Source: Terriglobales bacterium (GTDB taxonomy: Bacteria; Acidobacteriota; Terriglobia; Terriglobales; Acidobacteriaceae). Taken from it: DNA of 64,000 bases. The notes beneath the pieces are model-generated. The model was not told where the DNA came from, did no database searches, and saw nothing but the letters and a program-made list of their open reading frames with translations. Below are positions 1 through 64,000 of this stretch, one piece after another (the first letter of the stretch is position 1; each line of letters starts with the position of its first letter). The position numbers were made by a program, and so were the translations under genes. Location of the stretch: the NCBI GenBank assembly GCA_035651995.1, contig DASRER010000008.1:4065-68064 (forward strand). The letters run 5' to 3'.

Positions 1-2
1 TG

Positions 3-545
3 GCGGAAGCCATGAGGATGGGAGATCACATTCTCAACCTGGTAGCTTCAAATTCCGACCTAGGGGTGTGCTTCTATCCCATCTGGGATACTGAGCGCGG
101 TTTGCGGACCGATGTTGACGCGCCTGCGTCACCGAACATGCCGCGGGTTATCGAGCGCTTTGGCAACAATCAGCACCACTATCTAACGGGCATGATGATC
201 GCATTCCTCAGCGATCTTTACCGCGTCAGCGGCGAAAGTAAGTACCTGGATGCGGCTTTGACGGTTTACGAGTTTGCTGCGGGGGGAAGCGAGGAGATTT
301 ATCAGACCACGCTGGCCCACAAATTTGCTTGGGGATCCTCCTGGTTGTATCGCACAACGCAGAACGCGAAGCACCTCGAATCGGCGTGCCGGGTTTGCGA
401 TTATTTGGTGGCGCATCAGGAAAAGGACGGGTCGTTCGTGCACTGGGCGTTGGTCAAGTCGGCGGACGAGTGGTCGTATTCGCCCAGACTGAACATCACC
501 GCACAGTTTGCGCTGTGGATCAGCAGAACCGAGGCGCTGCTGTAG
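3..545 (+). CDS. alpha/alpha-toroid protein with QW (prenyltransferase/squalene-cyclase-like) motif, C-terminal part; gene runs off the left edge
   Basis: The frame is open from nt 3, so no stop lies upstream of the ATG at 12. YLDAALTVYEF...HKFAWGSSWLY...CDYLVAHQEKDGSFVHW resembles a QW repeat. It is a clear paralogue of the 11843..12916 product. Confidence 0.55.
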   Translation, partial: AEAMRMGDHILNLVASNSDLGVCFYPIWDTERGLRTDVDAPASPNMPRVIERFGNNQHHYLTGMMIAFLSDLYRVSGESKYLDAALTVYEFAAGGSEEIYQTTLAHKFAWGSSWLYRTTQNAKHLESACRVCDYLVAHQEKDGSFVHWALVKSADEWSYSPRLNITAQFALWISRTEALL

Positions 546-575
546 CGCCAGACCCTTATCGAGGAGAGCGGAAAA

Positions 576-1271
576 ATGGCGCGGCGACCCACCACGGTTG
601 TGGAGAAGCTTCGGCACGGGCTGATCGTGTCGTGTCAGGCGGAAGGGGCCGACCCGTTCAATTCCCCGCAATTGCTTGCGCGCTTCGCCGCCGCTGCTGT
701 CCTGGGCGGCGCCGCCGGAATCAGAGCGTGCGGTACAAGCAGCGTCCATGCCATTCGCAAGGTGGTTTCTCAGCCAATCATCGGGCTGACCAAGGGCTCG
801 TATCCCAATGGCCGCGTCCTGATCACGCCGGAGTTGTCGGACGTAGGAGCACTGCTGCGCGCTGGCGCCGACCTCATCGCTGTTGATGCAACTTTGAGGC
901 GTCGCTCATCTGGTCTCGCCGGCAACCAACTCGTTGCGGAAATCGTGAAGCGATGGAGCGTCCCAATTGTCGCGGATGTCTCGACGCTGGAGGAGGGTCG
1001 CGCGGCGCGGGAGGCCGGCGCCGCGTTCGTGGCGACGACTCTCGCCGGGTACACGGATGACACGGCGCTGTCCGACGATCGAGAGCCCGACTGGGCGCTG
1101 CTGCGGGCGCTGGTTCGCGCGAAGGTTGGCCCGGTGATTCTGGAAGGCCGCGTGTGGAAGCCAGAGCAGGCAAAGCGTGGTCTTGATCTTGGCGCGCATG
1201 CCGTCGTGGTTGGCACCGCCATCACGCGCCCGCGAGTTGTAACGCGCGCCTTCGTCGACGCGATGATTTAA
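576..1271 (+). CDS. nanE: N-acetylmannosamine-6-phosphate 2-epimerase
   Basis: 231 aa. LIVSCQA, PIIGLTK, ADLIAVDAT, ATTLAGYT, ILEGRVWKPEQA and VVVGTAITRP are colinear with NanE over the full length. Confidence 0.85.
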   Translation: MARRPTTVVEKLRHGLIVSCQAEGADPFNSPQLLARFAAAAVLGGAAGIRACGTSSVHAIRKVVSQPIIGLTKGSYPNGRVLITPELSDVGALLRAGADLIAVDATLRRRSSGLAGNQLVAEIVKRWSVPIVADVSTLEEGRAAREAGAAFVATTLAGYTDDTALSDDREPDWALLRALVRAKVGPVILEGRVWKPEQAKRGLDLGAHAVVVGTAITRPRVVTRAFVDAMI

Positions 1272-1507
1272 TCTCTCGGCTCCGAACCCATCTCAGTTGT
1301 GCCACTATGTCCGCTTCTAGGAGATTCACGGCGTTGGTTTGAGGCAATCGCCGCCTTGACGCAGCGGCCGGACCTCCTGTACCAGTTACCCCAACACGGA
1401 AGGCGCCGGCCGAGTGGTCTCGGGTATTGCGTTCCGATAGGCGGAACGCGCGGTCCGAGTTGCCCTGAAGAGGCGCTTTTGTTCAACAATAACGCCCGGG
1501 AGGAAGC

Positions 1508-2311
1508 ATGGCGAATGGGACCAGGACCGCGGGTGGCAATGCCAGGACCGAGTCAAACTCAGTCAAGTCAGTCACCAAGTCCCTCGAGCTCTTGAACTGT
1601 TTTACCGACGATCATCCGGAGTGGGGGGTTACCGAGCTCGCCGACTACGTGGGAATGTGCAAGAGTGCTGTCCATCGTTTCCTCAGTTCCTTTGAGGCAG
1701 CCCGGTATCTGGAAAGAACCGAAGGGCACCGCTACCGTCTCGGACTCCGATGCATGGAGCTCGGGATGATGTTTCAGATCAATGACCGTCTGATTCGAGC
1801 ATCAGAGCGGGCCTTACGCGTGCTCGCGGAGGAAACGGGGTCTATCGCGCACCTGAGTCGGCTGGACGGTCGCGAGTCGGTCGAGTTGCTGCGGTTCTGC
1901 ACCATTTCGCGAATGATTCAGACGCCCAAGTTCAGCACGCGCCGGGAGGCGCACTCGACAGCCAAGGGCAAGATCTTCCTCGCATACGGCAGCGATGACG
2001 ATCTGCGCAATTTCCTGGGCCCGCGCAAGATGCTCAAGACATACACGGACTTTACGATCAGCTCACCTGAGCAACTGCGCCTTGAGTTACGTCAGATCCG
2101 CCAGCAAGGTTTCGCAATCGACAACCAGGAATCCTATACGGGCATGCGCTGCCTGGCGGTTCCCGTTTATCTGTCCTACGGCAGATTGGCGGCGGCCTTG
2201 AGCATCTCGAACGCAGCGGGCGACATGCCGCCGACCGCTATCCCGCACCTCGTGTCGAAACTGCGACGTATGTCCGCACAGATTACTACGAATTTGCGTC
2301 GGCCGAGATAA
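1508..2311 (+). CDS. IclR-family transcriptional regulator
   Basis: 267 aa. N-terminal winged HTH (SLELLNCF...WGVTELADYVGMCKSAVHRFLSSF) followed by an IclR-type effector domain. Confidence 0.85.
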   Translation: MANGTRTAGGNARTESNSVKSVTKSLELLNCFTDDHPEWGVTELADYVGMCKSAVHRFLSSFEAARYLERTEGHRYRLGLRCMELGMMFQINDRLIRASERALRVLAEETGSIAHLSRLDGRESVELLRFCTISRMIQTPKFSTRREAHSTAKGKIFLAYGSDDDLRNFLGPRKMLKTYTDFTISSPEQLRLELRQIRQQGFAIDNQESYTGMRCLAVPVYLSYGRLAAALSISNAAGDMPPTAIPHLVSKLRRMSAQITTNLRRPR

Positions 2312-2326
2312 TCCACGCCCGCGTCA

Positions 2327-3226
2327 TCAACTGGGTGTGTCGGCGAGAGCCTTCTGGCCGCACATTGCTTCGAGCGCCAAGATCAGCGCCTGAGTTCCCT
2401 TGCGGCCCGCCCCACAGCCGGCAAGCGCCTGATAAAGCTGCTTGGCCACTGCCAAGCCAGGGAGTGCGATCTTCATCGTCTCGGCTTCAGTCAATGCGAT
2501 CCCCATGTCCTTGATGAAGTGCTCGACATAGAATCCTGGTTCAAGGTCTCCCTTAAGGATTCGGGGCAATAGATTCTGAAGGCTCCATGAAGCAGCCGCC
2601 CCTACGCCAACGCTGGCAAGCACGCGTTCCGGGTCGAGCTTGGCGCTTCTGGCATACAACAATCCTTCCGCTAGGCCAACCATTGTGTTAGCCAGAAGGA
2701 TTTGATTCACCATCTTGGTGTGTTGTCCGCTACCGGCAGGTCCGTGCAGCACGATTGTTTTCCCCATTTTCTCAAGCAGCGGCCTGACCCGATTGAAGGC
2801 GGCTTCGTCTCCTCCGACCATGATCGAGAGGGCCGCGGTCCGTGCGCCGACGTCGCCACCGCTGACGGGTGCATCGAGCACGGCGACTCCGCGCTCGGCG
2901 CCAATGTTAGCGAGGCGAACCGCGAGGGATGGGCTACTTGTCGTACAGTCGATCGCCACTGTACCGGAATCCAGGGTGCTGAGAATCCCATTGTTGCTGT
3001 CGAGATAAATCGACTCGACATCGCGAGGGTACCCAACCATGGTGAAACAGACTTCGCTGTTCTGCGCCACGACCTTGGGCGTGTCAGCCCACGTGGCGCC
3101 TCGGGACACTAGCGGTTCGGCTTTCTGCCTGGTTCGGCTGAAGACAGTCAGTCTGTGTCCTGCCTGCAGCAGATGGCCAGCCATTGAGGCGCCCATCACT
3201 CCGGTTCCGATCCATCCGATATTCAT
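2327..3226 (-). CDS. NAD(P)-dependent beta-hydroxyacid dehydrogenase (3-hydroxyisobutyrate / tartronate-semialdehyde reductase family)
   Basis: 299 aa. Rossmann motif GWIGTGVMGASMAGHL, then DAPVSGG and GSGQHTKMVNQ, which are typical of this family. Confidence 0.85.
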   Translation of the reverse strand: MNIGWIGTGVMGASMAGHLLQAGHRLTVFSRTRQKAEPLVSRGATWADTPKVVAQNSEVCFTMVGYPRDVESIYLDSNNGILSTLDSGTVAIDCTTSSPSLAVRLANIGAERGVAVLDAPVSGGDVGARTAALSIMVGGDEAAFNRVRPLLEKMGKTIVLHGPAGSGQHTKMVNQILLANTMVGLAEGLLYARSAKLDPERVLASVGVGAAASWSLQNLLPRILKGDLEPGFYVEHFIKDMGIALTEAETMKIALPGLAVAKQLYQALAGCGAGRKGTQALILALEAMCGQKALADTPS

Positions 3227-3356
3227 ATGTGTTTTGATTGATAGTCAGTTGGAGCTAACGATGCTGATCCGCGAAGCTGTGAATTTCAACCCTAAATCCG
3301 CCGCGTTCCGGCTGACGGGACAATCTGCAAAGCGGACGTTTGTCGAGAGCGGCGTC

Positions 3357-4634
3357 TTATGGATGCGCGTCTCGAGCGAGGACGGGAATCGTTTGCGGTC
3401 CGTGCGGCATTACGCACAGAGTGGAATTCGGGCCGCGAGCTTGAAGGACATCCCGCACCGTCTTTTCAACGTCATCAATTGGCTCACAGTGCGCCTTCCG
3501 AACCTGATCCGGCGAGAGCCCGTCCGCGCGAACCAGGACGCGGGCCTTACGCTGAATCTGTGCCTGGATTTGTACCTGCCACTGATCAGGCATGCTGAAA
3601 CCCGGTGTGTGGATCATTTCCAGCAGGCGCTCGGGTGAAGGTTGGGATGCCAGAACGGTCCCGTAAGACCCGTGATCGGGTAGACCATCCCGGCACTCCG
3701 CGGCACAAATGATTATTCCGCCCGGCTTGACGACCCGGCTTGCCGCCGACATACCCTTTACGGCCTGGTAGAGGTTCTGGTCCAGGGGATATCCGGAATT
3801 GGTAGTGAGCACGACGTCGAAGGGCTCGGCCACCTCGCGAAGGGCGGACTGCCGCACCGCTTCGCACGCACGCCGGTGCTCGGTGAACAGTTCTCCCGCG
3901 AAAACGCCGGTTATTTTCTTGTCCTCATTCAGGGTCACGTCAATGGCAAAATGAACACCGGTCGTTCGGGCGATTCTTCTGATGTCGTCATGGACGGGGT
4001 TTCCCTCAATAACACCCCATGTGGCGGATGGATGTCCAATCCGTTTTGCGTCGTGCAGGACCATAACGGTTTCCAAGCCGGCAAGGCCTGGAGCAACCAT
4101 CTTGGGACCACCGCTGAATCCGGCGAAGAAATGTGGTTCGACGAACCCGGTTGTGATCCGCAAATCCGCTTCGAGCCAAAGGCGGTTGAGAAGGACCGGT
4201 ACACCTCCGATTCGTCCAAAGTCAACCAGCACTCCAGGATCACGGCTGTCGTGATTCACAACCCGGCAACTGCTCAACACGTAGCGGCCCAACATGCTCT
4301 CGAGCTCACGATCACTGTTGCCCCGATGCGTGCCGGTGGCGATCAGGATCGTGACATCAATCGCGTGAAGAGCCTTGAGCTCGTGTAACACGGCCTCGAC
4401 CATTTCTCGTCGAGGTTGCGGGCGCGTGATATCGCAGACCGAAATGGCCACATGTCGCGCGTGACGCGCTACGTGCTTCAGAGGAGGTCCCGCGACCGGA
4501 TCTCGCAGAGCCGCCATCAACGCACTAGCGGGGTCGGAAATGGCGCGAGTGGAAACTGGCTTGATCACAGTTACGCGCTCATCAGGAAGCGAGACCTCCA
4601 AGCCTGACGTTCCGTAGTCGAGACGCAGCCGCAT
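3357..4634 (-). CDS. LarA-family (DUF2088) nickel-pincer-nucleotide dependent 2-hydroxyacid racemase/epimerase
   Basis: 425 aa. ATGTHRGN matches the catalytic His region. VEPHFFAGFSGGPK carries the second catalytic His and the cofactor-tethering Lys. A downstream His lies in HDAKRIGHP. The length matches lactate racemase. Confidence 0.8.
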   Translation of the reverse strand: MRLRLDYGTSGLEVSLPDERVTVIKPVSTRAISDPASALMAALRDPVAGPPLKHVARHARHVAISVCDITRPQPRREMVEAVLHELKALHAIDVTILIATGTHRGNSDRELESMLGRYVLSSCRVVNHDSRDPGVLVDFGRIGGVPVLLNRLWLEADLRITTGFVEPHFFAGFSGGPKMVAPGLAGLETVMVLHDAKRIGHPSATWGVIEGNPVHDDIRRIARTTGVHFAIDVTLNEDKKITGVFAGELFTEHRRACEAVRQSALREVAEPFDVVLTTNSGYPLDQNLYQAVKGMSAASRVVKPGGIIICAAECRDGLPDHGSYGTVLASQPSPERLLEMIHTPGFSMPDQWQVQIQAQIQRKARVLVRADGLSPDQVRKAHCEPIDDVEKTVRDVLQARGPNSTLCVMPHGPQTIPVLARDAHP

Positions 4635-4975
4635 GAATTCCCTTTGCGCTTGTTCCCACGACCCGCGCTAAAGTCTGTGCAGGGACCCGGGTGTGGTGTC
4701 CTTGCATCGGTTTTTCGCTTAGCGTTCTACATGATCTCTGGAGACAGAGGATTCGTCTGCTCCGTCCCGCGATTGAGAACAGGGTGCGACGGCGTGCTCG
4801 GAAAACGTAGTTCGTTTGTTTTAGTTCTTATCGCGCATGCGTCACCCCGAAAACCTCTGTTCCGCAGTTCGGGACAGAGTGGGAATGCAATTGACATTAT
4901 TTTGTGATCTGCCATCTTCCTTCCGAAAACGCCTCGCTCGCCGTCAAGAGAGCGACTGGAAGAGGAGTGGTTGTT

Positions 4976-7900
4976 ATGGCAGCGTCGATCATCCGCAGGT
5001 CGGAAAGGCTGGGCTCGTGGTTATTAGCGCTGGTTTTAGTGCTGATGGCGATGTTCCCGGCCGGAGCATACAGCCAAAACACCACCGCCGATATTTTCGG
5101 GCTCGTAACCGACACCTCCGGTGCGGTCGCAGCAGGCGCAACAGTCGTTGTCACCGAGTCGCGCACTGGCTATCGGCGCGAGGTCCGCACAAACGGTGAG
5201 GGGACCTACAGCGCGCCGCGACTCCAGACAGGCACGTACACGATTGAGGTCAGGCTAGCCGGCTTCAGCACCGCGCGGCAGACCAATATTGTGCTGGACG
5301 CAGGCGACCGGCGCGAAATCAACGTCCAGCTAAAGGTTGGCGCCGTCAGCGAGGTGGTGGACGTCGTGGCGAGTTTGCCTACGGTGGAAACGACTTCAGG
5401 AGTGGTTCGAACATCGATAGACGACGTTCTTGTTGATCGCATTCCCATTCTTGGCCGGAATGCGAACAACCTGATCGCACTCGTGCCCGGTATGACGACG
5501 GGAGTGCAGGGGGATTTCGCTTCCAACGGCGTTCGCGAAAATTCGAACAGCTTCAGGCTCGACGGCACCGACAATCTGGACGTTTTCAAGAGCGTCGCCG
5601 GACGGAACCCTCCGCCGGATTCGTTACAGGAGTTCACCATCCAAACAAACTACTCCGCGGAATTCGGGCACGGCGGCGGCGCCGCCGTGCTCGCCGTGAC
5701 CAAGAGCGGCACGAACCAATGGCACGGGAGCGCCTACGACTACTTCCAGACCAGCGGCTGGAACGCGAATTCCTGGGAGCGCAACGCCCAGGGATTGCCC
5801 AGAGGAGCTCTGAAGCAGCATCAATGGGGCGGTTCGTTCGGCGGGCCCGTCATCGTGCCGCACCTCTACGACGGACGCAACAAGACGTTTTTCTTCGTCA
5901 ATATTCAGCGGCTCTGGGCCCCGTCGACGGCCTACCTGTACCATCCGGGCGGGCTCACTGCGGCCGAACTGGCGGGCGATTTTTCGCAATCGGCGAAGGT
6001 GCCCGTCGTCAGCACGTCGGCGGCGAACGCCCCGAACTCGCCTTTCAAAGGCCTGGCCGGGCAGAAGATCACCAACCTTGTGCCCTTCCTGAGTCCGACG
6101 GCGGTGAAGTGGTACAAGCTGCTCGGGTTCCCGACGGTTGCAGTCAGTGGTGATAACCCGGTGCAGAGCCTCAACCAGGCGCAGGACCAACCTGACTACG
6201 TGGTACGACTTGATCAGGTGCTGAACCACAACAACAAAGTGAGTGCCAGCGGCTATTACTTCATGAATTTCCCGGATCCCAAGCAAGTGGACAACGCTCC
6301 CCTGGGCTTTGCGCAGGGAAACAAGCTGAGAGACCGGCATCTCTCGATTGTTAACGTGACCACAATCGGGTCGACGCTGGTGAATGAAGCGGCTTTCGGG
6401 TTCACCAAGATCGCCCAAACTCAGGTTGCCAACTTCGGGAATGCGGACTTTGCATCCCTCGGCCTGGCATATCCGCAGCTGCCAAACTCGTTTGTCGGTT
6501 TCAACAAGCTGACTCCGAGCCAGTTTGGCCTGAACTCGCCTTCCTTCAAGGACGAGGTTCGGAGCGTAACGGATTTCCGCGATACCGTATCCTTTGTAAA
6601 GGGTCGGCACCTGATGAAAACAGGTGGCGCTTTCCAGTATCAGCGGATTCAGCAGTTGATTGCGTCCAACCAGAACTACTTGTACAACGGCCAGTGGCTT
6701 GGCAACAGCGCAGCGGAATTCCTCATCGGTTGGCCCGCCAGTTTCGGCTCCATCCAGGCGCCGAGCAATCGCAATGCGCGCATCCACTACATTGATGCCT
6801 TCTTCCAGGACGATTGGAAACTGAGGCCGAACCTGACTCTCAACTTTGGGTTGCGATGGGAGCCTCATTTCTGGGGCCACCTGACATCGGACAGCGCGTT
6901 GATCTTCATTCCGGGCGCCAAGTCCCGCTTTGCGAACTTCCCATCGGGCACAATCCTGACCTCCGACAGCGCATCGCCCAATCTCTCAGGCCAGGAAAAC
7001 GACATCTATAACTTCGCGCCCCGTGTGGGTGTGGCGTACAAGCTCGACTCGGCGGGCAAGATGGTCCTGCGTGGTGGGTGGGGCCTCTTCTTTGACGCAA
7101 CGAATGGCGTGCATGACGGAATCGATCTGAATTCCGATGCCTTCCTGCAAAGCTTCGGAACAAGCTTCAATCTGGGATACCCCGGGCCGGAAGGCTGGCT
7201 CGACATCTTCAAATATGCCAATCTGCCCGTCCCTAACTTCTCTGATCTAGTTAAAAAGATTGATCCGAGCCAACGGGTGTTCAACCCAAATAGCGGGTCT
7301 CCCGGGATCTACAAGCCCGGACTGGAACTCGGCTACGTCCATCAATACAACGTCACCTTCGAGCACGAGTTCCATCCGGGATGGAGTTACAGTGTGGCCT
7401 ATCTCGGAACGCAGGGCGTCAAGTTATGGGGATTGGACTTCTGGAACCTGCCTGTGCACAAAGACTCGACCGACAGCTGGGATAACGCGAACCTTGCGTC
7501 ACGGCGGCCCGATCAGACCTATCGCCTGACGGACAAGGCGTTCATCGCCGCAAACGGTTCTTCCTCGTACAACGCCTTCCAGGTCACAGTCAAGGCAAGG
7601 GGGCGCGGACCGTTCCACATGCTCTCGCACTACACGTATTCACGCGCCTACTCAAACATTGACGGTGAGTTCTCCAAAGGCGATGCAAACGGTTATGGTC
7701 GGGGGGATCCCAACAACCTCGACGCCGACTGGTCGCCATCGGTCATGGACATCCCGCACAGGCTGGTGTTCGCTCCGTCCTGGGAATCTCCCTACGGGAA
7801 AGGCAGACACGACTTGATTGGACTGCTGGTCTCGAACTGGTCGCTCACCCCGGTGCTGACGATCCAGAATGGCAGGTTGGTGAACGTTCTCGCAGCACAG

Positions 7901-8299
7901 AACAACAGCTTCATCTGCGACAATTCGAAGCAATGCTGGGAGCGTCCGAATGCGACCGGCGCACCACTGATCAATCCGAACTGGGAGACCGACCCGAAGC
8001 ACATCTACGTCAATGCGGCGGCCTTCAGCCAGCCCGCGGACGGTACATTCGGCAATCTCCCACGCAACGCCATTCGCTGGCCGTACACCAAGAACGTCGA
8101 TATGAGTGTGAGGAGAGCCATCCCAGTTACCGAGCGGGCCCACTTCGAGCTCCAACTGGATGCTTTCAACCTCTTTAATAACGTCAACTTCAAGCAGCCG
8201 AATGCGATCAAGCCCAGCGATCCCTCGACCCTCAACCTGCTTTCGCAGGGAACGCTTGGGCCTCGCCGGATGCAGGCGGCTCTGCGTTTCATCTTCTAG
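4976..8299 (+). CDS. TonB-dependent outer-membrane receptor with N-terminal carboxypeptidase-regulatory-like domain
   Basis: The ORF opens at 4904; the likely start is ATG 4976 (MAASIIRR...LVLMAMFPAGAYSQ signal peptide). It has a CarboxypepD_reg-like segment (GLVTDTSGAVAAGATVVVTESRTGYRREVRTNGEGTYSAP), a long beta-barrel and a terminal aromatic ...ALRFIF. Confidence 0.85.
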   Translation: MAASIIRRSERLGSWLLALVLVLMAMFPAGAYSQNTTADIFGLVTDTSGAVAAGATVVVTESRTGYRREVRTNGEGTYSAPRLQTGTYTIEVRLAGFSTARQTNIVLDAGDRREINVQLKVGAVSEVVDVVASLPTVETTSGVVRTSIDDVLVDRIPILGRNANNLIALVPGMTTGVQGDFASNGVRENSNSFRLDGTDNLDVFKSVAGRNPPPDSLQEFTIQTNYSAEFGHGGGAAVLAVTKSGTNQWHGSAYDYFQTSGWNANSWERNAQGLPRGALKQHQWGGSFGGPVIVPHLYDGRNKTFFFVNIQRLWAPSTAYLYHPGGLTAAELAGDFSQSAKVPVVSTSAANAPNSPFKGLAGQKITNLVPFLSPTAVKWYKLLGFPTVAVSGDNPVQSLNQAQDQPDYVVRLDQVLNHNNKVSASGYYFMNFPDPKQVDNAPLGFAQGNKLRDRHLSIVNVTTIGSTLVNEAAFGFTKIAQTQVANFGNADFASLGLAYPQLPNSFVGFNKLTPSQFGLNSPSFKDEVRSVTDFRDTVSFVKGRHLMKTGGAFQYQRIQQLIASNQNYLYNGQWLGNSAAEFLIGWPASFGSIQAPSNRNARIHYIDAFFQDDWKLRPNLTLNFGLRWEPHFWGHLTSDSALIFIPGAKSRFANFPSGTILTSDSASPNLSGQENDIYNFAPRVGVAYKLDSAGKMVLRGGWGLFFDATNGVHDGIDLNSDAFLQSFGTSFNLGYPGPEGWLDIFKYANLPVPNFSDLVKKIDPSQRVFNPNSGSPGIYKPGLELGYVHQYNVTFEHEFHPGWSYSVAYLGTQGVKLWGLDFWNLPVHKDSTDSWDNANLASRRPDQTYRLTDKAFIAANGSSSYNAFQVTVKARGRGPFHMLSHYTYSRAYSNIDGEFSKGDANGYGRGDPNNLDADWSPSVMDIPHRLVFAPSWESPYGKGRHDLIGLLVSNWSLTPVLTIQNGRLVNVLAAQNNSFICDNSKQCWERPNATGAPLINPNWETDPKHIYVNAAAFSQPADGTFGNLPRNAIRWPYTKNVDMSVRRAIPVTERAHFELQLDAFNLFNNVNFKQPNAIKPSDPSTLNLLSQGTLGPRRMQAALRFIF

Positions 8300-8305
8300 G
8301 TGTTA

Positions 8306-8362
8306 AGCGCCTCGCCGCGCAGGTCACGGTCGTACCTGGCGATCGTGACCAGCGGCGAGGCG
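8306..8362 (+). terminator. long GC-rich hairpin downstream of the TonB receptor gene (no U-tract)
   Basis: GCGCCTCGCCGC (8306-8317) is the exact reverse complement of GCGGCGAGGCGC (8351-8362). An inner GGTCACG/CGTGACC pairing is also present. Confidence 0.35.
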
Positions 8363-8379
8363 CGGGGGCCTCTCGCGCT

Positions 8380-9381
8380 GTGATAAAAACGGTTGAAAGT
8401 ATGTGCGAAACCAAGTCACAGCCTCGGCCGGCGCCGCACGCTGTAACTACCCAGCGCTTTCCTGAGATGGTCTACGTTCCGGGCGGCACGTTCCGGATGG
8501 GTTCGGACAAGCACTATCCGGAGGAGCGTCCCGTCCACCGGGTTGCCGTTGACGGATTCTGGATAGATCGCTTCCCCGTCACCAACCGGGCCTTTCGAGA
8601 GTTCGTCGAGTCCACCGGATACGTCACTTTCGCCGAGCGCACGCCCGATGCCAGCAAATATCCCGGTATTCCGCCGGAAGCCCTCCAGCCCGGTTCCCTG
8701 GTCTTTGTCCCGCCATCCTGCCGTGTGGACCGCGGCAATTATCTTCAATGGTGGGAATATCGGCCCGGCGCGAACTGGAAGCATCCTCATGGACCTAACA
8801 GTTCAATCGCAGACCTAGACGATCATCCAGTCGTGCACGTCACCTACGATGACGCGGAAGCCTTCTCAAAGTGGGCGGGAAAGTCACTACCGACGGAAGC
8901 TGAGTGGGAGTTCGCCGCCAGAGGCGGTCTCGACGGCGCCGAGTTCGCGTGGGGTAATGAGTTCCTTCCCTCGCAAAAGTATATGGCGAACACCTGGCAG
9001 GGTGAGTTTCCCTGGGAGAACCAGTTGCTTGACGGCTTCGGCGCCACCTCGCCGGTAGGAGCATTTCCGCCGAACGGATACGGCCTATACGATGTAACGG
9101 GCAACGTCTGGGAATGGACCAGCGACTGGTACCAGGGGAAGCACAAGCCCGACGCGGCCAAGCCTTGCTGCATCCCGAAGAACCCCCGGGAAGGACGCGA
9201 GGAGCAGAGTTACGACCCGGCGCATGCGGGTGGATTTCCGCGCCGCGTCGTAAAGGGAGGGTCCTTTCTCTGCGCGCCAAACTACTGTCTTCGCTACCGG
9301 CCCGCGGCGCGAATGCCTGAAGCGGTTGACACATCCACGTGCCATCTCGGATTTCGGTGCATCCTTCGCGATCCGCGCTAG
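8380..9381 (+). CDS. formylglycine-generating enzyme (SUMF1/FGE family)
   Basis: 333 aa. MVYVPGGTFRMGSD...ERPVHRVAVDGFWIDRFPVTNRAFREFV...GNVWEWTSDWY are FGE-sulfatase domain hallmarks. It lies directly upstream of a Cys-type sulfatase. Confidence 0.85.
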   Translation: MIKTVESMCETKSQPRPAPHAVTTQRFPEMVYVPGGTFRMGSDKHYPEERPVHRVAVDGFWIDRFPVTNRAFREFVESTGYVTFAERTPDASKYPGIPPEALQPGSLVFVPPSCRVDRGNYLQWWEYRPGANWKHPHGPNSSIADLDDHPVVHVTYDDAEAFSKWAGKSLPTEAEWEFAARGGLDGAEFAWGNEFLPSQKYMANTWQGEFPWENQLLDGFGATSPVGAFPPNGYGLYDVTGNVWEWTSDWYQGKHKPDAAKPCCIPKNPREGREEQSYDPAHAGGFPRRVVKGGSFLCAPNYCLRYRPAARMPEAVDTSTCHLGFRCILRDPR

Positions 9382-9508
9382 CGACCCTTGCGGCTTCCAA
9401 GTCTGGCGCCGAGTAGGCTGTTGAGAAGGCCAGAAGACTGTTCTGCCATGCGGAATGGAAGGAGCCACCCAGACCCTTCCCGTGTAGCATGCGCGTGGTG
9501 AATCGGGG

Positions 9509-11008
9509 GTGTCGATGTCACGGAGAACACGCAGAAGGTTCATCCGGGACTCAATTAAAACGCTAGGCGCCGCCATGGCAGCCGGACTGCCGCTACCATC
9601 GATGGCGAGCCAGCCAAGACGCCCTCGGCACCCGAACGTTCTGTTGATTATTACCGACCAGCAGCGCACCGATACGTTGGGATATCGCAGGCTCACCCCG
9701 TGCCGGACACCCAACTTGGATCACCTTGCCGCCGAGGGCGCTTCATTCGACCGCTGCCTCACGCCGACGCCGATCTGCTTGCCCGCGCGGACGGCATTGT
9801 TCACGTCGCAATACGGACATCAGACAGAAACCGTGCGGAACACGGACACGCTGACCGCCGAACCCATTCTTCTTACGAGGCTGAAGGCTAACGGGTATCA
9901 AGTCGACTACGCGGGGAAGTGGGGAATGGGGAAGTCCATTCCGAGCGGCTGGGTTGACCGCGCAGAAGCGAATGACACTGCCGAGTACAGCCGGTGGTGC
10001 GCGGAACAAGGCCTGGAAGATGGCTGGGCGTTCAACGATCCGAAGATGCATTCGCGGCGCGAAGACGTTTCCAGTCCTGCCACTGCGGTAAGTTCACTCA
10101 AGCCAGAGCAGACAAATGAAGCCTGGACGGTAGACCATGCGATCAAGCTTCTTAATACGCGCGATCGCAACCGGCCTTTTTTCTTGACCTGCGCGTTCCA
10201 AGGTCCGCACCCGCCCTTCAAGATTCCGGAGCCGTACTACAGCATGTACGATCCGGCGAGCATACCTGAGCCGAAAAACTTTGGGCCGACGCCGGGAGAG
10301 CCGGCCGCACTTTCACGCAGCTTTTATCGAACTGTATGGCGCGACCACGGCACCAGCTGGGGCGCATGGCGCAAGAGCGTCGCCGTGTATTGGGGGTTCG
10401 TGACGATGATTGATGCCCAGATCGGGCGACTCGTTGAACGGCTGCGCAGTGAAGGAATTCTCGACGAGACGCTGGTGGTTATGACAGCCGATCACGGCGA
10501 GCTGATGGGATCGCACGGGTTGTGGATGAAGTATCAAGCCTACGAAGAGTCCCTTCGCGTCCCATTGATCATCCGCGCGCCCTGGCTGTTCAAGCCGGGA
10601 TTGCGGACCCGGACCCCCTCTTCCCTGATCGACATTGCGCCCACTGTGCTTGCGGCCTGCGGTGTTGCTTCTCCAGCTGCGGTTCAGGGCGTCGATTTGT
10701 TTTCGTCAACGCGATCTGGTGGTCCGCGCCTGTTGTTCAGCGAGTTCACTCCTAAGGCGGATTGGCATGGTGTCGTCGACTGGCGGCTGGTCACCGACGA
10801 TCACTACAAGTACGTTTGGAATCAAGGCGACATCGACGAATGTTACGACCTCTCGGTCGATCCTTACGAGCTCACGAATCTGGCTAGGACAACGGCAAAA
10901 AAGGCCGTACTCCGTCGGCTTCAAGGAGAGCTGCGGGACTGGATGCGGCGAACCCGGGATCCACTGCTCGCAGACTTTCAAAGATCGCTTGCGAATGCAG
11001 CTGCATGA
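9509..11008 (+). CDS. Tat-exported Cys-type sulfatase
   Basis: 499 aa. Twin-arginine leader SRRTRRRFIRDS, PNVLLIITDQQRTD, a CxPxR FGly motif (CLPAR) and ADHGELMGSHGLW. Confidence 0.9.
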   Translation: MSMSRRTRRRFIRDSIKTLGAAMAAGLPLPSMASQPRRPRHPNVLLIITDQQRTDTLGYRRLTPCRTPNLDHLAAEGASFDRCLTPTPICLPARTALFTSQYGHQTETVRNTDTLTAEPILLTRLKANGYQVDYAGKWGMGKSIPSGWVDRAEANDTAEYSRWCAEQGLEDGWAFNDPKMHSRREDVSSPATAVSSLKPEQTNEAWTVDHAIKLLNTRDRNRPFFLTCAFQGPHPPFKIPEPYYSMYDPASIPEPKNFGPTPGEPAALSRSFYRTVWRDHGTSWGAWRKSVAVYWGFVTMIDAQIGRLVERLRSEGILDETLVVMTADHGELMGSHGLWMKYQAYEESLRVPLIIRAPWLFKPGLRTRTPSSLIDIAPTVLAACGVASPAAVQGVDLFSSTRSGGPRLLFSEFTPKADWHGVVDWRLVTDDHYKYVWNQGDIDECYDLSVDPYELTNLARTTAKKAVLRRLQGELRDWMRRTRDPLLADFQRSLANAAA

Positions 11009-11076
11009 AGACAGAAGTTAGAGCCTTAGGTGTGAAGTTTGGGATCTTGTGTACGGGTTTTGGTTCCGATCAATAG

Positions 11077-11916
11077 ATGGACGAGGAGGTTCGAATCGTG
11101 TACCCACGCAACGTCACTAAGCAGAAACTGAAGAATGGCGAACATGTGTTCGGAATCTCGATCGGGGAGATGCGGTCGATCACGCTGCCCAAGATCCTGG
11201 CCGGGCTCGGATTCGATTTTCTCTTTCTCGATATGGAGCACGGCGCGGAGGGGTGGGAGACGATCAGCGAGTTGGTGTGGGCCAGCCGCTGTGCCGGGAT
11301 AGCGCCGATTGTGCGGGTTCCCGACACGGAGCGCTTTTACATCAGCCGGGCGCTCGACATCGGCGCCCAGGGCGTTATCGTTCCGCGGGTGGAGACAGGC
11401 GAGCAAGTGGACACCATCGTTGGGTACTGCAAGTATCCGCCTGAAGGGGATCGCGGCGCCGCCCTGGGTGGCCGCCACAGTGAGTTTCAGCCGATTGGCG
11501 ATCCACGCACGGCGATGCAGCAGGCCAACGATGAAATTCTGGTCTGCATTCAGATCGAGACGTTGCCAGGGCTGAACCGCGTGGAGGAACTGGCGAGCCG
11601 CCCGGGAGTTGACGTGCTGTTCGTGGGTCCACAGGACATGAGCATCGCGCTCGGGTTTCCGAACGAATGGAAGTCGGCTGCGCTCGATGAAGCTATTCGG
11701 AAAGTCGTGTCGGCTGCCGAGAGGACGAACCGGCAAGTCGGAATTCAGGGCCGCAATGTCGAGCTTTCCACCCGCTGGATGGGTTACGGCGTTCGCTTTG
11801 TCGTCTTCGGCAGCACTCTCATGTTGCTGACCGAAGCGGCACGTGCCGGGATGCAGGACTTGCGGCGCGTGGCTGCTGCGGGGCAAAGGGAGGCGCTGCG
11901 TGTCGGCGCAAAGTGA
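11077..11916 (+). CDS. HpcH/HpaI-family 2-keto-3-deoxy-acid aldolase
   Basis: 279 aa. GFDFLFLDMEHG, PIVRVP, ALDIGAQGVIVPRVET, YPPEGDRG and CIQIET are typical of class II HpcH/HpaI aldolases. Confidence 0.85.
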   Translation: MDEEVRIVYPRNVTKQKLKNGEHVFGISIGEMRSITLPKILAGLGFDFLFLDMEHGAEGWETISELVWASRCAGIAPIVRVPDTERFYISRALDIGAQGVIVPRVETGEQVDTIVGYCKYPPEGDRGAALGGRHSEFQPIGDPRTAMQQANDEILVCIQIETLPGLNRVEELASRPGVDVLFVGPQDMSIALGFPNEWKSAALDEAIRKVVSAAERTNRQVGIQGRNVELSTRWMGYGVRFVVFGSTLMLLTEAARAGMQDLRRVAAAGQREALRVGAK

Positions 11917-12916
11917 AGTCGAGGCCACCCTCACCGCATCAGTGGAGAAGAGTCTTCGCCAAGGCCGTGAGTGGCTCGCCGGCTTGATGGATTCGGACGG
12001 CAAGATCGCCGGCAACGAAGCCGCCTCTCTTTATTACAAGGTCCCCGTGGCACTCGCCCTAAGTGGCGATGTTCGCGGCGCGCTGCGCAGCCTGGACTGG
12101 ATCGCGAAGCACCTGCTCACAAAGGAAGGCGCGCTCTCAGTGCCGAAGGAGCAATCGGAGGGACGTGCTTACGATCGCGGCTGGATGATCTGGGGTGCGT
12201 CCCTGTGCCAGCGCTACGACATCGCACTGCGCCTCGCGAAAGACCTCCGCACATTTCAGAATTCGTCCACCGGAGGATTCTGGGACAGCAGGAAGGAGCT
12301 CGCGGAGGGCCGCGGCAGGCACCACGCCATGACCGTGGGGATGGCAGGCTGGGGGCTGCTGGCCGCCGGCCGCGTGCAGGAAGCCAGACGCGCCGGCGAC
12401 TTTCTGATTGACTTGCTTGACCTTCAGCCGGCGAAGTGCGACCGGATCGCGTTGACAGTGCAAGCGACGAGGGACGGCCAGCAGCAGCTAGATCAGTCGG
12501 AAGATCCGAGCGACTACGTGGATTGCACGGCGGTCAGGCAGCGGCCTGCCCGCATCGGGCCGGCACAGGTACTGCTGGTGCGACTCTTCCAGTTGCTGGG
12601 GGATGAGCGCTATTTGAAGGCGGCCTGGGGCTATACGCTGCCGTTCCTGGATGGCCCAACCGGCATTTACGATTGCGTTGAATCTCACAAATTCCTGTGG
12701 GGCGTGCTCGAGTTGCACCGCGTGAATCCCGAGCCAAGACTTCGCGCAGCGGCGGAACGGAGTGTGGAGTACATCCTCTCGCGGCAGCGGTCCGATGGAC
12801 AGTGGCTTGCCGACGCGACCGGCGGCGGTGCTCAAGAGCAGTCGCTGGACCTGCGCTTGAATACGACTTGCAACGTTCTTGTGGGCTTCGCCCGCTACCT
12901 CCACCTCGCGGCATGA
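11843..12916 (+). CDS. alpha/alpha-toroid protein with QW motif (paralogue of the 3..545 product)
   Basis: The ORF opens at 11843. GTG 11900 is an equally plausible start, and either start overlaps the aldolase stop. YLKAAWGYTL...HKFLWGVLEL...VEYILSRQRSDGQW aligns with ORF 3..545. Confidence 0.6.
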   Translation: MPGCRTCGAWLLRGKGRRCVSAQSEVEATLTASVEKSLRQGREWLAGLMDSDGKIAGNEAASLYYKVPVALALSGDVRGALRSLDWIAKHLLTKEGALSVPKEQSEGRAYDRGWMIWGASLCQRYDIALRLAKDLRTFQNSSTGGFWDSRKELAEGRGRHHAMTVGMAGWGLLAAGRVQEARRAGDFLIDLLDLQPAKCDRIALTVQATRDGQQQLDQSEDPSDYVDCTAVRQRPARIGPAQVLLVRLFQLLGDERYLKAAWGYTLPFLDGPTGIYDCVESHKFLWGVLELHRVNPEPRLRAAAERSVEYILSRQRSDGQWLADATGGGAQEQSLDLRLNTTCNVLVGFARYLHLAA

Positions 12917-12940
12917 ACGCCCCCTAGGGGCACAAGTGGA

Positions 12941-14485
12941 TTGCCCTCGATGAGCGCGATGGTTGCGAGCTCTCAGAGAGCTGCATCTCAAGTCGGAATT
13001 GACATCCTGCGAAGCGGCGGCAATGCCGCTGATGCGGCGGTGGCGATGGCGGCAGCCCTCAACGTTACCGAGCCGTGTTCCACGGGCATCGGCGGCGACT
13101 GCTTCGCGCTTTATTACTCTGGGGGACAACTGACGGCACTGAATGGCTCGGGTCGTGCGCCCGCGGCTCTCACACGGGACCGCATCTCCAAGTTGTCGCT
13201 ATTTGATGCGAATTCGGTCACTGTTCCCGGCGCGTGTGCGGCATGGTTCGACTTGATCGCGCGCCATGGTTCGCTGCCGATGAAAGAGCTGTTGGCCCCA
13301 GCCATTCGGCTCGCGGAGGAGGGTTTTCAGGTCGAGCCGATCACGGCGCACTTCTGGAATGAAGGACTCCACTGCCTTACATCGCCGGAACTCACGATTG
13401 GCGGCCGCGCTCCGAAAGCGGGTGAAACGTTTAGAAATCCGGGACTTGCAAGGACCTTTCGCGCAATCGCTGACGACGGCCCAGAGGTGTTCTACCGAGG
13501 TCCAATCGCCGCAGCTATCGTCAAGGTGCTGCGTGAACGCGGGGCCGCGATGGCAATGGTGGATCTGGCGGCGCACGAGTCCAGCTGGGAAGACCCGATC
13601 AGCACGCCTTTTCGCGGAATGCGGGTGTGGGAATGCCCACCCAATGGGCAGGGAATCGCGGCATTGCTCGCGTTGAATATTTTCGACCAGTTCGACGCGC
13701 AGGGTGTGGAGCGATGGCATGTGATGATCGAAGCGATGCGGCTCGCATTCGAGGACGCGTGCTGGTACGTAGCCGACCCTGCGTTCTCCCCGACTCCAGT
13801 TGAAGAACTTCTTTCTCGTGAGTATGCGGCGGAGCGCGCGACCCTGATCCGGCTGGATGGCGTGCTCAGCAATGTCGGACCCGGCGCGCCGGTGTCGTGC
13901 GACACAACATACCTGTGTGTGGTTGACCAGCACGGGAACGCGTGCTCATTCATCAACAGTAACTACTTGGGATTCGGCACCGGCATTATTCCTGTCGGTT
14001 GGGGCTTCACGCTTCAGAACCGAGGATGCACATTCACGCTGGAGCCTGGACATGTGAATGAATTGGCTCCGCGTAAACGGCCGTACCACACCATCATCCC
14101 TGGCATGCTGACAAATGAATCCGATGGTACGCTGCTTGGCCCGTTTGGGGTCATGGGCGGATACATGCAACCACAAGGACACCTTCAAGTCATTGCATCG
14201 CTCAGCGATGGCCTTTCGCCGCAGGAGGCGATTGATCGGCCGAGATTTCGACTGGACCCTGCCTCGGCCAACGGAAAGGTCTATATCGAGGAAGGCATGG
14301 ACACTGACATCGCGAACGGCCTCCTCGAGCGCGGCCATGATGTGGTACTGAACATCGCCGGCTACGATCGCGTTATGTTCGGGCGCGGCCAAATCATCTG
14401 CCGACGCGAGGGGGGCAGTCTGGTTGGCGGCAGCGATTCACGCGCTGACGGCTGCTGGATGGAAATGGCGGACGAACAAGCATGA
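12941..14485 (+). CDS. gamma-glutamyltransferase-family Ntn hydrolase, no signal peptide
   Basis: 514 aa. GGNAADAAVAMAAALNVTEPCSTGIGGDCFALYY, the autoprocessing/nucleophile Thr context DTTYLCVVDQHGNACSFINSN, and GFGTG. Confidence 0.85.
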   Translation: MPSMSAMVASSQRAASQVGIDILRSGGNAADAAVAMAAALNVTEPCSTGIGGDCFALYYSGGQLTALNGSGRAPAALTRDRISKLSLFDANSVTVPGACAAWFDLIARHGSLPMKELLAPAIRLAEEGFQVEPITAHFWNEGLHCLTSPELTIGGRAPKAGETFRNPGLARTFRAIADDGPEVFYRGPIAAAIVKVLRERGAAMAMVDLAAHESSWEDPISTPFRGMRVWECPPNGQGIAALLALNIFDQFDAQGVERWHVMIEAMRLAFEDACWYVADPAFSPTPVEELLSREYAAERATLIRLDGVLSNVGPGAPVSCDTTYLCVVDQHGNACSFINSNYLGFGTGIIPVGWGFTLQNRGCTFTLEPGHVNELAPRKRPYHTIIPGMLTNESDGTLLGPFGVMGGYMQPQGHLQVIASLSDGLSPQEAIDRPRFRLDPASANGKVYIEEGMDTDIANGLLERGHDVVLNIAGYDRVMFGRGQIICRREGGSLVGGSDSRADGCWMEMADEQA

Positions 14486-17355
14486 CGGGCATCTACCGCG
14501 CCTGCATCCGTACCTGCGTAGCCATCGGGCTTGCGTCCATGGGGATGATGAACAGCAAGCCAGTTCCGTTGGTATGGAATCAATCGTCATTCGAGGACTT
14601 CCGGAAAGGACGATTGGAAGACGGAGGCGCAAACACCTATGTTTCCCATCTGGGCCGGATTCAGCTCGTACATAGTTGGGACCTCAATGGAGACGGGAAC
14701 CTTGACATTGTTTTCGCGAATACGCATTCGCAAACGGAGAAGCTCGATGCGGTGATTTATTGGGGTAATGGCCACGACTTCGACAATCGGCGCTCCTCTC
14801 CGCTGCCAAATGACGGTGCGCAATGGACGGTGGCCGCGGATCTGGATGGCGATGGGGTATCCGAGTTCATCGTTCCAAACTACACGAATGGCACCTGGGA
14901 TGGCATGCCGTCCTACGTGTATCGCGGTGACTGGTCCGCTTACAGGAAGTCCGACCTGAAGAAGGGCACGGACGTTTCCCACCTGCTGGGGCGGACCGAG
15001 CTTCCCACGCGCGCGGCGCAGCTAGCCGCAGTCGGCGACCTGAATCGCGACGGCCACATGGACATTGTTTTTGCGCAATCAGCCGGCTTTTGGGAGTACC
15101 GCGCGGGAGGCGCTCGAGGTGATGCGTACCTGTCGCCAAGCAGGATTTATTGGGGAGGAAGCGCGGGCTTCGACAAGGCACGGTTTACCGACCTGGAAGC
15201 AGCAGGCGCGACTGCCGTTGCGATTGCCGATCTGGATCGCGACGGCTGGCCCGACGTGGTCCTTGCGAATCGCGAGCGAGACGGCAACTTTGAGGTGGAC
15301 TCTTTTGTCTATTGGGGCAGCGAGAAGGGGTACAGCAAGGAGAGGCGATCCGCCCTGCCGACCAACCAAGTGAACGCGGTGCAAGTCGCCGACGTGAACG
15401 GCGATGGCTACCAGGACATCGTTTTCGCCAACGGACGCGGTCCAGCGAGCTATGTCTACCTGAGCGATCGAGGGCATTTCGATCTGGCACGCCGGATTGA
15501 ACTGCCGAGCAGCGACGCACGAGGCTGCGTGGCCGTGGACTTCAATGGCGACGGGTTTGTGGATATTTTCATTGCCAATCACGAGAGGGCCGGAAACCCG
15601 TTCACCCTGTCGTACCTGTATTGGGGCGGCAAGGATGGGTTTTCGCCGAAGCGACGCCAGTCCTTTCAGACGATTGGTGCTTGGGGAGTTTCTACGGCTG
15701 ATCTCAACGGCGACGGTAGACTCGACCTGGTCGTTTCCAACTATGGCGAGCACTACTCGTACGACGTGGCGTCTTACATCTATTGGAACTCGCCGAGTGG
15801 CTTCAGCGACAGCCTCAGAACGTCCATCTTCACTCACGGCGCCGTAGGCAACACAATCGGCGACTTTGATGGCGACGGTCACCTCGACATTCTGTTCAAC
15901 AACACCATGAGCGGAAGCCGCGGTCTGGGATCAGGTTCCGTCCAGGTGTACTGGGGAAACCCGGCAGGGCAGTTTTCTGTAAGGGACCGGATCGAATTAC
16001 CGGCACTGGATCCCTACCAGTGGGCGGCGGCGGACTTGAACGGCGACGGTTGGCCCGACCTGCTCGTCGCGAACATGGACGAGGTTGGGCGCAAGCTTAC
16101 TGAAAGCTTTATCTATTGGGGTAGTCCGGAAGGATTCAGTGTAGAACGGCGTTCGGCGCTGGTAAGTCCGGCAACGTGCGGTGTCGGCGTCGCCGACCTG
16201 GACCGCGACGGATACCTCGACGTGATCTTCTACACCCGCGATCCGGATCCAAAACTGGGCATCATCATTTATTGGGGAGGACCGAATGGTTTCGTTACTA
16301 CGGAGCGCACCGGGCTGCCCAACTACGGTTCGGGCACCGTGAAAATCGCGGACCTGAACCATGATGGGTTTCTTGACATCGTCGGACATTCCAATTCGGC
16401 GGCCCACACGGCGGTCGTCTACTGGGGCGATGGCACACGCAACTACAATGCAGAGCGCTCGTTTTCCGTGCCGGGCAGCGAAGGCGCGTCGAATTCCGAG
16501 ATTGCCGATCTGAACCGCGATGGATATCTGGACCTGATTTTGACGCGCAGCGTCTGGAAGAACGACCGTCGAGCCACATCGTTTGTTTACTACGGGAATG
16601 CGCGCGGCGTGTTTGGCGCAGACAATCGCCAGGAATTTGAAACGGTCGGGACGCAGGAGGTCACCGTGGGAGACCTCAACGGCGATGGATGGCTCGACGT
16701 TGTCTGCCCGAATTACAACAACAATCAGAGCCGGGCGACCCTCTCCCGTGTTTACTTCGGCGGCCCGAACGGGCTAAGTGCAAGGTCTATGTTGCAACTT
16801 CCAACTAACGGCGGCACGGGAAGCCAGATCGCCGATTACAATCACGACGGCTACAACGACCTGCTGCTCACCTGCCATAGGTCCGAGGGGGATCCACGCC
16901 GTGTCGGCATCTTCGGCGAGCATCAGACAGACACCTTTCTATATTGGGGCAGCGCACACGGCCTTTCGCCAGCACGCCGGCTCCTGATCCCGTCGAAGGG
17001 CGCTCACTATGACAGCGGCGTGGATCTGGGCAACATCTACGATCGCAGTTTCCAGTTTGGATACGTCTCCCAAGCATTTGAATTCCAGCACAGGGCCGGT
17101 GGGCGCATCGAATGGGTCGCGCGTGAGCGGCGCGGCAGCAAGGTGCGCTTCCAGGTGCGCACTGCCGCAACCGCGGAGGCGCTTGAAAGGGCAGTTTGGA
17201 CCGGTCCGCGTGGCGTCGGCAGCTACTACGAGGTCAGCGGCAGCCCCCTGCATGTGAATGCGGAGCACTCCTGGATCCAATATCGCGCCGTGCTCGTTTC
17301 GCCAAACGGCTCCACATCGCCCGCATTGCAGCAGGTTCGCCTCACATTTCAATAG
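14482..17355 (+). CDS. FG-GAP repeat protein (14 repeats, predicted double 7-bladed beta-propeller) with C-terminal beta-sandwich-like domain
   Basis: 957 aa. I count 14 copies of the D(L/V/F)(N/D)xDGxxD(I/V/L) motif (DLNGDGNLDIVFAN ... DYNHDGYNDLLLTC). Most copies are followed by a (Y/I)YWGxxxGF...R..LP segment. The start ATG overlaps the GGT stop (ATGA). Confidence 0.8.
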   Translation: MTGIYRACIRTCVAIGLASMGMMNSKPVPLVWNQSSFEDFRKGRLEDGGANTYVSHLGRIQLVHSWDLNGDGNLDIVFANTHSQTEKLDAVIYWGNGHDFDNRRSSPLPNDGAQWTVAADLDGDGVSEFIVPNYTNGTWDGMPSYVYRGDWSAYRKSDLKKGTDVSHLLGRTELPTRAAQLAAVGDLNRDGHMDIVFAQSAGFWEYRAGGARGDAYLSPSRIYWGGSAGFDKARFTDLEAAGATAVAIADLDRDGWPDVVLANRERDGNFEVDSFVYWGSEKGYSKERRSALPTNQVNAVQVADVNGDGYQDIVFANGRGPASYVYLSDRGHFDLARRIELPSSDARGCVAVDFNGDGFVDIFIANHERAGNPFTLSYLYWGGKDGFSPKRRQSFQTIGAWGVSTADLNGDGRLDLVVSNYGEHYSYDVASYIYWNSPSGFSDSLRTSIFTHGAVGNTIGDFDGDGHLDILFNNTMSGSRGLGSGSVQVYWGNPAGQFSVRDRIELPALDPYQWAAADLNGDGWPDLLVANMDEVGRKLTESFIYWGSPEGFSVERRSALVSPATCGVGVADLDRDGYLDVIFYTRDPDPKLGIIIYWGGPNGFVTTERTGLPNYGSGTVKIADLNHDGFLDIVGHSNSAAHTAVVYWGDGTRNYNAERSFSVPGSEGASNSEIADLNRDGYLDLILTRSVWKNDRRATSFVYYGNARGVFGADNRQEFETVGTQEVTVGDLNGDGWLDVVCPNYNNNQSRATLSRVYFGGPNGLSARSMLQLPTNGGTGSQIADYNHDGYNDLLLTCHRSEGDPRRVGIFGEHQTDTFLYWGSAHGLSPARRLLIPSKGAHYDSGVDLGNIYDRSFQFGYVSQAFEFQHRAGGRIEWVARERRGSKVRFQVRTAATAEALERAVWTGPRGVGSYYEVSGSPLHVNAEHSWIQYRAVLVSPNGSTSPALQQVRLTFQ

Positions 17356-17490
17356 CTCTTCAATCGAGCACACCACAATGCAATCATCTTAGGCGGTTTT
17401 CACGGGTTTCTTGGTTCCACATGACGGGATACAGGGCAGGGAAGAACTCTGTGTGTGTAGCATGAGCGGGAACGAAGGCGACGAGGTGAG

Positions 17491-20400
17491 TTGATGAAGC
17501 GTCGTGACTTTTTCCAGGGTGGCATCGCTTCGCTGGTGGGCCTCTCCGGATTGCTGCGCGCAAGCAACTGGCAGGCGGCGCCAGCCACAGAAATGCCGCC
17601 CCCCGCAAAGGCCCCTGGCACCTACAGCACAGCGGAGCGCCACCTATTGGGATGGGGCTGGAGAGAAGCTCCGCATGGACAAACCCTGGCGAGCGACGTG
17701 CTTGGCCAGCTGGTTGGAGGCGACCCTGCGCGACCGCATTACGGCTTGTACGGCCCCAACGGCGGCGCCAATGACCGCGGCTTTTTCTTCTACGCCGCGA
17801 TGGGACGCACCGATACCGTCACCGGCTTGGCCGCCCACCTCGGCCTTCGCAAACTTGCCGTGCCGGACACCTGGAACCATCGTGTGCTGCTGTTCGACCT
17901 GCGGTCGGATGGGTCGCTTGCGAGCCGTGTTGCCAGCGGCATCATCGGACAGGCGGCCTTCGACGCAAGAGAAATCGGCCAAGGCCCGGGCGGGCTGCAC
18001 TATCCCGCCGCGTGTACGTTCGATCCGAATGGCCGGTTCCTGTTTGTGGCCGACGAGCACAACAATCGCGTCCTGCAATACGACATGGCTTCGCTGCAGC
18101 GTGCCGTAAGGGTGTACGGCCAGCCTGACTTTGACTCGTGGGGCTACGATGCACAGCCGGGGGATCCAAATCGCGTCCTACGGGACTCGTTGCGCAGCCT
18201 TTATGGCTACGATGGCCCCTTCCCGTTGCATCGCCACCCGAGTCCTCGCGGGTTCTTTCTCCCCAGCGGATTGGCGTGCGACGGCAAGCGGTTGTTCGTC
18301 TCTGACTGCGACAACCATCGGGTACTCGTCTTCGACATCAGCGGTACGGAAAACGGGCCGGCGGCGATCGCTGTGCTCGGACAGCCCGACTTTGATGGAT
18401 TCAAGCCGAACCGAGGCGGTGCGGCGGGCCCGACGATCAAGCTGATGGCAAGCTCCGACCGGGAGAGCCTGAACAATTTCTACGGAAAACCAGGTCCGGA
18501 CACGATGCTGTTTCCAACCGGACTTGCCCTGGATCGCACGCATCGTTACCTCCTCGTCGCCGACTGCCAGAACGATCGCGCACTGGTATTCGACGTTGGC
18601 AAGGAGATCCGCAACGGCATGCCAGCGGTGGCTGTCGTACGAAAGAATGACGACGTTCCGGCTGAGTGGCGTCCCGCCGACAAGGACTTCAAGGGGATCG
18701 TGGACGTCGTGGTTGATGAGACCGATCGCGTTTTCGTATCGGACCGCAAGGGACTGAGAGTTCTTGTTTACAGTTTGGCATCGATTCTCAGCGGAAAACC
18801 CGCACCCGAGGCTGCACTCGGGCGCTTCGAGATGCTGACTGACTTGGAACAGGTGAAGGGCCTCGGCAAGGCGGAAGGACCTACCGGTCTGGCAATAGCC
18901 GGTCGGTTCTTGTACGTAGCGGAACCGCGTGCCAGCCGCGTTTTGTGCTACGACACATCGCACCCGGCTCGCCGTGCCGTGAATGTACTCGGCCAGTCGT
19001 ATGCTGGTGACTCGGCGCGACCAAGCTACAACCAGTACGGGCACAATGGCGGAGCCAATCCCTACGGTTTTAGTCTGATTGACGGCGTCCCTGGGATCTC
19101 GGTGAGCGAAGACGGCCAGTGGCTGCTGGCTTCGGACAGCGTAGGTGGCCGCGTGCTGTTCTTCCCGCTGGCCAGCGATGGACTGCCTCTGGATCGGTAC
19201 GCGCGTTTCACGCTGGGTGCACCAGACCTGACGACACAGGTTAGCAACTATGGCCCGGATCGCTTTGCCCGACCGTGTTCCAGCGTGATGACCGCAGATG
19301 GCCGGGTCTTCATCACCGACTTCAGCGGCGCACGAATTCTTTACTTCGAGCTACCAGGTCTGACGGCGGCGTCCGGGAAGGGTGCTCTCGATCCACTGCG
19401 GCCGAATTTGCCGTCGCCCGACGGCGCAACGGTTGCGGGAGGTGCTCCCGGCATGCGAGGAACCAAAGATAACCTCTTATTTCATAGTATCACATGCGGA
19501 GCTGCCGCGAAGGCCGTGCTCGGACAGGTGGACTTCTACACCAGTTTGCGAAACGCAGCATCGATCAGTCAGCTAGGAAAAGAAATCAGTGGATTGGCGT
19601 TCGACCGAAAGCGGGGCTGGCTCATCATCACTGATAAGCAGAACAATCGCGTAGTGATCATGGATGTTAGCAAAGGTGTGAAAACCTTTATGCCGGCTTT
19701 CGCGGTTCTCGGCCAGGCCGATTTTGACAGCAATGGCCCGTATCGCGGGAAGGCCATAAGTGACAACGATCACGACCGTGTCTTCATCGCGAACGACTCG
19801 ATGGGCGAGCGCGCCACCAAGCCCGCAGAAAAGAAAGTGCCCTGGCATCCCGCGGGATTGAAGGAACCCAAAGGCGCGGCGTACGACCATGTGACGCAGA
19901 TGTTTTTTGTGGTCAACGACGGGCGCGAGATCCTCGGATTTGATCTCTCCGGTCCGATCACCAACGGCATGGCGCCTGCCATTCGAATCGGCGGGGCGCA
20001 CTCAACCGTCGAAACCGACCTGCCATTTGTGGGCGAATGGCTGGGCATTGACGAGGAGCGACGGCGGCTGTGGTCCGACGGATTCGCCCTGGACATCTCC
20101 GGCAACATCCGGAAATCCGTTCCGCTGATTGGACAGCTTGGCGATGCCGCGGACCGAAGGAAGCGGCCCGAAATCGCGGAGCCGCACGGCGGTCCGAAAG
20201 CGGACCAGCTCGGTTACTCAGTGCCTGCATGCCATCGCTTCGGCGGAAACATCGACGCCCTCGCCGTCAATCCTCGAACGGGAACCGTCTACATGATGGA
20301 CAATGCTCGATTCCGCGTGCTGTGCTTTCAACCGGAATTCAAGTTCGACTCTGAACCGCTCAGGTTCACGATCGGCGCCCCAGCAATCGGCCTGACCGGA

Positions 20401-20595
20401 ACCGGCGGCATGGCACCGCTCAACTTCACCCTCAGCCAGGGCGCGCTTCCGCGAGGTCTGACGATCGACTCAAAAAACGGCGTCATCAGCGGTAATCCCT
20501 CGGACCGGCCCGGCGAGTATCGCGTTGAGATCAGCGTTAGGTCGGCGTCGGGAAACGTGCAGGGCGACCGTCACATAGTCTTGGAGAAGGCGTGA
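17491..20595 (+). CDS. Tat-exported NHL-repeat protein with C-terminal Ig-like (He_PIG-type) domain
   Basis: 1034 aa. Leader [14 protein letters not shown]. At least 10 NHL-like blades ([53 protein letters not shown] ...). C-terminal [27 protein letters not shown]. Confidence 0.8.
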
Positions 20596-20650
20596 CGCCG
20601 CAAGCCTTCGCAAATGCGTTTCAACTCGGTTTCTGCGCGGAGGCCCTTTT

Positions 20651-21412
20651 TTGACATCTTTTGATCTGGGGCTTGCGACGCTTGCCGCGTTCGGCGCCGG
20701 TCTGGTGAACGCCATCGCGGGAGGGGGAACCCTTCTCTCGTTTCCGGCGCTGATGGCTATCGGTTTGCCCGGCGTTTCGGCGAACGTCACCAGCACGGTA
20801 GCGCTGTGGCCGGGATATCTGGGCGCAACGCTAGCGCAGCGTTCCGATCTTCGAGGCCAGGGCCACCGCCTGTGGGTGATGCTGCCCGTTGGAGTGGCCG
20901 GCGGCATACTCGGCGGACTCCTGTTGCTGCACACTGGCGAGCGCGCGTTTCGCTCGCTGGTGCCGTTTCTCATCCTGCTGGCTTCGACCCTGCTCGCGAT
21001 CCAGGACTGGGTCCGAGGATGGTTGCTGCGCAAGAGAGGCGCGGAAGCCGCGGGATCGGAGTCACCGATGTTGGCTGCCGTGCCGGTCGGCGCGGCGGCT
21101 ATCTACGGCGGTTACTTCGGGGCAGGGCTTAGCGTCATCATCCTCGCAGCGCTCGGCGTCCTCCTAAAAGACACGCTGACGCGTCTCAACGCGCTGAAAC
21201 AGTCGATTGCTCTAGCGGCAAATATCGGCGCCGTGTTCTTGTTCGTCCCCTCGGGGCATGTCGTCTGGACGGCTGCGCTGTTTATGGCGTTGGGTGCGAT
21301 TGCCGGCGGGGCGATTGGTGGTCGCTTGGCTTCACGGATTCAGCCTCGTACGCTCCGCTGGTCCGTAGTGGCGATAGGGGTAGTTGTCGGTGGTATCTAC
21401 CTGCTGCGATAA
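20651..21412 (+). CDS. TauE/SafE (DUF81) family anion (sulfite/organosulfonate) exporter
   Basis: 253 aa, about 7-8 TM segments. [24 protein letters not shown] and a second half [15 protein letters not shown]. Starts on TTG. Confidence 0.8.
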
Positions 21413-21488
21413 GCACGGCGGCGACAGCACGGCTGCGTGCTGCCGACGCGAGATCGCGCACGTTGCAATATCTGAATACGCCGCGGAG

Positions 21489-23177
21489 TCACACTCCGGT
21501 CGTGTCGGCGGGACCCGTGGCCCCGGGACTTCCGGCGGCGAGATAGCCGTTGCTGGCGCCGCTTTCTGATGGACTGACCCAGAACGAATAGAGACTGGCA
21601 TTGCGCAGATGGAATCGGAATCGCATTGGCGTATTCGAGAGGCGCGCTACATCGGTGGATTTCTTCCAGCACACTTGGTAGCGCGTGGAATCCACGCGAA
21701 TGGGAACGGAGTTCTCGCGCGTGTACGGCTCAATCGGCTTGTATTCCGCGTCAAGCGCTTCCACGCGCAACTCACCCTCGGGCGCTTCTACGTTAACGAA
21801 CAAATACTGGCCGCCAAACCGGAGTAGCCGCGTTGTGACGAACTCTTCTTCGCGTCCAGCATCCATCGAGGCGAAGCCGTCGCGGCGCAGTGTTGCCAGC
21901 CCCGTGGCGCACACGCCCGGCTCTTTCGAACCCGGCATCCCTTGTCGTCCACTGGTGTAAAAGAGCAGGCGATCACCCATGATCACGCAGCATCCACCGG
22001 TTGACTGTACGTTCCCGTAGTTCCAACTCTTCGGGTCTTCCGAAACTGGAATGAAGGGCTCACGATTTGGCCGGTGCCAGTGGAAGCCGTCCCGGCTGAA
22101 GGCGACAAAAAGCTGGTTGGGCTTTGGCCGCCCATTTCCGCCTTCGCCCGTCCAGATTGCGAACAAGCCAAGCAGAATACTTTCATACGCCACTGCGTCG
22201 AGATTGTAGAGCTCTGGGTTGACGCCGTATTCAGGCCGCGGTTTGTCGAGCCAGTCCGCGCCCACCCACTGCAGCGGCTCTCCCATGCTCCACTTTAGTC
22301 CCTCAACCACGTCGGGGTGCTCGCGATACCAACGCCGGCGTCCATACAGGCGCGACGTGGTGGCTTTTATGCTGTAGACCCAAACTTTCCTGAACGGATT
22401 ATAAAAAGCCGTGCAGCGATCCCCGGTTGGCCCGCTCTTTCCGACGGGACCGGTCCAATGAATGCCATCGGGGGAGAAGAACAACGACTGCTGCCGCGTG
22501 TTCTCGGGGCGCTGATAGGCGAACATTTTGTAGCGCTGCCGCGGGTTCGATTCGAACAGGTCGAGCCAAACCACCGTGGAGTCCCGACCGAACGTGCTCA
22601 CGATGTTCGTGCCCGGGACTACGTCGAGACTGGGCTTGGTCCAGTGCACTCCGTCGGTGGACGTGGCGTGACAGGTGTACCGGTCTACACCGCCCATGTA
22701 CCACATCTTCAACGTTCTATCTTTCGGGTCATACCAGACGCCGTCGCTGAAAGGCATGGCGCGCGCCGCCGGCACTTCCTTCTCAACCGCTTCACTCTCC
22801 CACGGCTTGTCCGCGACCACGATCGGGTTTTCCGATCCGTACTTGGCGCAATGGTAGCGGCGCGTGAGCCTGGACGGCTCGATCAGGTAGTCATCAATGA
22901 AAAGTTGACGGCCTACATCAATGGGGATGATGTCCGGAATGTAGTGTAGGTAGGGCACCATCATCGGCTCGCGCGTCGGCACGGTCGTGTAACGCGGAGG
23001 CCATTCTTTGGGCAGGACGATCCCGTTATGCAGCTGTTCGCCGCCTGGCGACGTGGCATTGCCGCCTGATGAAGGCGTAGCTGCCTCTTCCGCGCGCATC
23101 CAGGGCGATAGGGCTGCGGTGCCCAGAAGTGCTGACGATTTCTGAAGGAAGCGGCGGCGGTCCTTGAAGTGCGGCAT
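21489..23177 (-). CDS. Tat-exported beta-propeller glycoside-hydrolase-like protein (GH32/43/130-type fold; family not resolved)
   Basis: 562 aa. Leader KDRRRFLQKSSALLGTAAL. Blades such as WYDPKDRTLKMWY, ATSTDGVHWTKP, FFSPDGIHWTGP and AFSRDGFHWHRP. A C-terminal beta-sandwich follows. Confidence 0.55.
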   Translation of the reverse strand: MPHFKDRRRFLQKSSALLGTAALSPWMRAEEAATPSSGGNATSPGGEQLHNGIVLPKEWPPRYTTVPTREPMMVPYLHYIPDIIPIDVGRQLFIDDYLIEPSRLTRRYHCAKYGSENPIVVADKPWESEAVEKEVPAARAMPFSDGVWYDPKDRTLKMWYMGGVDRYTCHATSTDGVHWTKPSLDVVPGTNIVSTFGRDSTVVWLDLFESNPRQRYKMFAYQRPENTRQQSLFFSPDGIHWTGPVGKSGPTGDRCTAFYNPFRKVWVYSIKATTSRLYGRRRWYREHPDVVEGLKWSMGEPLQWVGADWLDKPRPEYGVNPELYNLDAVAYESILLGLFAIWTGEGGNGRPKPNQLFVAFSRDGFHWHRPNREPFIPVSEDPKSWNYGNVQSTGGCCVIMGDRLLFYTSGRQGMPGSKEPGVCATGLATLRRDGFASMDAGREEEFVTTRLLRFGGQYLFVNVEAPEGELRVEALDAEYKPIEPYTRENSVPIRVDSTRYQVCWKKSTDVARLSNTPMRFRFHLRNASLYSFWVSPSESGASNGYLAAGSPGATGPADTTGV

Positions 23178-23286
23178 TTAGCCTCTTCTGCGTGCGAACG
23201 AAGATTAGCAAAGCTCGGCGGGTACGAACGAGCTGTTCCATAATGAGGGATGGCACATGGCCGGACTGTGGGTCGTGCTGTAGTGT

Positions 23287-24444
23287 GTGTTTGAGAACTT
23301 CGAAGCCGGCGTTTGGCTAACGCCGACCTCGGTCTTTCCGGGGGCGAGATCGATGACTGAACAGGGTGGGGCGGCCCTCAAGAAGTCTGACGCCAGGGAA
23401 CCCGCCGACGGCGTGCCTGCCGGCGTGCATCCCTCAACATCACCCGGAAGCACAGGGTCGGCACTTGCCTCAATGCCGATGATTTGGGGTTACGTCATGC
23501 TGGTAACCTCCATCGTATTCAACGGCCTGCGATACAACCTCGAGGCGGCGGCCCTGAACGTCCAGCCGGAATCGAGCCCGCCAATATCGCCGTTGGGCGT
23601 CGTTATCGCGGCAAATTACGGGAGCGTTGTCGCGTGTCTCCTCACTGGCTGGGTTTGGCGTCAGTTGGGTCTTACTTGGGGCTCACTGCATCGAGTATCG
23701 TTCGCAGCCTGCATCGAGGCGGCGCGGGCACAAGGATGGCCGGTGCTGTTGGCCGGGTTCGGCGCGGCGTCCGGAGGCTGGTTCATCAACCAGACGAACA
23801 AGCTCTACGGGCCCGAGTTCACCGCATTTCTTGGCAACTTGATTCCCGCCATTCTCGTCCTTACTGGATTGCTTTCGGGAGAACGCCTACGCCTACGTGA
23901 ACTCTTCGCCGTCGGCGTGACGATTGCCGGTGCGTTTGTTTTCTCTTACCGGGATGGCCAGATGAACTGGTCAGGCATCGGGCTCATGGTTGCCGGCTGC
24001 GTGCTCATGTCCATGAAGAAGTCGCTGATGAAGCATGCGACTGGAGTTGGTCACCTCCCTAGCGTGATGACTCTTTCCTTGTTTCTGGTCGCAACGTGGG
24101 GATTGATCGGGGCGATATCTTCAGGAAGCCTTCATTTTGGCACGGCGAGGAGTATTGGGCTTTGTGTCGCCGCGGGTATTTCAGGCGCCATGATCGGCAT
24201 GAGCTTGTTATACGCCGGGCTCAATGTCGTCGGACTGGCTCGCGGCGCGCCGATCGACTCCCTGCGCCCGTTGGCTGTGGTCGCCATCGGCATGATCACA
24301 GGGACCGCCTTGCCAGCGCGCTTACAGCTATTGGGAGGCGCTATGGTGCTGATCGGATCAGCTGCCTTGGCCGGCATGGGCTCGAGGCGCAAGGAGCTGG
24401 AGCGAGCATCCGCACCAGTCGTTGCTGCGGCTACGAAGCCGTAG
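23287..24444 (+). CDS. DMT-superfamily (EamA-like) permease; start uncertain (ATG 23353 or 23473 possible)
   Basis: About 10 hydrophobic segments. Duplicated EamA-like ends LLSGERLRLRELFAVGVTIAGAFVF and LPARLQLLGGAMVLIGSAALAG. Confidence 0.6.
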   Translation: MFENFEAGVWLTPTSVFPGARSMTEQGGAALKKSDAREPADGVPAGVHPSTSPGSTGSALASMPMIWGYVMLVTSIVFNGLRYNLEAAALNVQPESSPPISPLGVVIAANYGSVVACLLTGWVWRQLGLTWGSLHRVSFAACIEAARAQGWPVLLAGFGAASGGWFINQTNKLYGPEFTAFLGNLIPAILVLTGLLSGERLRLRELFAVGVTIAGAFVFSYRDGQMNWSGIGLMVAGCVLMSMKKSLMKHATGVGHLPSVMTLSLFLVATWGLIGAISSGSLHFGTARSIGLCVAAGISGAMIGMSLLYAGLNVVGLARGAPIDSLRPLAVVAIGMITGTALPARLQLLGGAMVLIGSAALAGMGSRRKELERASAPVVAAATKP

Positions 24445-24585
24445 GTAAGCATGATTTTGCACTGCACACAGCACTGAAAAGCCTGACCCGACCGACACTC
24501 GGCGGCCCGAATTACGACTGCTGTTCCCAGCCTGGGTCATTGAATCCACGCAGGAGGGGTGGAGTGCGACGACTTCCTAGACCGT

Positions 24586-24618
24586 AGGTCGGCAGTTCGA
24601 CTCTGCCCGGGGCCTCCA
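24586..24618 (+). pseudogene. isolated 3' fragment of a tRNA (variable loop, T-arm, acceptor 3' strand, U discriminator, CCA)
   Basis: AGGTC GGCAG-TTCGACT-CTGCC CGGGGCC T CCA. No complementary GGCCCCG 5' strand and no foldable D or anticodon arm in the preceding 60-100 nt. Confidence 0.45.
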
Positions 24619-25066
24619 GGTTCCTTGGCGCCTCAATCCGCTCGATCCCAATCACTTGCACGCATTGCGAATGGTGTTCAGTGGGCTGTTCGCAGACCTT
24701 AGTCCGCCTGAAATTCGTGGAATCGCCATTCACGCGCTGATCAGTCGTCAGAAGCAGGACTGTCCCTTCATCGAACGGGGTGTTTGCGCTGGTACTACGG
24801 CAGCGAGAACGAGGCTTACCGGAATCTCCTAGTAGCTTCTCAGACTTGTTCCGCATCGAACTGGGCCCTCCACCTCATACCAGCAGAGTAGTTGCCCGCC
24901 TAGCCTTCATTCCACGCGCCGCGCGTCCGAGAAGGCACAAAACTGCCCGCATTGTCACGTTGTAGCCCGCATCCGGAGCGCCGAAGGGTCTCCTGAGTAG
25001 GAAGCGTCTCCCCAGGACCAGGTTGCAAGCGCGCAAACAGGGTCCTCACTTGTCCTGCATCGCGCC

Positions 25067-25411
25067 CTACGGCCCGAAGTGAGCGCTCAGGTAGTCAATC
25101 AGGGCGTCACGATCGCCGGACTCAACCAGCGCGCCCCAGCGGACCATTTTGTCCACTTCCCTGGTCCAGGTTTTTTTGTCGAGACGCTGCTGCACGATGA
25201 TGTGCGCGTCGTGGCACTCGAGGCAGGCGGTCTCCGCTTTTGCTTTCATGGGGCCGCGTGGCAGATCGGGGCCGGCGGACCTGACGCCGGTTTTCGCCGG
25301 CGGCTTGCCCGGAGTCTGCGCGACGAGCGGCAGCAGGATGAACGCCAGGCCGAAAGCGGCAACCGTGGCGACTGCACGCGGGCGAACACGAAGCTGGCTA
25401 TGCGGTAACAT
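25067..25411 (-). CDS. sorB: mono-haem cytochrome c, probable SorB electron acceptor of sulfite dehydrogenase
   Basis: 114 aa. Signal peptide AAFGLAFILLPLVAQ and a single CLECH haem-binding motif. The start overlaps the sorA stop by 14 nt. Confidence 0.7.
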   Translation of the reverse strand: MLPHSQLRVRPRAVATVAAFGLAFILLPLVAQTPGKPPAKTGVRSAGPDLPRGPMKAKAETACLECHDAHIIVQQRLDKKTWTREVDKMVRWGALVESGDRDALIDYLSAHFGP

Positions 25412-26552
25412 TCACCCTCACGCGATCGTATCCGTTCCAGAGATATCCGCTGGGGTTCCAGGCGCCCGCGGCGGGCTGAGTGCGTCCGTCGCTGTCGGTC
25501 GCGCGTGACAGGATGGTGTATTCGCCGGCCCGCGGCGGTTTCCAGGCGAACTCCCACATCCGCCAGGCGTACCTGGCGCGCTCTGCGCCGAGCCGCGCAT
25601 TGCTCCATGACGCGCCGCCGTCAGTGGAGATTTCCACGCGAACCACCTCGGCTTCCCCCGCCCAGGCCATGCCGGCGATTCGCGCGGCTTGGGCGGGGAT
25701 TCGCGCGCCTTCCGCCGGATGCGTGATCAGCGACTTTACGTTGAGCCGGGTGATGGCAGCGGTCTGATCGGGATTGACTTCGCCGCCGGGAGCAAGGGGA
25801 GAAGCCGGCAACCGATACCCCGGCTTCATGAAGTTGCCCTCGAACTCGCGATCGAGCACGCGGACCTCGGTAAGCCACTTCACGCTGGCGGCCCCGATCC
25901 ATCCGGGCACGAGGGCGCGGGCAGGGAATCCGTGATGCTTGAGCAGGGGCGCGCCGTTCATGTGGAGGGCAACGAGCGTGCCGGAGTCGAGCGCCTTCTC
26001 AATGGGAATGCTGCGAATGAACTGCGGCACCCTGCCCGGCGGCTCTTCGAGTCCCTTGAAAGCGACATGCTTTGCCGTGGACTTGAGACCGGCGCGCGCG
26101 AGCACGTCCTTGAGACGCGGCCCGGTGAAACGCGCGGTGCCGACCGCGCCGCGCTTCCACTGGATGCCCGGAACATGCGGCCCGAAGAAGGCGCGTCCGT
26201 TGCCGGCGCACTCCAGCGTGTTGGTGACGCTGGCAGCTTCCATGCGCACCAGGTCGCGCATGGTGAGGCTGACTGGCCTTTCGACTTCGCCCACAATGTT
26301 CAGGCGCCAGGCGTCGAGGTCGAACGCGAATGGTTCCGAGACGTGGTTGCGCACGAAGAACAGCGGGACGGGAGTGATGAACGTGGTCAGCGCCGATGCG
26401 GGCGCTTCCAGGTCGAAGTAGCGGAGCGAGTTGACGATGAGGCGCTCTTTGCCGGGAACGCCGCCTGCGGCGAGGGCGTCCAGCGGGCCAAGCGCCGACA
26501 CGGCGCCGGCCGCAAGCGCGCTTTGCAGAAAGGTTCGCCGGGAAATCTCCAT
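25398..26552 (-). CDS. sorA: Tat-exported molybdopterin sulfite dehydrogenase (sulfite-oxidase family)
   Basis: The ORF opens at 26717. The likely start is ATG 26552 (MEISRRTFLQSALAAGAVSAL). It has the Mo-cysteine motif TNTLECAGNGR and a dimerisation-domain C-terminus. Confidence 0.85.
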   Translation of the reverse strand: MEISRRTFLQSALAAGAVSALGPLDALAAGGVPGKERLIVNSLRYFDLEAPASALTTFITPVPLFFVRNHVSEPFAFDLDAWRLNIVGEVERPVSLTMRDLVRMEAASVTNTLECAGNGRAFFGPHVPGIQWKRGAVGTARFTGPRLKDVLARAGLKSTAKHVAFKGLEEPPGRVPQFIRSIPIEKALDSGTLVALHMNGAPLLKHHGFPARALVPGWIGAASVKWLTEVRVLDREFEGNFMKPGYRLPASPLAPGGEVNPDQTAAITRLNVKSLITHPAEGARIPAQAARIAGMAWAGEAEVVRVEISTDGGASWSNARLGAERARYAWRMWEFAWKPPRAGEYTILSRATDSDGRTQPAAGAWNPSGYLWNGYDRVRVNVTA

Positions 26553-26826
26553 CGGCCGAGATTCTAAACCAAGGGCACGAGTGATATGTACGGCCAGGCA
26601 GCCAGCGACGCTCGCGACGCTAGCGGCGCCTGCCCCTCCCATCCTGCCGCCGGCTTGCGCCCCGGTGGAAAAGCTGGACGATGCCAGGCAAGCGAGGGCG
26701 CCGCCAATAACTGTCAAAAGCAGCCGTTGGGTGCCGGGCCGAACCCGATGCCGGCGCGAGAAGCGGAAAGCAGCGCGCTTCTGACCCGGTTGCGTTTTTC
26801 GTCGGCGTCACGCGAAACTGTTTCGG

Positions 26827-29091
26827 ATGGCAATTCGCATCGTTTTCCTCTGGCACATGCACCAGCCGTACTACAAGGACCTGGTGAGCGGCGAGTACCG
26901 CCTGCCCTGGGTCCGGATGCATGCGCTGAAGGACTATTACGGCATGGTGAAGGTGCTGGATGAGTTCCCCAGCGTCCACCAGACGTTCAACCTGGTGCCG
27001 TCGCTGCTCACGCAGCTCGATGACTACGTGACCGGCGCGGCGCGCGATCCGTTCTTCGATGTGGCCGCGCGTCCGGTGGGCGAGCTCACCGCGGAGGATC
27101 GCCGCTTCGGCCTACAGTATTTGTTTCAGGCCAATCCCACGCACATGATCGGGCGCTATCCGCGGTACCACGAGTTGTGGGAGCGCTTCCGCGGCTTCGG
27201 ACAGGACCCCAAGCGCGCCGAGCCGTTCTTCACCGCCGCCGAGTTCACCGACCTGCAAGTGCTCTCGCAACTGGCGTGGTTCGACGAGTTCTTTCTCGAC
27301 GAGCCCGAGATTGCGGCGCTGGTGCGCAAAGGGCGCGGATACTCGCTTGAGGACCAGCGCTTCGTCACCGAGCGCGAACGCGACCTGATGGCGCGGGTGC
27401 TGCCGGCGTATCGCGGCGCGGCCGAGCGCGGACTGGTGGAGGTCTCGACGTCACCGTTCTACCATCCGATTCTTCCGCTGCTGTGCGACACGAATGCGGG
27501 GGCAGCGTCGTCGCCGGGGCTGCCGCTGCCCTCGCGTTTCCAGCGTCCGGACGATGCGCGCGAACAGCTGCGCCGCGCCATCGAGCTGCACGAGCAGCTG
27601 TTCGGAGCGCGGCCGCGCGGCGTGTGGCCGTCGGAGGGCAGCGTGTCGGAGGCGGTGCTGGCGATCGCGCACGAACTGGGCATCGGGTGGATGGCGACCG
27701 ACGAAGGTGTGCTGGGGCGCAGCACGGGCAGCCACTTCCTGCGCGATCACGACGGGCGGCTGCCGGCCGACGCCGCGGCGCGGCTCTACAACCTGTATCG
27801 CTACCGCAACGGCGGAACGGAGATGAACCTCATCTTCCGCGACCACGCGCTGAGCGACCTGATCGGGTTTGTGTACTCGGGCATGCCCCCGCAAGAGGCT
27901 GCGGACCACCTCATCCGTCGGATCAAGGAATCGGCGCGGGTGATAGCAGCTTCAGGGCGTGACGTGGTGGTGCCCATTGTCCTCGACGGAGAAAACGCGT
28001 GGGAGTACTACCCGAGGTCGGGGCGCGAGTTCCTGCGCCGGCTGTACGACGGCATCGCGCGCGATGCTGAGCTGGAAGCATTGACCATGACGGAGGCGAT
28101 CGCGCGGCATCGCAACTTCGGCGAGCTTGGATCGCTGGCGCCGGGGTCGTGGATCAACGCAAACTTCAACGTGTGGATCGGCGCTCCGGAAGACAACCGC
28201 GCATGGGACGAGCTTGGCATGGCGCGCGACTTTTACGAGCGCAACGCGGCCGCGGCCGATCCCGAGCGGCGCGCGCTTGCCTTCGAGGAATTGTTGATCG
28301 CCGAGGGCAGCGATTGGAACTGGTGGTACGGGCCGGAGCATCACTCGGCCAACGATCGCGAGTTCGACGAGCTTTATCGCAAACACCTGTCGAACGTTTA
28401 CCAATTGCTGGGCGCGGCGCCGCCGGAGTCGCTGGCGCAGGCGATCGGCCAGCCGGCGGGGCGTCCGTACTTCGTGCCGCAGACGGCGTATGTGCATCCG
28501 CGCATCGGCGATGCGGCGGCGCGCTACTTCGACTGGCTGGGCGCGGCCATGTACACGCATGACCGGACCACCAGCGCCATGCACGGGCGCAGCTTCTTCC
28601 TCGATGTGCTGCAGGCGGGCATCGACGAGGAGTCGCTCTACGTTCACGTGGAGTTCGCCGGAGGCCGGCCGCCGTCCGCCGACGAAGGCGTATTCGAAGC
28701 GGTGCTCGCGGCCGAGAGCCTGGCTGCCGGCACGGAGAAGCCCGCGCATTCGCTCCGGCTGACGCTGGAGATGGAAGGCGGAGCCATCCGCAGTTCGCGG
28801 CTCGTGCGCGATCCGCAGCCGGCGGGCAACGGCGATGTGGGCATCGCACCGGATGGCGACCAGACCGCGGCGTCAACTTCGACCGCGCAGGACGGTTTGC
28901 TCTGGCGATTGCGCGATGCGCTGGAGGCGCAGATCCCGCTGCGGCTGTTGTCCGCCGGCGAGGGCAGCCGCCTTCGTGTTCGCGTCACGCTGTGGCGCGC
29001 GCGCCTTCCGGTGGACGCGCTCCCGCTGGACGGATGGATCGAGCTGAAAGTGGCGCCGGAGCACGAGCTGTCAGGAGCGGGGAACTGGTGA
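26827..29091 (+). CDS. glycoside hydrolase family 57 alpha-glucan enzyme with long C-terminal extension
   Basis: 754 aa. The N-terminus MAIRIVFLWHMHQPYY...LPWVRMHALKDYYGM...FNLVPSLLTQL is diagnostic of GH57. Confidence 0.85.
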   Translation: MAIRIVFLWHMHQPYYKDLVSGEYRLPWVRMHALKDYYGMVKVLDEFPSVHQTFNLVPSLLTQLDDYVTGAARDPFFDVAARPVGELTAEDRRFGLQYLFQANPTHMIGRYPRYHELWERFRGFGQDPKRAEPFFTAAEFTDLQVLSQLAWFDEFFLDEPEIAALVRKGRGYSLEDQRFVTERERDLMARVLPAYRGAAERGLVEVSTSPFYHPILPLLCDTNAGAASSPGLPLPSRFQRPDDAREQLRRAIELHEQLFGARPRGVWPSEGSVSEAVLAIAHELGIGWMATDEGVLGRSTGSHFLRDHDGRLPADAAARLYNLYRYRNGGTEMNLIFRDHALSDLIGFVYSGMPPQEAADHLIRRIKESARVIAASGRDVVVPIVLDGENAWEYYPRSGREFLRRLYDGIARDAELEALTMTEAIARHRNFGELGSLAPGSWINANFNVWIGAPEDNRAWDELGMARDFYERNAAAADPERRALAFEELLIAEGSDWNWWYGPEHHSANDREFDELYRKHLSNVYQLLGAAPPESLAQAIGQPAGRPYFVPQTAYVHPRIGDAAARYFDWLGAAMYTHDRTTSAMHGRSFFLDVLQAGIDEESLYVHVEFAGGRPPSADEGVFEAVLAAESLAAGTEKPAHSLRLTLEMEGGAIRSSRLVRDPQPAGNGDVGIAPDGDQTAASTSTAQDGLLWRLRDALEAQIPLRLLSAGEGSRLRVRVTLWRARLPVDALPLDGWIELKVAPEHELSGAGNW

Positions 29092-29095
29092 AGAA

Positions 29096-29122
29096 ATTGC
29101 CGAACTGCCGAATTGCGGAATT
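29096..29122. repeat. tandem octamer 'TGCCGAA' word element, copy 1
   Basis: ATTGCCGAACTGCCGAATTGCGGAATT matches 33523-33549 at 25 of 27 positions. Confidence 0.6.
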
Positions 29123-29140
29123 CCGAGTTGCGTCGACGGC

Positions 29141-29166
29141 AGAGACGTAAAACTTGTTACGTCTCT
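29141..29166. terminator. hairpin between convergent genes (GH57 and the secreted protein gene)
   Basis: AGAGACGTAA (29141-29150) and TTACGTCTCT (29157-29166) are exact reverse complements with a 6-nt loop. There is no clear U-tract. Confidence 0.35.
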
Positions 29167-29268
29167 CACGGCTGGCCGGGAGACGTTGCAAGCAATGTCT
29201 CCAAAAAAAAAGCGCGCAGCCGAAGCCGCGCGCACTATCCACTGGACCACGTTCCACTCTCCACTGCT

Positions 29269-30165
29269 TTACCGGCCTGAGCCTCCGGTACCCAGCGTCA
29301 CCGGGCGGCTGAGTTCCATGAAGATTTCCGTGCCGGCGGGAATGTCTTCCGAGTGCTTGCGGGCGAGGAAGCGCACGGCTTCCACGGTTGCGCCCACACC
29401 CGCTCCGATGAGCGTGCCCTTGGCGGTGTGCGCAATCAGCGCGCCAACGATCGCGCCACCGCCCGTGAAGATGCCCAGGTCGCGGATGTCGCGGCCGCTG
29501 TGGCCCACGCCCTTCATGCGGCCCTCTTCATCGACGTCGATGTCGTTGGTGAGGTTGGTATCAACCACGACGGCGTTGATGTTCATGCGCTCGCCGGATG
29601 GCATGATGACCGTTTCCGGCATGATGTTGATGCTGGGCACGCCGCGGAAGCGCCGCGATTCAGAAACGTGCGTCACGCGGCCCTCGACCGATGCGCCGAC
29701 AGGGATAACGGTGCGGCCGCCCAGGGACACTGATTCCATCAGGCGTCCGGAGAACATGTCGCCCTTGCGGCTGCTGGAGGTGGAGAGCGGCGTTTCCAGC
29801 TTCATGCGCAGCGTAGTGCCCACGGGCAACACGCCGTCCATGGAGGCGGCGCTGCCTGCGGTCTTTTCGTTCAGGTCAGCACCCGGCGTTTCCTGCTTCG
29901 CGGGCGCGACCGCAGGAGCGGCCGGCGCCGCCGCGGCCGGCGCCGCCGCGGCCGGGGCGATTGCTGTTGAGGGCGCTGCCGCCGGCGTCGCGGGTTCGGT
30001 GACTGCCCTCACCTGCGGCGAAGAGGCTTCGGTGGTGCGGCCATTCTCCAGCGCGATGCGGCCGGCCGATGGCTTCTGCCTGCTTGTGGTTTGCTGTGCC
30101 GCCACGACGACGGAGGTTGAAACCACCGCCAACAGCGCCAGCACGGCCAATGTCTTGTGCTTCAT
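29269..30165 (-). CDS. secreted hypothetical protein: Ala/Pro-rich linker, beta-rich core, C-terminal glycine-zipper
   Basis: 298 aa. Signal peptide MKHKTLAVLALLAVVSTSVVVAAQ, a low-complexity AAAPAAAAPAAPAVAPA stretch, the core LPVGTTLRMKLETPLSTSSSRKGDMF...IPVGASVEGRV, and GGGAIVGALIAHTAKGTLIGAGVGA. Confidence 0.6.
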   Translation of the reverse strand: MKHKTLAVLALLAVVSTSVVVAAQQTTSRQKPSAGRIALENGRTTEASSPQVRAVTEPATPAAAPSTAIAPAAAAPAAAAPAAPAVAPAKQETPGADLNEKTAGSAASMDGVLPVGTTLRMKLETPLSTSSSRKGDMFSGRLMESVSLGGRTVIPVGASVEGRVTHVSESRRFRGVPSINIMPETVIMPSGERMNINAVVVDTNLTNDIDVDEEGRMKGVGHSGRDIRDLGIFTGGGAIVGALIAHTAKGTLIGAGVGATVEAVRFLARKHSEDIPAGTEIFMELSRPVTLGTGGSGR

Positions 30166-30244
30166 GTTGCCTCCATTCTTGCAGCCTGGTTCCGGTTATG
30201 GCCTGAGCGCGGGCCCGGGCTCCAGCGCTCCGTATTGCGAACAC

Positions 30245-30745
30245 TCATCGCTGCGCCGCAATAGCGTCGAACACCTGATTCAGCGGCGCGCGGTCGGTTT
30301 GCGTGCTGCCCACGTAAATCCAGCGAATGGTCCCGTCCTGTCGCACCACGAACGTCGCCGGGCGCGCGATGTTGAACGCGTCGTGCCCGAGGCGGTGGTA
30401 AACGCCGTAAGCCTTCGTCACCGTGCGGTCCTCGTCGAGCAGGAAGGGGAATGGCACCGGGTCCTTCTGCAAAAACTGCTCCGGCCTGAACATGCCGCCC
30501 CGTTTTTCCGCCGCGATGAACGCGAACCCCGCGCCCAGGTCGCGAATTTTCTGCGCCGCTTCCGGCCCGAACTGGGCCATGCGCTTGACGCAGTTCGGTC
30601 ACCATGTGCCGCGCAGAAACTCCAGCACCGCCGGCCCGTCGCGCAACAGGTCGGCCATCGCCACCAGGCCCTCGCGATTCGCCGCCGGAAGCGTGAACGC
30701 CGGCGCGTGGTCGCCGACTTTCAAAGTTTCCGAAGCACGCGCCAC
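30245..30745 (-). CDS. peroxiredoxin-like (AhpC/TSA-redoxin) thiol oxidoreductase, probable selenoprotein with TGA(Sec) at 30601..30599 (U-P-N-C motif)
   Basis: ORFs 30599..30883 and 30245..30580 share one frame and are separated only by a TGA. Read through, the junction is LKVGDHAPAFTL...LEFLRGTW-[TGA]-PNCVKRMAQF...PFPFLLDEDRTVTKAYGV...ARPATFVVRQDGTIRWIYVG. The start is uncertain: GTG 30745, or TTG 30724 giving MKVGDHAP. Confidence 0.65.
30567..30598 (-). promoter_or_regulatory. SECIS-like hairpin immediately 3' of the in-frame UGA
   Basis: Minus strand: UGA CCGAACUG [C GUC AAGCGCAU GGC C] CAGUUCGG. There is a perfect 8-bp stem, then a C/C mismatch, then 3 further pairs (G-C, U-G, C-G) closing an 8-nt apical loop. 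Confidence 0.5.
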
Positions 30746-30807
30746 TGTCGCGACTCTAGAACAGGCACGAGGGCGGAACAACGACGGAAACGCGCGGGAA
30801 CCAAGGT

Positions 30808-30849
30808 GGTTAGTGCAGGAAGCAGTTCTCGGTTGCCGGTCGTCAGTTG
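30808..30849. repeat. about 42-nt dispersed element (copy 1) 60-105 nt upstream of the minus-strand redoxin gene
   Basis: GGTTAGTGCAGGAAGCAGTTCTCGGTTGCCGGTCGTCAGTTG compared with 50663-50705 GGTTAGCAGAGCAGGACAGTTCTCAGTTGCCGGTTGTCACTTG. The core matches at 24 of 27 positions. It has an internal heptamer periodicity (CAGTTCT CGGTTGC CGGTCGT CAGTTGC). Confidence 0.55.
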
Positions 30850-30902
30850 CCAGCTCGCACCTGGAGAAACTGGCAAGAAGCAACCTACAACTGGCGACTC
30901 GG

Positions 30903-32287
<1,385 letters not shown>

Positions 32288-32393
32288 GAATCTGTTATTT
32301 CCTTGGCCATTTGTTATTGACCATCGCCTGCTGCTCGCGGGTGCGACCATCAGCGCAAAACAGCAAACAACACATCACAAATAGCCAATCGTT

Positions 32394-33524
32394 CTATCCC
32401 GGCTGCTGCTGGGTCATGCAGTGCAGCGTACCCAATCCCCACACCAGGTCGCCGCAGTGGATGCCCACGACGTCGCGGTCCGGGAAGAGTTCGGCGAGCG
32501 TGTTCAGCGCCACGCGATCGTTGCGATCATTGAAGGTTGGAACCAGCACAAGGCGATTGGCGATGTAGAAGTTCGCGTAGCTGGCGGGCAGGCGCCGGCC
32601 GCGATGGATGATGGGCCGCGGCATGGGCAGCTCGACGACGCGGAGCTGGCGTCCGGTTTCGGTGGCCGCTTCGCGGAGGCGGCGAAGATTGTCGGCCAGC
32701 GGCTCGTAGTTGGCGTCGGCCGGATCGGGCTCGGAGGCGCACACGACGACATCCGGCGCGACGAAGCGGGCAACGTCGTCCACGTGGCCGTGGGTGTCGT
32801 CGCCGACGATTCCGCTTCCCAGCCAGATGGTGTTGGTCACGCCCAGATATTCCGCGAAGGCGCGCTCCAGGTCTTCGCGGGTGGCGCCGGGATTGCGCTG
32901 CTGGACATCGGAGAGGAGGCACTCCTCGGTCGTCAGCATCGAACCGAAGCCGTTCACGTCGATGCTGCCGCCTTCCAGGACCATGTGGGCGCCGTCTTCG
33001 CCGATGCGGGGAGAAAATTCGGGGACCTTCAAATGCCTGGCGGCACGCCCGGGGATGGCGTTGTCGAGCTTCCAGTCGTTGTACTTGGCCCAGGCGTTGA
33101 AGCGGAAGTTGACCACGGCGACCGGCGCGGCGCCGTCCTTCTTCTTCCGGCGCGCGCTGCCACGCGCTCTTGGTCCGTCGTTGCGGACGAAGATGGGGCC
33201 GGAATCGCGCGTCCAGCCGCGGTTGGTGGGCCAGCGCAGGAACTCGACCGTCTCGCGCAGGGCGTTGGCGCGCTGGAGGACCTCGCGCGCGTGGTCTTCT
33301 GCGGCCTGGCTGTTCACCAGGATGCGCACGCGCTCGACCTGCGCGAGGTGGTAAACAATGTCGGCATACACCCACGGAATGGGCTGGAACTTGCCCGGCC
33401 AGTCGGTCTGGTTGTGCGGCCAGCCGAGCCAGGTGCCCTCGTGCGGCTCCCACTCGGCGGGCATGCGGTAGCCGAGGGATTGGGGCGTCCTGTTTTGTTT
33501 GCGCTTCATCCTGGATTGCTGCAT
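32394..33524 (-). CDS. aguA: agmatine deiminase
   Basis: 376 aa. YRMPAEWEPHEGTWLGWPH, GGSIDVNGFGSMLTTEECLL and the C-terminal catalytic GTLHCMTQQQP. Confidence 0.9.
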   Translation of the reverse strand: MQQSRMKRKQNRTPQSLGYRMPAEWEPHEGTWLGWPHNQTDWPGKFQPIPWVYADIVYHLAQVERVRILVNSQAAEDHAREVLQRANALRETVEFLRWPTNRGWTRDSGPIFVRNDGPRARGSARRKKKDGAAPVAVVNFRFNAWAKYNDWKLDNAIPGRAARHLKVPEFSPRIGEDGAHMVLEGGSIDVNGFGSMLTTEECLLSDVQQRNPGATREDLERAFAEYLGVTNTIWLGSGIVGDDTHGHVDDVARFVAPDVVVCASEPDPADANYEPLADNLRRLREAATETGRQLRVVELPMPRPIIHRGRRLPASYANFYIANRLVLVPTFNDRNDRVALNTLAELFPDRDVVGIHCGDLVWGLGTLHCMTQQQPG

Positions 33525-33574
33525 TGCCGAATTGCCGAACTGCGGAATTGAATTTCAATTCGGCAATTCGGCAG
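33523..33574. repeat. tandem octamer 'TGCCGAA' word element, copy 2, forming a 15-nt-arm inverted repeat between aguB and aguA
   Basis: TGCCGAATTGCCGAA (33525-33539) is the exact reverse complement of TTCGGCAATTCGGCA (33559-33573). There is an inner AATTGAA/TTCAATT palindrome. Confidence 0.65.
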
Positions 33575-33575
33575 T

Positions 33576-34472
33576 CTAGTCGATCAGCCGCTGCGTGATG
33601 CCGCCGTAGCTGTCAATACGGCGGTCGCGCAGGAAGGGCCAGTTGCGGCGCACGTCTTCCAGCTTGCGCGCATCCACTTCGGCGACCAGCACTTCTTCGC
33701 GGTCGTGTCCCGCTTCGGCGACGACGACCCCGAAGGGGTCGCAGATAAACGAGCCGCCCCAGAATTCCAGCCCGTCGCCGGGGGCGCGGTTGCCGCGGAC
33801 GCTGCCCGTCTCGTGGCCCACGCGGTTCACTCCGCCAACGTAGACGCCGTTGGCGATGGCGTGGGCGCGCTGGATGGTGCGCCACGCATCGTGCTGCTGC
33901 TTGCCGAATTCCTTCTTCTCCGAGGGGTGCCAGCCGATCGCCGTGGGATAGAAGAGGACCTGGGCGCCTTGCAGCGCCGTGAGCCGCGCGCCCTCCGGAT
34001 ACCACTGGTCCCAGCAAACGAGCGCGCCGATCTTGCCGAAGTCGGTGTCGAAGGCCTTGAAACCGAGATCGCCGGGCGTGAAGTAGAACTTTTCGTAGTA
34101 GAGCGGGTCGTCGGGGATGTGCATCTTGCGATACAACCCGCGCACGGTCCCGTCGGCGCCGAGCACCACCGCCGTGTTGTGATATACGCCGGCGGCGCGT
34201 TTCTCGAAGACCGACGCGATCACGACGATCTTCGCCTTGCGCGCCACATCGGCCAGCGCCAGCGTGGTCGGGCCGGGGACAGGCTCCGCCAGGTCGAACA
34301 GGCCGGCGTCTTGGCGCTGGCAGAAGTACTGCGTGCGGAAGAGCTCGGGCAGGCAAACGACGTTGGCGCCCCTGGCGGCGGCGTCGCGCGTCATTTCAAC
34401 AGCGTGCGCCAGGTTCTGGTCGGGATCGGGGCCGCAGCGCATCTGCACCAGCCCGATGCGATACAGGTCAGG
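33576..34472 (-). CDS. aguB: N-carbamoylputrescine amidase (nitrilase superfamily)
   Basis: The ORF opens at 34613. The likely start is TTG 34472, 8 nt after AAGGAG. YRIGLVQM, CLPELF, and CWDQWYPEGARLTALQGAQVLFYPTAIGW (catalytic Cys context). Confidence 0.85.
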   Translation of the reverse strand, partial: PDLYRIGLVQMRCGPDPDQNLAHAVEMTRDAAARGANVVCLPELFRTQYFCQRQDAGLFDLAEPVPGPTTLALADVARKAKIVVIASVFEKRAAGVYHNTAVVLGADGTVRGLYRKMHIPDDPLYYEKFYFTPGDLGFKAFDTDFGKIGALVCWDQWYPEGARLTALQGAQVLFYPTAIGWHPSEKKEFGKQQHDAWRTIQRAHAIANGVYVGGVNRVGHETGSVRGNRAPGDGLEFWGGSFICDPFGVVVAEAGHDREEVLVAEVDARKLEDVRRNWPFLRDRRIDSYGGITQRLID

Positions 34473-34641
34473 CAAAATCGCGTCTCCTTGGCGCAACCGA
34501 CTAGCATAGCAAACGAGCACCGAGTCCTGAGTGGCAAGTGCTGAGTGGCGCGAATTGCGCCTTTGTTTTATTGACGCCGTGTGAAATTTTCTTGTAGTTT
34601 TGCACTTCGTCACGGAAGAAATTCTTTGCGAGGGTTCGACC

Positions 34642-35838
34642 TTGAAGGACCATCACGAGGGTGAGCATCACGAGGGCGCGGGCATCGAGCGCAAGCTGCA
34701 CGACCCTGTCGCCGACAAGCTGGTCCCGCTCGATCCGCTGGACCTTTCGCAGGTCCGCTCGATCGACGACCTGGTGCGCGCCATGGGACGCACCGCCTTT
34801 ACCGGGCGCCAGCTCGGCGAGGCCGCCGACGTGCTCGAGGCGATGGCGCGCGACAAGCAGTGCTTCGTGGTGATGACGCTGGCGGGCGCGATGACGGTGG
34901 CCAAGCAGGGCCTGGTGATCGCCGACCTGATCGACTACGGCGTGGTGAAGGCCATCGTCTCCACCGGCGCGCTGATGGCGCACGGCCTGGTGGAGGCCAC
35001 CGGCAAGTCCCACTTCCGCTACGACGCCAAGCTGAACGACGTTGAGCTGTATGAAGCCGGCTACAACCGCGTGTACGACACGCTGGAGCCGGAGACGAAC
35101 CTGGACCACGTCGAAGCGGTGGTCGGTGAGATCCTGGAGAACTGGGACCCGAAAGAGACGCTGTGCTCGTGGCAGTTGAACCGGGCCATCGGCGAGCACC
35201 TGCACAAGCACTCGCCCGGCCGCGGCATCCTGAAGTCGGCCTACGAAAAAGGCGTGCCGGTGTTCGTGCCGGCGTTCACCGACTCCGAACTGGGGCTCGA
35301 CGTGGCGCTCACCAACCGCATGCGCAAGCGCAACGGCAAGCCGCCGCTCAAGTACGATCCCTTCCTCGATTTGGAGCACTTTGCCGACACCATGCTGAAG
35401 CCCAAGCGCATCGGCATCTTCACCATCGGCGGCGGCGTGCCGCGCAACTGGGCGCAGCAGTTCGGGCCGTACATTGAATTGCGCTGGCGCCGCGGCGGCG
35501 AGCCGATGCCGCTCAAGCGCTATCACTATGGGTTGCGCATCTGTCCTGAGCCGGTGTATTGGGGCGGTCTGTCGGGCTCGCCTTACAGCGAAGCCATCTC
35601 GTGGGGCAAGTTCGTTCCGCCCGCGGAAGGCGGACGCTTCGGCGAAGTTTTCGTGGACGCGACGGTGGGATTGCCGCTGATTGTCGCCGCGGTATTCGAG
35701 CGGCTGGGCCTTGGGGCGGGGGCGGCTGAGAAGAAAAATGCCGGCCCGGCGAAGGCGGGTACTCACTCGCCGCAGCTATCCGCGGCGTCGTCGAAGAACG
35801 GCAAGTCGAGGGTCCGAGCGCCGGCCCGGAAGAAATAG
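34642..35838 (+). CDS. deoxyhypusine synthase-like protein (candidate homospermidine synthase)
   Basis: The ORF opens at 34600. TTG 34642 follows a GAGGG. TLAGAMTVAKQGLVIADLIDYGVVKAIVSTGALMAHGLVE, FVPAFTDSELG and GGGVPRNW are DHS-family features. Confidence 0.8.
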   Translation: MKDHHEGEHHEGAGIERKLHDPVADKLVPLDPLDLSQVRSIDDLVRAMGRTAFTGRQLGEAADVLEAMARDKQCFVVMTLAGAMTVAKQGLVIADLIDYGVVKAIVSTGALMAHGLVEATGKSHFRYDAKLNDVELYEAGYNRVYDTLEPETNLDHVEAVVGEILENWDPKETLCSWQLNRAIGEHLHKHSPGRGILKSAYEKGVPVFVPAFTDSELGLDVALTNRMRKRNGKPPLKYDPFLDLEHFADTMLKPKRIGIFTIGGGVPRNWAQQFGPYIELRWRRGGEPMPLKRYHYGLRICPEPVYWGGLSGSPYSEAISWGKFVPPAEGGRFGEVFVDATVGLPLIVAAVFERLGLGAGAAEKKNAGPAKAGTHSPQLSAASSKNGKSRVRAPARKK

Positions 35839-35847
35839 GCAGCGGTC

Positions 35848-36405
35848 CTACTCGAAGATCAGGATTGCCGACGCGATCACGGTCGTCCACAGGCCGCGCT
35901 TATCGCCCACCGCCGACTGCGTCATGTTCATGGTGCGGACGATCTTGTTCGACAGGCGATAGATCTGCTTCTTCTCGTCCCAGCTCTTTTCCGAGTCGAA
36001 CTCCACATTCAGCGTAGTGGCGAGCATCTCGGCGGCTAGTTCCTCGGCGTAGTCGCCGGCCGCGTCTTCGGTTTCGCCAAAGCTGTGGTGCTCGCTCAGG
36101 TAGCCGTAGGTGGTGCGGTCGGCGGGAATCGCCAGGCCGATGCTGGAAGCCATCAGGCGGTGCGGCTCACGGGTGGAGTTTTCCGCGACCACGGCAAACA
36201 CGACTTCGCCGGGCGAGAGGTAGCGCAATCCCAGCGCCCGCGGGATGAGCTTGCAGTTGGGCGGAAAGATGGAAGAGACGCGGACCAGGTTTTGCGCGGC
36301 GATGCCCGCGTCCCGAAGCGCCAGCTCAAACGACGTCAGCCGTTCTTTGTGCTTTCCCACCCCCTTGGTGAGAAAAATGCGCTTGGGGACCATGTCTTTC
36401 GACAA
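35848..36405 (-). CDS. pdaD: pyruvoyl-dependent arginine decarboxylase
   Basis: 185 aa. [43 protein letters not shown] contains the Ser-Ser self-cleavage site of PvlArgDC. Confidence 0.85.
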
Positions 36406-36622
36406 TTTTCGAGCCTCCGGCCAGTTAGAAATCCAGGAGAATGGAAGAATTTAGCAACAGCAGGAAATTTGCGCTAGAGAAAACTGAGGTTTTCTCAAAC
36501 GCAACGCCCGGCCGGGAACGGCCAGGGAGAGCGCCCGGGGCCGAGCGGCGAGTACCCGGGTCATGCGGGTTCGCCGACCCACGTCCGCCAGAACGACGGC
36601 AGACCTGGGAGGCCACCGACGG

Positions 36623-36946
36623 CTACTTTGCCGCGGAGACGGACTGCACCTTCACGGTCTTGCCGTTGACGGAGCCGGTGATCTTGGCTCGCTCGCCGGC
36701 AAGCTTATCGATCGCGGCCTGATCGCCGCCGTCGAGGGTATAGACGGTGTCGCCCACCACGAGACCGTACTTGGAGCCTTCTTTCACGCAGGCGCGGACG
36801 CAGTCGGCGGCGCTGCCCGACATCATGTGCCTGGCGCCGCACATTTCGTCGGTGATCACGCCGGTGAGGGTTTGCGGTTTGTCGGCAGCGGTTGCGAACG
36901 AGAAAAGTGCCAGGATTGCGGCTACACAGATGACCGTGCGCTTCAT
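36623..36946 (-). CDS. small secreted Cys-containing hypothetical protein
   Basis: The likely start is ATG 36946, preceded by GAGGAGAGAA. Signal peptide MKRTVICVAAILALFSFATA. The mature part is about 85 aa with 3 Cys. Confidence 0.6.
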   Translation of the reverse strand: MKRTVICVAAILALFSFATAADKPQTLTGVITDEMCGARHMMSGSAADCVRACVKEGSKYGLVVGDTVYTLDGGDQAAIDKLAGERAKITGSVNGKTVKVQSVSAAK

Positions 36947-37028
36947 TTCTCTCCTCTGATTTCCAGACTGACTGCGATTGTAATAGATGGTGAGCACCGG
37001 GCGGAGCTTCACGGTTTTTCCGGAAGAA

Positions 37029-37135
37029 GCACTCAGCATTCAGCAGTCAGCATTCAGCCCCCGCACGGCTTCGGCGAGGGTGTGCACTCCAGAGCGGGAT
37101 GCGCAAGGGCTGAATGCTGAGTGCAGAGTGCTGCG
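37029..37135. repeat. inverted arrays of tandem heptamers (CAGCAnT) flanking a GC-rich core
   Basis: Left array: CAGCATT CAGCAGT CAGCATT CAGCC (37034-37059). On the right, GGCTGAATGCTGAG (37108-37121) is its reverse complement, and GCACTC/GAGTGC extends the pairing. Confidence 0.6.
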
Positions 37136-37150
37136 CGCTGCGGTGAAAGC

Positions 37151-38053
37151 TCACTTTGCGCTGATCGCCGCCGCCGGCTTCAGCTTGACAGCAATATCAA
37201 TGAACGCCAAGGCAGCGCGGCTGAGGGCCTTGTCCTTGCGGAAAACCAGAGCGAGGTCGCGGCGAACCGTGGCGTCGGAGATGCCCAGCGCGACGAGTGC
37301 GCCGGAGCGGACGTCTTCCTGCGCCGAGGAGCGCGCGATGAAGCCCACGCCGACGTCAGCGGCGACGAAGCGCTTGAGCAGTTCGCTCGATTCCAGCTCC
37401 ATGGAGATGTTGATTTTCAGGTTGCGCTCGTGAAACAGGTTTTCGATGGTATCGCGGGTGCGCCCGAGCTTGGGCACCAGGACGGGGAAGCGGGCCACGT
37501 CGGCGATGCTGACGGCCTTCATCTCCGCCATCGCATGCGAGGGCGGCACGATGACAACCAGCTCGTCTCGATGGATGGGGACGACGGTCAGCCGGTTGTC
37601 GGGCACCGGCAGCACGGCAACGCCGAAGTCCACCGTGTTGTCGATGACGGATTCGAGGATCTTGGGGTGTTCCAGCCGCAGGATGCTCACCCCGACCTTC
37701 GGGTACTGCTTCTTGAACTCGGCGAAGACCTCGGGAAGCACGTGCAGGCAGGTTCCCTCGTTGGCGCCGACCAGCAATTCGCCGCGCGGCACGCGCTCCA
37801 TTTCGGCGACGGCGGTGAGCGCGACGCGGCGGGCCTCCAGGGCGTCTTCGGCGTATTTGAAGAAGCTCTTGCCGGCGGCGGTGAGGGAAACCTTGCCGCC
37901 GGTGCGGTCCAGGAGCTTGGCGCCGACCTCTTCTTCCAGCGCGCGAATCTGCGACGAGATGGCCGGCTGCGTGCGAAAGCGCTTCTCCGCCGCGCGTGAG
38001 AACGAACTCAGGCGGGCCACGTCGAGAAAGGTTTCCAGCTGGTCAAAGTCCAT
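37151..38053 (-). CDS. LysR-family transcriptional regulator
   Basis: 300 aa. MDFDQLETFLDVARLSSFSRAAEKRFRTQPAISSQIRALEEEVG is a canonical LysR HTH, followed by a substrate-binding domain. Confidence 0.9.
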   Translation of the reverse strand: MDFDQLETFLDVARLSSFSRAAEKRFRTQPAISSQIRALEEEVGAKLLDRTGGKVSLTAAGKSFFKYAEDALEARRVALTAVAEMERVPRGELLVGANEGTCLHVLPEVFAEFKKQYPKVGVSILRLEHPKILESVIDNTVDFGVAVLPVPDNRLTVVPIHRDELVVIVPPSHAMAEMKAVSIADVARFPVLVPKLGRTRDTIENLFHERNLKINISMELESSELLKRFVAADVGVGFIARSSAQEDVRSGALVALGISDATVRRDLALVFRKDKALSRAALAFIDIAVKLKPAAAISAK

Positions 38054-38063
38054 GCGTTGCGGC

Positions 38064-38306
38064 TACTCCTTCCGGCCCCACGCGACGACGTGCGGCGCAA
38101 TGATGCTCGGCGCTCCGGTCGGCGCAGCCTCACGGCGAAGCCGCCGGCCGAGTGTCTCGATCCGCACTTCTTCGGCGGCCGCCACTCCGTGCTCGACGAT
38201 CTTGGGCAGCACTCGGCTCGAAGAGCTGAGCCTGGCGCATCAGGCGCTCGTACTCGATGGGCGTGCGTCCAAGAGCGTATTCGATCGGGTTGTGCGCCGC
38301 GTTCAC
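38064..38306 (-). pseudogene. remnant of a class I SAM-methyltransferase-like gene (N- and C-terminal ends only, frame-shifted, core deleted)
   Basis: On the minus strand one frame reads VNAAHNPIEYALGRTPIEYERLMRQAQLFEP. A second frame reads LPKIVEHGVAAAEEVRIETLGRRLREEAAPTGAPSIIAPHVVAWGRKE*. The roughly 200-aa Rossmann core that normally lies between such ends is absent. Confidence 0.4.
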
Positions 38307-38657
38307 TTATCCACCCAGCCTTCCCAGTGCAACCCCCTCCATGAAAGGCGAACGGGGAACGTGAAACGCCGTTTTCCACCACGTATTCCACTGTCGGCGA
38401 TGCACTTAGCTTCTCATAACCCGGCATTATGGCCGACATAAAAACGTTTGATTTCACAATCCGGCACCGAGCGGTTATGGTCAATTCTGTGCTCCTGCGG
38501 TTGGAATCCGCCGGCGCACATCCTCAGCGTGCTTCCATGAAATTTGGCGGGCGCGGCAACGGCGGCAACCGGTATTGGTGTTTGCGGCGATGTCGGCCCA
38601 GTGACCACCAGCCTGGCGAGTGTGAGCTTGCGGGCAAACCTTCAAGGAGAGCTTTAC

Positions 38658-40070
38658 ATGGCTGATCCGAAACAGGTAATGGAGTTTGTGAAGAAGAACG
38701 GGGTCAAGCTCCTCGATCTGCGCTTCACCGACCTGCCCGGCATCTGGCACCACGTTTCGTTCCCGATTGACCAGTTCAGCGAGTCGTCGTTCGAAGACGG
38801 CTTCGGCATGGACGGCTCGTCCATCCGCGGCTGGGCCGCCATCCACGAGAGCGACATGCTGCTCATCCCCGACCCGGCATGGTTCATGCTCGATCCGTTC
38901 ACCGAGGTGCCCACGCTGGTGATGGTCGCCGACGTGATTGACCCGGTCACCAAGCAGCGCTACGACCGTGACCCGCGCTACATCGCCAAGAAGGCCGAGA
39001 TGTACCTGAGCTCGACCGGCCTGGCCGACACGGCCTACTTCGGCGCCGAGGCCGAGTTCTTCATCTTCGACAACGTCCGCTTCGACCAGAACGTGAACGA
39101 GGGCTTCTATCACATTGACGCGGAAGAGGGCCGCTGGAACTCGGGCCGCTCCGACAACAACCTCGGCTATCGCCCGCGCTACAAAGAAGGCTACTTCCCG
39201 GTGCCGCCGACCGACCACTACCAGGACCTGCGCACCGAGATGACCTTGACCATGCAGAACTGCGGGCTCGAGGTCGAGTGCCACCACCATGAAGTGGCCA
39301 CCGGCGGCCAGACCGAGATCGACCTGAAGTTCAATTCGCTGGTCCGCTCGGCCGACAACATGCTTCTGTACAAGTACATCGTGAAGAACGTCGCCAACCA
39401 GTACGGCAAGACGGTGACGTTCATGCCCAAGCCCCTCTTCCAGGACAACGGCAGCGGCATGCACACGCACCAATCGCTGTGGAAGGGCGGCAAACCGCTC
39501 TTCGCCGGCGACGGCTATGCCGGGCTTTCACAATTGGCGTTGTGGTACATCGGCGGACTGATCAAGCACGGGCCGGCGCTGGCCGCGATCATCGCGCCGA
39601 CCACCAACAGCTACAAGCGCCTGGTGCCGGGCTTCGAGGCGCCGGTGAACCTGGCGTACTCGCGGCGCAATCGCTCGGCGGCATGCCGCATCCCGATGTA
39701 TTCGGCGTCACCCAAGGCCAAACGTGTGGAGTTCCGCCCGCCTGACCCGAGCTGCAACCCGTACATGGCGTTCGCGGCGATGATGATGGCGGGACTGGAC
39801 GGCATCGAGAACAAGCTCGATCCCGGCCAGCCGCTCGACAAGGACATCTACGATCTGGGCCCCGAGGAGCTGGCGAAAGTCCCCTCGATGCCCGGATCGC
39901 TGGAGTCGGCGCTCGACCACCTGGAGAAAGACCACGCCTTCCTGCTCAAGGGCGACGTGTTCACCGAGGAGCTGCTGAACACCTACATCGACTACAAGCG
40001 CTCGAAGGAAGTGGACGCGGTCCGTCTGCGCCCGCATCCCTACGAGTTCGCCCTGTATTACGACATCTAG
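38658..40070 (+). CDS. glnA: glutamine synthetase type I
   Basis: The likely start is ATG 38658, after [49 protein letters not shown] and [13 protein letters not shown]. Confidence 0.95.
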
Positions 40071-40083
40071 TCGGTGTGCGCAG

Positions 40084-40170
40084 GCCCGGACGTTCCGTCC
40101 GGGCGCCGGGCGGAAGCCCGGCGCACACCAGCAGATGGAGCCCGGCCGCCCTCGGCCGGGCTTTTCTTTC
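40084..40170 (+). terminator. three consecutive 9-bp GC hairpins after glnA, the last with a U-tract (intrinsic terminator)
   Basis: H1 is GCCCGGACG-TTC-CGTCCGGGC (40084-40104). H2 is GCGCCGGGC-GGAA-GCCCGGCGC (40103-40124). H3 is GCCCGGCCG-CCCT-CGGCCGGGC (40140-40161), followed by TTTTCTTTC. Confidence 0.6.
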
Positions 40171-40197
40171 AACGAAAATGTGCGCGCGAACGGCCGT

Positions 40198-40416
40198 CTA
40201 CGCGGACTTTTTCCCGAACACGCCGCCGAGCTTCTCCTTCATGCCTTCCACCGCCCCGGCTTCGCCGCCCTGGCCGGCAATGTGGTTCTCCAACTGGCTT
40301 GCCACCGGCGCGGGCAGGCGCTGCTTGAGGAACTCGATAACGGTTTGCGCGGCCGAGCTTGCCTGGCTGTCGTTCAATCCCACGCGCGACTTGAGTTGCT
40401 CAATCAATTCATTCAT
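40198..40416 (-). CDS. small conserved hypothetical protein (72 aa)
   Basis: A strong SD (AAGGAGG) lies 6 nt upstream of the ATG. MNELIEQLKSRVGLNDSQASSAAQTVIEFLKQRLP...LGGVFGKK resembles a widespread small helical protein family. Confidence 0.6.
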   Translation of the reverse strand: MNELIEQLKSRVGLNDSQASSAAQTVIEFLKQRLPAPVASQLENHIAGQGGEAGAVEGMKEKLGGVFGKKSA

Positions 40417-40837
40417 AGCTGGCCTCCTTAGCCATCAGCGTTCGGATGCAAATCGGGGCCGCGAGGTGCTCCGGGGCGCGTGAGCTGACGCTTCGTCTCG
40501 ACGACGTCTTCCAGTACTCAGATTGCGCAGCGGCGCAGTGCGGCAGGCAAGCGGCTCAGAGCATAGAATGGCCGATGCATGTCGCTCTATTTCTTCCGGT
40601 TGCGTCTTTCCGAAGCGCGCCAGCGCTGGTTGGCGCGTGTTCGTGCGTGGCTGCGCCGGCGTCGGGCGAGTCCGCCGCCCGATCCTTATGCCGACGTGCT
40701 CGCGCCGCTGCGCCGCGGACCGCGTCCGCGGAGTGGAGCGGCCGCCGTCGCCGAGCCGGATGAATTCGAGCCCTGAGCCGGGACGCGGCGCGGGTGCATC
40801 CATTGGTTGGTAGCCGACTCGGTAGGAAGGGAACTCA

Positions 40838-41098
40838 ATGGCCGAAACCTGCACTCATCTCGACCAGATCAAGAAGGTCACGCCGTCCGCCAAGGGCTGC
40901 GAGGACTGTTTGAAGATTGGCGACACCTGGGTCCATCTGCGCTTGTGCCTGAGCTGCGGACACGTGGGCTGCTGCGACTCATCGAAGAACAAGCACGCCA
41001 CCCAACACTTCCATCACTCCAAGCACCCCATCATCCAGTCGTTTGAGCCCGGCGAGAACTGGCGCTGGTGCTACGTGGACGAGCTGTTCATGGAGTAA
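40838..41098 (+). CDS. UBP-type zinc-finger protein
   Basis: 86 aa. CTHLD...CEDCLKIGDTWVHLRLCLSCGHVGCCDSSKNKHATQHFHHSKHP matches the Cys/His pattern of zf-UBP. Confidence 0.8.
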   Translation: MAETCTHLDQIKKVTPSAKGCEDCLKIGDTWVHLRLCLSCGHVGCCDSSKNKHATQHFHHSKHPIIQSFEPGENWRWCYVDELFME

Positions 41099-41219
41099 TG
41101 GCTTGTTCACCGCAGAGACCCAGAACTTGGTGATTTGGCGAATTCGTGACCTGGCGACTTGGCTGATGCGGGCGTGGTCGTTGTATCTGAAAACACCAAA
41201 TCGCTAAACCACCAAATCG

Positions 41220-42158
41220 CTAGATGCCTGAACGTTCCAGCGCGGCCCGGTCCCACTTCCCAAGGCCGGCGGCGGCTTCGTAGGTCTTCTGGCAGAAGTC
41301 GAGCAGCATGCCGCGCGGGTCGGCGGCGTTGCGGACGTCTTCGTACATCAGCAGGTACTCGTTCAGGTCTGAGCTGTAGAAGCCGGGCGAGTTCACGGCC
41401 GTCTTGAAGCCATCCGGCTCGGGCGCGGCGTAGGCGTAGAAGGCTGCGTCTTTTACGGGGCCGCCGCCGGGCCACCATCCAACGCTGGCGCACTCGTGCG
41501 AGTAGGCCTCGCGGGTGAGGAAGTCGGCGCCGGGGCGCTCGGGCGCGCGGCGTCCGCTGAAGCGCGTTACCGCCAGGTCGAAGCTGCCCCAGAAGAAATG
41601 CACCGGGCTGCATTTGCCGATGAAGCGTCCGCGAAACTCGTGCAGCACCGGCCAGCAGGCCAGCAAAACCTGCCAGAAGCAATGCGCCTGATCGGGTTCG
41701 TAGCTGGCGTGCTCCTCGTCGCGCTCGAAGGGAACCGGGTCGGGAACTTCCTGCGGCATCGTCCGGATGTTGACGTTCACTCCCAGCGCGCGCAGCGTGC
41801 TCATGAACTCGCGATAGAAGTCGGCCACCGAACGGGCGTAGAGACGCATGGCGCGGCGCTCGCCACGGCTGCTGCGGAAGCGCAGCTTGTGCTCGGTGAA
41901 GTCGAACTCCATCTCGAAGCTGCCGCCGTGGTAGGGGATGGCGCTGCTGGTCAGGCCGCGCGAGGTCACGTAGAGCGCGCTGTGCCAGAAGTGGTTGACC
42001 GGGGGCGTGAGCTCGGTGCGCACCTTGCCGACCATCTGCGTCCACATGTGGAGCGTGGCGCGGGTCGGCTCCCACTCTGCCAGCGGGAGTGCCGGCCAGA
42101 GTTCGGGCACGGCCGAAGGAAGCGGAACACGCAGGGCGGACACAACGCCTCCGAACAA
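41220..42158 (-). CDS. conserved hypothetical protein (I recall this as the DUF5996 family; not verifiable here)
   Basis: 312 aa. WEPTRATLHMWTQMVGKVRTELTPPVNHFWHSALYVTSRGLTS... has a coherent non-repetitive composition, whereas the overlapping alternative frames are Arg/Ala-rich junk. Confidence 0.6.
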   Translation of the reverse strand: MFGGVVSALRVPLPSAVPELWPALPLAEWEPTRATLHMWTQMVGKVRTELTPPVNHFWHSALYVTSRGLTSSAIPYHGGSFEMEFDFTEHKLRFRSSRGERRAMRLYARSVADFYREFMSTLRALGVNVNIRTMPQEVPDPVPFERDEEHASYEPDQAHCFWQVLLACWPVLHEFRGRFIGKCSPVHFFWGSFDLAVTRFSGRRAPERPGADFLTREAYSHECASVGWWPGGGPVKDAAFYAYAAPEPDGFKTAVNSPGFYSSDLNEYLLMYEDVRNAADPRGMLLDFCQKTYEAAAGLGKWDRAALERSGI

Positions 42159-42292
42159 CCCGTGATTTTACAGGGAACCACGATCTCACGTGCGGAATGG
42201 CGCGCCAAAGGCCCGCTTTGGCGGATTTCGCTTTGTTGCTTGACGCCCTCACCATGCGGGGTGAGAATGCGCGCGCTGTTCAGGAGGATGAG

Positions 42293-42883
42293 ATGAGAAC
42301 CCGCCACTTCCGGCCATCCCTGGGTTGGGTCCTGCTGCTGTTCACGGCCCTGGTGAGCTGCCAGAAGGCGGAGACGCCTACTCAGGCGGCAGCCCCGGCG
42401 CCACCGCCACCGCCGCCACAAACATCGCAGGGGAAGCTGGTGCGTGCCGAGCTTTCACCGAAAACGAAAGTTCGCGTGATGTACCTGACGGTGAACGGGC
42501 TCAAGACAAGCACCGACGACAAAGAAGCCGCCAAGGGCAAGACGTGGGTGGTGCTGCACTTCGACGACAAGCCGCCGCTGGAGAAGAAGAAGTCCGACGG
42601 CGTGGTGAAGCTGAGCAGCAGCGGCGACCGCGGCCGCCTGGAGGCCAAGGACAACTCGGCGACCGACGAGCCCAATCTCTTTCTCACCGACGCAGCCGGC
42701 GCCAAGTACACCGACTGGTACTTCTTCCAGGAGAAGAACTCAAAATCAGCGCGCATTGCCTTCGAAGTTCCGCAAGGAGCCGGCGGGCTCGTGTTTCACG
42801 ACGGCGCCGACAAGGCATATCCGATTCAGCCGGTGGCCGCGGCCCCGGCGCCGGCCCCAGCGGCTGCCGGAAGCGCTAAGTAA
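42293..42883 (+). CDS. hypothetical lipoprotein / secreted protein with Pro/Ala-rich ends
   Basis: The likely start is ATG 42293, after AGGAGGA. MRTRHFRPSLGWVLLLFTALVSCQ has a lipobox-like LVSC. Confidence 0.6.
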   Translation: MRTRHFRPSLGWVLLLFTALVSCQKAETPTQAAAPAPPPPPPQTSQGKLVRAELSPKTKVRVMYLTVNGLKTSTDDKEAAKGKTWVVLHFDDKPPLEKKKSDGVVKLSSSGDRGRLEAKDNSATDEPNLFLTDAAGAKYTDWYFFQEKNSKSARIAFEVPQGAGGLVFHDGADKAYPIQPVAAAPAPAPAAAGSAK

Positions 42884-42893
42884 CGGCGCCCGA

Positions 42894-43430
42894 TCAACGA
42901 GCGGCGCGGCGCTCGGGCGACAGCCTGGTCAGGTAGTCCATGATCTCGGGTGTGGTCCAGTTCACCGGGCCGATGAATTTGCGCCGCATCACGCCCTCCG
43001 AGTCAATCACGTAGGTTTCCGGGAACTTGAAGGTGCCGTAGAGGGTGTTGCTGGCCTGGCGCGGGTCGCGGACGGTGAGCAGGTCGATGTTGTACTTCGT
43101 GAGGAAATTGCGATAGGCGTCGGCGTCCTCGTCGGTGCTGACGGCGAGCACCACCACGCCCTTGTCGCGCAACTGCCGCTGCATGGCCATCAGCGATGGC
43201 ATTTCTTCGATGCACGGCGGACACCACGTCGCCCAAAAATTCAGAACCACCGTTTTGCCGCGAAGACCGCTGAGCGACACGCTTCGCTGCTGATCATTGA
43301 CCGTGAAATCGGGCGCGGGGGAGCCGATCTTGGGCGGGGCCGTGCCGCGATCGCAGGCGGAAGCGAGCAACAGAAGCGCGATTGCGGCAGCCACACGGCG
43401 CACAAACGTATAATAACAACTTCGCCTCAT
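42894..43430 (-). CDS. TlpA/ResA-like thiol:disulfide oxidoreductase (thioredoxin fold)
   Basis: The ORF opens at 43778. The likely start is ATG 43430 or GTG 43403 (MRRVAAAIALLLLASAC). VVLNFWATWCPPCIEEMP carries the redox motif. Confidence 0.8.
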   Translation of the reverse strand: MRRSCYYTFVRRVAAAIALLLLASACDRGTAPPKIGSPAPDFTVNDQQRSVSLSGLRGKTVVLNFWATWCPPCIEEMPSLMAMQRQLRDKGVVVLAVSTDEDADAYRNFLTKYNIDLLTVRDPRQASNTLYGTFKFPETYVIDSEGVMRRKFIGPVNWTTPEIMDYLTRLSPERRAAR

Positions 43431-44592
43431 GCCGCCGCAGCCGCCAGGACCGCCTGCATCGCGCCGCAAGCAGCCGTCGTCCGCGGCAGAAGATGCGGCG
43501 GCGCCGCTGGTTTCGGTGGTCGTGCCGGCGCGCAATGAGGAAATCTCGATCGGCGAGTGCCTGGCATCACTAACGGACCAGAATGGCGTTTCCTGCGAGA
43601 TCATTGTGGTGGATGACGATTCGAGCGACGCGACGGGGGAGGTCGCGCGTTCGTTCCCGGGCGTGAAAGTGATCGCGGCCGGGCCGCTGCCGGCCGGCTG
43701 GAGCGGCAAGTCGAACGCCTGCGCCACCGGCGCACGGCAAGCGCGCGGCAAGTGGCTGCTGTTCACCGACGCTGACACGGTTCACCTGCCTGGTTCGCTG
43801 GCGCGCGCCGTGGCCGAAGCGGAGAATTGCGGCGCCGATTTGCTGTCTTACTCGCCGGAGCAGGTGACCGACACGGTGTGGGGGCAGGCGGTGATGCCGG
43901 TGATCTTTGCCGAGCTGGCGGGGACCTATCGTCCGCGCGAGGTTTCGGACCCGGCATCTGCCGCGGCCGCGGCCAATGGGCAGTATTTGCTGATCACGCG
44001 TGAAGCCTACGACGCAGTGGGCGGGCACGCCGCCGCAGCGACGACGCTTCTGGAAGACGTGGAGCTGGCGCGCCGCGTGAAGCGCAGCGGCCGCCATTTG
44101 CAATTCCGCTTCGGCGGCGATGCGGTGCGCACGCGCATGTACCGCAGCTTTGAGCAACTGCGCGAGGGCTGGACGAAGAACCTGGCGCTGCTGTTTCCCG
44201 AGGCCGAAGAACTGGCCGCGCGCCGCGGACTGGAGTTTGCCGCCATCGTGGGCGGCGCGGCCGTCGGCGCATGGGCGGCCGCCAGCGGACGCCGCGGCCT
44301 GGCCATCGCCTCAGGCGCGCTTGCGGCCGCAGCTTACGGCAACTTTCGCCGGCGCATCCACCGTGCCCATGCCGGCGGCCGCGCCGAAACGCTGGCGCTG
44401 CTGGGGCTGCCGCTGTTTGCGTATCTCCTGCGGCGGTCGGCGCAACGCTACGCCGGCGAGGGCGAGGTTACCTGGAAGGGAAGAAGTTACTCCGCACAAA
44501 CGGCGGAAAGACTCACCGCCGGTGAAGGCGGGTTCCGCGGACCAATTCACGAAGCCGCGGGCCCGCCGAACTCATCGGTCATGAGTGACTGA
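43429..44592 (+). CDS. family 2 glycosyltransferase with C-terminal membrane segments
   Basis: 387 aa. VSVVVPARNEEISIGECLASL, IIVVDDDSSD, LLFTDADT, and hydrophobic C-terminal helices. The start is uncertain; an internal GTG before VVPARNE is possible. Confidence 0.75.
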   Translation: MPPQPPGPPASRRKQPSSAAEDAAAPLVSVVVPARNEEISIGECLASLTDQNGVSCEIIVVDDDSSDATGEVARSFPGVKVIAAGPLPAGWSGKSNACATGARQARGKWLLFTDADTVHLPGSLARAVAEAENCGADLLSYSPEQVTDTVWGQAVMPVIFAELAGTYRPREVSDPASAAAAANGQYLLITREAYDAVGGHAAAATTLLEDVELARRVKRSGRHLQFRFGGDAVRTRMYRSFEQLREGWTKNLALLFPEAEELAARRGLEFAAIVGGAAVGAWAAASGRRGLAIASGALAAAAYGNFRRRIHRAHAGGRAETLALLGLPLFAYLLRRSAQRYAGEGEVTWKGRSYSAQTAERLTAGEGGFRGPIHEAAGPPNSSVMSD

Positions 44593-45034
44593 AATCCGCT
44601 CGAGTGTCTGGAACGTACTCAATATGGTGTATCTCACGCGCAAAGCCGAGTTCTCCGCGTCGCACTACTATCACAACCCGGAATTTTCGCCGGAAGAGAA
44701 CCGCCGCGTCTTCGGTAAGTGCAATAACCCCAACGGACACGGCCACAACTACACGCTCGAGGTCACGGTCAAGGGCGAGGTGGACCGCCGCTCCGGGTTT
44801 GTCGTGGACCTGAAGGAGCTGAAGGAAATCCTGAACCGCGAAGTCATTGACGCGCTCGACCATCGCTTCCTGAACAAGGAAGTTGCCGAGTTCCAGCACG
44901 CGATCCCGACCACGGAGAACCTGGCGATCGCCATCTGGAAGCGGCTGGCGACGAAGTTACGCCGCGCGCAACTGCATCGGGTGCGCGTGTACGAGACGCC
45001 CGACCTGTTCGTGGACTTCTTTGGGGAAAGTTGA
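44585..45034 (+). CDS. 6-pyruvoyl-tetrahydropterin synthase family protein, copy 1
   Basis: AEFSASHYYH...GKCNNPNGHGHNYTLEVTV...DLKELK...LDHRFLN. The C-x5-HGH spacing is as in mammalian-type PTPS. Alternative start ATG 44624. Confidence 0.8.
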   Translation: MTEIRSSVWNVLNMVYLTRKAEFSASHYYHNPEFSPEENRRVFGKCNNPNGHGHNYTLEVTVKGEVDRRSGFVVDLKELKEILNREVIDALDHRFLNKEVAEFQHAIPTTENLAIAIWKRLATKLRRAQLHRVRVYETPDLFVDFFGES

Positions 45035-45047
45035 ATCGGGGAGAAGC

Positions 45048-45470
45048 ATGAAGGCGCACCTGACACGGCGTTATCTGTTTTCCGCGTCGCACCGGCTGCA
45101 TAGCCCGGAGATGAGCGAGGCGGAAAACCGCGCGACCTACGGAAAATGCAATAACCCATTCGGGCACGGGCACAACTACAAGGTTGAGGTCACCGTGGCC
45201 GGGCAGGTCGATCCCAGGACCGGGATGGTCTGCGACCTCGCCGACCTTGACGCCGCCGTGCAGCGCGAAGTGCTGGACCGCTACGATCTGGAGAACCTGA
45301 ACACGCTGCCCGAGTTCCAGCGGCAGGTGCCGACCACGGAAAACCTGTGCGTGGCGATTTACGATGCGCTGCGGAGCAACTTCAAGCCGGCGCAGGTACA
45401 GCGCGTGCGGATCGAAGAGACCATGTTGAACTCGTTTGAGTACGCCGGCGGCGCGGAATTGCCGCGGTGA
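45048..45470 (+). CDS. 6-pyruvoyl-tetrahydropterin synthase family protein, copy 2
   Basis: 140 aa starting at ATG 45048. YLFSASHRLH...GKCNNPFGHGHNYKVEVTV...CDLADLD. Confidence 0.8.
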   Translation: MKAHLTRRYLFSASHRLHSPEMSEAENRATYGKCNNPFGHGHNYKVEVTVAGQVDPRTGMVCDLADLDAAVQREVLDRYDLENLNTLPEFQRQVPTTENLCVAIYDALRSNFKPAQVQRVRIEETMLNSFEYAGGAELPR

Positions 45471-45520
45471 AAATTGCATCATCTGCGGCGCCTGGGCATC
45501 CTGTAGGCTGAGAGAAGACG

Positions 45521-46120
45521 ATGAAGGAAACCCGCGAACCCGCCACGCTGACCTCGGCTTCCACCGACGAACTGCTGCGCGAACTGCTGGTGCGGCTGGG
45601 CGAAGACCCCGAGCGCGATGGACTGCGCCGCACGCCCGAGCGCATGGCCGCGGCGCTGAAGTATCTGACGCGCGGCTACCAGGAAGATCCGCAGAAAGTG
45701 CTGAACAACGCGCTGTTCAAGGTGTGCTACGACGAGATGGTCATCGTGAAAGACATCGAGATGTTTTCCATGTGCGAGCACCATCTGCTGCCGTTTTTCG
45801 GGAAAGTGCACGTGGCGTACATTCCCAACGGGAGAGTTATCGGCCTGAGCAAGCTGCCGCGGCTGGTGGACGTCTTCTCGCGCCGTCTACAGGTGCAGGA
45901 GCGGCTGACGAAGCAGATCGCGGAAACCATCCAGAAAGCGATCGAGCCGCAGGGTGTTGGCGTCGTGATCGAAGCGCGGCACCTGTGCATGATGATGCGC
46001 GGGGTGGAGAAGCAGCACTCGTCGGCGGTGACGTCGAGCATGCTGGGCTGCTTCCGCGACGAGCAGGAAACGCGCCAGGAATTTCTCTCCCTGATCCGCG
46101 CCAAGTCGAATGGCATCTAA
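45521..46120 (+). CDS. folE: GTP cyclohydrolase I
   Basis: 199 aa. [58 protein letters not shown] and HLCMMMRGV. Confidence 0.9.
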
Positions 46121-46856
46121 GCGCGCCGGAAAAAACCAGGCCGGGCGGCTCGCCGGAAAAGTGGCGGTCGTGACCGGCGCCAGCCGCGGCATCGGACTGG
46201 CCATCGCGCAGGCGCTGGCGGCCGAGGGCTGCGCACTGGCAGTTTCCAGCCGCAATCCCAAGTCACTCGCAGCAGCTTCGAAGCGAATTCACGGCGGGCG
46301 CCTTCTCACTCTGGCATGCGACGTCCGCGCGGCGGGATCGGTGGATGCGTTCTTCGCCGCCGTGCGCCGCGAATTCGGACGCGTCGACATCATGGTGAAC
46401 AACGCAGGCATCGCCCACACGATGAAGCCCGTGGAGGAGCTCTCGGTCGACGCCTGGCAGGACGTGATCGCCACCAACCTGACCGGGACGTTTCTGTGCA
46501 CGCGCGCGGCGCTGCCGCTGATGCGCGCCGGCGGCGTGATCGTGAACAACCTGTCGATCGCCGCGGGCACCGTGTTTGCCGGCCTTTCGGCCTACGACGC
46601 CTCCAAGCACGGCGCGCTCGGCTTCACCAATACACTTCGCGAGGAGCTGCGCGGGCGCGGCATTCGCGTGCTCGCGCTGATCACCGGCGCGACCGACACC
46701 GATATCTGGCAGCAGTTCATGCCCGAAGCCGACCGCAAGACGATGATGCGGCCCGCCGCCATCGCGGCCATGGTGGTGGAGGCGATTGCCCTTCCGCCTG
46801 ACGCCCCGGTCGAAGAAATCCGCATGATGCCGCCCCGTGGGACGAACCGTAACTGA
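46110..46856 (+). CDS. short-chain dehydrogenase/reductase (candidate sepiapterin/pteridine reductase)
   Basis: 248 aa. [18 protein letters not shown] and YDASKHG (YxxxK). It overlaps the folE stop by 11 nt. Confidence 0.85.
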
Positions 46857-47057
46857 CATCCGTTGCGTCCTTAGTGTCCCTTTGTGTTTTTGCCGGTTGG
46901 CCGGTTGTTTTGCCTCGCGCACGAAGTCCCGCGGCCCTCGTTCTAAGGTAACCACCTCACAGGCTGCGAGTCCGTTCCCCGAGGGTGGGGTTTGCGCTAC
47001 AGTAATGCAGCAGCAACGGCAAAGAACGGCATCTGAAAGGGCAGGAGCAATCACTCT

Positions 47058-47993
47058 GTGATGAAGCGCATGGTATGGACGGCAGTTCTGTTGGCCATGG
47101 CGGCGGCGCCGGTCTGGAGCGCTTCGCTGGGCTCCTCGGCGCGCACCATCATCCCGAGCGAAGTGCAACAGATCATCTCGGTGGACTACCGCGCGCTGCG
47201 CTCCTCGTCGACGGCGATGGCGCTGAAAGAGCGTGTCCTGCCCGAGAACCTGAAGCAGTTCGAGACCGCGCTGCGCGGCATGGGACTCGACCTGGACCAG
47301 GACGTGGACCAGCTCGACTTCATCTCGTTCCGCGACGGCTCGACGCTGCACACCATCGGCATCGCGCAGGGGCAATTCCCGACCACGCAGTTTGCGCGCC
47401 GCATGGCAGTGCGCAAGGTGAAACCGGCGAAGTACCGCCTGGCGGACCTTTATCCTGCCGCCAGCGGCATGCAGATGACGTTCCTTGATCCGGCCACCAT
47501 GCTGTTCGGCGACGCGGCCTCGGTGAAGCTCGCGCTCGACACGCGCGATGGCGAACTACCCAGCCTCAACACCAACTCGCGCATTGCCGACCTCATGGGC
47601 GGCATCGAGGACGGCACGGTGTGGAGCGTGCTCGACGCCAACGGCACTCAGAACATGATGCGCTCGGCGCTGGGCGACGCCTCGCGGCTCGCCGATTACG
47701 ACACCGTGAAGAAACGCCTGGTCGGCTCGCGCTACACCATGAACTTCAGCGGCGGCGTGAATCTCGACCTGGACGTTTTCACCAGCGACTCGTTCACCGC
47801 CGGCGCGCTTTCGTCGCTGGTGAAGGCGGGAGTGCTCTACCGGAAGCTTTCAGCGACGGGCGTCGAAAAAGTGGCGCTCGACAGCGTGACCGTGAACAAC
47901 GACAGCGACAAGCTGCGCCTGCGCTTCAAGACCGACGACAGCCGGTTCGAGTCGCTGCTCAAGTCGGATTTGTTCGCGGCTGTTTCGAAGTAA
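47058..47993 (+). CDS. secreted hypothetical protein
   Basis: 311 aa. Signal peptide MKRMVWTAVLLAMAAAPVWSAS. No recognisable catalytic motif. Confidence 0.55.
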   Translation: MMKRMVWTAVLLAMAAAPVWSASLGSSARTIIPSEVQQIISVDYRALRSSSTAMALKERVLPENLKQFETALRGMGLDLDQDVDQLDFISFRDGSTLHTIGIAQGQFPTTQFARRMAVRKVKPAKYRLADLYPAASGMQMTFLDPATMLFGDAASVKLALDTRDGELPSLNTNSRIADLMGGIEDGTVWSVLDANGTQNMMRSALGDASRLADYDTVKKRLVGSRYTMNFSGGVNLDLDVFTSDSFTAGALSSLVKAGVLYRKLSATGVEKVALDSVTVNNDSDKLRLRFKTDDSRFESLLKSDLFAAVSK

Positions 47994-48098
47994 CAACCCT
48001 GCTCTGGAGAGAGGAATGGAAACATTCATAGAGATAACAATTATTATCCTCTGATAATACTTATCTTCTAATAACTGCTACATTCTTCGTCCTGCTCA

Positions 48099-49355
48099 CT
48101 ACTCCGCACGCAACGCGTCCACCGGATCGAGTTGCGCCGCCTTCCATGCGGGAATGATGCCGGAAGCCACGCCGACCGCGCTCAGAATCATTGTAGAAAT
48201 AAGCATGATCATGGGCGATGCACGCAGGAAAATGTCGCCTTCGTGGTTGGCGGTCTTGAACTGCTCGGAGTAGAGCGGCATCGGCGGTATGGCATAAGCG
48301 AGAATCACAGCCAGCAGCAGCCCGCCCATGCCGGCCGCGAAGGTAAGGGTGAACGACTCGACCAGGAATTGGGCGAGCAGATCGCGGCGGCGCGCGCCCA
48401 GCGCCTTGCGCAAGCCGATTTCGCGAACGCGCTCGGTCACCGAAACGAGCATGATGTTCATCACGCCGATCCCGCCCACGCCGAGCGTGAAGGCGCCGAT
48501 CAGCCCGAGCAGCGCGTCGAGCGCGAGGTTGAACTGCTGCATTTCCTGCGCATTTTCCACCGTGTCCCAGTCGGGCGTCGCTTTGTCGTCGCGGGGATCG
48601 AATTGGTGCCGGCGGGCGATGACGGCGCGCACCGCCTCCAGCGCCCGCTTGTGCTGGTCGGGCGCGACCGGCTGGAAGACGATCATGTCGGGATCGCGCG
48701 CGTTGGTCACTTCGCGGTAGGTCTCGAAGGGCAGGAACGCGTTCCAGTTGTCAGGTCCGTTGTTGGATGAGTCCTGGATTTTCAGCCGCAAAACGCCGAT
48801 CACGGTGAACGACTGACCGCGCAGCGTGACCTGCTGGCCCACCGGCGGCAAGCCGCTGAAGATCTGCCTGGCCGCCTGCTGACCAAGAATCATCACCCGG
48901 CGGTGCTCGACGAAGTCGCCTTCTTCGAAGTAGCGGCCGTCTTCGACCTCGAGCCGGCGCATGCTGCCGTACGGAAGCTGGATGGCCTTGGTGGAGATCG
49001 AAATCACTTTGTTGCCGTACTTGTAGCCGAGCACGTCGTCGGTTTCGGCGCTGACCGCCTTCACGATCGGCACCTCGTCGCGAACCGCCTGCACGTCTTC
49101 GTACTTGAAGCGGACGCGGCGGCCGGCGCGCTGCCCCCCGGCGTGCATGCTGGTCTGCCCGCCCCAGATCATGACCACGTTGTTCCCGATCCCGAGAAAG
49201 GCCTGCAGCACGCTCTTGCCCACTCCTTCGCCGTAGGCCAGCAGCAGCACCACCGTGACCAGTCCCCAGGCGATGCCCAGCATGGTGAGCAGCGAGCGCA
49301 TGCGGTTGCGCGTGAGCGCTTCCAGCGCCTGCAGCATGGCCTCGCGCAGCTGCAT
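48099..49355 (-). CDS. MacB-type ABC transporter permease (MacB periplasmic domain + FtsX)
   Basis: The likely start is ATG 49355 (MQLREAMLQALEALTRNRMRSLLTMLGIAWG), 418 aa. The C-terminus has the FtsX signature IGLRKALGARRRDLLAQFLVES. The start overlaps the upstream stop (TAATG). Confidence 0.8.
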   Translation of the reverse strand: MQLREAMLQALEALTRNRMRSLLTMLGIAWGLVTVVLLLAYGEGVGKSVLQAFLGIGNNVVMIWGGQTSMHAGGQRAGRRVRFKYEDVQAVRDEVPIVKAVSAETDDVLGYKYGNKVISISTKAIQLPYGSMRRLEVEDGRYFEEGDFVEHRRVMILGQQAARQIFSGLPPVGQQVTLRGQSFTVIGVLRLKIQDSSNNGPDNWNAFLPFETYREVTNARDPDMIVFQPVAPDQHKRALEAVRAVIARRHQFDPRDDKATPDWDTVENAQEMQQFNLALDALLGLIGAFTLGVGGIGVMNIMLVSVTERVREIGLRKALGARRRDLLAQFLVESFTLTFAAGMGGLLLAVILAYAIPPMPLYSEQFKTANHEGDIFLRASPMIMLISTMILSAVGVASGIIPAWKAAQLDPVDALRAE

Positions 49356-50611
49356 TACTCGTGCCTCAGCGCCTGGATGGGGGTGAGCGCCGCGGCGCGT
49401 TCGGCGGGATACATCCCGGCGAAGATGGCGATGGCCGAGAGCGTAGCCAGCGATGCCACGATCGCCGTCGTCGAGACGGCGGGCTGCGGGATGAAGTCGG
49501 GCAGCGGTACTGAGCGCATGACCAGACACAACCCGATTCCCAGCGCAAAGCCGAGCGCGCCGCTGATGGCCGTGAGCGTGACGGCTTCGGCGAGGAAATG
49601 TTTGCGGATATCGCCGCGGGTGGCGCCGATGGCCTTGCGCACGCCGATTTCGCGCGTGCGCTCGGTGACGGTGACCAGCATGATGTTCATCACGCCGATG
49701 CCGCCCAGCGCCAGCGTCATCACCGCAACGCAGCCGAAGAAGAGGGTCATCACGCTGAAGATGCGCGCGGTCAGCTTGGAGCCGGCGAGCGTGTCCCACA
49801 CAAAGAGCGCGTCTTTATCGTGCGGCTCGAAGTGGTGCGCCTGGCTGAGCACGCGGTAAACCTGCTTCATCGCTTCTTCGTGCTGCTCGGGGTCGGCAAC
49901 CTCCACCACGATGTTGTTGATCCAGCCGCGCGTGATGCCCGGGCGCTCCGGCGGCGGATAATCGCGCGCCATCGCCGAGTACGGCGCGAACAACTGCGTG
50001 TTATCGGGGCCGGAGCCGTAGCTGCCGTTCTGCTTCTTTTTTTCCAGCACGCCGATCACGCTGTAGGGCTGGCCGTTCATCATCAGCGTCTCGCCCACGG
50101 CGGGTTTGCCGGGGAAGAGCTGATTGCGCGCCTCCCAGCCGAGCAGGACCACGCGGCGCGCCTGGGCCTCGTCTTCGTCGTTCATCAGGCGGCCCTCGCT
50201 CACGCTGAGCGAGCGGAAGCGCTGATACTCGGGCCACACGCCGCGCACGGGCCGATTCGCGGCATTGTAGCGGCTGACTTCGGGCACGGAGCGGCGCAGC
50301 TCCGGGCTCACCGTCTTGATGAGCGAGCAGCGTTCTTTGATCAGGTAGGCGTCGTTGATGCTCAGCCGGACGGGGCGGCCCGCCGCGTATCCGCCCGCCT
50401 GCGAGCTGGTGCGTCCGCCCCAGACGATAGCGATGTCGGTGCCGATCGAGCGCATGCGCTTTTTCTGGTCGAGATTGAAGCCGATGCCGAGCCCGACCAG
50501 CAGGATCACCGACGTAATGCCCCACACAATCCCCGCCATGGTGAGCACGCTCCGCAGCTTGTGCGCGGAGATGGAAGCCAGCGTCTGGCGCAGGATTTCA
50601 GCAAAGTTCAT
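49355..50611 (-). CDS. MacB-type ABC transporter permease, paralogue
   Basis: 418 aa. MNFAEILRQTLASISAHKLRSVLTMAGIVWG ... IGVRKAIGATRGDIRKHFLAEA. Confidence 0.8.
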   Translation of the reverse strand: MNFAEILRQTLASISAHKLRSVLTMAGIVWGITSVILLVGLGIGFNLDQKKRMRSIGTDIAIVWGGRTSSQAGGYAAGRPVRLSINDAYLIKERCSLIKTVSPELRRSVPEVSRYNAANRPVRGVWPEYQRFRSLSVSEGRLMNDEDEAQARRVVLLGWEARNQLFPGKPAVGETLMMNGQPYSVIGVLEKKKQNGSYGSGPDNTQLFAPYSAMARDYPPPERPGITRGWINNIVVEVADPEQHEEAMKQVYRVLSQAHHFEPHDKDALFVWDTLAGSKLTARIFSVMTLFFGCVAVMTLALGGIGVMNIMLVTVTERTREIGVRKAIGATRGDIRKHFLAEAVTLTAISGALGFALGIGLCLVMRSVPLPDFIPQPAVSTTAIVASLATLSAIAIFAGMYPAERAAALTPIQALRHE

Positions 50612-50662
50612 GTCAGGCTGACGTTCGCCGGCGTCGTCAGATGGACGGCCGGCGCAATGTAC

Positions 50663-50705
50663 GGTTAGCAGAGCAGGACAGTTCTCAGTTGCCGGTTGTC
50701 ACTTG
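50663..50705. repeat. about 42-nt dispersed element (copy 2) 52-95 nt upstream of the minus-strand permease operon
   Basis: See copy 1 at 30808-30849. It has the same orientation and a similar distance to a minus-strand start codon. Confidence 0.55.
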
Positions 50706-51188
50706 AATTCGGACGGTTGGAAGCTCGGTTGAAGATGAGCGGGGAGGTCGGCGCACCGAGTGTTAGGCCGAAAGCCGGCGGCCGAGGGCCGAGGGCGCTT
50801 TCTCAAAACAAAAAGCAAAGGAGCGCTCAAGAATAACCTCTGGCCGAAGTACTCTCGAGAGCGCTCCCTTGCGCGCCACTTCGTCTGGCCGTCTAAAGAG
50901 CAACGGTCATGCCATCGTCTGAGCTGTGTTCCGCATTGAAAACACGGCACTTATTCAGCATCAACCCGGGTTGCGCAGAAGCCCGCGAGTAGGAATTTCA
51001 GGCGCGGGGAAAGATTTACGTGAAAGCGGAATTGATGGTCCTTCCCCCTGAAGCGGCTGGCTGATGAGAATAATCACCGGGCCCGAATCGCGCTGATCGC
51101 AATCGGCCTCACCGCATCGGTAAGGGCAATCAGTTTCGCCTCATCCGCGATGATGGCTGGGGCACCGGTTGTGCAGATGATGAAGGAA

Positions 51189-51265
51189 TGGCGCGCCCTG
51201 AGAGATTCGAACTCCCGACCTTCTGGTTCGTAGCCAGACGCTCTATCCAACTGAGCTAAGGGCGC
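51189..51265 (-). tRNA. tRNA-Arg (anticodon ACG)
   Basis: The reverse complement reads GCGCCCTTAGCTCAGTTGGATAGAGCGTCTGGCTACGAACCAGAAGGTCGGGAGTTCGAATCTCTCAGGGCGCGCCA. It has a 7-bp acceptor stem, a CT-ACG-AA anticodon loop, a TTCGAAT T-loop and an encoded CCA. Confidence 0.93.
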
Positions 51266-51339
51266 GCTGCAACCGCGGCGGAAACACTTGATTATAACAA
51301 ACGTTGCCGCACGCCCTCGCTGAAGCCGGGAGCGGGGAC

Positions 51340-51567
51340 CTACACCAGCGCCACTCTCTCGCGCAGGTCCACGCCCGCGCCGCGCAGCAGGGCGGCGATT
51401 GAGTCGGCGCTGAGGCGGCTGGCGTCGAATTCCACGCGGATGGTGCGGCGCTGCTCGTCGAAGACGAGGCGGCGCACGCCGTAGACTTCGCGCACGCCGT
51501 CGAGCGCGCGCATTTGCGGCTCGTCGGGCGGGACGCCGTAGCGGAACATCACGTCGAGCGTCGTCAT
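51340..51567 (-). CDS. small hypothetical protein (75 aa), divergent from copA
   Basis: Starts at ATG 51567. MTTLDVMFRYGVPPDEPQMRALDGVREVYGVRRLVFDEQRRTIRVEFDASRLSADSIAALLRGAGV has a beta-alpha-beta-like pattern and no Cys. The longer ORF upstream is compositional noise. Confidence 0.4.
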   Translation of the reverse strand: MTTLDVMFRYGVPPDEPQMRALDGVREVYGVRRLVFDEQRRTIRVEFDASRLSADSIAALLRGAGVDLRERVALV

Positions 51568-51696
51568 GTGGGAAAGTGCGGCCGATGAATCTCGCCGCGG
51601 CTGCCTCGAATCTACTACAGTGGTCCGCGGCTGTGAACCAAAACCGGCCCACGGCGGAGATCGTGGAGAACGCCGAGCACCAGGATTCATAAAACT

Positions 51697-54210
51697 ATGG
51701 AGCATCATCACCACATCGCGGAGCACGGAGGCGCGGCGGGGCCGGAACGACAGACCGACCCGGTGTGCGGCATGAAGGTCGCGCCCGAGCGCGCCGCGGC
51801 GACCGTTGAGCACGCCGGCACGACGTACTACTTCTGCGCGAAAAGCTGCGCGCAGAAATTCCAGGCAGATCCGCAAAAATATCTCGCGCCGAAGCCCTTC
51901 GGGCCGCAGTTGGTAGCGCTCGGCGCTGCGAAGCCGAAGCCATCAGCGCCGGAAGCGCCGGCGGCGCCTGGCGTTGCTTACGTCTGCCCCATGGATCCGG
52001 AGGTCCGCGAGCCGCGGCTGGGCGCATGTCCCCGGTGCGGCATGGCGCTCGAGCCGGAGATGCCGGTGGCAGCCGCCGAGCGCACTGAGTACACCTGCCC
52101 GATGCATCCGGAGATCGTGCGCGCGGAGCCGGGATTCTGCCCGATCTGCGGGATGGCGCTGGAGCCGAGAACGATCGCCGCGGCCGCCGAAGAAAATCCC
52201 GAGCTGCGCGACATGACGCGCCGCTTCTGGGTGGCGGTCGCGCTGGCCACGCCGGCGGTGCTGCTGGGCATGTCGGACCTGATCCCCGGGCAGCCGCTCC
52301 AACACCTATTCGGCATGCGCGCGATCGGATGGATACAGCTGGTGCTCTCCACGCCGGTCGTGCTCTTGGCGGGCGCGCCGTTCTTCGAGCGCGGCTGGGC
52401 GTCGGTCCGGAACCGCAGCGCCAACATGTTCACGCTCATCGCCATGGGCACAGGCGTGGCGTACGCGTACAGCGCGGTTGCAGTGCTCGCGCCGCAGATC
52501 TTTCCACCCGCGTTCCGCGAAAACGGCACGGCGCCGGTGTACTTCGAGGTCGCCGCGGCGATCACCGCTCTTGTGCTGCTGGGGCAAGTGCTGGAATTGC
52601 GCGCACGCAGCCAAACCTCGAGCGCCATCCGCGCGCTGCTCGACCTGGCGCCGAAGACCGCGCGGGTTTTGCGTGATGACGGCGGCGAGCAGGACATTCC
52701 GCTTGCGCAGGTGGTGAAGGGCGACCGGCTGCGCGTGCGTCCCGGCGAAAAGATTCCGGTGGATGGCGTGGTGCTCGAGGGCGCGAGCGCGGTGGACGAA
52801 TCCATGATCACGGGCGAGTCCGTCCCGGTGGACAAAGGTCCGGGCGACAAGGTGGTGGGCGGGACGCTGAACGGTTGGGGCGCGCTCCTCATGCGCGCCG
52901 AGCGCGTGGGCAGCGAGACGCTGCTGGCGCAGATCGTGCGGCTGGTGGCGCAGGCGCAGCGCAGCCGCGCTCCGATCCAGCGGCTGGCCGACCGCATCAG
53001 CGCGTGGTTCGTGCCGGCGGTGATCGTCATCGCGGCGCTGAGCTTTGCCGGCTGGATGCTCTGGGGGCCCGAGCCACGCTTGGCGCACGCGCTGGTCGGC
53101 GCCGTCGCCGTGCTGATCATTGCGTGTCCGTGCGCTTTGGGATTGGCCACGCCGATGGCCATCATGGTGGCGACCGGGCGCGGCGCCTCAGCCGGAGTGC
53201 TGATCAAGAACGCCGAGGCGCTGGAGCGCTTCGAGAAAGTGGACACGCTGGTTGTCGACAAGACGGGAACGCTCACCGAAGGCAAGCCGCGCCTGGTTTC
53301 AGTAATCGCGGCGGCGGACCAGGACGAGAGGGAACTGCTGCGCCTCGCCGCCAGCCTGGAGCGCAACAGCGAGCACCCCCTCGCCGGCGCCGTGGTTGCC
53401 GGCGCGCGCGAGCGCGGCGCCGAGCTGGCGGAGCCCGAGCGCTTCGAATCGCTCACTGGACGCGGCGTGACCGGCCGCGTACTCGGCAGGGAAGTAATGG
53501 TTGGCAAGCAGGAAATGATCTCCGCGACCGTCGCAGGCGCGACGGCGCTGCTGCGGCGCGCTGAAGAACTGCGCCGCGAAGGCCAGACGGTGATCTTCGT
53601 CGCCGTGGATGGCCGTCCTGCCGGACTGCTCGGGCTGGCCGATACGCTGAAGCCCTCCGCCGCCGAAGCAGTCCGCGCGCTGCGCGCCGAAGGCATGCGC
53701 CTGGTGATGCTCACCGGCGACAACAGCACCACGGCCGCCGCCGTGGCGCGTTCGCTCGGCCTGGGCAACGGCGAATTCCAGGCGGAAGTCGCGCCCGATC
53801 AGAAGGCGGCCGCAGTGAAGCGACTTCAGGAGCAGGGCCGGCGCGTTGCCATGGCGGGCGACGGCATCAACGACGCGCCCGCGCTGGCGCAGGCCGATGT
53901 GGGCATCGCCATGGGCACCGGCGCCGACGTGGCCATCGAGAGCGCCGACATCACGCTTCTCAAGGGAGACCTGCGCGGCACGGTGCGCGCGCGCCGCCTC
54001 AGCCGCGCGACCATGCGCAACATCCGCCAGAACCTTTTCTTCGCGTTCGCTTACAACGCGCTTGGCGTGCCCGTCGCCGCCGGAGTGCTGTATCCCTTCT
54101 TCGGACTTCTGCTCAGCCCGATCCTGGCGGCGGCGGCCATGAGCTTCAGCTCGGTTTCGGTGATCTCGAACTCGCTGCGGTTGAGAAAGGCAAATCTGGC
54201 CACCGATTGA
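51697..54210 (+). CDS. copA: copper/silver-translocating P1B-type ATPase with TRASH/YHS and two CPxxPE...CPxCGM N-terminal metal-binding modules
   Basis: 837 aa. DPVCGMKV...[20 protein letters not shown]...[10 protein letters not shown] and YTCPMHPEI...[10 protein letters not shown] at the N-terminus. Then TGES, CPC ([13 protein letters not shown]), DKTGTLT and [10 protein letters not shown]. Confidence 0.9.
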
Positions 54211-54285
54211 CACGGACTTTCACCGATCAACCCCAAGCTCTTTCTGAGTTGTCTTGAAACGCGCGTTTTTGATCCGTGAAGATCT

Positions 54286-57200
54286 GTGAAAATGGGTGGC
54301 AATCGAGTCCCCGCGATCTCTGCGTACTCTGCGGTGAGAGTTTTTCCCGGTGCTATCCTTGGACCGGCCCGCACCGTGTCCACCATTAACCCAGCGCAAC
54401 TGTCGCCGGAGGCAATGCATGGCGTGGTTTTTCGCGACGCCGAGCGGGCGCGGCAGAACCTCGCCCGGGTGGCCGAGTGCGCGCCGGCGGGAGTGCTGGG
54501 GCCGTTGCCCAACCTGCTGGCCGAGTCGCCCGACGCCGACAGCGCGCTGAACGGCTTCGAGCGCCTGTGCTCCACCGCAGCGCCCGACCTGCTGGCGCTG
54601 CTGGAGCGGCATCCGTTCCTGGTGCACTACGCGCTGACGGTGTTCGGCTTCAGCCCCTATTTAGGCGACACGCTGCTGCAGAATCCCGATCTGTTCCAGA
54701 TGCTGCTGCGCGACAAGGGCTTCGGACGCTCGCACGGCGTGGATGACTTTCGCGAATCGCTGGCGCGGTTCCGCTCGCGCTCGCTCGATGCCGATCTGTC
54801 GCTGCTGCTGGCGCGCTTCAAGCGGCGCGAGTATGTCCGCATCATGCTGCGCGATGTGCTCGGCATCTCAACGCTCGCGGAGACCACCAGCGAAATTTCC
54901 GCGCTTTCGGACGTGCTTATCGCCGAGGCGCTGCGCGAGGCGCAGCATCAGCTGCGCGCGCGCTTCGGCGCGCCGCGCCTGCAGGATGCCGCCGGGCGCT
55001 GGATCGAGCCGGCCGTGGCCGTCCTGTCGCTCGGCAAGCTGGGTGGCAATGAGCTGAACTACAGCTCCGACGTGGACCTGTTGTTCCTCTACGGGGACGC
55101 GGGTGTCGCCGAGGGCGGCGGCGCGATCTCCAATCGCGAGTACTTCATCCGGCTGGCCCAGCAGGTCACCGAGATTCTTTCGCGGGTCACCGGCGAGGGC
55201 CCGGTGTTTCGCATTGACCTGCGGCTGCGTCCCCAGGGCGGCGAAGGCGAGCCGGCGGTGGGGCTCAGGCACGCGCTCGACTACTACACGCGCGTGGCAC
55301 ACGACTGGGAGTTGCAGGCGCTCATCAAGGCGCGGCACTCGGCCGGCGACCTGGAGCTGACGCGCGAATTCCTGCGCGGCATCGAGCCGCTGGTGTACGT
55401 GGGCGCACAGCCGGACGCGAGCCCGGCCGGCCCGGTTCAGCAGCGGCTGAATTTTCCCGCCATCGAGACCGCGCTCGCTTCGCGGCAGAAGATTTCTGAC
55501 AAGCGGCGCCCGCGCAGCGCCGCCGGCGGGCTCGACGTGAAGCTCGACCGCGGCGGCATCCGCGACATCGAGTTCCTGGTGCAGTGCCTGCAACGCGTCT
55601 ACGGCGGCGCTGAGCCCTGGCTGCGCTCCGGCGGCACGCTGTTTTCGCTGCAAAAGCTGCACGACAAAGGGCATCTCAGCGGCAAGGACTTCCACGAACT
55701 GAGCAACGCCTACGAGTTCCTGCGGCAGATCGAGCATCGGCTGCAATTGCGCCGCGGCCAGCAGACGCATCGGCTGCCGGACGCCGAAGAAGATCTGGTC
55801 GTGCTCGGGCGCTCGCTGGGCGGCGATCCCGGGCAATCGCGTTCGCCCGATCAGATTGCCGCCGCCGTCCGCGACCGCATGGCGGCGGTGGCGGAGATCT
55901 ACAACCGCATCATCCATCGGCAGCAGGTGCAGCAGACCCGCGTCGTCGCGCCGGAGAAAGGCTTTCGCCTCCGCGGCACGCAAGCGGAAATCGGCAGCGA
56001 CCACTCGTATCAGCAGATGCTGGAGCGGCTGGCGGCCGATTCGCCCGCGCTGCACGCGCTGGCCTCGCGTCCTGACCTCTCGACGCTGGCCCGGCGCAAC
56101 CTGCATCGCTTCTTCAGCTCAGCCTTCACCGGCTCGGAGCGATACGCCGCGGTGGCGCGGCATCCTGACGCGGTTGAACGCGCGCTGCTGCTGTTTGAAG
56201 TTTCGGAATTTCTGACCGACGTGCTGGTGCGGCATCCCGAAGAGGTAGCGCTGCTGGAAGGCATGCCGCGCAAGCTGGGATGGCGTCCGGCGGCGCTGTT
56301 TGGCGGCGTTCCGCTCGCGTCCGCCGAGGGACACGATGCGGTGCTCGAGTATCTGGGCGCGGCCGCGCTGCCGTACGGAGAAAAGCTGGCGCTGCTGCGT
56401 GAACGCTACCGGCAGCGGGTGTTCGCTTCGTCGGCGCGCGACCTGGCGGAGTTGCGCAACGTGTACGACTCGCTCGCCGACGCCAGCGACGCCGCCGACG
56501 CCGCCATTCGCGCCGCGCTGGCCGTGGCCGATGCGCCTCCCGGCATGGTGGTGATGGCGCTGGGGCGGCTGGGCACGCACGAGTTCGATGTTGGCAGCGA
56601 TGCGGACCTGCTTTTCCTGCGCGACGAAAACACGGCGCCGGCTGACGCCACGCGCGCGGCCGAACGTCTGACGGAAACGCTGGCCGCCTACACGCGCGAG
56701 GGCACCGTTTTTGCGGTGGACTCGCGGCTGCGTCCGCATGGCGGCGAGGGCGAACTGGTGATCACGCCGGCGCAGCTTGCCGCGTACTTTGGCGGCGAAG
56801 CGCAACCCTGGGAGGCGCTGACGTACAGCAAGCTGCGTTACGTAGCGGGATCGCGCGATCTCGGCGACGCCGCGCTGGGCGCCGTGCGCTCGCATCTTCC
56901 GCGCTTCCGCGACGATGCCGGTTTGGCGGCGTCGCTGGTGGCCATGCGCACGCGCCTGGAGCGCGAGTCGGGCGGCGACAACTTCAAGACCCAGGCGGGC
57001 GGCTTCTACGATGTGGACTTCATCTGCGGTTACCTGCTCGTCCGCCAGGGACAGGAGCAGCCGCGCGGTAACGTCCGTCAAACGCTCGACGAGCTGCGCC
57101 GGCGTCGCGCGCTCCCACAAAATGACTGCACCGTGCTCGACCGTGCCGCCGAACTGCTGCGCGCGGTAGAGCACGTGGTCCGGCTGGTGCAGGGACGCGC

Positions 57201-57354
57201 GCGAAAGTCGCTGCCCGCCGCCGAACACGCGCGCCAAACCGTGGAGCGGCTCACGTCGCAGATCCTGAACCGCCAGTTCGTCAAAGGGCTTGAAGCGGAG
57301 ATGGCGCAGGAGCGCACCCGCGTGCGGAAGGTGTTTGAGCGAGTCATGAAATGA
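54286..57354 (+). CDS. glnE: bifunctional glutamine synthetase adenylyltransferase/adenylyl-removing enzyme
   Basis: Two nucleotidyltransferase halves (GKLGGNELNYSSDVDLLFLY and LGRLGTHEFDVGSDADLLFL), each followed by a GlnE helical domain. The true start may be ATG 54415 (MHGVVFRDAERA). Confidence 0.9.
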   Translation: MKMGGNRVPAISAYSAVRVFPGAILGPARTVSTINPAQLSPEAMHGVVFRDAERARQNLARVAECAPAGVLGPLPNLLAESPDADSALNGFERLCSTAAPDLLALLERHPFLVHYALTVFGFSPYLGDTLLQNPDLFQMLLRDKGFGRSHGVDDFRESLARFRSRSLDADLSLLLARFKRREYVRIMLRDVLGISTLAETTSEISALSDVLIAEALREAQHQLRARFGAPRLQDAAGRWIEPAVAVLSLGKLGGNELNYSSDVDLLFLYGDAGVAEGGGAISNREYFIRLAQQVTEILSRVTGEGPVFRIDLRLRPQGGEGEPAVGLRHALDYYTRVAHDWELQALIKARHSAGDLELTREFLRGIEPLVYVGAQPDASPAGPVQQRLNFPAIETALASRQKISDKRRPRSAAGGLDVKLDRGGIRDIEFLVQCLQRVYGGAEPWLRSGGTLFSLQKLHDKGHLSGKDFHELSNAYEFLRQIEHRLQLRRGQQTHRLPDAEEDLVVLGRSLGGDPGQSRSPDQIAAAVRDRMAAVAEIYNRIIHRQQVQQTRVVAPEKGFRLRGTQAEIGSDHSYQQMLERLAADSPALHALASRPDLSTLARRNLHRFFSSAFTGSERYAAVARHPDAVERALLLFEVSEFLTDVLVRHPEEVALLEGMPRKLGWRPAALFGGVPLASAEGHDAVLEYLGAAALPYGEKLALLRERYRQRVFASSARDLAELRNVYDSLADASDAADAAIRAALAVADAPPGMVVMALGRLGTHEFDVGSDADLLFLRDENTAPADATRAAERLTETLAAYTREGTVFAVDSRLRPHGGEGELVITPAQLAAYFGGEAQPWEALTYSKLRYVAGSRDLGDAALGAVRSHLPRFRDDAGLAASLVAMRTRLERESGGDNFKTQAGGFYDVDFICGYLLVRQGQEQPRGNVRQTLDELRRRRALPQNDCTVLDRAAELLRAVEHVVRLVQGRARKSLPAAEHARQTVERLTSQILNRQFVKGLEAEMAQERTRVRKVFERVMK

Positions 57355-57457
57355 TGGAAGGCGCTCTTGGCGATTCGCCGCGACTTTAGCTAAACGCGCG
57401 AAGACCAGATCAAGCCAAGCGCGGCGGAAAGCAGGGAGCGGGGAGCGGGCAGCAGTT

Positions 57458-57463
57458 TATAAT
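57458..57463 (+). promoter_or_regulatory. candidate -10 box for icd
   Basis: A perfect TATAAT 52 nt upstream of ATG 57516, in a GC-rich spacer. No convincing -35 element. Confidence 0.25.
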
Positions 57464-57515
57464 CACTCGTTTTCTTCTGCGCACGCGCGCATCGCACATT
57501 GTGGGAGGCCCTCGA

Positions 57516-58946
57516 ATGCCAGCCAGTTACAACGGAGTCGCAGTTCCGACCGACGGCGCCAGGATCGGCTACGCCAACGGCAAGCTCGTTGTCCCCGATG
57601 ACCCGATCATTCCTTTTATTGAGGGCGACGGCACCGGCCGCGACATCTGGAAGGCATCGCAGCGCGTGTTTGACGCGGCGGTCGCCAAGGCGTACGGCGG
57701 CAGGCGGCGCGTGGTGTGGTACGAGGTCTTCGCCGGCGAGAAGGCGTTCACCAAATTCAAGAACTGGCTGCCGGACGACACCGTCGAGGCGATCCGCGAG
57801 CTGCGCGTCGCCATCAAGGGGCCGCTCACGACGCCGGTGGGCGGCGGCATCCGCTCGCTGAACGTAACGCTGCGCCAGGTGCTCGATCTCTACTGTTGCG
57901 TGCGTCCGGTGCGCTACTACCAGGGCGTGCCCTCGCCCGTGAAGCATCCCGAGCGCATGAACGTGGTCATTTTCCGTGAAAACACGGAAGACGTTTACGC
58001 CGGCATCGAGTGGAGGCAGGGAAGCGACGGCGCGAAGAAACTCATCGCCTTCCTCAACAATGAAATGCTCAAGGGCGGCAGCAAGCGCGTGCGCGAGGAT
58101 TCGGGCGTCGGCATCAAGCCGATTTCGATTACCGGGACAAAGCGCCTGGTGCGCCGCGCCATCGAGCACGCCATCGAGAACAGGCTGAAGACGGTCACGC
58201 TCGTGCACAAGGGCAACATTCAGAAGTTCACCGAGGGCGCCTTCCGCGAGTGGGGATACGAGCTGGCGCAGCAGGAATTCCGCGCGCAGACCGTGACCGA
58301 GCGCGAGAGCTGGATCCTCGACAACAAGGACAAGAACCCGAACGTGACCATCGAACAGAACGCGAACCTGGTCGAGCCTGGCCTGGAGTACGCCTCGCCC
58401 GACTTCCAGAAGTCCGTGTGCGACGAAGTGAAGCAGGTTCTCGACGCGATTTACGCAACCCACGGCCGCGGCCAGTGGAAGCAGAAGATCATGGTGAATG
58501 ACCGCATCGCCGACTCAATCTTCCAGCAGGTGGTGACGCGCCCCGAAGAATACAGCGTTCTCGCCTGCCCGAACCTGAACGGCGACTACATCTCCGACGC
58601 CTGCGCCGCGCAGGTCGGCGGCCTCGGGATCGCGCCGGGCGCCAATATCGGCGACCAGCACGCCATCTTCGAAGCAACCCACGGCACCGCGCCCAAGTAT
58701 GCCGACAAAGACGTGATCAATCCCGGCTCGGTCATCCTGAGCGGAGTGATGATGTTCGACTTCCTGGGATGGAAAGAAGCGGCGCGCCTGATCGAAGACT
58801 CCATGGAGCGCACCATCCAGCAGAAGAAGGTCACCTACGACTTCGAGCGGCTGATGGAAGGCGCCACCAAGGTGAAGACGAGCGAGTTCGCCGAGTACAT
58901 CGTGCAGAACATGAACGGGGCCAGGAAGAGTTCGGCGGCGGATTGA
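57516..58946 (+). CDS. icd: NADP-dependent isocitrate dehydrogenase
   Basis: ATG 57516 lies 7 nt after [51 protein letters not shown] and [12 protein letters not shown]. Confidence 0.93.
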
Positions 58947-58982
58947 TTCGAACTTCGGCCCGCAGCCCTTTGTGAATGGTTT

Positions 58983-59013
58983 GTGTCCTTCGTGGGAACG
59001 CTTTTGATTTCGC
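58983..59013. repeat. about 31-nt dispersed element GTGTCCTTCGTG..AACGCTTTTG.TTTCGC (copy 1)
   Basis: GTGTCCTTCGTGGGAACGCTTTTGATTTCGC compared with 61273-61304 GTGTCCTTGTGTGAAACGCTTTTGCTTTTCGC. Confidence 0.5.
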
Positions 59014-59032
59014 TGAGCTGTGACTGACCGTC

Positions 59033-59602
59033 ATGCCCGCCAAATCTGCCGCCGCGGCACCTCGCGCCTCGCGCCCGTACATGCCAGGCTACGGCCTGCC
59101 CGACGCGACCCAGGGCAAGGGCCTGCTGCCGTGGTCGTGGGCCGAGCGCCGGCTGGTGGGGTCGCACAACTACTGGTTTGCGTCGGCGCGTCCCGAGGGC
59201 GGCCCGCACCTGATGGTCATCTGGGGCGTCTGGATCGGCGGCCGCTTCTGGTTCAGCACGGGCGCCAAGTCGCGCAAGGCGCGGAACCTGAGCGCGAATG
59301 CGGCCTGCGTCATCGGCACCGAGCGCGCATCGAGCGCGGTTATTGTGGAGGGCACCGCTCAGGTTGTGGACCCACGCGATGTTCCGCGGGAAGTTTCCGC
59401 CAGCTACAAAAAGAAATACAAGTGGGTGTTCGATCCCAGGCTCGGCCCGATTATGGCCGTAACGCCGCGCGTGGCCTTCGGCCTGCACGAAAAGGACTTC
59501 GACCAAAGCACGACGAAGTGGACGTTCCAATTACCGCGGAGACGCGGAGCCGCGGAGGAAACGAGTTCCCCGCGTCTCCGCGCCTCGGCGGTCAAGAAAT
59601 GA
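59033..59602 (+). CDS. pyridoxamine 5'-phosphate oxidase-family (split-barrel flavin/deazaflavin-binding) protein
   Basis: 189 aa. [51 protein letters not shown] is typical of the PPOX-like family. Confidence 0.65.
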
Positions 59603-59612
59603 AAGGAAGAGA

Positions 59613-60539
59613 ATGCGCAACAAAGTCACCGTAGTCGGTTCGGGCAACGTGGGCGCCACCGCGGCGCACTGGATGGCGTCGAAGGAACTCTGCGACGTGG
59701 TGCTGATTGACATTGTGGAAGGCGTGCCGCAGGGCAAGGCGCTCGACCTGCTCGAGGCGATGCCCATCGAGAAGCGCGACTCGCACGTGGTCGGCACCAA
59801 CGACTACGCCGACACCGCCAACTCCGACATCGTGGTCATCACCGCCGGCGTGCCGCGCAAGCCCGGCATGAGCCGCGACGACCTGCTCAACACCAACTAC
59901 AAGATCATGCAGGACGTGGTGAACAAGGTCGTGCAGTACTCGCCCAACTGCATCCTCATCGTCGTCTCGAACCCGCTCGACGCCATGGCGCAGACCGCCT
60001 ACAAGCTCTCGAAGTTCTCGCGCAACCGCGTAATCGGCATGGCCGGCGTGCTCGACTCCGCCCGCTTCCGCACCTTCATCGCCGAAGAACTGAAAGTCAG
60101 CGTGGAGAACGTCACCGCCTTCGTCCTCGGCGGCCACGGCGACACCATGGTCCCGCTAGCACGCTATTCCACCGTCGCCGGCATTCCCATCACCGAGCTC
60201 ATGGATAAGGCCACGCTCGACCGCCTCGTCCAGCGCACCCGCGACGGCGGCGCCGAGATCGTGAAGTATCTGAAGACCGGCAGCGCCTACTACGCGCCCT
60301 CGTCCGCCGTGACCGAGATGGTCGAGGCCATCCTCAAAGACAAAAAGAAGATCCTCCCCTGCGCCGCGTACCTCGAAGGCGAGTACGGCATCAACGGCCT
60401 CTACGTCGGCGTGCCATGCAAGCTCGGCGCCCGCGGCCTGGAGCAGATCATCCAGATCAAGCTGACGGCGGAAGAACAGCTCGCGCTCCAGAAGAGCGCT
60501 GATTCGGTGAAGGAGCTGTGCGCGGTGATCGGGGTCTAA
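59613..60539 (+). CDS. mdh: malate dehydrogenase (LDH-like type)
   Basis: 308 aa. [41 protein letters not shown] and GGHGDTMVP. Confidence 0.93.
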
Positions 60540-60557
60540 GCGCCGCCAAACAAATCT

Positions 60558-60629
60558 GCCACGGATTCACGCATCAACCCGGACCAGGTAAGAATCCGTG
60601 TCGATCCGTGGAATCCGTGGCGGTTTTTT
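60558..60629 (+). terminator. intrinsic terminator of mdh built from repeated 'ATCCGTG' words
   Basis: GCCACGGATTC (60558-60568) pairs with GAATCCGTGGC (60611-60621), followed by GG and TTTTTT (60624-60629). Confidence 0.55.
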
Positions 60630-60674
60630 CCTCTCTGCGTGCTCCGCATCCTCTGCGTTGAAGAATCTGCGTCG

Positions 60675-61202
60675 CTACACCCGCTCCACCTTCACGCTCT
60701 GCACCACCACATCTTTGAGCGGCCTGTCCTGCTTGTTGCGCGCGACCTTGCTGATCTTGTCCACCACGTCCTGGCCCTCGACGACCTCGCCGAAGATGGT
60801 GTGTTTGCCGGTGAGCCAGTCGCTGGCTGCCACGGTGATGAAGAACTGCGAGCCGTTGGTGTTGGGGCCGGCGTTGGCCATGGCGAGCTTGCCGGGCTTG
60901 TCGAAGCGGTGCGGCGAGCCGCGCGTTTCGTCTTCGAACTGGTAGCCCGGGCCGCCGAAGCCGGTGCCCTGTGGATCGCCGCCCTGGATCATGAACTGCG
61001 GGATCACGCGGTGAAAAATGCTGCCGTCGTACAGCCGGTCATACGATTTCTTCCCGGTGGACGGATGCGTCCACTGGCGTTTGCCCTCGGCGAGTTCGGT
61101 GAAGTTGGCGACCGTCTTGGGCGCGTCTTTTTCAAACAGGCGGACCACAACGTTGCCTTCCGACGTGTTCAGCGTTGCGTACAGTCCAGGCTGGCGTGCC
61201 AT
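60675..61202 (-). CDS. cytoplasmic cyclophilin-type peptidyl-prolyl cis-trans isomerase
   Basis: 175 aa. FHRVIPQFMIQGGDPQGTGFGGPGYQFEDE and NGSQFFIT. Confidence 0.9.
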   Translation of the reverse strand: MARQPGLYATLNTSEGNVVVRLFEKDAPKTVANFTELAEGKRQWTHPSTGKKSYDRLYDGSIFHRVIPQFMIQGGDPQGTGFGGPGYQFEDETRGSPHRFDKPGKLAMANAGPNTNGSQFFITVAASDWLTGKHTIFGEVVEGQDVVDKISKVARNKQDRPLKDVVVQSVKVERV

Positions 61203-61272
61203 TTTCCTCTCCTCTTTCAGGGCGCTCGCGATGTCCGGCGGCGCCGTCCTTCGTGCCCTTCATATGACCTTC

Positions 61273-61304
61273 GTGTCCTTGTGTGAAACGCTTTTGCTTT
61301 TCGC
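61273..61304. repeat. about 31-nt dispersed element (copy 2), preceded by CCTTCGTG word stutter
   Basis: See 58983-59013. Upstream, 61246-61272 reads GTCCTTCGTGCCCTTCATATGACCTTC. Confidence 0.5.
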
Positions 61305-61313
61305 AACGAAAAA

Positions 61314-62111
61314 CTACTTCGCCGGCGCCTTCTTCGCCGCTGTCCCCGGCTTCGCGGCCGTTCCCGCTTTCGGCGCCGGTTTGGCCGCCGGCCTGGCAGC
61401 CGGCTTCAAGCCGGTGATGGCAATGTGCTTGATCGTCACCGGCGCATTTGGGCGATCGTTGCCGTTGCGCGGCGCCCGCGCGATCTGCTTCACAAGGTCC
61501 ACCGTCGCCGGGGTGCAGTGCCCGAAGATGGTGTAACCGTATCCCTTGGGCACGCGACGGCTGCCGCGCAGGCATCCGCCTTCGTCCAGGCAGGGATCGA
61601 GGAAGGGCACCGGCACCTCGGTGATGAAGAACTGCGAGCCGTTCGTGTTCGGGCCGCTGTTGGCGTAGGCGAGCATGCCCGGCTTATTGAAGGTGAGATC
61701 AGGCGAAAACTCGTCCTTCATCTCGTAGCCCGGACCTCCCATGCCCGTGCCGATGGGATCGCCGCCCTGGATCATGAACTCGGGGATGACCCGATGGAAA
61801 ATTGTCCCGTCGTAGAGCGGCACACCGTGTTTTTTGGCGCCGGTCCTGGGATCGGTCCAGTCCTTGGTGCCGCGCGCCAGGCCGGCGAAGTTGGCCACGG
61901 CGTTGGGCGCCTTGTCCGGGAAGAGTTCGCAGCTCAGCGTACCCGCTGTGGTCTGGATGGTCGCGGTCGGCGGACCCGTCGTGGCCGGCGTGGTGGTGGT
62001 TTTTGACGACGAGGCCGGCTTGTTCGTTGCAGCAGCCGGCTTCTTCGCTGGAGCGGTTTGCGCCGCCAGTGTTGCCGCGGCGAGGAGGATTGCGATCGCT
62101 ACATTCTTCAT
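61314..62111 (-). CDS. secreted cyclophilin-type peptidyl-prolyl isomerase with Lys/Ala/Pro-rich C-terminal tail
   Basis: 265 aa. Signal peptide MKNVAIAILLAAATLAAQ, then FHRVIPEFMIQGGDPIGTGMGGPGYEMKDE and the tail KPAARPAAKPAPKAGTAAKPGTAAKKAPAK. Confidence 0.85.
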   Translation of the reverse strand: MKNVAIAILLAAATLAAQTAPAKKPAAATNKPASSSKTTTTPATTGPPTATIQTTAGTLSCELFPDKAPNAVANFAGLARGTKDWTDPRTGAKKHGVPLYDGTIFHRVIPEFMIQGGDPIGTGMGGPGYEMKDEFSPDLTFNKPGMLAYANSGPNTNGSQFFITEVPVPFLDPCLDEGGCLRGSRRVPKGYGYTIFGHCTPATVDLVKQIARAPRNGNDRPNAPVTIKHIAITGLKPAARPAAKPAPKAGTAAKPGTAAKKAPAK

Positions 62112-62172
62112 CCCTGCTCTACTCCCAATGTCTGATTCGATGGCGCCCGCGTGCGCGCCGCGATTTTCGGCG

Positions 62173-63507
62173 CTAACGTGGCGTAGCCGCCGCCTTTCCT
62201 TTTGCCTTCGGCGCCGCTCCCGCGGTCTGCGCCGGATGCCACTCCGGCTGATTGCCGCGCAACTGTGCTGCCACGCGTTCCACCTCGCGGAAGACGCGCA
62301 TCAGGTTTTCGCCCAGGACCTTGCGCACATCCGCTGCCGTGTAACCGCGCGCCATCAGCGCCTCGGTGATCTTCGGCAAGTCGGCGGCCGAATCGATCCC
62401 CTGCGGCAGCCCGCCGGAGACGCCGTCGAAATCCGAGCCGAGGCCGACGTGGTCCACGCCCGCCACCTTGGCAATGTGGTCAATGTGGTCGATCAAAGCT
62501 TTCAGCGGCGGACGCGGAATCTTCTTCGCCCACTCGCGCGAGACGCGCTCAGAGACGTAGTAGGGAACTTCCTTGCCGGGATGCGCCTTCTGCCAGTCGG
62601 CCACGGCCTGCTCCACGGCGGCATCGCGCGCCCGCGACTGCGCCGCGTTCGCCTTGCGGTAGTCATCGTCGATGAAGCCGTTGTAGAAGTTCACCATTAC
62701 CACGCCGCCGTTCTTCGCGACCGCCTTCAGCATCTCGTCGGTCATGTTACGTGGCGCGTTGGTGAGCGCGCGGGCAGATGAGTGTGAGGCAATGACCGGA
62801 GCCCTGGTGGTCTGGATCGCATCCCAGAACGTTTTGTCGGCGACGTGCGAGATGTCCACCATCATGCCCAGCCGGTTCATCTCAAGCACGACGTCACGGC
62901 CGAACGGCGTCAGACCGTTGTGATGCGGAACGTCGGGATCGCTGATGTCGCCGGAAGAATCGGCCCACTCGTTTGTGTTCGACCAGGTGAGCGTCATGTA
63001 GCGGACGCCAAGGCGCGCGAAGTCGCGCAGCAGGCCGAGGTCGCTCTCGATCGCGTGTCCGCCCTCGATGCCCATCAGCGCGGCCAGCTTGTGCTGGCGA
63101 TGTGCGGCCTCGATGTCGGCCGGGCTGAAGGCCATCATGATCTTGTCGGGATGCAGCTGCGCCTGGCGGTACACCGAGTCGATCAGCCGGAAGGCGCGCC
63201 GCGCGTACTGGCCCTTGTGCCGCGGCTCAACCCAGATCGAGAAGAACTCCGCGCCGAGGTTGCCGCGCGCGATCTTGGCCAGGTCAATCTCGCCCTCGCC
63301 GGCGTCGCTGCCGATATCGAAGTTCTCGTCGAGAAAGCGCTGCGGCGTATCAGCGTGGGTATCAATGACGAGCGCAGCGGCGTGCACCACGCGGGGGTCC
63401 GTGGACGGCCTTGCCGGCTTGGACCTGGAAGACTGGGCCATGGGGACAGGGCAGAGCAGTGTGACTACAAGCAGGATAAATGCTGGACGCATCGTTGGGT
63501 TGCCCAC
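62173..63507 (-). CDS. membrane dipeptidase (peptidase family M19)
   Basis: VIDTHADTPQRF, MGIEGGHAIE, VDISHV and GLGSDFDGV. The start is GTG 63507 or, more likely, ATG 63492 (MRPAFILLVVTLLCPVPMAQS signal peptide). Confidence 0.85.
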   Translation of the reverse strand: MGNPTMRPAFILLVVTLLCPVPMAQSSRSKPARPSTDPRVVHAAALVIDTHADTPQRFLDENFDIGSDAGEGEIDLAKIARGNLGAEFFSIWVEPRHKGQYARRAFRLIDSVYRQAQLHPDKIMMAFSPADIEAAHRQHKLAALMGIEGGHAIESDLGLLRDFARLGVRYMTLTWSNTNEWADSSGDISDPDVPHHNGLTPFGRDVVLEMNRLGMMVDISHVADKTFWDAIQTTRAPVIASHSSARALTNAPRNMTDEMLKAVAKNGGVVMVNFYNGFIDDDYRKANAAQSRARDAAVEQAVADWQKAHPGKEVPYYVSERVSREWAKKIPRPPLKALIDHIDHIAKVAGVDHVGLGSDFDGVSGGLPQGIDSAADLPKITEALMARGYTAADVRKVLGENLMRVFREVERVAAQLRGNQPEWHPAQTAGAAPKAKGKAAATPR

Positions 63508-63658
63508 GCCTGGCGGGGCGAACGGGCATTGTATCGAAGAGCAGTGGAACGTGGTTAGTGGATAGTGGTCAGCCGGAGCCGAGGCGCGGCGAGCCGGTGC
63601 GACCGAGCGACCAGGTGAAATTGAAGTGAGCAGTTTGGACGACGCAGCCTTTCACTAT

Positions 63659-64000
63659 TCACTCTTCACTATTCACTTTCTTTTCCGCCGTCACCCGCTC
63701 GTCGCGCCACTCCGGATAGCGTTCGTACACCATCACATGGAAGACCGGCTGGCGCCGCTCTTCCTCCGGCTCGATCACTTTTTCTTCCTTCAGACGGGCG
63801 AGATAATCGGCCACGAACTTGTGCTGGGCGCGCGTCATACCGCGCTTGGCGATGTCGAGCGTCAGGCCGGAAAGATGCGAAGAGGCGGTTTCGCCGGTCT
63901 CCGGCGCGGCATTGGAGTTCCAGCGCCGCAACTCCTTCTGCTGCTCCACGGTGCGCACCGCCGAGTTCACCTGGATGGGCCGCTTGAATTTCGTGTAGTA
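63659..64000 (-). CDS. peptidase M15-like (VanY/LD-carboxypeptidase fold) protein, C-terminal part; gene runs off the right edge
   Basis: The frame is open to nt 64000 (...YYTKFKRPIQVNSAVRTVEQQKELRRWNSNA...ASSHLSGLTLDIAK). The SxHxxGxxxD pattern is typical of the M15 fold. Confidence 0.5.
   Translation of the reverse strand, partial: YYTKFKRPIQVNSAVRTVEQQKELRRWNSNAAPETGETASSHLSGLTLDIAKRGMTRAQHKFVADYLARLKEEKVIEPEEERRQPVFHVMVYERYPEWRDERVTAEKKVNSEE

Follow-up and report, generated by a model that had tools for sequence, protein, structure and literature searches.

A candidate acidobacterial catabolic island for a sulfated glycan, with several uncharacterised protein families

The closest described systems are the PULs of Bacteroidota and their analogues in Planctomycetota, Verrucomicrobiota and Acidobacteriota, including TonB-linked CAZyme-sulfatase clusters. 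Concerning sugar-acid and sialate metabolism, GarL and GarR belong to the glucarate pathway, YfaU is a 2-keto-3-deoxy-L-rhamnonate aldolase, and the Bacteroides-type sialate route combines a lyase with an (alpha/alpha)6 GlcNAc 2-epimerase. A third point of comparison is AprG, whose function in octose formation in apramycin was reportedly described by Fan et al. in 2023.

The window analysed here is a stretch of 64,000 nucleotides from a Terriglobales bacterium, and its relevant features are collected in Table 1. An earlier note on this DNA had described a six-gene co-directional array at 11077-21412 (aldolase to TauE) and knew of no characterised pathway with this gene set, a view that we share. 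Direct reading and Pfam recovered all six open reading frames and their junctions. The aldolase stop codon, read directly from the sequence, is the TGA at 11914-11916, and the most likely toroid start is the GTG at 11900 after GGGAGG, giving an overlap of 17 nt. The toroid and GGT genes are separated by 24 nt, the GGT stop and the FG-GAP start overlap in the ATGA at 14482-14485, and gaps of 135 and 55 nt precede the NHL and TauE genes. The genes and their packing are thus real, but the unit had been drawn too narrowly. The co-directional run comprises nine genes (4904-21412). Its first three encode an outer-membrane protein of TonB type, a formylglycine-generating enzyme (FGE) and a Cys-type carbohydrate sulfatase exported by Tat (OMP_b-brl_4/CarboxypepD_reg, FGE-sulfatase, Sulfatase+SGSH_C), and the gaps here are 80, 127 and 68 nt. 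The run is flanked by NanE, IclR, GarR-like reductase and LarA genes and by the convergent gene for a Tat-exported GH130-like propeller (Tat562). A toroid paralogue stops 48 nt ahead of NanE. Promoter and terminator scans of the region gave no more sites than the chance level.

Table 1. Annotated features of the run and its flanks, in window coordinates
Feature	Position	Strand	Basis
Second AprG-like toroid paralogue, 3' part, cut by window edge	3..527	+	tblastn, 25% identity to toroid residues 161-332
NanE, putative N-acetylmannosamine-6-phosphate 2-epimerase	576..1271	+	NCBIfam NF002231, 243.7 bits vs cutoff 189
IclR/KdgR-type transcription regulator	1508..2311	+	NCBIfam matches under cutoffs
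GarR-like beta-hydroxyacid dehydrogenase	2327..3226	-	NCBIfam TIGR01505, 247 bits, under cutoff
LarA-family nickel-pincer 2-hydroxyacid racemase or epimerase	3357..4634	-	NCBIfam NF033504, 517 bits vs cutoff 460
Acidobacterial TonB-dependent-type outer-membrane barrel	4904..8299	+	Pfam OMP_b-brl_4, E 1.7e-162, plus CarboxypepD_reg
Formylglycine-generating enzyme, without signal peptide	8380..9381	+	Pfam FGE-sulfatase, E 1.2e-83
Tat-exported Cys-type S1 carbohydrate sulfatase	9509..11008	+	Pfam Sulfatase + SGSH_C
HpcH/HpaI class II pyruvate aldolase	11077..11916	+	Pfam HpcH_HpaI, E 1.5e-29
AprG-like (alpha/alpha)6 QW toroid	11900..12916 (alternative start 11843)	+	PDB AprG
GGT-family Ntn hydrolase, 'cephalosporin acylase'-like subgroup	12941..14485	+	Pfam G_glu_transpept, E 6e-136
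FG-GAP950, 14 FG-GAP blades and C-terminal beta-sandwich, 957 aa	14482..17355	+	Pfam FG-GAP_3, E 3e-75
Tat-exported tandem NHL propeller with C-terminal He_PIG Ig domain	17491..20595	+	Pfam NHL, E 1.6e-20; He_PIG, E 3e-12
Weak terminator-like hairpin, then CTTTTTT	20628..20650	+	Between NHL and TauE; such sites regionally at chance level
TauE/SafE (TSUP) family anion transporter	20651..21412	+	Pfam TauE, E 2e-36
Tat562, Tat-exported GH130/GH32-like 5-bladed propeller and C-terminal beta-sandwich	21489..23177	-	Family profile vs PDB

We incline, with almost as much doubt as belief, to reading the array as the core of an acidobacterial PUL-like catabolic island (approximately positions 1-23200) for a sulfated amino- or acidic-sugar glycan. 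As in PULs, a TonB-type outer-membrane barrel heads the co-directional run, exported degradative proteins are interspersed with cytoplasmic sugar-acid enzymes, and a sulfatase, its maturation enzyme and a local regulator are present. Unlike PULs, the island has neither a SusD partner nor a gene of a curated glycoside hydrolase (GH) or polysaccharide lyase (PL) family. The proteins it exports are instead a 14-blade FG-GAP protein that is uncharacterised, a tandem NHL propeller and a member of an unassigned GH130-like family, and relatives carry its modules in shuffled form. Also against the reading, the window shows no obvious sugar importer of the inner membrane; SSF and MFS transporters were seen in relatives only. 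The island includes several uncharacterised protein families, parts of it recurring reshuffled in related bacteria.

A sulfo-modified or gamma-glutamyl polymer had been suggested as the substrate. Immediately 5' of the array, and left out of that account, a paired FGE and Cys-type sulfatase support a link to sulfate esters. The sulfatase carries an RRTRRRF Tat motif and a CLPAR (C-x-P-x-R) motif, and its closest PDB entry is an exo-2S-iota-carrageenan sulfatase (6pt4, E 2.8e-64). FGE would mature it in the cytoplasm, ahead of Tat export. On the other hand, we do not retain the gamma-glutamyl polymer, whose sole backing was the GGT-family gene itself. As had been noted, the GGT protein lacks a signal peptide; its Pfam domain begins at residue 21, leaving no room for one. 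Its closest solved structure, PDB 2nlz from Bacillus halodurans, named cephalosporin acylase, aligns over the full length (E 3e-129). Both are signal-less with a conserved Thr nucleophile motif, read here as the DTTY autoprocessing and nucleophile motif. Unlike that of 2nlz, the GGT gene here runs into the start codon of the gene for an exported propeller.

The primary structure of FG-GAP950 was as first described: exactly 14 D-x-[ND]-x-DG motifs recur about every 54 aa between residues 67 and 785, and the regular segment, (L/I/V)Y(W/Y/F)(G/N), follows 12 of them. The family holds more than 2600 proteins of 940-970 aa. By reading, about 39 of 42 aligned homologues carry Sec or lipoprotein signal peptides, and since this applies to nearly all of them, FG-GAP950 itself is probably exported. 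Homologues down to 26% identity retain H82, H799, H814, H842, D848 and R855. FG-GAP950 belongs to a large and uncharacterised family of exported proteins in which histidines are conserved. Its AF2 model (pLDDT 88.8, pTM 0.82) gave only generic multi-propeller matches in Foldseek. No solved structure matched the whole chain (TM 0.36 or less), and matches at a TM of about 0.3 included DDB1, aldos-2-ulose dehydratase (4a7k) and GH74. CRTAC1 was the sole sequence-level PDB match (E 1.3e-6) and, among local fold matches, also the best (TMt 0.45). The Ca-loop FG-GAP blades are shared with CRTAC1/ASPIC-UnbV, Vibrio Bap1/RbmC and integrin alpha. What sets FG-GAP950 apart from known FG-GAP/VCBS propellers are its 14 blades followed by a C-terminal beta-sandwich, a length that stays at about 950 aa, and the conserved H82, H799, H814 and H842.

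The NHL protein also agreed with its first description. Its N-terminus, MMKRRDFF, is a Tat motif, 11 'D..N.R(V/I)L.FD'-type segments indicate 11-12 blades where at least 10 had been claimed, and the C-terminal Ig-like module (He_PIG) is present. The AF2 model is all-beta (pLDDT 77.9) and fits a pair of 6-bladed propellers followed by a C-terminal Ig domain. Foldseek matched NHL domains (TMt 0.72-0.77) and tandem propellers, with a whole-chain TM of 0.36 or less. Because the matches of both proteins are generic only, FG-GAP950 and the NHL protein may act in binding or as scaffolds and not as enzymes. Tat562 matched no Pfam family, nor any Pfam or CAZy-type model above threshold. Its family profile matches PDB 6n1a (E 1.2e-10) and GH130 phosphorylases and entries (E 1.8e-7 to 1e-4), a likeness to GH130/GH32 that is remote (E 1e-10 to 1e-2). 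Tat562 shares repeated S-x-D-G-x-x-W blades and a C-terminal beta-sandwich with GH130 mannoside phosphorylases/hydrolases and GH32-type propellers, and differs from them in its Tat export and in the absence of a model match.

Among the cytoplasmic enzymes, the pairing of a class II HpcH aldolase with a beta-hydroxyacid dehydrogenase, and the order of an aldolase before an (alpha/alpha)6 protein with NanE close by, are features shared with the sugar-acid and sialate end pathways (GarL/GarR, YfaU and the Bacteroides-type route). Unlike in those pathways, the aldolase falls under every NCBIfam equivalog cutoff (HpaI, GarL, rhamnonate aldolase), and NanA and NanK of the sialate route were not seen here. 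The GarR-like enzyme resembles tartronate-semialdehyde or sulfolactaldehyde reductases by sequence. The toroid matched no Pfam family, with only a weak SQHop_cyclase_C QW-type match. It aligned over its full length to AprG (structures 9c95 and 9lfq) at E 1e-13 as a single sequence and 2.4e-20 as a family profile. A word-indexed search gave 35 homologues, and the wider superfamily comprises 795 representative clusters. No relationship to the AGE epimerase family was detectable (hhalign probability 0.6%). AprG is the aldolase/transaldolase that forms the octose of apramycin (PMC11033246), and the toroid is its distant relative. Both are about 340 aa long, share Y-K, GGF, R-Q..G.W (QW) and second Lys positions, and are related to the (alpha/alpha)6 toroids of squalene cyclases and prenyltransferases. 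However, the alignment is distant, with low sequence identity, and several family invariants (D92, R93, D107, H142, E261, H263) are absent in AprG, so the chemistry may differ. The context also differs: AprG lies in an aminoglycoside gene cluster, the toroid beside catabolic genes (aldolase, sulfatase, IclR).

From these family assignments, which are all that the tools provide, we infer the following steps. The TonB-type barrel would take up oligosaccharides, and the Tat-exported sulfatase, FG-GAP950, the NHL-Ig tandem propeller and the GH130-like propeller would desulfate and depolymerise the polymer in the periplasm. Conservation across phyla of a cluster of histidines suggests that FG-GAP950 may be a metal-dependent carbohydrate-active enzyme. 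In the cytoplasm, the HpcH-type aldolase would cleave a 2-keto-3-deoxy sugar acid to pyruvate and an aldehyde, and the coupled toroid might carry out a further C-C (retro-aldol/transaldol) step on an N-acetylhexosamine-like product. The GarR-like reductase, LarA, NanE and the signal-less GGT-type amidohydrolase would complete the pathway under IclR/KdgR-type control.

We then compared related loci on metagenome contigs. An absence of co-occurrence would have spoken against linkage; instead, orthologues of the aldolase, toroid, FG-GAP, NHL and GGT genes (53-74% amino-acid identity) re-cluster on other contigs, alongside those of the flanking sulfatase, IclR, NanE, GarR-like reductase and GH130-like genes. 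The proposed linkage therefore holds for five of the six families, but not as a fixed six-gene operon, the order being matched at no locus. The reshuffled clusters are IclR/sulfatase/aldolase/toroid/FG-GAP and GarR-like/NHL/aldolase/GH130-like/GGT, so that GGT and NHL occupy a separate cluster from the FG-GAP orthologue. L021 and L022 hold IclR (58% identity), sulfatase (65%, 5' of aldolase-toroid in L021), aldolase (67%), toroid (60%) and FG-GAP (70%). L023 holds NanE (69-70%, adjoining the aldolase), IclR (53%; 53-59% over L021 and L023), aldolase (69%), toroid (55%) and FG-GAP (70%). L031 holds the GarR-like reductase (74%; 18 nt 5' of the NHL orthologue, as in L032), NHL (66-67%), aldolase (71%; 67-72% over L021, L023, L030 and L031), Tat562 (69%) and GGT (71%). 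Two FG-GAP paralogues are also present in each of L023 and L031. In L041, the closest FG-GAP orthologue (70-72%) has OMP (55%) directly 5' and FGE (69%) directly 3'. One sample yielded L021 and L031, and a sibling sample L022 and L032; few independent genomes (about 3-4) therefore underlie this re-clustering. In relatives the orthologues fall into two modules, FG-GAP/aldolase/toroid/sulfatase and NHL/GarR-like/GH130-like/GGT, and the window holds both, merged around a single aldolase.

The most recurrent pairs are aldolase-toroid, the aldolase lying directly 5' in 5 of 8 independent toroid loci, and FG-GAP with the GH130-like gene. Tat562-like genes, the most recurrent neighbours of FG-GAP950, lie within 10 kb of it in 9 of 25 independent loci across phyla, and HpcH does so in 6 of the 25. 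Among these six is the planctomycete Fontivita, where HpcH, Glucosamine_iso, 2-Hacid_dh and GlcNAc_2-epim genes lie immediately 5' of the FG-GAP gene, a run with a true GlcNAc_2-epim gene as in the Bacteroides-type sialate route, and five GH32N/GH43-like or unassigned genes lie 3'. Further neighbours of FG-GAP950 are TonB receptors, SSF/MFS transporters, DHDPS-family lyases, BNR_2 and beta-helix proteins, SGSH_C-type sulfatases and FAD_oxidored. No related locus has an orthologue of TauE, and BLASTP showed no similarity between it and the one other TauE-family gene seen, in L023. A hairpin followed by a run of T precedes the TauE gene, which is probably an unrelated or accessory neighbour.

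These data also bear on whether the genes of the run have unrelated functions, ordinary compaction accounting for the short gaps and 4-nt overlap, and large, densely scattered paralogue families (FG-GAP950, Tat562, sulfatases) for the re-clustering. The unmatched gene order and the non-conserved TauE fit this explanation. So do the distant homologues: 16 FG-GAP950 loci at 55% identity or less contained none of aldolase, toroid, GGT, NHL and TauE, and NHL homologues at about 50% lacked the other five families. As FG-GAP950 reaches 2-3 copies per 20 kb in several loci, chance proximity to a paralogue is not rare. Nevertheless, we regard this explanation as unlikely. What re-clusters are the closest orthologues, not arbitrary paralogues at 25-35%; the low-copy HpcH, toroid, GGT, NanE, IclR and GarR-like genes appear in at least three arrangements; and both the aldolase-toroid adjacency and the FG-GAP/HpcH link in a different phylum recur.

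In a biosynthetic cluster, the aldolase and toroid would assemble a higher-carbon or ulosonic sugar in the way that AprG makes its octose, with NanE supplying ManNAc-6-P and the product decorating a surface structure involving the FG-GAP and NHL-Ig proteins. AprG, the toroid's only characterised relative, is indeed biosynthetic, NanE can serve sialic-acid-type biosynthesis, and FG-GAP, NHL and Ig modules are common among surface and adhesion proteins. Among the genes from 576 to 24444, however, we found no glycosyltransferase, nucleotidyltransferase, flippase or polymerase. The neighbours are of catabolic type (TonB barrel, FGE and sulfatase, IclR/KdgR regulator, GarR-like reductase, LarA), and relatives add SSF/MFS importers, DHDPS lyases and NagB-like and AGE enzymes, which makes biosynthesis distinctly improbable beside the catabolic island. 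We give very little credence to a sulfonated-sugar or organosulfonate locus of the sulfoquinovose type, in which the aldolase would yield sulfolactaldehyde, the GarR-like enzyme reduce it and TauE export the C3 sulfonate or sulfite: an aldolase is present, a TauE-family gene ends the run and the reductase resembles sulfolactaldehyde 3-reductase (NF012005), but at 138 bits against a cutoff of 348 it is nearer to tartronate-semialdehyde reductases, no sulfoquinovosidase, sulfoquinovose isomerase or dehydrogenase family occurs among the scanned genes, TauE is the sole member without conserved association, and the sulfur enzymes actually conserved are FGE and the sulfate-ester sulfatase.

The earlier note had described a tightly coupled array of six co-directional genes, and both the six open reading frames with their families, confirmed with Pfam, and the described junctions were borne out (see the table). 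The gene for the QW-motif protein, referred to here as the toroid, most likely starts at the GTG at 11900, behind GGGAGG, and in the sequence overlaps the aldolase gene by 17 nt. The GGT and FG-GAP genes are joined through ATGA at 14482-14485, and gaps of 24, 135 and 55 nt precede the GGT, NHL and TauE genes, respectively. A hairpin followed by CTTTTTT is present at 20628-20650, inside the 55-nt gap. Scans for sigma-70 promoters and terminators gave matches at or below chance, an Rfam search of window positions 1-26000 gave zero matches, and the 9-10-mer matches obtained in a search for an operator-like motif common to the intergenic regions were at about chance level. The 10-mer GTGTAGCATG occurs at 9482-9491 and 17455-17464, 27 and 36 nt 5' of the genes for two Tat proteins, the sulfatase and the NHL protein, respectively; one shared 10-mer among the intergenic regions is close to the chance expectation.

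The co-directional run begins at 4904, with three further genes ahead of the array. Both components of a formylglycine-dependent S1 sulfatase system are present, a C-x-P-x-R sulfatase (CLPAR) and a formylglycine-generating enzyme (FGE). Among solved structures, the sulfatase is closest to that of an exo-acting iota-carrageenan 2-sulfatase (E 3e-64). Upstream of the run lie genes for NanE (above the NCBIfam cutoff), an IclR/KdgR-type regulator, a GarR-like beta-hydroxyacid dehydrogenase and LarA. Canonical polysaccharide utilization loci (PULs) of Bacteroidota contain an adjacent SusC/SusD-like pair and at least one curated CAZyme (GH or PL). In contrast, transport here is represented by an OMP_b-brl_4/CarboxypepD_reg barrel, with no SusD-family match in a scan of the 14 genes from 576 to 23177, and no GH or PL Pfam family scored above threshold in the cluster. 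The array probably belongs to a PUL-like catabolic island, made up largely of uncharacterised families. The G+C content is 0.59-0.62 over 1-25 kb, which includes the island, and 0.63-0.70 over 26-64 kb, with a step at ~25000-26000; the island may have a history different from that of its surroundings. Between the outer-membrane barrel gene and the FGE gene, a GC-rich long inverted repeat without a T-run (GCGCCTCGCCGC ... GCGGCGAGGCGC, 8300-8379) may form an mRNA-stabilising or attenuating hairpin.

Genes of the co-directional run, with positions in the window and basis of assignment
Product	Position (strand)	Length	Basis and features
TonB-type barrel, acidobacterial, first of the run	from 4904 (+)		OMP_b-brl_4, E 2e-162; CarboxypepD_reg
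FGE			Pfam FGE-sulfatase, 1.2e-83; no signal peptide
Sulfatase			Pfam Sulfatase, 3.5e-47; Tat motif RRTRRRF; FGE target motif C-L-P-A-R
HpcH/HpaI aldolase	11077-11916 (+)		Pfam
Toroid	11900-12916 (+)	338 aa	Weak squalene-cyclase QW match only
GGT-family protein	12941-14485 (+)		Pfam; full-length domain
FG-GAP protein	14482-17355 (+)	957 aa	Pfam
NHL + He_PIG protein	17491-20595 (+)	1034 aa	Pfam
TauE	20651-21412 (+)		Pfam

Co-occurrence of these genes was examined with three queries: the FG-GAP protein (searched in one genome per GTDB species), the toroid and the NHL protein. The first gave 16 full-length homologues from many phyla with identities of 26-55%. No aldolase, toroid, GGT, NHL or TauE neighbour was present at these 16 distant loci, and the sole recurrent neighbour related to a window gene was Tat562, a GH130-like propeller protein encoded convergently at 21489-23177 (-). 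Other neighbours were DHDPS-family lyases, TonB receptors, SSF transporters, aldo-keto reductases, BNR_2 and beta-helix proteins. These loci by themselves would have wrongly refuted any linkage. Closer orthologues were found in metagenome assemblies only. At L021/L022 the order is IclR (58%) ... sulfatase (65%)-aldolase (67%)-toroid (60%)-two FAD_oxidored genes-FG-GAP (70%), and L023 carries orthologues of the toroid (55%), aldolase (69%), NanE (69%) and IclR (53%), with three genes of the FG-GAP protein family (FG-GAP950; one at 70%) and a TauE-family gene. An NHL orthologue (67%) was found at L031, from the same sample as L021, close to genes for a GarR-like protein (74%, 18 nt upstream), aldolase (71%), Tat562 (69%) and GGT (71%), together with two Tat562 paralogues, two FG-GAP950 paralogues, SSF and MFS. 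NHL homologues at ~50% identity have unrelated neighbours. The closest FG-GAP950 orthologue (70-72%, L041) is flanked by orthologues of the outer-membrane protein (OMP, 55%) and FGE (69%). FG-GAP950 members of 60% (L036/37) and 61% (L042/43) identity are accompanied, respectively, by an SGSH_C sulfatase, FAD_oxidored genes and an adjoining Tat562-like gene, and by a beta-helix protein, a Tat562-like gene, MFS, HpcH, PhoD and a TonB barrel. In the planctomycete Fontivita pretiosa (FG-GAP 57%), HpcH, Glucosamine_iso, 2-Hacid_dh and GlcNAc_2-epim genes lie directly 5' of the FG-GAP gene, and five GH32N/GH43-like or unassigned genes lie 3' of it. PF12831 FAD_oxidored genes, often in tandem, and GIDA-like genes adjoin FG-GAP950 at L021, L023, L031 and L036/L037, and are absent from the window. 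In a Eubacteriales MAG (L010), a LarA homologue (75-1337, 35% identity) lies directly 5' of an FG-GAP950 homologue (1664-4387), a pair that echoes the LarA gene at window positions 3357-4634.

When independent loci were counted, the aldolase gene was directly 5' of the toroid gene in five of eight. Within 10 kb of FG-GAP950, a Tat562-like gene was present at 9 of 25 loci, HpcH at 6 and a sulfatase at 5, with FGE at 1 more. The fixed unit implied by the earlier note found no support. The six-gene set was found together, or in array order, at 0 of the 43 fetched loci, and no locus carried more than three of the six orthologues (aldolase, toroid and FG-GAP, or aldolase, GGT and NHL), plus orthologues of flanking window genes. 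What does recur is a rearranged clustering of orthologues with 53-74% identity (L021/22, L023, L031/32 and L041), with neither an orthologue of TauE nor the six-gene order. TauE, alone among the genes of the run, has no conserved association at other loci, and it is also preceded by the hairpin with a T-run. It was rejected as a member of the conserved set; no related locus keeps it, and the TauE-family gene at L023 has no BLASTP similarity to that of the window. Low-copy orthologues re-cluster in at least three arrangements, which argues against an adjacency of genes arisen by chance, although few independent genomes stand behind the re-clustering. The results support a looser, reshuffled functional gene set. 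In relatives, the FG-GAP module consists of OMP, FGE, sulfatase, aldolase, toroid, IclR and NanE genes, and the NHL module of GarR-like, aldolase, Tat562 and GGT genes; the window merges the two around one aldolase.

The primary structure of the FG-GAP protein agrees with the earlier count of 14 repeats with a regular segment behind most of them. D-x-[ND]-x-DG loops number exactly 14 and recur every ~54 residues, and a (L/I/V)Y(W/Y/F)(G/N) segment follows 12 of them. The 14 Ca-binding-type motifs, the FG-GAP_3 match (E 3e-75) and an all-beta AF2 model together identify an FG-GAP beta-propeller. The model (pLDDT 88.8, pTM 0.82) is all-beta to around residue 840, followed by a beta-sandwich. Foldseek against PDB returned generic multi-propeller matches (DDB1, aldos-2-ulose dehydratase, CRTAC1, Bap1, integrin alpha-V and GH74) with whole-chain TM values of at most 0.36. 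As for an arrangement in two 7-bladed propellers, whole-chain matches at TM ~0.3 include DDB1 deltaB and GH74. The family has more than 2600 homologous members, uniformly 940-970 aa long and annotated as VCBS or FG-GAP repeat proteins and nothing else, and Sec or lipoprotein signal peptides were read by eye in ~39 of 42 aligned homologues. In an alignment reaching down to 26% identity, the residues conserved outside the Ca loops are H82, H799, H814, H842, D848, R855, R751 and Y745, a pattern that possibly represents a metal or catalytic site. Among them, the His, Asp and Arg residues at 82, 799, 814, 842, 848 and 855 are located in blade 1, in blade 14 and past blade 14. An invariant E205-Y206-R207 loop is the sole internal segment with pLDDT below 50. 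A literature search on FG-GAP proteins in polysaccharide loci returned nothing usable. Concerning the NHL protein, a Tat signal, at least 10 NHL blades and a C-terminal Ig-like module had been proposed; we found the twin-arginine N-terminus MMKRRDFF, 11 NHL-type segments (Pfam NHL, E 1.6e-20) and a He_PIG domain (3e-12). In its AlphaFold model (pLDDT 78), the chain is all-beta and an Ig-like domain forms the C-terminal end; NHL domains were matched at TMt 0.72-0.77, and the model fits tandem propellers. Foldseek against PDB gave no functional analogue for either propeller model.

Tat562, downstream of the run, is a protein of 562 aa with a Tat signal and no Pfam family, its only match there being Glyco_hydro_32N at E 0.03. 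Its family profile matched PDB 6n1a (E 1e-10) and GH130 mannoside phosphorylases (2e-7); matches to GH32 and GH117 enzymes were weak. The GH130 matches, 1.8e-7 to 1e-4 in profile-to-PDB comparison, cover partial regions, and there is no GH130 Pfam match. Repeated S-x-D-G-x-x-W blades are followed by a C-terminal beta-sandwich. Literature searches with the code 6N1A gave nothing usable. An ORF of 87-91 aa directly 5' of the toroid gene at two other loci (L023 9595-9909, L024 863-1177) resembles this beta-sandwich alone, with 42% identity to residues 447-549.

The toroid matched AprG (PDB 9c95/9lfq) at E 1e-13 as a single sequence and 2.4e-20 as a profile, and toroid residues 12-312 align with AprG 12-308. 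The two proteins share two lysines and the GGF and QW motifs in the alignment; six invariants of the toroid family are absent from AprG. By sequence comparison, the toroid is a distant, full-length relative of AprG, followed in the hit list by squalene-hopene cyclase and prenyltransferase beta subunits. No relationship with GlcNAc 2-epimerase (AGE) was detected, and this reading was rejected (hhalign probability 0.6%). According to PMC11033246, the bicyclic octose of apramycin is formed by AprG, an aldolase. Literature on the AprG mechanism, 9C95 and 9LFQ provided nothing usable past one sentence naming AprG as an octose-forming aldolase. While AprG belongs to an aminoglycoside biosynthetic context, the toroid has aldolase, sulfatase, FGE and GGT genes as neighbours. 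The GGT protein matches PF01019 (MEROPS T03) at positions 2-512 of 512 (E 6e-136) and carries a DTTY motif at the autoprocessing site (Thr nucleophile). Its closest structure is PDB 2nlz, named cephalosporin acylase (E 3e-129). True glutathione-type GGTs are periplasmic and have a signal peptide, whereas the array protein, as had been noted, has none, its Pfam domain already beginning at residue 21. It also scores below the cutoffs for that type (334.6 against 357.85 for TIGR00066, and 195 against 990 for PRK09615).

Taking these assignments, made with tools, as a frame, we infer the following pathway. The TonB-type barrel would mediate uptake. In the periplasm, sulfate would be removed by the Tat-exported, FGE-matured sulfatase and the glycan depolymerised by FG-GAP950, the NHL-Ig protein and Tat562. 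In the cytoplasm, a 2-keto-3-deoxy sugar acid would be cleaved by the HpcH aldolase, with a coupled C-C step by the AprG-like protein. A GarR-like reductase, LarA, NanE and a GGT-type amidohydrolase would complete the route, under IclR-type control. A locus for sulfoglycolysis of sulfoquinovose is one alternative, but it lacks its defining enzymes: no sulfoquinovosidase, sulfoquinovose isomerase or dehydrogenase was present among the scanned genes, and the reductase scored 138 for NF012005 (sulfolactaldehyde reductase), whose cutoff is 348. No conservation of TauE was seen either. Nor is a biosynthetic cluster likely: among the genes from 576 to 24444 there are no glycosyltransferases, nucleotidyltransferases or flippases. 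As to the substrate, NanE in the window, AGE and NagB-like genes in Fontivita, the DHDPS/HpcH lyases and the sulfatases suggest a glycan that is sulfated and contains amino or acidic sugars. For the earlier note as a whole, the observation stands, and the reading of an uncharacterised catabolic or surface system is supported in part only.

Soil Acidobacteriota, Planctomycetota and Verrucomicrobiota are major degraders of complex polymers, and a large share of their degradative genes lacks an assigned function. The families of this locus are common to the three phyla. The locus connects FG-GAP950, an uncharacterised family of more than 2600 exported proteins of one fixed architecture, with sulfatases, TonB-type uptake and sugar-acid aldolases; its most recurrent neighbour is an unassigned GH130-like family (Tat562), and a rare AprG-like protein is placed in a conserved pair with a pyruvate aldolase. 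FG-GAP950, Tat562 and the aldolase/AprG-like pair are clonable targets for enzyme discovery, and the FG-GAP950 propeller, should it prove catalytic, would establish a new CAZyme family. AprG reportedly uses GlcNAc or GalNAc as two-carbon donors through C2-C3 retro-aldol cleavage. A joint reading, which we consider rather unlikely to hold in full, would be that FG-GAP950 is a new, widespread, exported, metal-dependent carbohydrate-active family (a 14-blade scaffold with a His site from blade 1, blade 14 and the linker) that acts with the new GH130-like family on sulfated glycans, and that the HpcH/AprG-like pair provides a new cytoplasmic route, the successive retro-aldol cleavage of an amino-sugar or ulosonic-acid skeleton. 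If true, a catabolic role would be described for the AprG fold for the first time.

A word-indexed search gave 35 proteins of the toroid family, for which there is no Pfam model, and the superfamily consists of 795 representative clusters at E<=1e-3. A metagenome scan with the single toroid sequence gave no matches, and with the family alignment as query five loci only. At L029 (9958-12414), the toroid reading frame is extended to 818 aa, with ~480 extra residues that have no Pfam family, possibly a fusion, or else an artefact of assembly or reading frame. A second AprG-like toroid gene is cut by the window edge; its 3' part occupies 3-527 (+), is 25% identical to the main toroid and ends 48 nt before NanE. 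The toroid family is thus tied twice in the window to sugar-metabolism genes.

Follow-up and report, generated by a model that had tools for sequence, protein, structure and literature searches.

We report that the minus-strand gene at 30745..30245 of the window (the whole 64-kb stretch of Terriglobales DNA that was analysed) is, by the comparative sequence data, an intact single gene for a small thioredoxin-fold redox enzyme, and that the active-site residue encoded by its in-frame UGA (30601..30599) is almost certainly selenocysteine (Sec). We regard it as highly probable that the ~166-amino-acid product has an AhpC-TSA/Redoxin fold and a thioredoxin-type site, W-U-P-N-C, in which the UGA is read as Sec via a hairpin. 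Strong support for this selenoprotein reading comes from the conservation of the TGA, purifying selection before it, the ordinary use of TGA as a stop, and a U-on-U alignment with known selenoproteins. Our verdict from these comparisons is that the gene represents a new, compact, Terriglobales-wide member of the known Prx-like selenoprotein family.

A single reading frame and a single domain span the UGA

A sequence-only reading of the window had claimed that two minus-strand open reading frames, 30599..30883 and 30245..30580, lie in one frame and have only TGA 30601..30599 and six sense codons between them. Translation confirms both points: the six codons are PNCVKR, the read-through product runs ...LEFLRGTW*PNCVKRMAQFGPE... 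across the TGA, and the peptides quoted in that reading (LKVGDHAPAFTL, PFPFLLDEDRTVTKAYGV, and ARPATFVVRQDGTIRWIYVG) are all found. The proposed Sec gene (30245..30745, minus strand) comprises 166 codons from a GTG start (30745..30743) to a terminal TGA (30247..30245), with the proposed Sec49 codon (30599..30601) at the first position of W-U-P-N-C and, at 30590..30592, a TGC encoding Cys52, which partners Sec49 in the U-x-x-C center. The start codon is presumptive, placed from orthologue N termini such as MARESSTLKVGD and MAETSTLKVGD; no clear Shine-Dalgarno sequence was found upstream of the GTG.

With Cys substituted for the stop, a Pfam search of the read-through product returned Redoxin (2.3e-21) and AhpC-TSA (1.8e-20), both above their gathering scores, as one Redoxin/AhpC-TSA domain spanning residues 9 to 156 and running across the in-frame TGA. 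The alignment to the Protein Data Bank (PDB) sequence of A. pernix BCP covers query residues 8 to 148. Cys52 falls opposite the peroxidatic Cys of A. pernix BCP and opposite the latter Cys of TWCPPC in a ResA/TlpA-type protein; among 102 unique orthologous segments, its codon is TGC 101 times and TGT once. The idea of one gene, as opposed to two genes or a pseudogene, is borne out, with a single domain spanning the stop.

The UGA codon is retained across relatives

The homologous codon is TGA in 119 loci, the window included (43 from genomes and 76 from metagenomes), TGC or TGT in 4 loci, and TTA in 1 locus; neither TAA nor TAG occurs at this position in the same set of genome and metagenome loci. 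These loci derive from Terriglobales, Vicinamibacterales, Gemmatimonadaceae, Dormibacterota, and one deltaproteobacterial MAG, and the window sequence itself is found identically in four independent contigs. It had been claimed that the TGA occupies the first Cys position of a W-C-P-x-C motif, and the homologues agree, with Cys encoded there in the 4 TGC/TGT loci. Of 1,842 database matches, 120 were listed, 56 of them shortened and 64 full-length; a CxxC-type motif stands at the UGA position in ~60 of the 64 full-length matches among those listed (48 counted by a strict pattern and the remainder by eye).

Orthologues from relatives had been proposed as a check, and they both keep the same TGA and have flanks that evolve as coding sequence. 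Variability at the three codon positions before the UGA is 0.24/0.18/0.42, and dN/dS is ~0.26 before the UGA (22 codons) and 0.21 to 0.36 after it. Judged from these codon comparisons, purifying selection demonstrably acts on the peptide on both sides of the UGA.

As a side observation, the TGC/TGT loci look like Sec-to-Cys reversions that carry decaying remnants of a hairpin.

A conserved hairpin is the likely SECIS

The claim that a SECIS-type hairpin follows the UGA also stood, on a different hairpin from the one first drawn. The upper stem-loop of the putative SECIS (30579..30563, minus strand; UGGCCC-AGUUC-GGGCCG) is conserved and consists of a 6-bp stem, UGGCCC/GGGCCG, with a stem energy of −10.0 kcal/mol, and a 5-nt apical loop, AGUUC (30569..30573), which starts 25 nt past UGA 30601..30599 and offers G30572 and U30571 as the presumed SelB contact. 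In this genome an extended lower stem (30551..30593, minus strand; CUGCGUC/GGCGCAG plus GC/GC) gives a minimum-energy fold of −25.5 to −29 kcal/mol; this lower stem appears to be lineage-specific, since the RNAalifold consensus of orthologues does not recover it. The region as a whole folds more stably than expected from shuffled sequences (z = −3.05); 2 of 200 shuffles equalled it.

We compared these structures with four published criteria for bacterial SECIS elements (PMC13188914): a loop of 3 to 9 nt on an upper stem of 4 to 16 bp; a G as the first or second loop base, with G or U usually next; 16 to 37 nt from the UGA to the apical loop; and a minimum free energy no higher than −7.5 kcal/mol. 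The hairpin at 30579..30563 falls within all four, as do 40 of the 43 Sec forms and none of the 3 Cys forms when bulges are allowed. A first run that required uninterrupted stems passed 17 of the 43 Sec forms, a limit set too tightly for the many orthologues whose stem contains a bulge or mismatch. The spacing from UGA to loop is 25 to 26 nt in 31 of the 43 Sec-form genome loci and 20 to 21 nt in distant forms, which place unrelated hairpins with loops GGU, GUG, GGC, or GGUCG at the same location; in Cys forms the hairpin is decayed or absent. The bacterial SECIS consensus (bSECISearch; E. coli fdhF-type) has G-U at loop positions 2 and 3, as in AGUUC, on a hairpin lying in the coding sequence directly 3' of the UGA, as here, where SelB binding is presumed; the E. 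coli fdhF hairpin is unrelated in sequence. At gathering thresholds, Rfam returned nothing at the hairpin in the window search.

Across orthologues the hairpin at 30579..30563 is the RNAalifold consensus, with 93.5% of cells paired in 37 of them. Pair 34-46 is GC in 26, AU in 8, GU in 3, and broken in none of these 37, and A34 is accompanied by U46 in 9 of 9 sequences at the cost of Ala→Thr and Pro→Ser replacements; G44 is likewise found with C36 in 10 of 10 sequences, including the window with its Glu→Gly change. In the co-linear clade the loop bases AGUU never change, and the fifth loop position takes all four bases. Synonymous sites are frozen where the RNA would be constrained: the loop Gln is encoded by CAG in 101 of 101 sequences and never by CAA, G39 is present in 102 of 102, and GAG is fixed, never GAA, at a paired or loop-G position, whereas both codon forms occur for adjacent Glu, Lys, and Gln residues. 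Such patterns of substitution show that RNA-level selection acts on this hairpin. The compensatory changes, the frozen synonymous sites, and the lack of the hairpin in Cys forms make this local stem-loop, with its loop AGUUC at 30579..30563, the likely SECIS.

The conserved stem is short, at 5 to 6 bp, and two of its five pairs are invariant. Of 102 unique sequences, 42 have C opposite A at pair 36-44, and a C.A mismatch or bulged A interrupts the stem in ~40% of orthologues; the association P values ignore the shared ancestry of the sequences. Conservation of the hairpin could be attributed in part to the peptide MAQ(F/L)(E/G)P that it encodes; the frozen synonymous sites argue against this.

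The hairpin first drawn in the sequence-only reading (30567..30598, minus strand) was described as perfect and as lying right after the UGA. It does exist in the window, where CCGAACUG (30598-30591) pairs with CAGUUCGG (30574-30567), followed by three more pairs and the loop AAGCGCAU, for an energy of −14.9 kcal/mol; it overlaps the putative SECIS and would compete with it, as the two are mutually exclusive. It is neither conserved nor within the bacterial SECIS model. Its outer pairs are mostly broken on 37 orthologues, with pair 15-42 broken in 20 and pair 24-33 in 19 of the 37 and pair 13-44 present in the window alone, and its covariation in the 37-sequence alignment is not above that of shuffles. 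The loop AAGCGCAU has no G within its first two positions and begins 12 nt from the UGA, against the 16 to 37 nt required, so that it fails on both counts. We rejected 30598-30567 as a functional element for its lack of covariation and its broken outer pairs.

Relationship to known thioredoxin-fold families

UxxC Prx-like proteins entered the catalogue of bacterial selenoprotein families in ~2005 to 2006 (PMC1794560, PMC2398784, PMC13188914), graded "predicted with high confidence" in a 2026 review (PMC13188914). The window protein has in common with these thiol:disulfide oxidoreductase selenoproteins (PF00578, UxxC; "Prx-like 1" of the GOS study) the AhpC-TSA domain, the motif R-G-x-W-U-P-x-C with Sec at the first motif position, Pro at the cis-Pro position (P-x-T-F), Cys homologues, and a hairpin past the UGA. 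BLASTP aligned U on U with both WP_010940744.1 of Geobacter sulfurreducens (E 7e-14, 24% identity) and a second Prx-like reference selenoprotein (E 8e-20, 31% identity). The references carry an N-terminal extension of ~45 amino acids and an insertion of ~20 amino acids before the last strands, both of which are missing from the window protein, and they read W-U-P-Y-C where it reads W-U-P-N-C. They also come from anaerobic Deltaproteobacteria or Clostridia, whereas the window clade consists mainly of aerobic soil Terriglobales and has no entry among the available published selenoprotein lists.

Two further families bear comparison. The TW-C-P-P-C of PDB 3kcm, a TlpA/ResA/DsbE-type protein, aligns with the TW-U-P-N-C of the window protein, which has the cis-Pro P-x-T-F as well; proteins of this type have Cys where the window protein has Sec. 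ResA is the best NCBIfam match, at 42.9 bits against a cutoff of 170. By inspection the window protein has no signal peptide or membrane anchor, and it is therefore probably cytoplasmic. Canonical peroxiredoxins (BCP/PrxQ) have the same overall fold, and among PDB sequences the strongest match is to A. pernix BCP (3.9e-13). Relative to that protein and its canonical PxxxTxxC, the Sec sits at the Thr/Ser position and not at that of the peroxidatic Cys, the motif Pro is Arg, and the catalytic Arg position is Pro, which leaves Cys52, at the peroxidatic position, as the sole motif or catalytic residue kept. With neither PxxxTxxC nor the catalytic Arg in place, the protein has a Prx fold but belongs outside the canonical Prx/BCP family. 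The model for PrxU, a Sec-containing Prx with a TxxU motif, scores it at 20 bits against a cutoff of 270, and none of the NCBIfam models reaches its cutoff.

Decoding of the UGA and alternative explanations

None of selA, selB, selD, or tRNA-Sec was found within the 64-kb window (ARAGORN, Rfam; Pfam on ~30 open reading frames and the central 20 kb), nor did ARAGORN find tRNA-Sec in 42 related loci; the sole tRNA in the window is tRNA-Arg (ARAGORN; Rfam at gathering thresholds). A Sec trait in Terriglobales is supported by Occallatibacter riparius, a Sec-utilizing member of the order (PMC12013277) whose three selenoproteins are AhpD-like, deiodinase-like, and FdhA, not Prx-like (PMC12013277 supplement); the clade of the window gene is uncatalogued there. 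For Acidobacteria, 4 selenoproteins were listed in 2006 (PMC1794560). TGA terminates 11 of the 21 confident window genes, the Sec gene among them, and is the commonest ordinary stop, ending genes whose lengths are as expected for their families. This usage argues against any genome-wide recoding of TGA, and a crude screen of GC3 on either side of each TGA gave no convincing candidate for further in-frame-TGA genes in the window.

Selection on the UGA and a SelB-type hairpin do not directly indicate the inserted residue, and decoding as something other than Sec is conceivable. A suppressor tRNA could read the UGA: an allo-tRNA with a UCA anticodon would place Ser at position 49, a tRNA-Sec-like selC* tRNA-Cys would place Cys, with or without SelB, or the codon might serve as a selenium-dependent switch among Sec, Cys, and termination. 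Allo-tRNAs that are possible nonsense suppressors occur in Acidobacteria (Mukai et al., PMC5389517), and selC* tRNA-Cys species with a UCA anticodon are known from Firmicutes, Thermodesulfobacteria, Nitrospirae, and Proteobacteria; selC* is not reported from Acidobacteria (PMC5389517). SelB-dependent decoding requires just such a hairpin, with G-U in its loop and canonical spacing from the UGA, and a general suppressor would have no need of it. Efficient general suppression would also be costly with TGA as the commonest ordinary stop in the window, UGA for Cys or Ser offers no obvious advantage over TGC or TCN, and tRNA-Arg is the only tRNA in the window. We consider decoding of the UGA as anything other than, or in addition to, Sec very improbable.

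Less probable again is that the locus yields two products, a short N-terminal peptide ending at the UGA and an independent 111-amino-acid protein initiated at ATG 30580. That ATG is kept across the Terriglobales clade (MAQ...) and is used by annotation pipelines. Neither piece is a complete thioredoxin fold, however, and both the Pfam and PDB alignments cross the junction. The AUG itself contributes U32 and G33 to the base of the conserved stem, and the Cys-form homologues are single proteins of ~165 amino acids. Distant Sec forms have Leu or Phe where the Terriglobales clade has ATG 30580 and no Met past the UGA, leaving no codon there at which a second gene could begin.

A pseudogene, or an ordinary CxxC Prx-like gene in which the TGA is an error of sequencing or assembly, with the 111-amino-acid frame then a remnant or nothing, we consider most unlikely. 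Gene callers do give the 111-amino-acid product alone, and sel genes were not found in the 64-kb window, but the comparative data have in effect already refuted this reading: the identical TGA recurs in 118 further loci, which come from independent assemblies and span several phyla, and is never TAA or TAG, the 22 codons before it have the dN/dS and third-position periodicity of coding sequence, and four independent contigs agree. Reassignment of TGA to Trp or Gly throughout the genome (genetic code 4 or 25), to which three database proteins reading W-W-P-N-C might point (some pipeline evidently rendered TGA as Trp), is equally implausible, being refuted by the stop usage of the window; the crude screen gave no other plausible in-frame TGA there, and Trp would be unsuited to a redox CxxC position.

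The downstream gene and a putative operon

The downstream neighbor of the Sec gene (29269..30165, minus strand) encodes a 298-amino-acid protein to which no function was assigned; NCBIfam returned nothing for it, and it has an N terminus that is signal-peptide-like by inspection and a weak Gly-zipper match. This gene is the downstream neighbor in 31 related loci. It is separated from the Sec gene by 80 nt, with GGAGG ahead of its ATG and no terminator found between the two, and the pair is probably cotranscribed. An intrinsic-terminator-like hairpin (29212..29233, minus strand), with a 9-bp stem including 8 G-C pairs followed by T9, would close this putative two-gene operon.

Proposed mechanism and implications

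From these sequence data, we infer the Sec insertion, the SelB binding, the redox chemistry, and the substrates of the enzyme as follows. The hairpin at 30579..30563 would recruit SelB carrying Sec-tRNA(Sec), and its recruitment at UGA 30601..30599 would lead the ribosome to insert Sec without terminating; the terminal UGA (30247..30245), which has no such hairpin, would act as a normal stop. Sec49 would be the nucleophile, cycling with Cys52 between the selenolate/thiol and selenenylsulfide states, which would make the enzyme a thiol:disulfide oxidoreductase and possibly a peroxide reductase. A cellular thiol reductant would then recharge the oxidized enzyme.

Standard gene callers were expected to split the gene, and the public calls do give a 111-amino-acid piece. 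In at least 119 loci it is stored as a 111-amino-acid "peroxiredoxin" fragment or translated with the wrong genetic code, and automated pipelines will keep splitting it because no NCBIfam model captures the protein. While our understanding of Sec decoding is unchanged, the clade would exemplify how RNA structure constrains protein: the putative SECIS would force MAQ(F/L)(E/G)P on the peptide and drive paired substitutions, from Ala/Pro to Thr/Ser. Correcting the annotation would add a widespread selenoprotein to Terriglobales, a dominant soil group, and would bear on estimates of selenium use by soil microbes.

A probable selenocysteine UGA within a single conserved reading frame

The two minus-strand open reading frames 30599..30883 and 30245..30580 had been claimed to share one frame, and they do: what lies between them is just TGA (30601..30599) and six sense codons, and the junction reads through as ...AVLEFLRGTW-*-PNCVKRMAQFGPE..., as proposed. 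With a start at GTG 30745, placed from the N-termini of orthologues, and Cys substituted for the stop, the gene (30245..30745, minus strand) yields a 166-aa product that matches Redoxin (2.3e-21) and AhpC-TSA (1.8e-20), each as a single domain across the TGA, which confirms the sequence part of the finding. On contig JBAIHC010000046.1 of MAG GCA_037025605.1, where the window occupies positions 4051-68050, public gene calls at the locus comprise only a 111-aa C-terminal piece. The matches listed in our protein search fell into two groups: full-length Cys homologues (~165 aa, 50-61% identity) versus a large set of 110-112-aa products (64-81% identity), all starting at the same Met (MAQF/LG/EP). 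Three database proteins (P0016, P0018, and P0023) carry W-W-P-N-C, because some pipeline rendered the Sec UGA as Trp, presumably under genetic code 4, giving full-length but wrong products.

Across relatives drawn from species-representative genomes and metagenomes, the W-x-P-x-C codon is TGA in 43 genome loci (the window counted) and 76 metagenome loci, TGC or TGT in 4 loci, and TTA in 1; neither TAA nor TAG occurs at this codon in the genome and metagenome loci compared. The TTA form, found in a metagenome contig (L104, WNFY01278512.1) and in database protein P0005, reads W-L-P-N-C and retains an intact SECIS-type hairpin; the change is either an error or a mutation, inactivating or altering, of very recent date. 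TGA carriers are mostly Terriglobales and also include Vicinamibacterales, Gemmatimonadaceae, Dormibacterota, and one deltaproteobacterial MAG; these distant forms have no Met after the UGA, which leaves no start there for a second gene. The peptide 5' of the TGA is conserved (TLxVGDxAPxFxLxAAN...EFLRGTW) and evolves like coding sequence, with codon-position variability of 0.24/0.18/0.42 and a dN/dS of ~0.26 over the 22 codons preceding the TGA against 0.21-0.36 beyond it, values that are rough because dS is saturated.

Decoding of the UGA by unusual acidobacterial allo-tRNAs or tRNA-Sec-like tRNA-Cys, both of which have been described (PMC5389517), is a small residual possibility. Among ordinary stops in the window TGA is the most frequent, ending 11 of 21 confident genes, this one among them, which means that the code has not been reassigned across the genome. 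Taken together, UGA conservation, upstream coding constraint, and TGA stop usage rule out that the gene is a pseudogene or two separate genes, that the TGA is a sequencing error, and that genetic code 4 or 25 applies.

Selection on a putative SECIS hairpin

The sequence-only reading placed the selenocysteine signal in a helix pairing 30598-30591 with 30574-30567, closed by three further pairs around the loop AAGCGCAU. That helix does form in the window sequence (-14.9 kcal/mol) but fares poorly on 37 orthologues: it is just 79% paired, it covaries no more than shuffled controls do, pair 13-44 (positions in the orthologue alignment of the hairpin region) forms in the window sequence alone, and about half of the sequences break pairs 15-42 and 24-33. 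Bacterial SECIS elements, in the published model, carry a G at loop position 1 or 2 and keep the loop 16-37 nt from the UGA (PMC13188914); the helix fails on both counts, its loop lacking such a G and lying only 12 nt past the UGA.

The window's minimum-energy fold and the RNAalifold consensus both choose a different, overlapping hairpin, UGGCCC-AGUUC-GGGCCG (30579..30563, minus strand; -10.0 kcal/mol), with 6 bp, a 5-nt loop, and G-U at loop positions 2-3. The loop begins 25 nt past the UGA, and the hairpin agrees with all four criteria of the bacterial model (PMC13188914). Pairing across orthologues is 93.5% over a short stem in which two pairs are invariant, and pair 34-46 is G-C in 26, A-U in 8, G-U in 3, and broken in none. 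Among 102 unique co-linear sequences, A34 is accompanied by U46 in 9/9, at the cost of Ala to Thr and Pro to Ser replacements, and G44 by C36 in 10/10, the window's own Glu to Gly change included, although these association statistics ignore phylogeny. Pair 36-44 is a C.A mismatch in 42 of the 102; a G at column 42 accompanies 10 of the 12 C.A cases in the genome alignment, which permits the stem to shift register with A44 bulged out, but only 9 of the 42 in the larger set.

At precisely the positions that the structure needs, synonymous sites are frozen. The Gln that supplies the loop G is encoded by CAG in 101/101 sequences, the Glu whose codon places a G opposite C35 by GAG in 92/92, and the third position of the stem Ala is restricted to C or U; all four bases appear at loop position 5 and at the first position past the stem, and both A- and G-ending codons serve for neighboring Lys, Glu, and Gln. 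Selection acts on the hairpin RNA. Distant Sec forms (those with TGA) have unrelated hairpins at an equal distance, with loops GGU, GUG, GGC, or GGUCG, and the bacterial criteria, bulges permitted, are passed by 40/43 Sec forms versus 0/3 Cys forms (those with TGC or TGT).

In the Cys forms nested within the clade (MAQME...), no more than remnants of the stem survive. Three such loci inside the Sec clade (L013, L015, and L085) share MAQME(A/G) and retain the 5' half of the hairpin (GGCUCAG) with pairing lost, which looks like Sec-to-Cys reversion followed by SECIS decay. One metagenome locus among L053-L132 (peptide MA*LEP) has TAG at the hairpin Gln codon, breaking pair C37-G43 and adding a real stop, and probably represents a pseudogene or an error in the reads. 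In addition, RNAalifold places a tiny UGC/GCA helix between the UGA and the hairpin (30581..30593; columns 19-21/29-31 of the genome alignment), which is almost invariant and therefore uninformative; it may simply reflect Cys and Arg codons.

A thioredoxin-type center on an AhpC-TSA scaffold

Among solved structures, Aeropyrum pernix BCP matches best (3.9e-13); in that alignment the U lines up with the Ser of S-x-x-C(P), Cys52 with the peroxidatic Cys, and a Pro (P-A-T-F) with the catalytic Arg; we take this Pro to be the thioredoxin cis-Pro signature. ResA/TlpA-type proteins follow, their TW-C-P-P-C aligning with TW-U-P-N-C. These alignments rule out a canonical Prx and indicate an AhpC-TSA scaffold with a thioredoxin-type U-x-x-C center. 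No NCBIfam model matched the protein at cutoff.

"Prx-like thiol:disulfide oxidoreductase" (PF00578, UxxC) is already a listed bacterial selenoprotein family (PMC1794560, PMC2398784, PMC5029168, PMC13188914). Its reference members in the supplement of PMC12013277 carry F-Y-R-G-x-W-U-P-Y-C and align over the whole domain, U on U (E 7e-14 to 8e-20, 24-31% identity), but have an N-terminal extension of ~45 aa and one ~20-aa insertion, both missing here. By these alignments, the window protein fits best as a compact new subfamily of that family.

Genomic neighborhood

The gene lies head-to-head with enolase (30935..32287, plus strand). Eighty nucleotides downstream is a 298-aa gene of unassigned function (29269..30165, minus strand) preceded by a good Shine-Dalgarno sequence. 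The two genes have no terminator between them, and a strong one (29233..29212, minus strand) lies beyond. The 298-aa gene is the downstream neighbor in 31 related loci and is probably an operon partner. Inspection of its product shows an N-terminus resembling a signal peptide and a linker rich in Ala and Pro, and its sole family match is a weak Gly-zipper_YMGG (E 0.0022). The order enolase/Prx-like/298-aa/GH57 recurs in 20-31 related loci, a pattern that suggests vertical inheritance within Terriglobales and a likely operon of two genes. The same neighbors surround a Terriglobales-type gene in L026 (DASPLH010000121.1, labeled "Clostridia bacterium"), a contig or MAG that is probably mis-binned or misclassified.

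A plus-strand ORF (29186..30907, 573 aa) antisense to both genes, low-complexity by inspection, is an artifact of high G+C (63%) and no gene; public calls are the minus-strand genes. Adjoining enolase is a polyamine cluster (~32394..36400; 4188..8187 in related locus L052) of PvlArgDC (pyruvoyl-dependent arginine decarboxylase), DS (deoxyhypusine-synthase-like), CN_hydrolase, and PAD_porph (agmatine deiminase). A second AhpC-TSA/Redoxin/Thioredoxin_8 protein, TlpA-like, is encoded at 42894..43778 (minus strand; domain at residues 151-278); its N-terminal part overlaps an opposite-strand glycosyltransferase ORF, so its true start is probably later.

Decoding and standing of the proposed selenoprotein

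From evidence at the level of sequence and evolution, we infer that SelB bearing Sec-tRNA(Sec), recruited by the hairpin at 30579..30563, very probably inserts Sec at UGA 30601..30599, whereupon Sec49 and Cys52 would form a redox couple, selenolate/thiol passing to selenenylsulfide. No selA, selB, selD, or tRNA-Sec lies within the 64-kb window, and no tRNA-Sec lies in 42 related loci. Within the order, Sec use is on record: Occallatibacter riparius (Terriglobales) appears among Sec-utilizing organisms, its three selenoproteins all lying outside the Prx-like family (PMC12013277), and four acidobacterial selenoproteins were listed in 2006 (PMC1794560). The selenoprotein interpretation of the sequence-only reading is thus supported, with its hairpin reassigned. 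Re-annotation of the split gene is correct and useful and would not surprise a specialist: the Prx-like UxxC selenoprotein family is known, and what is new is the window protein as an added member.
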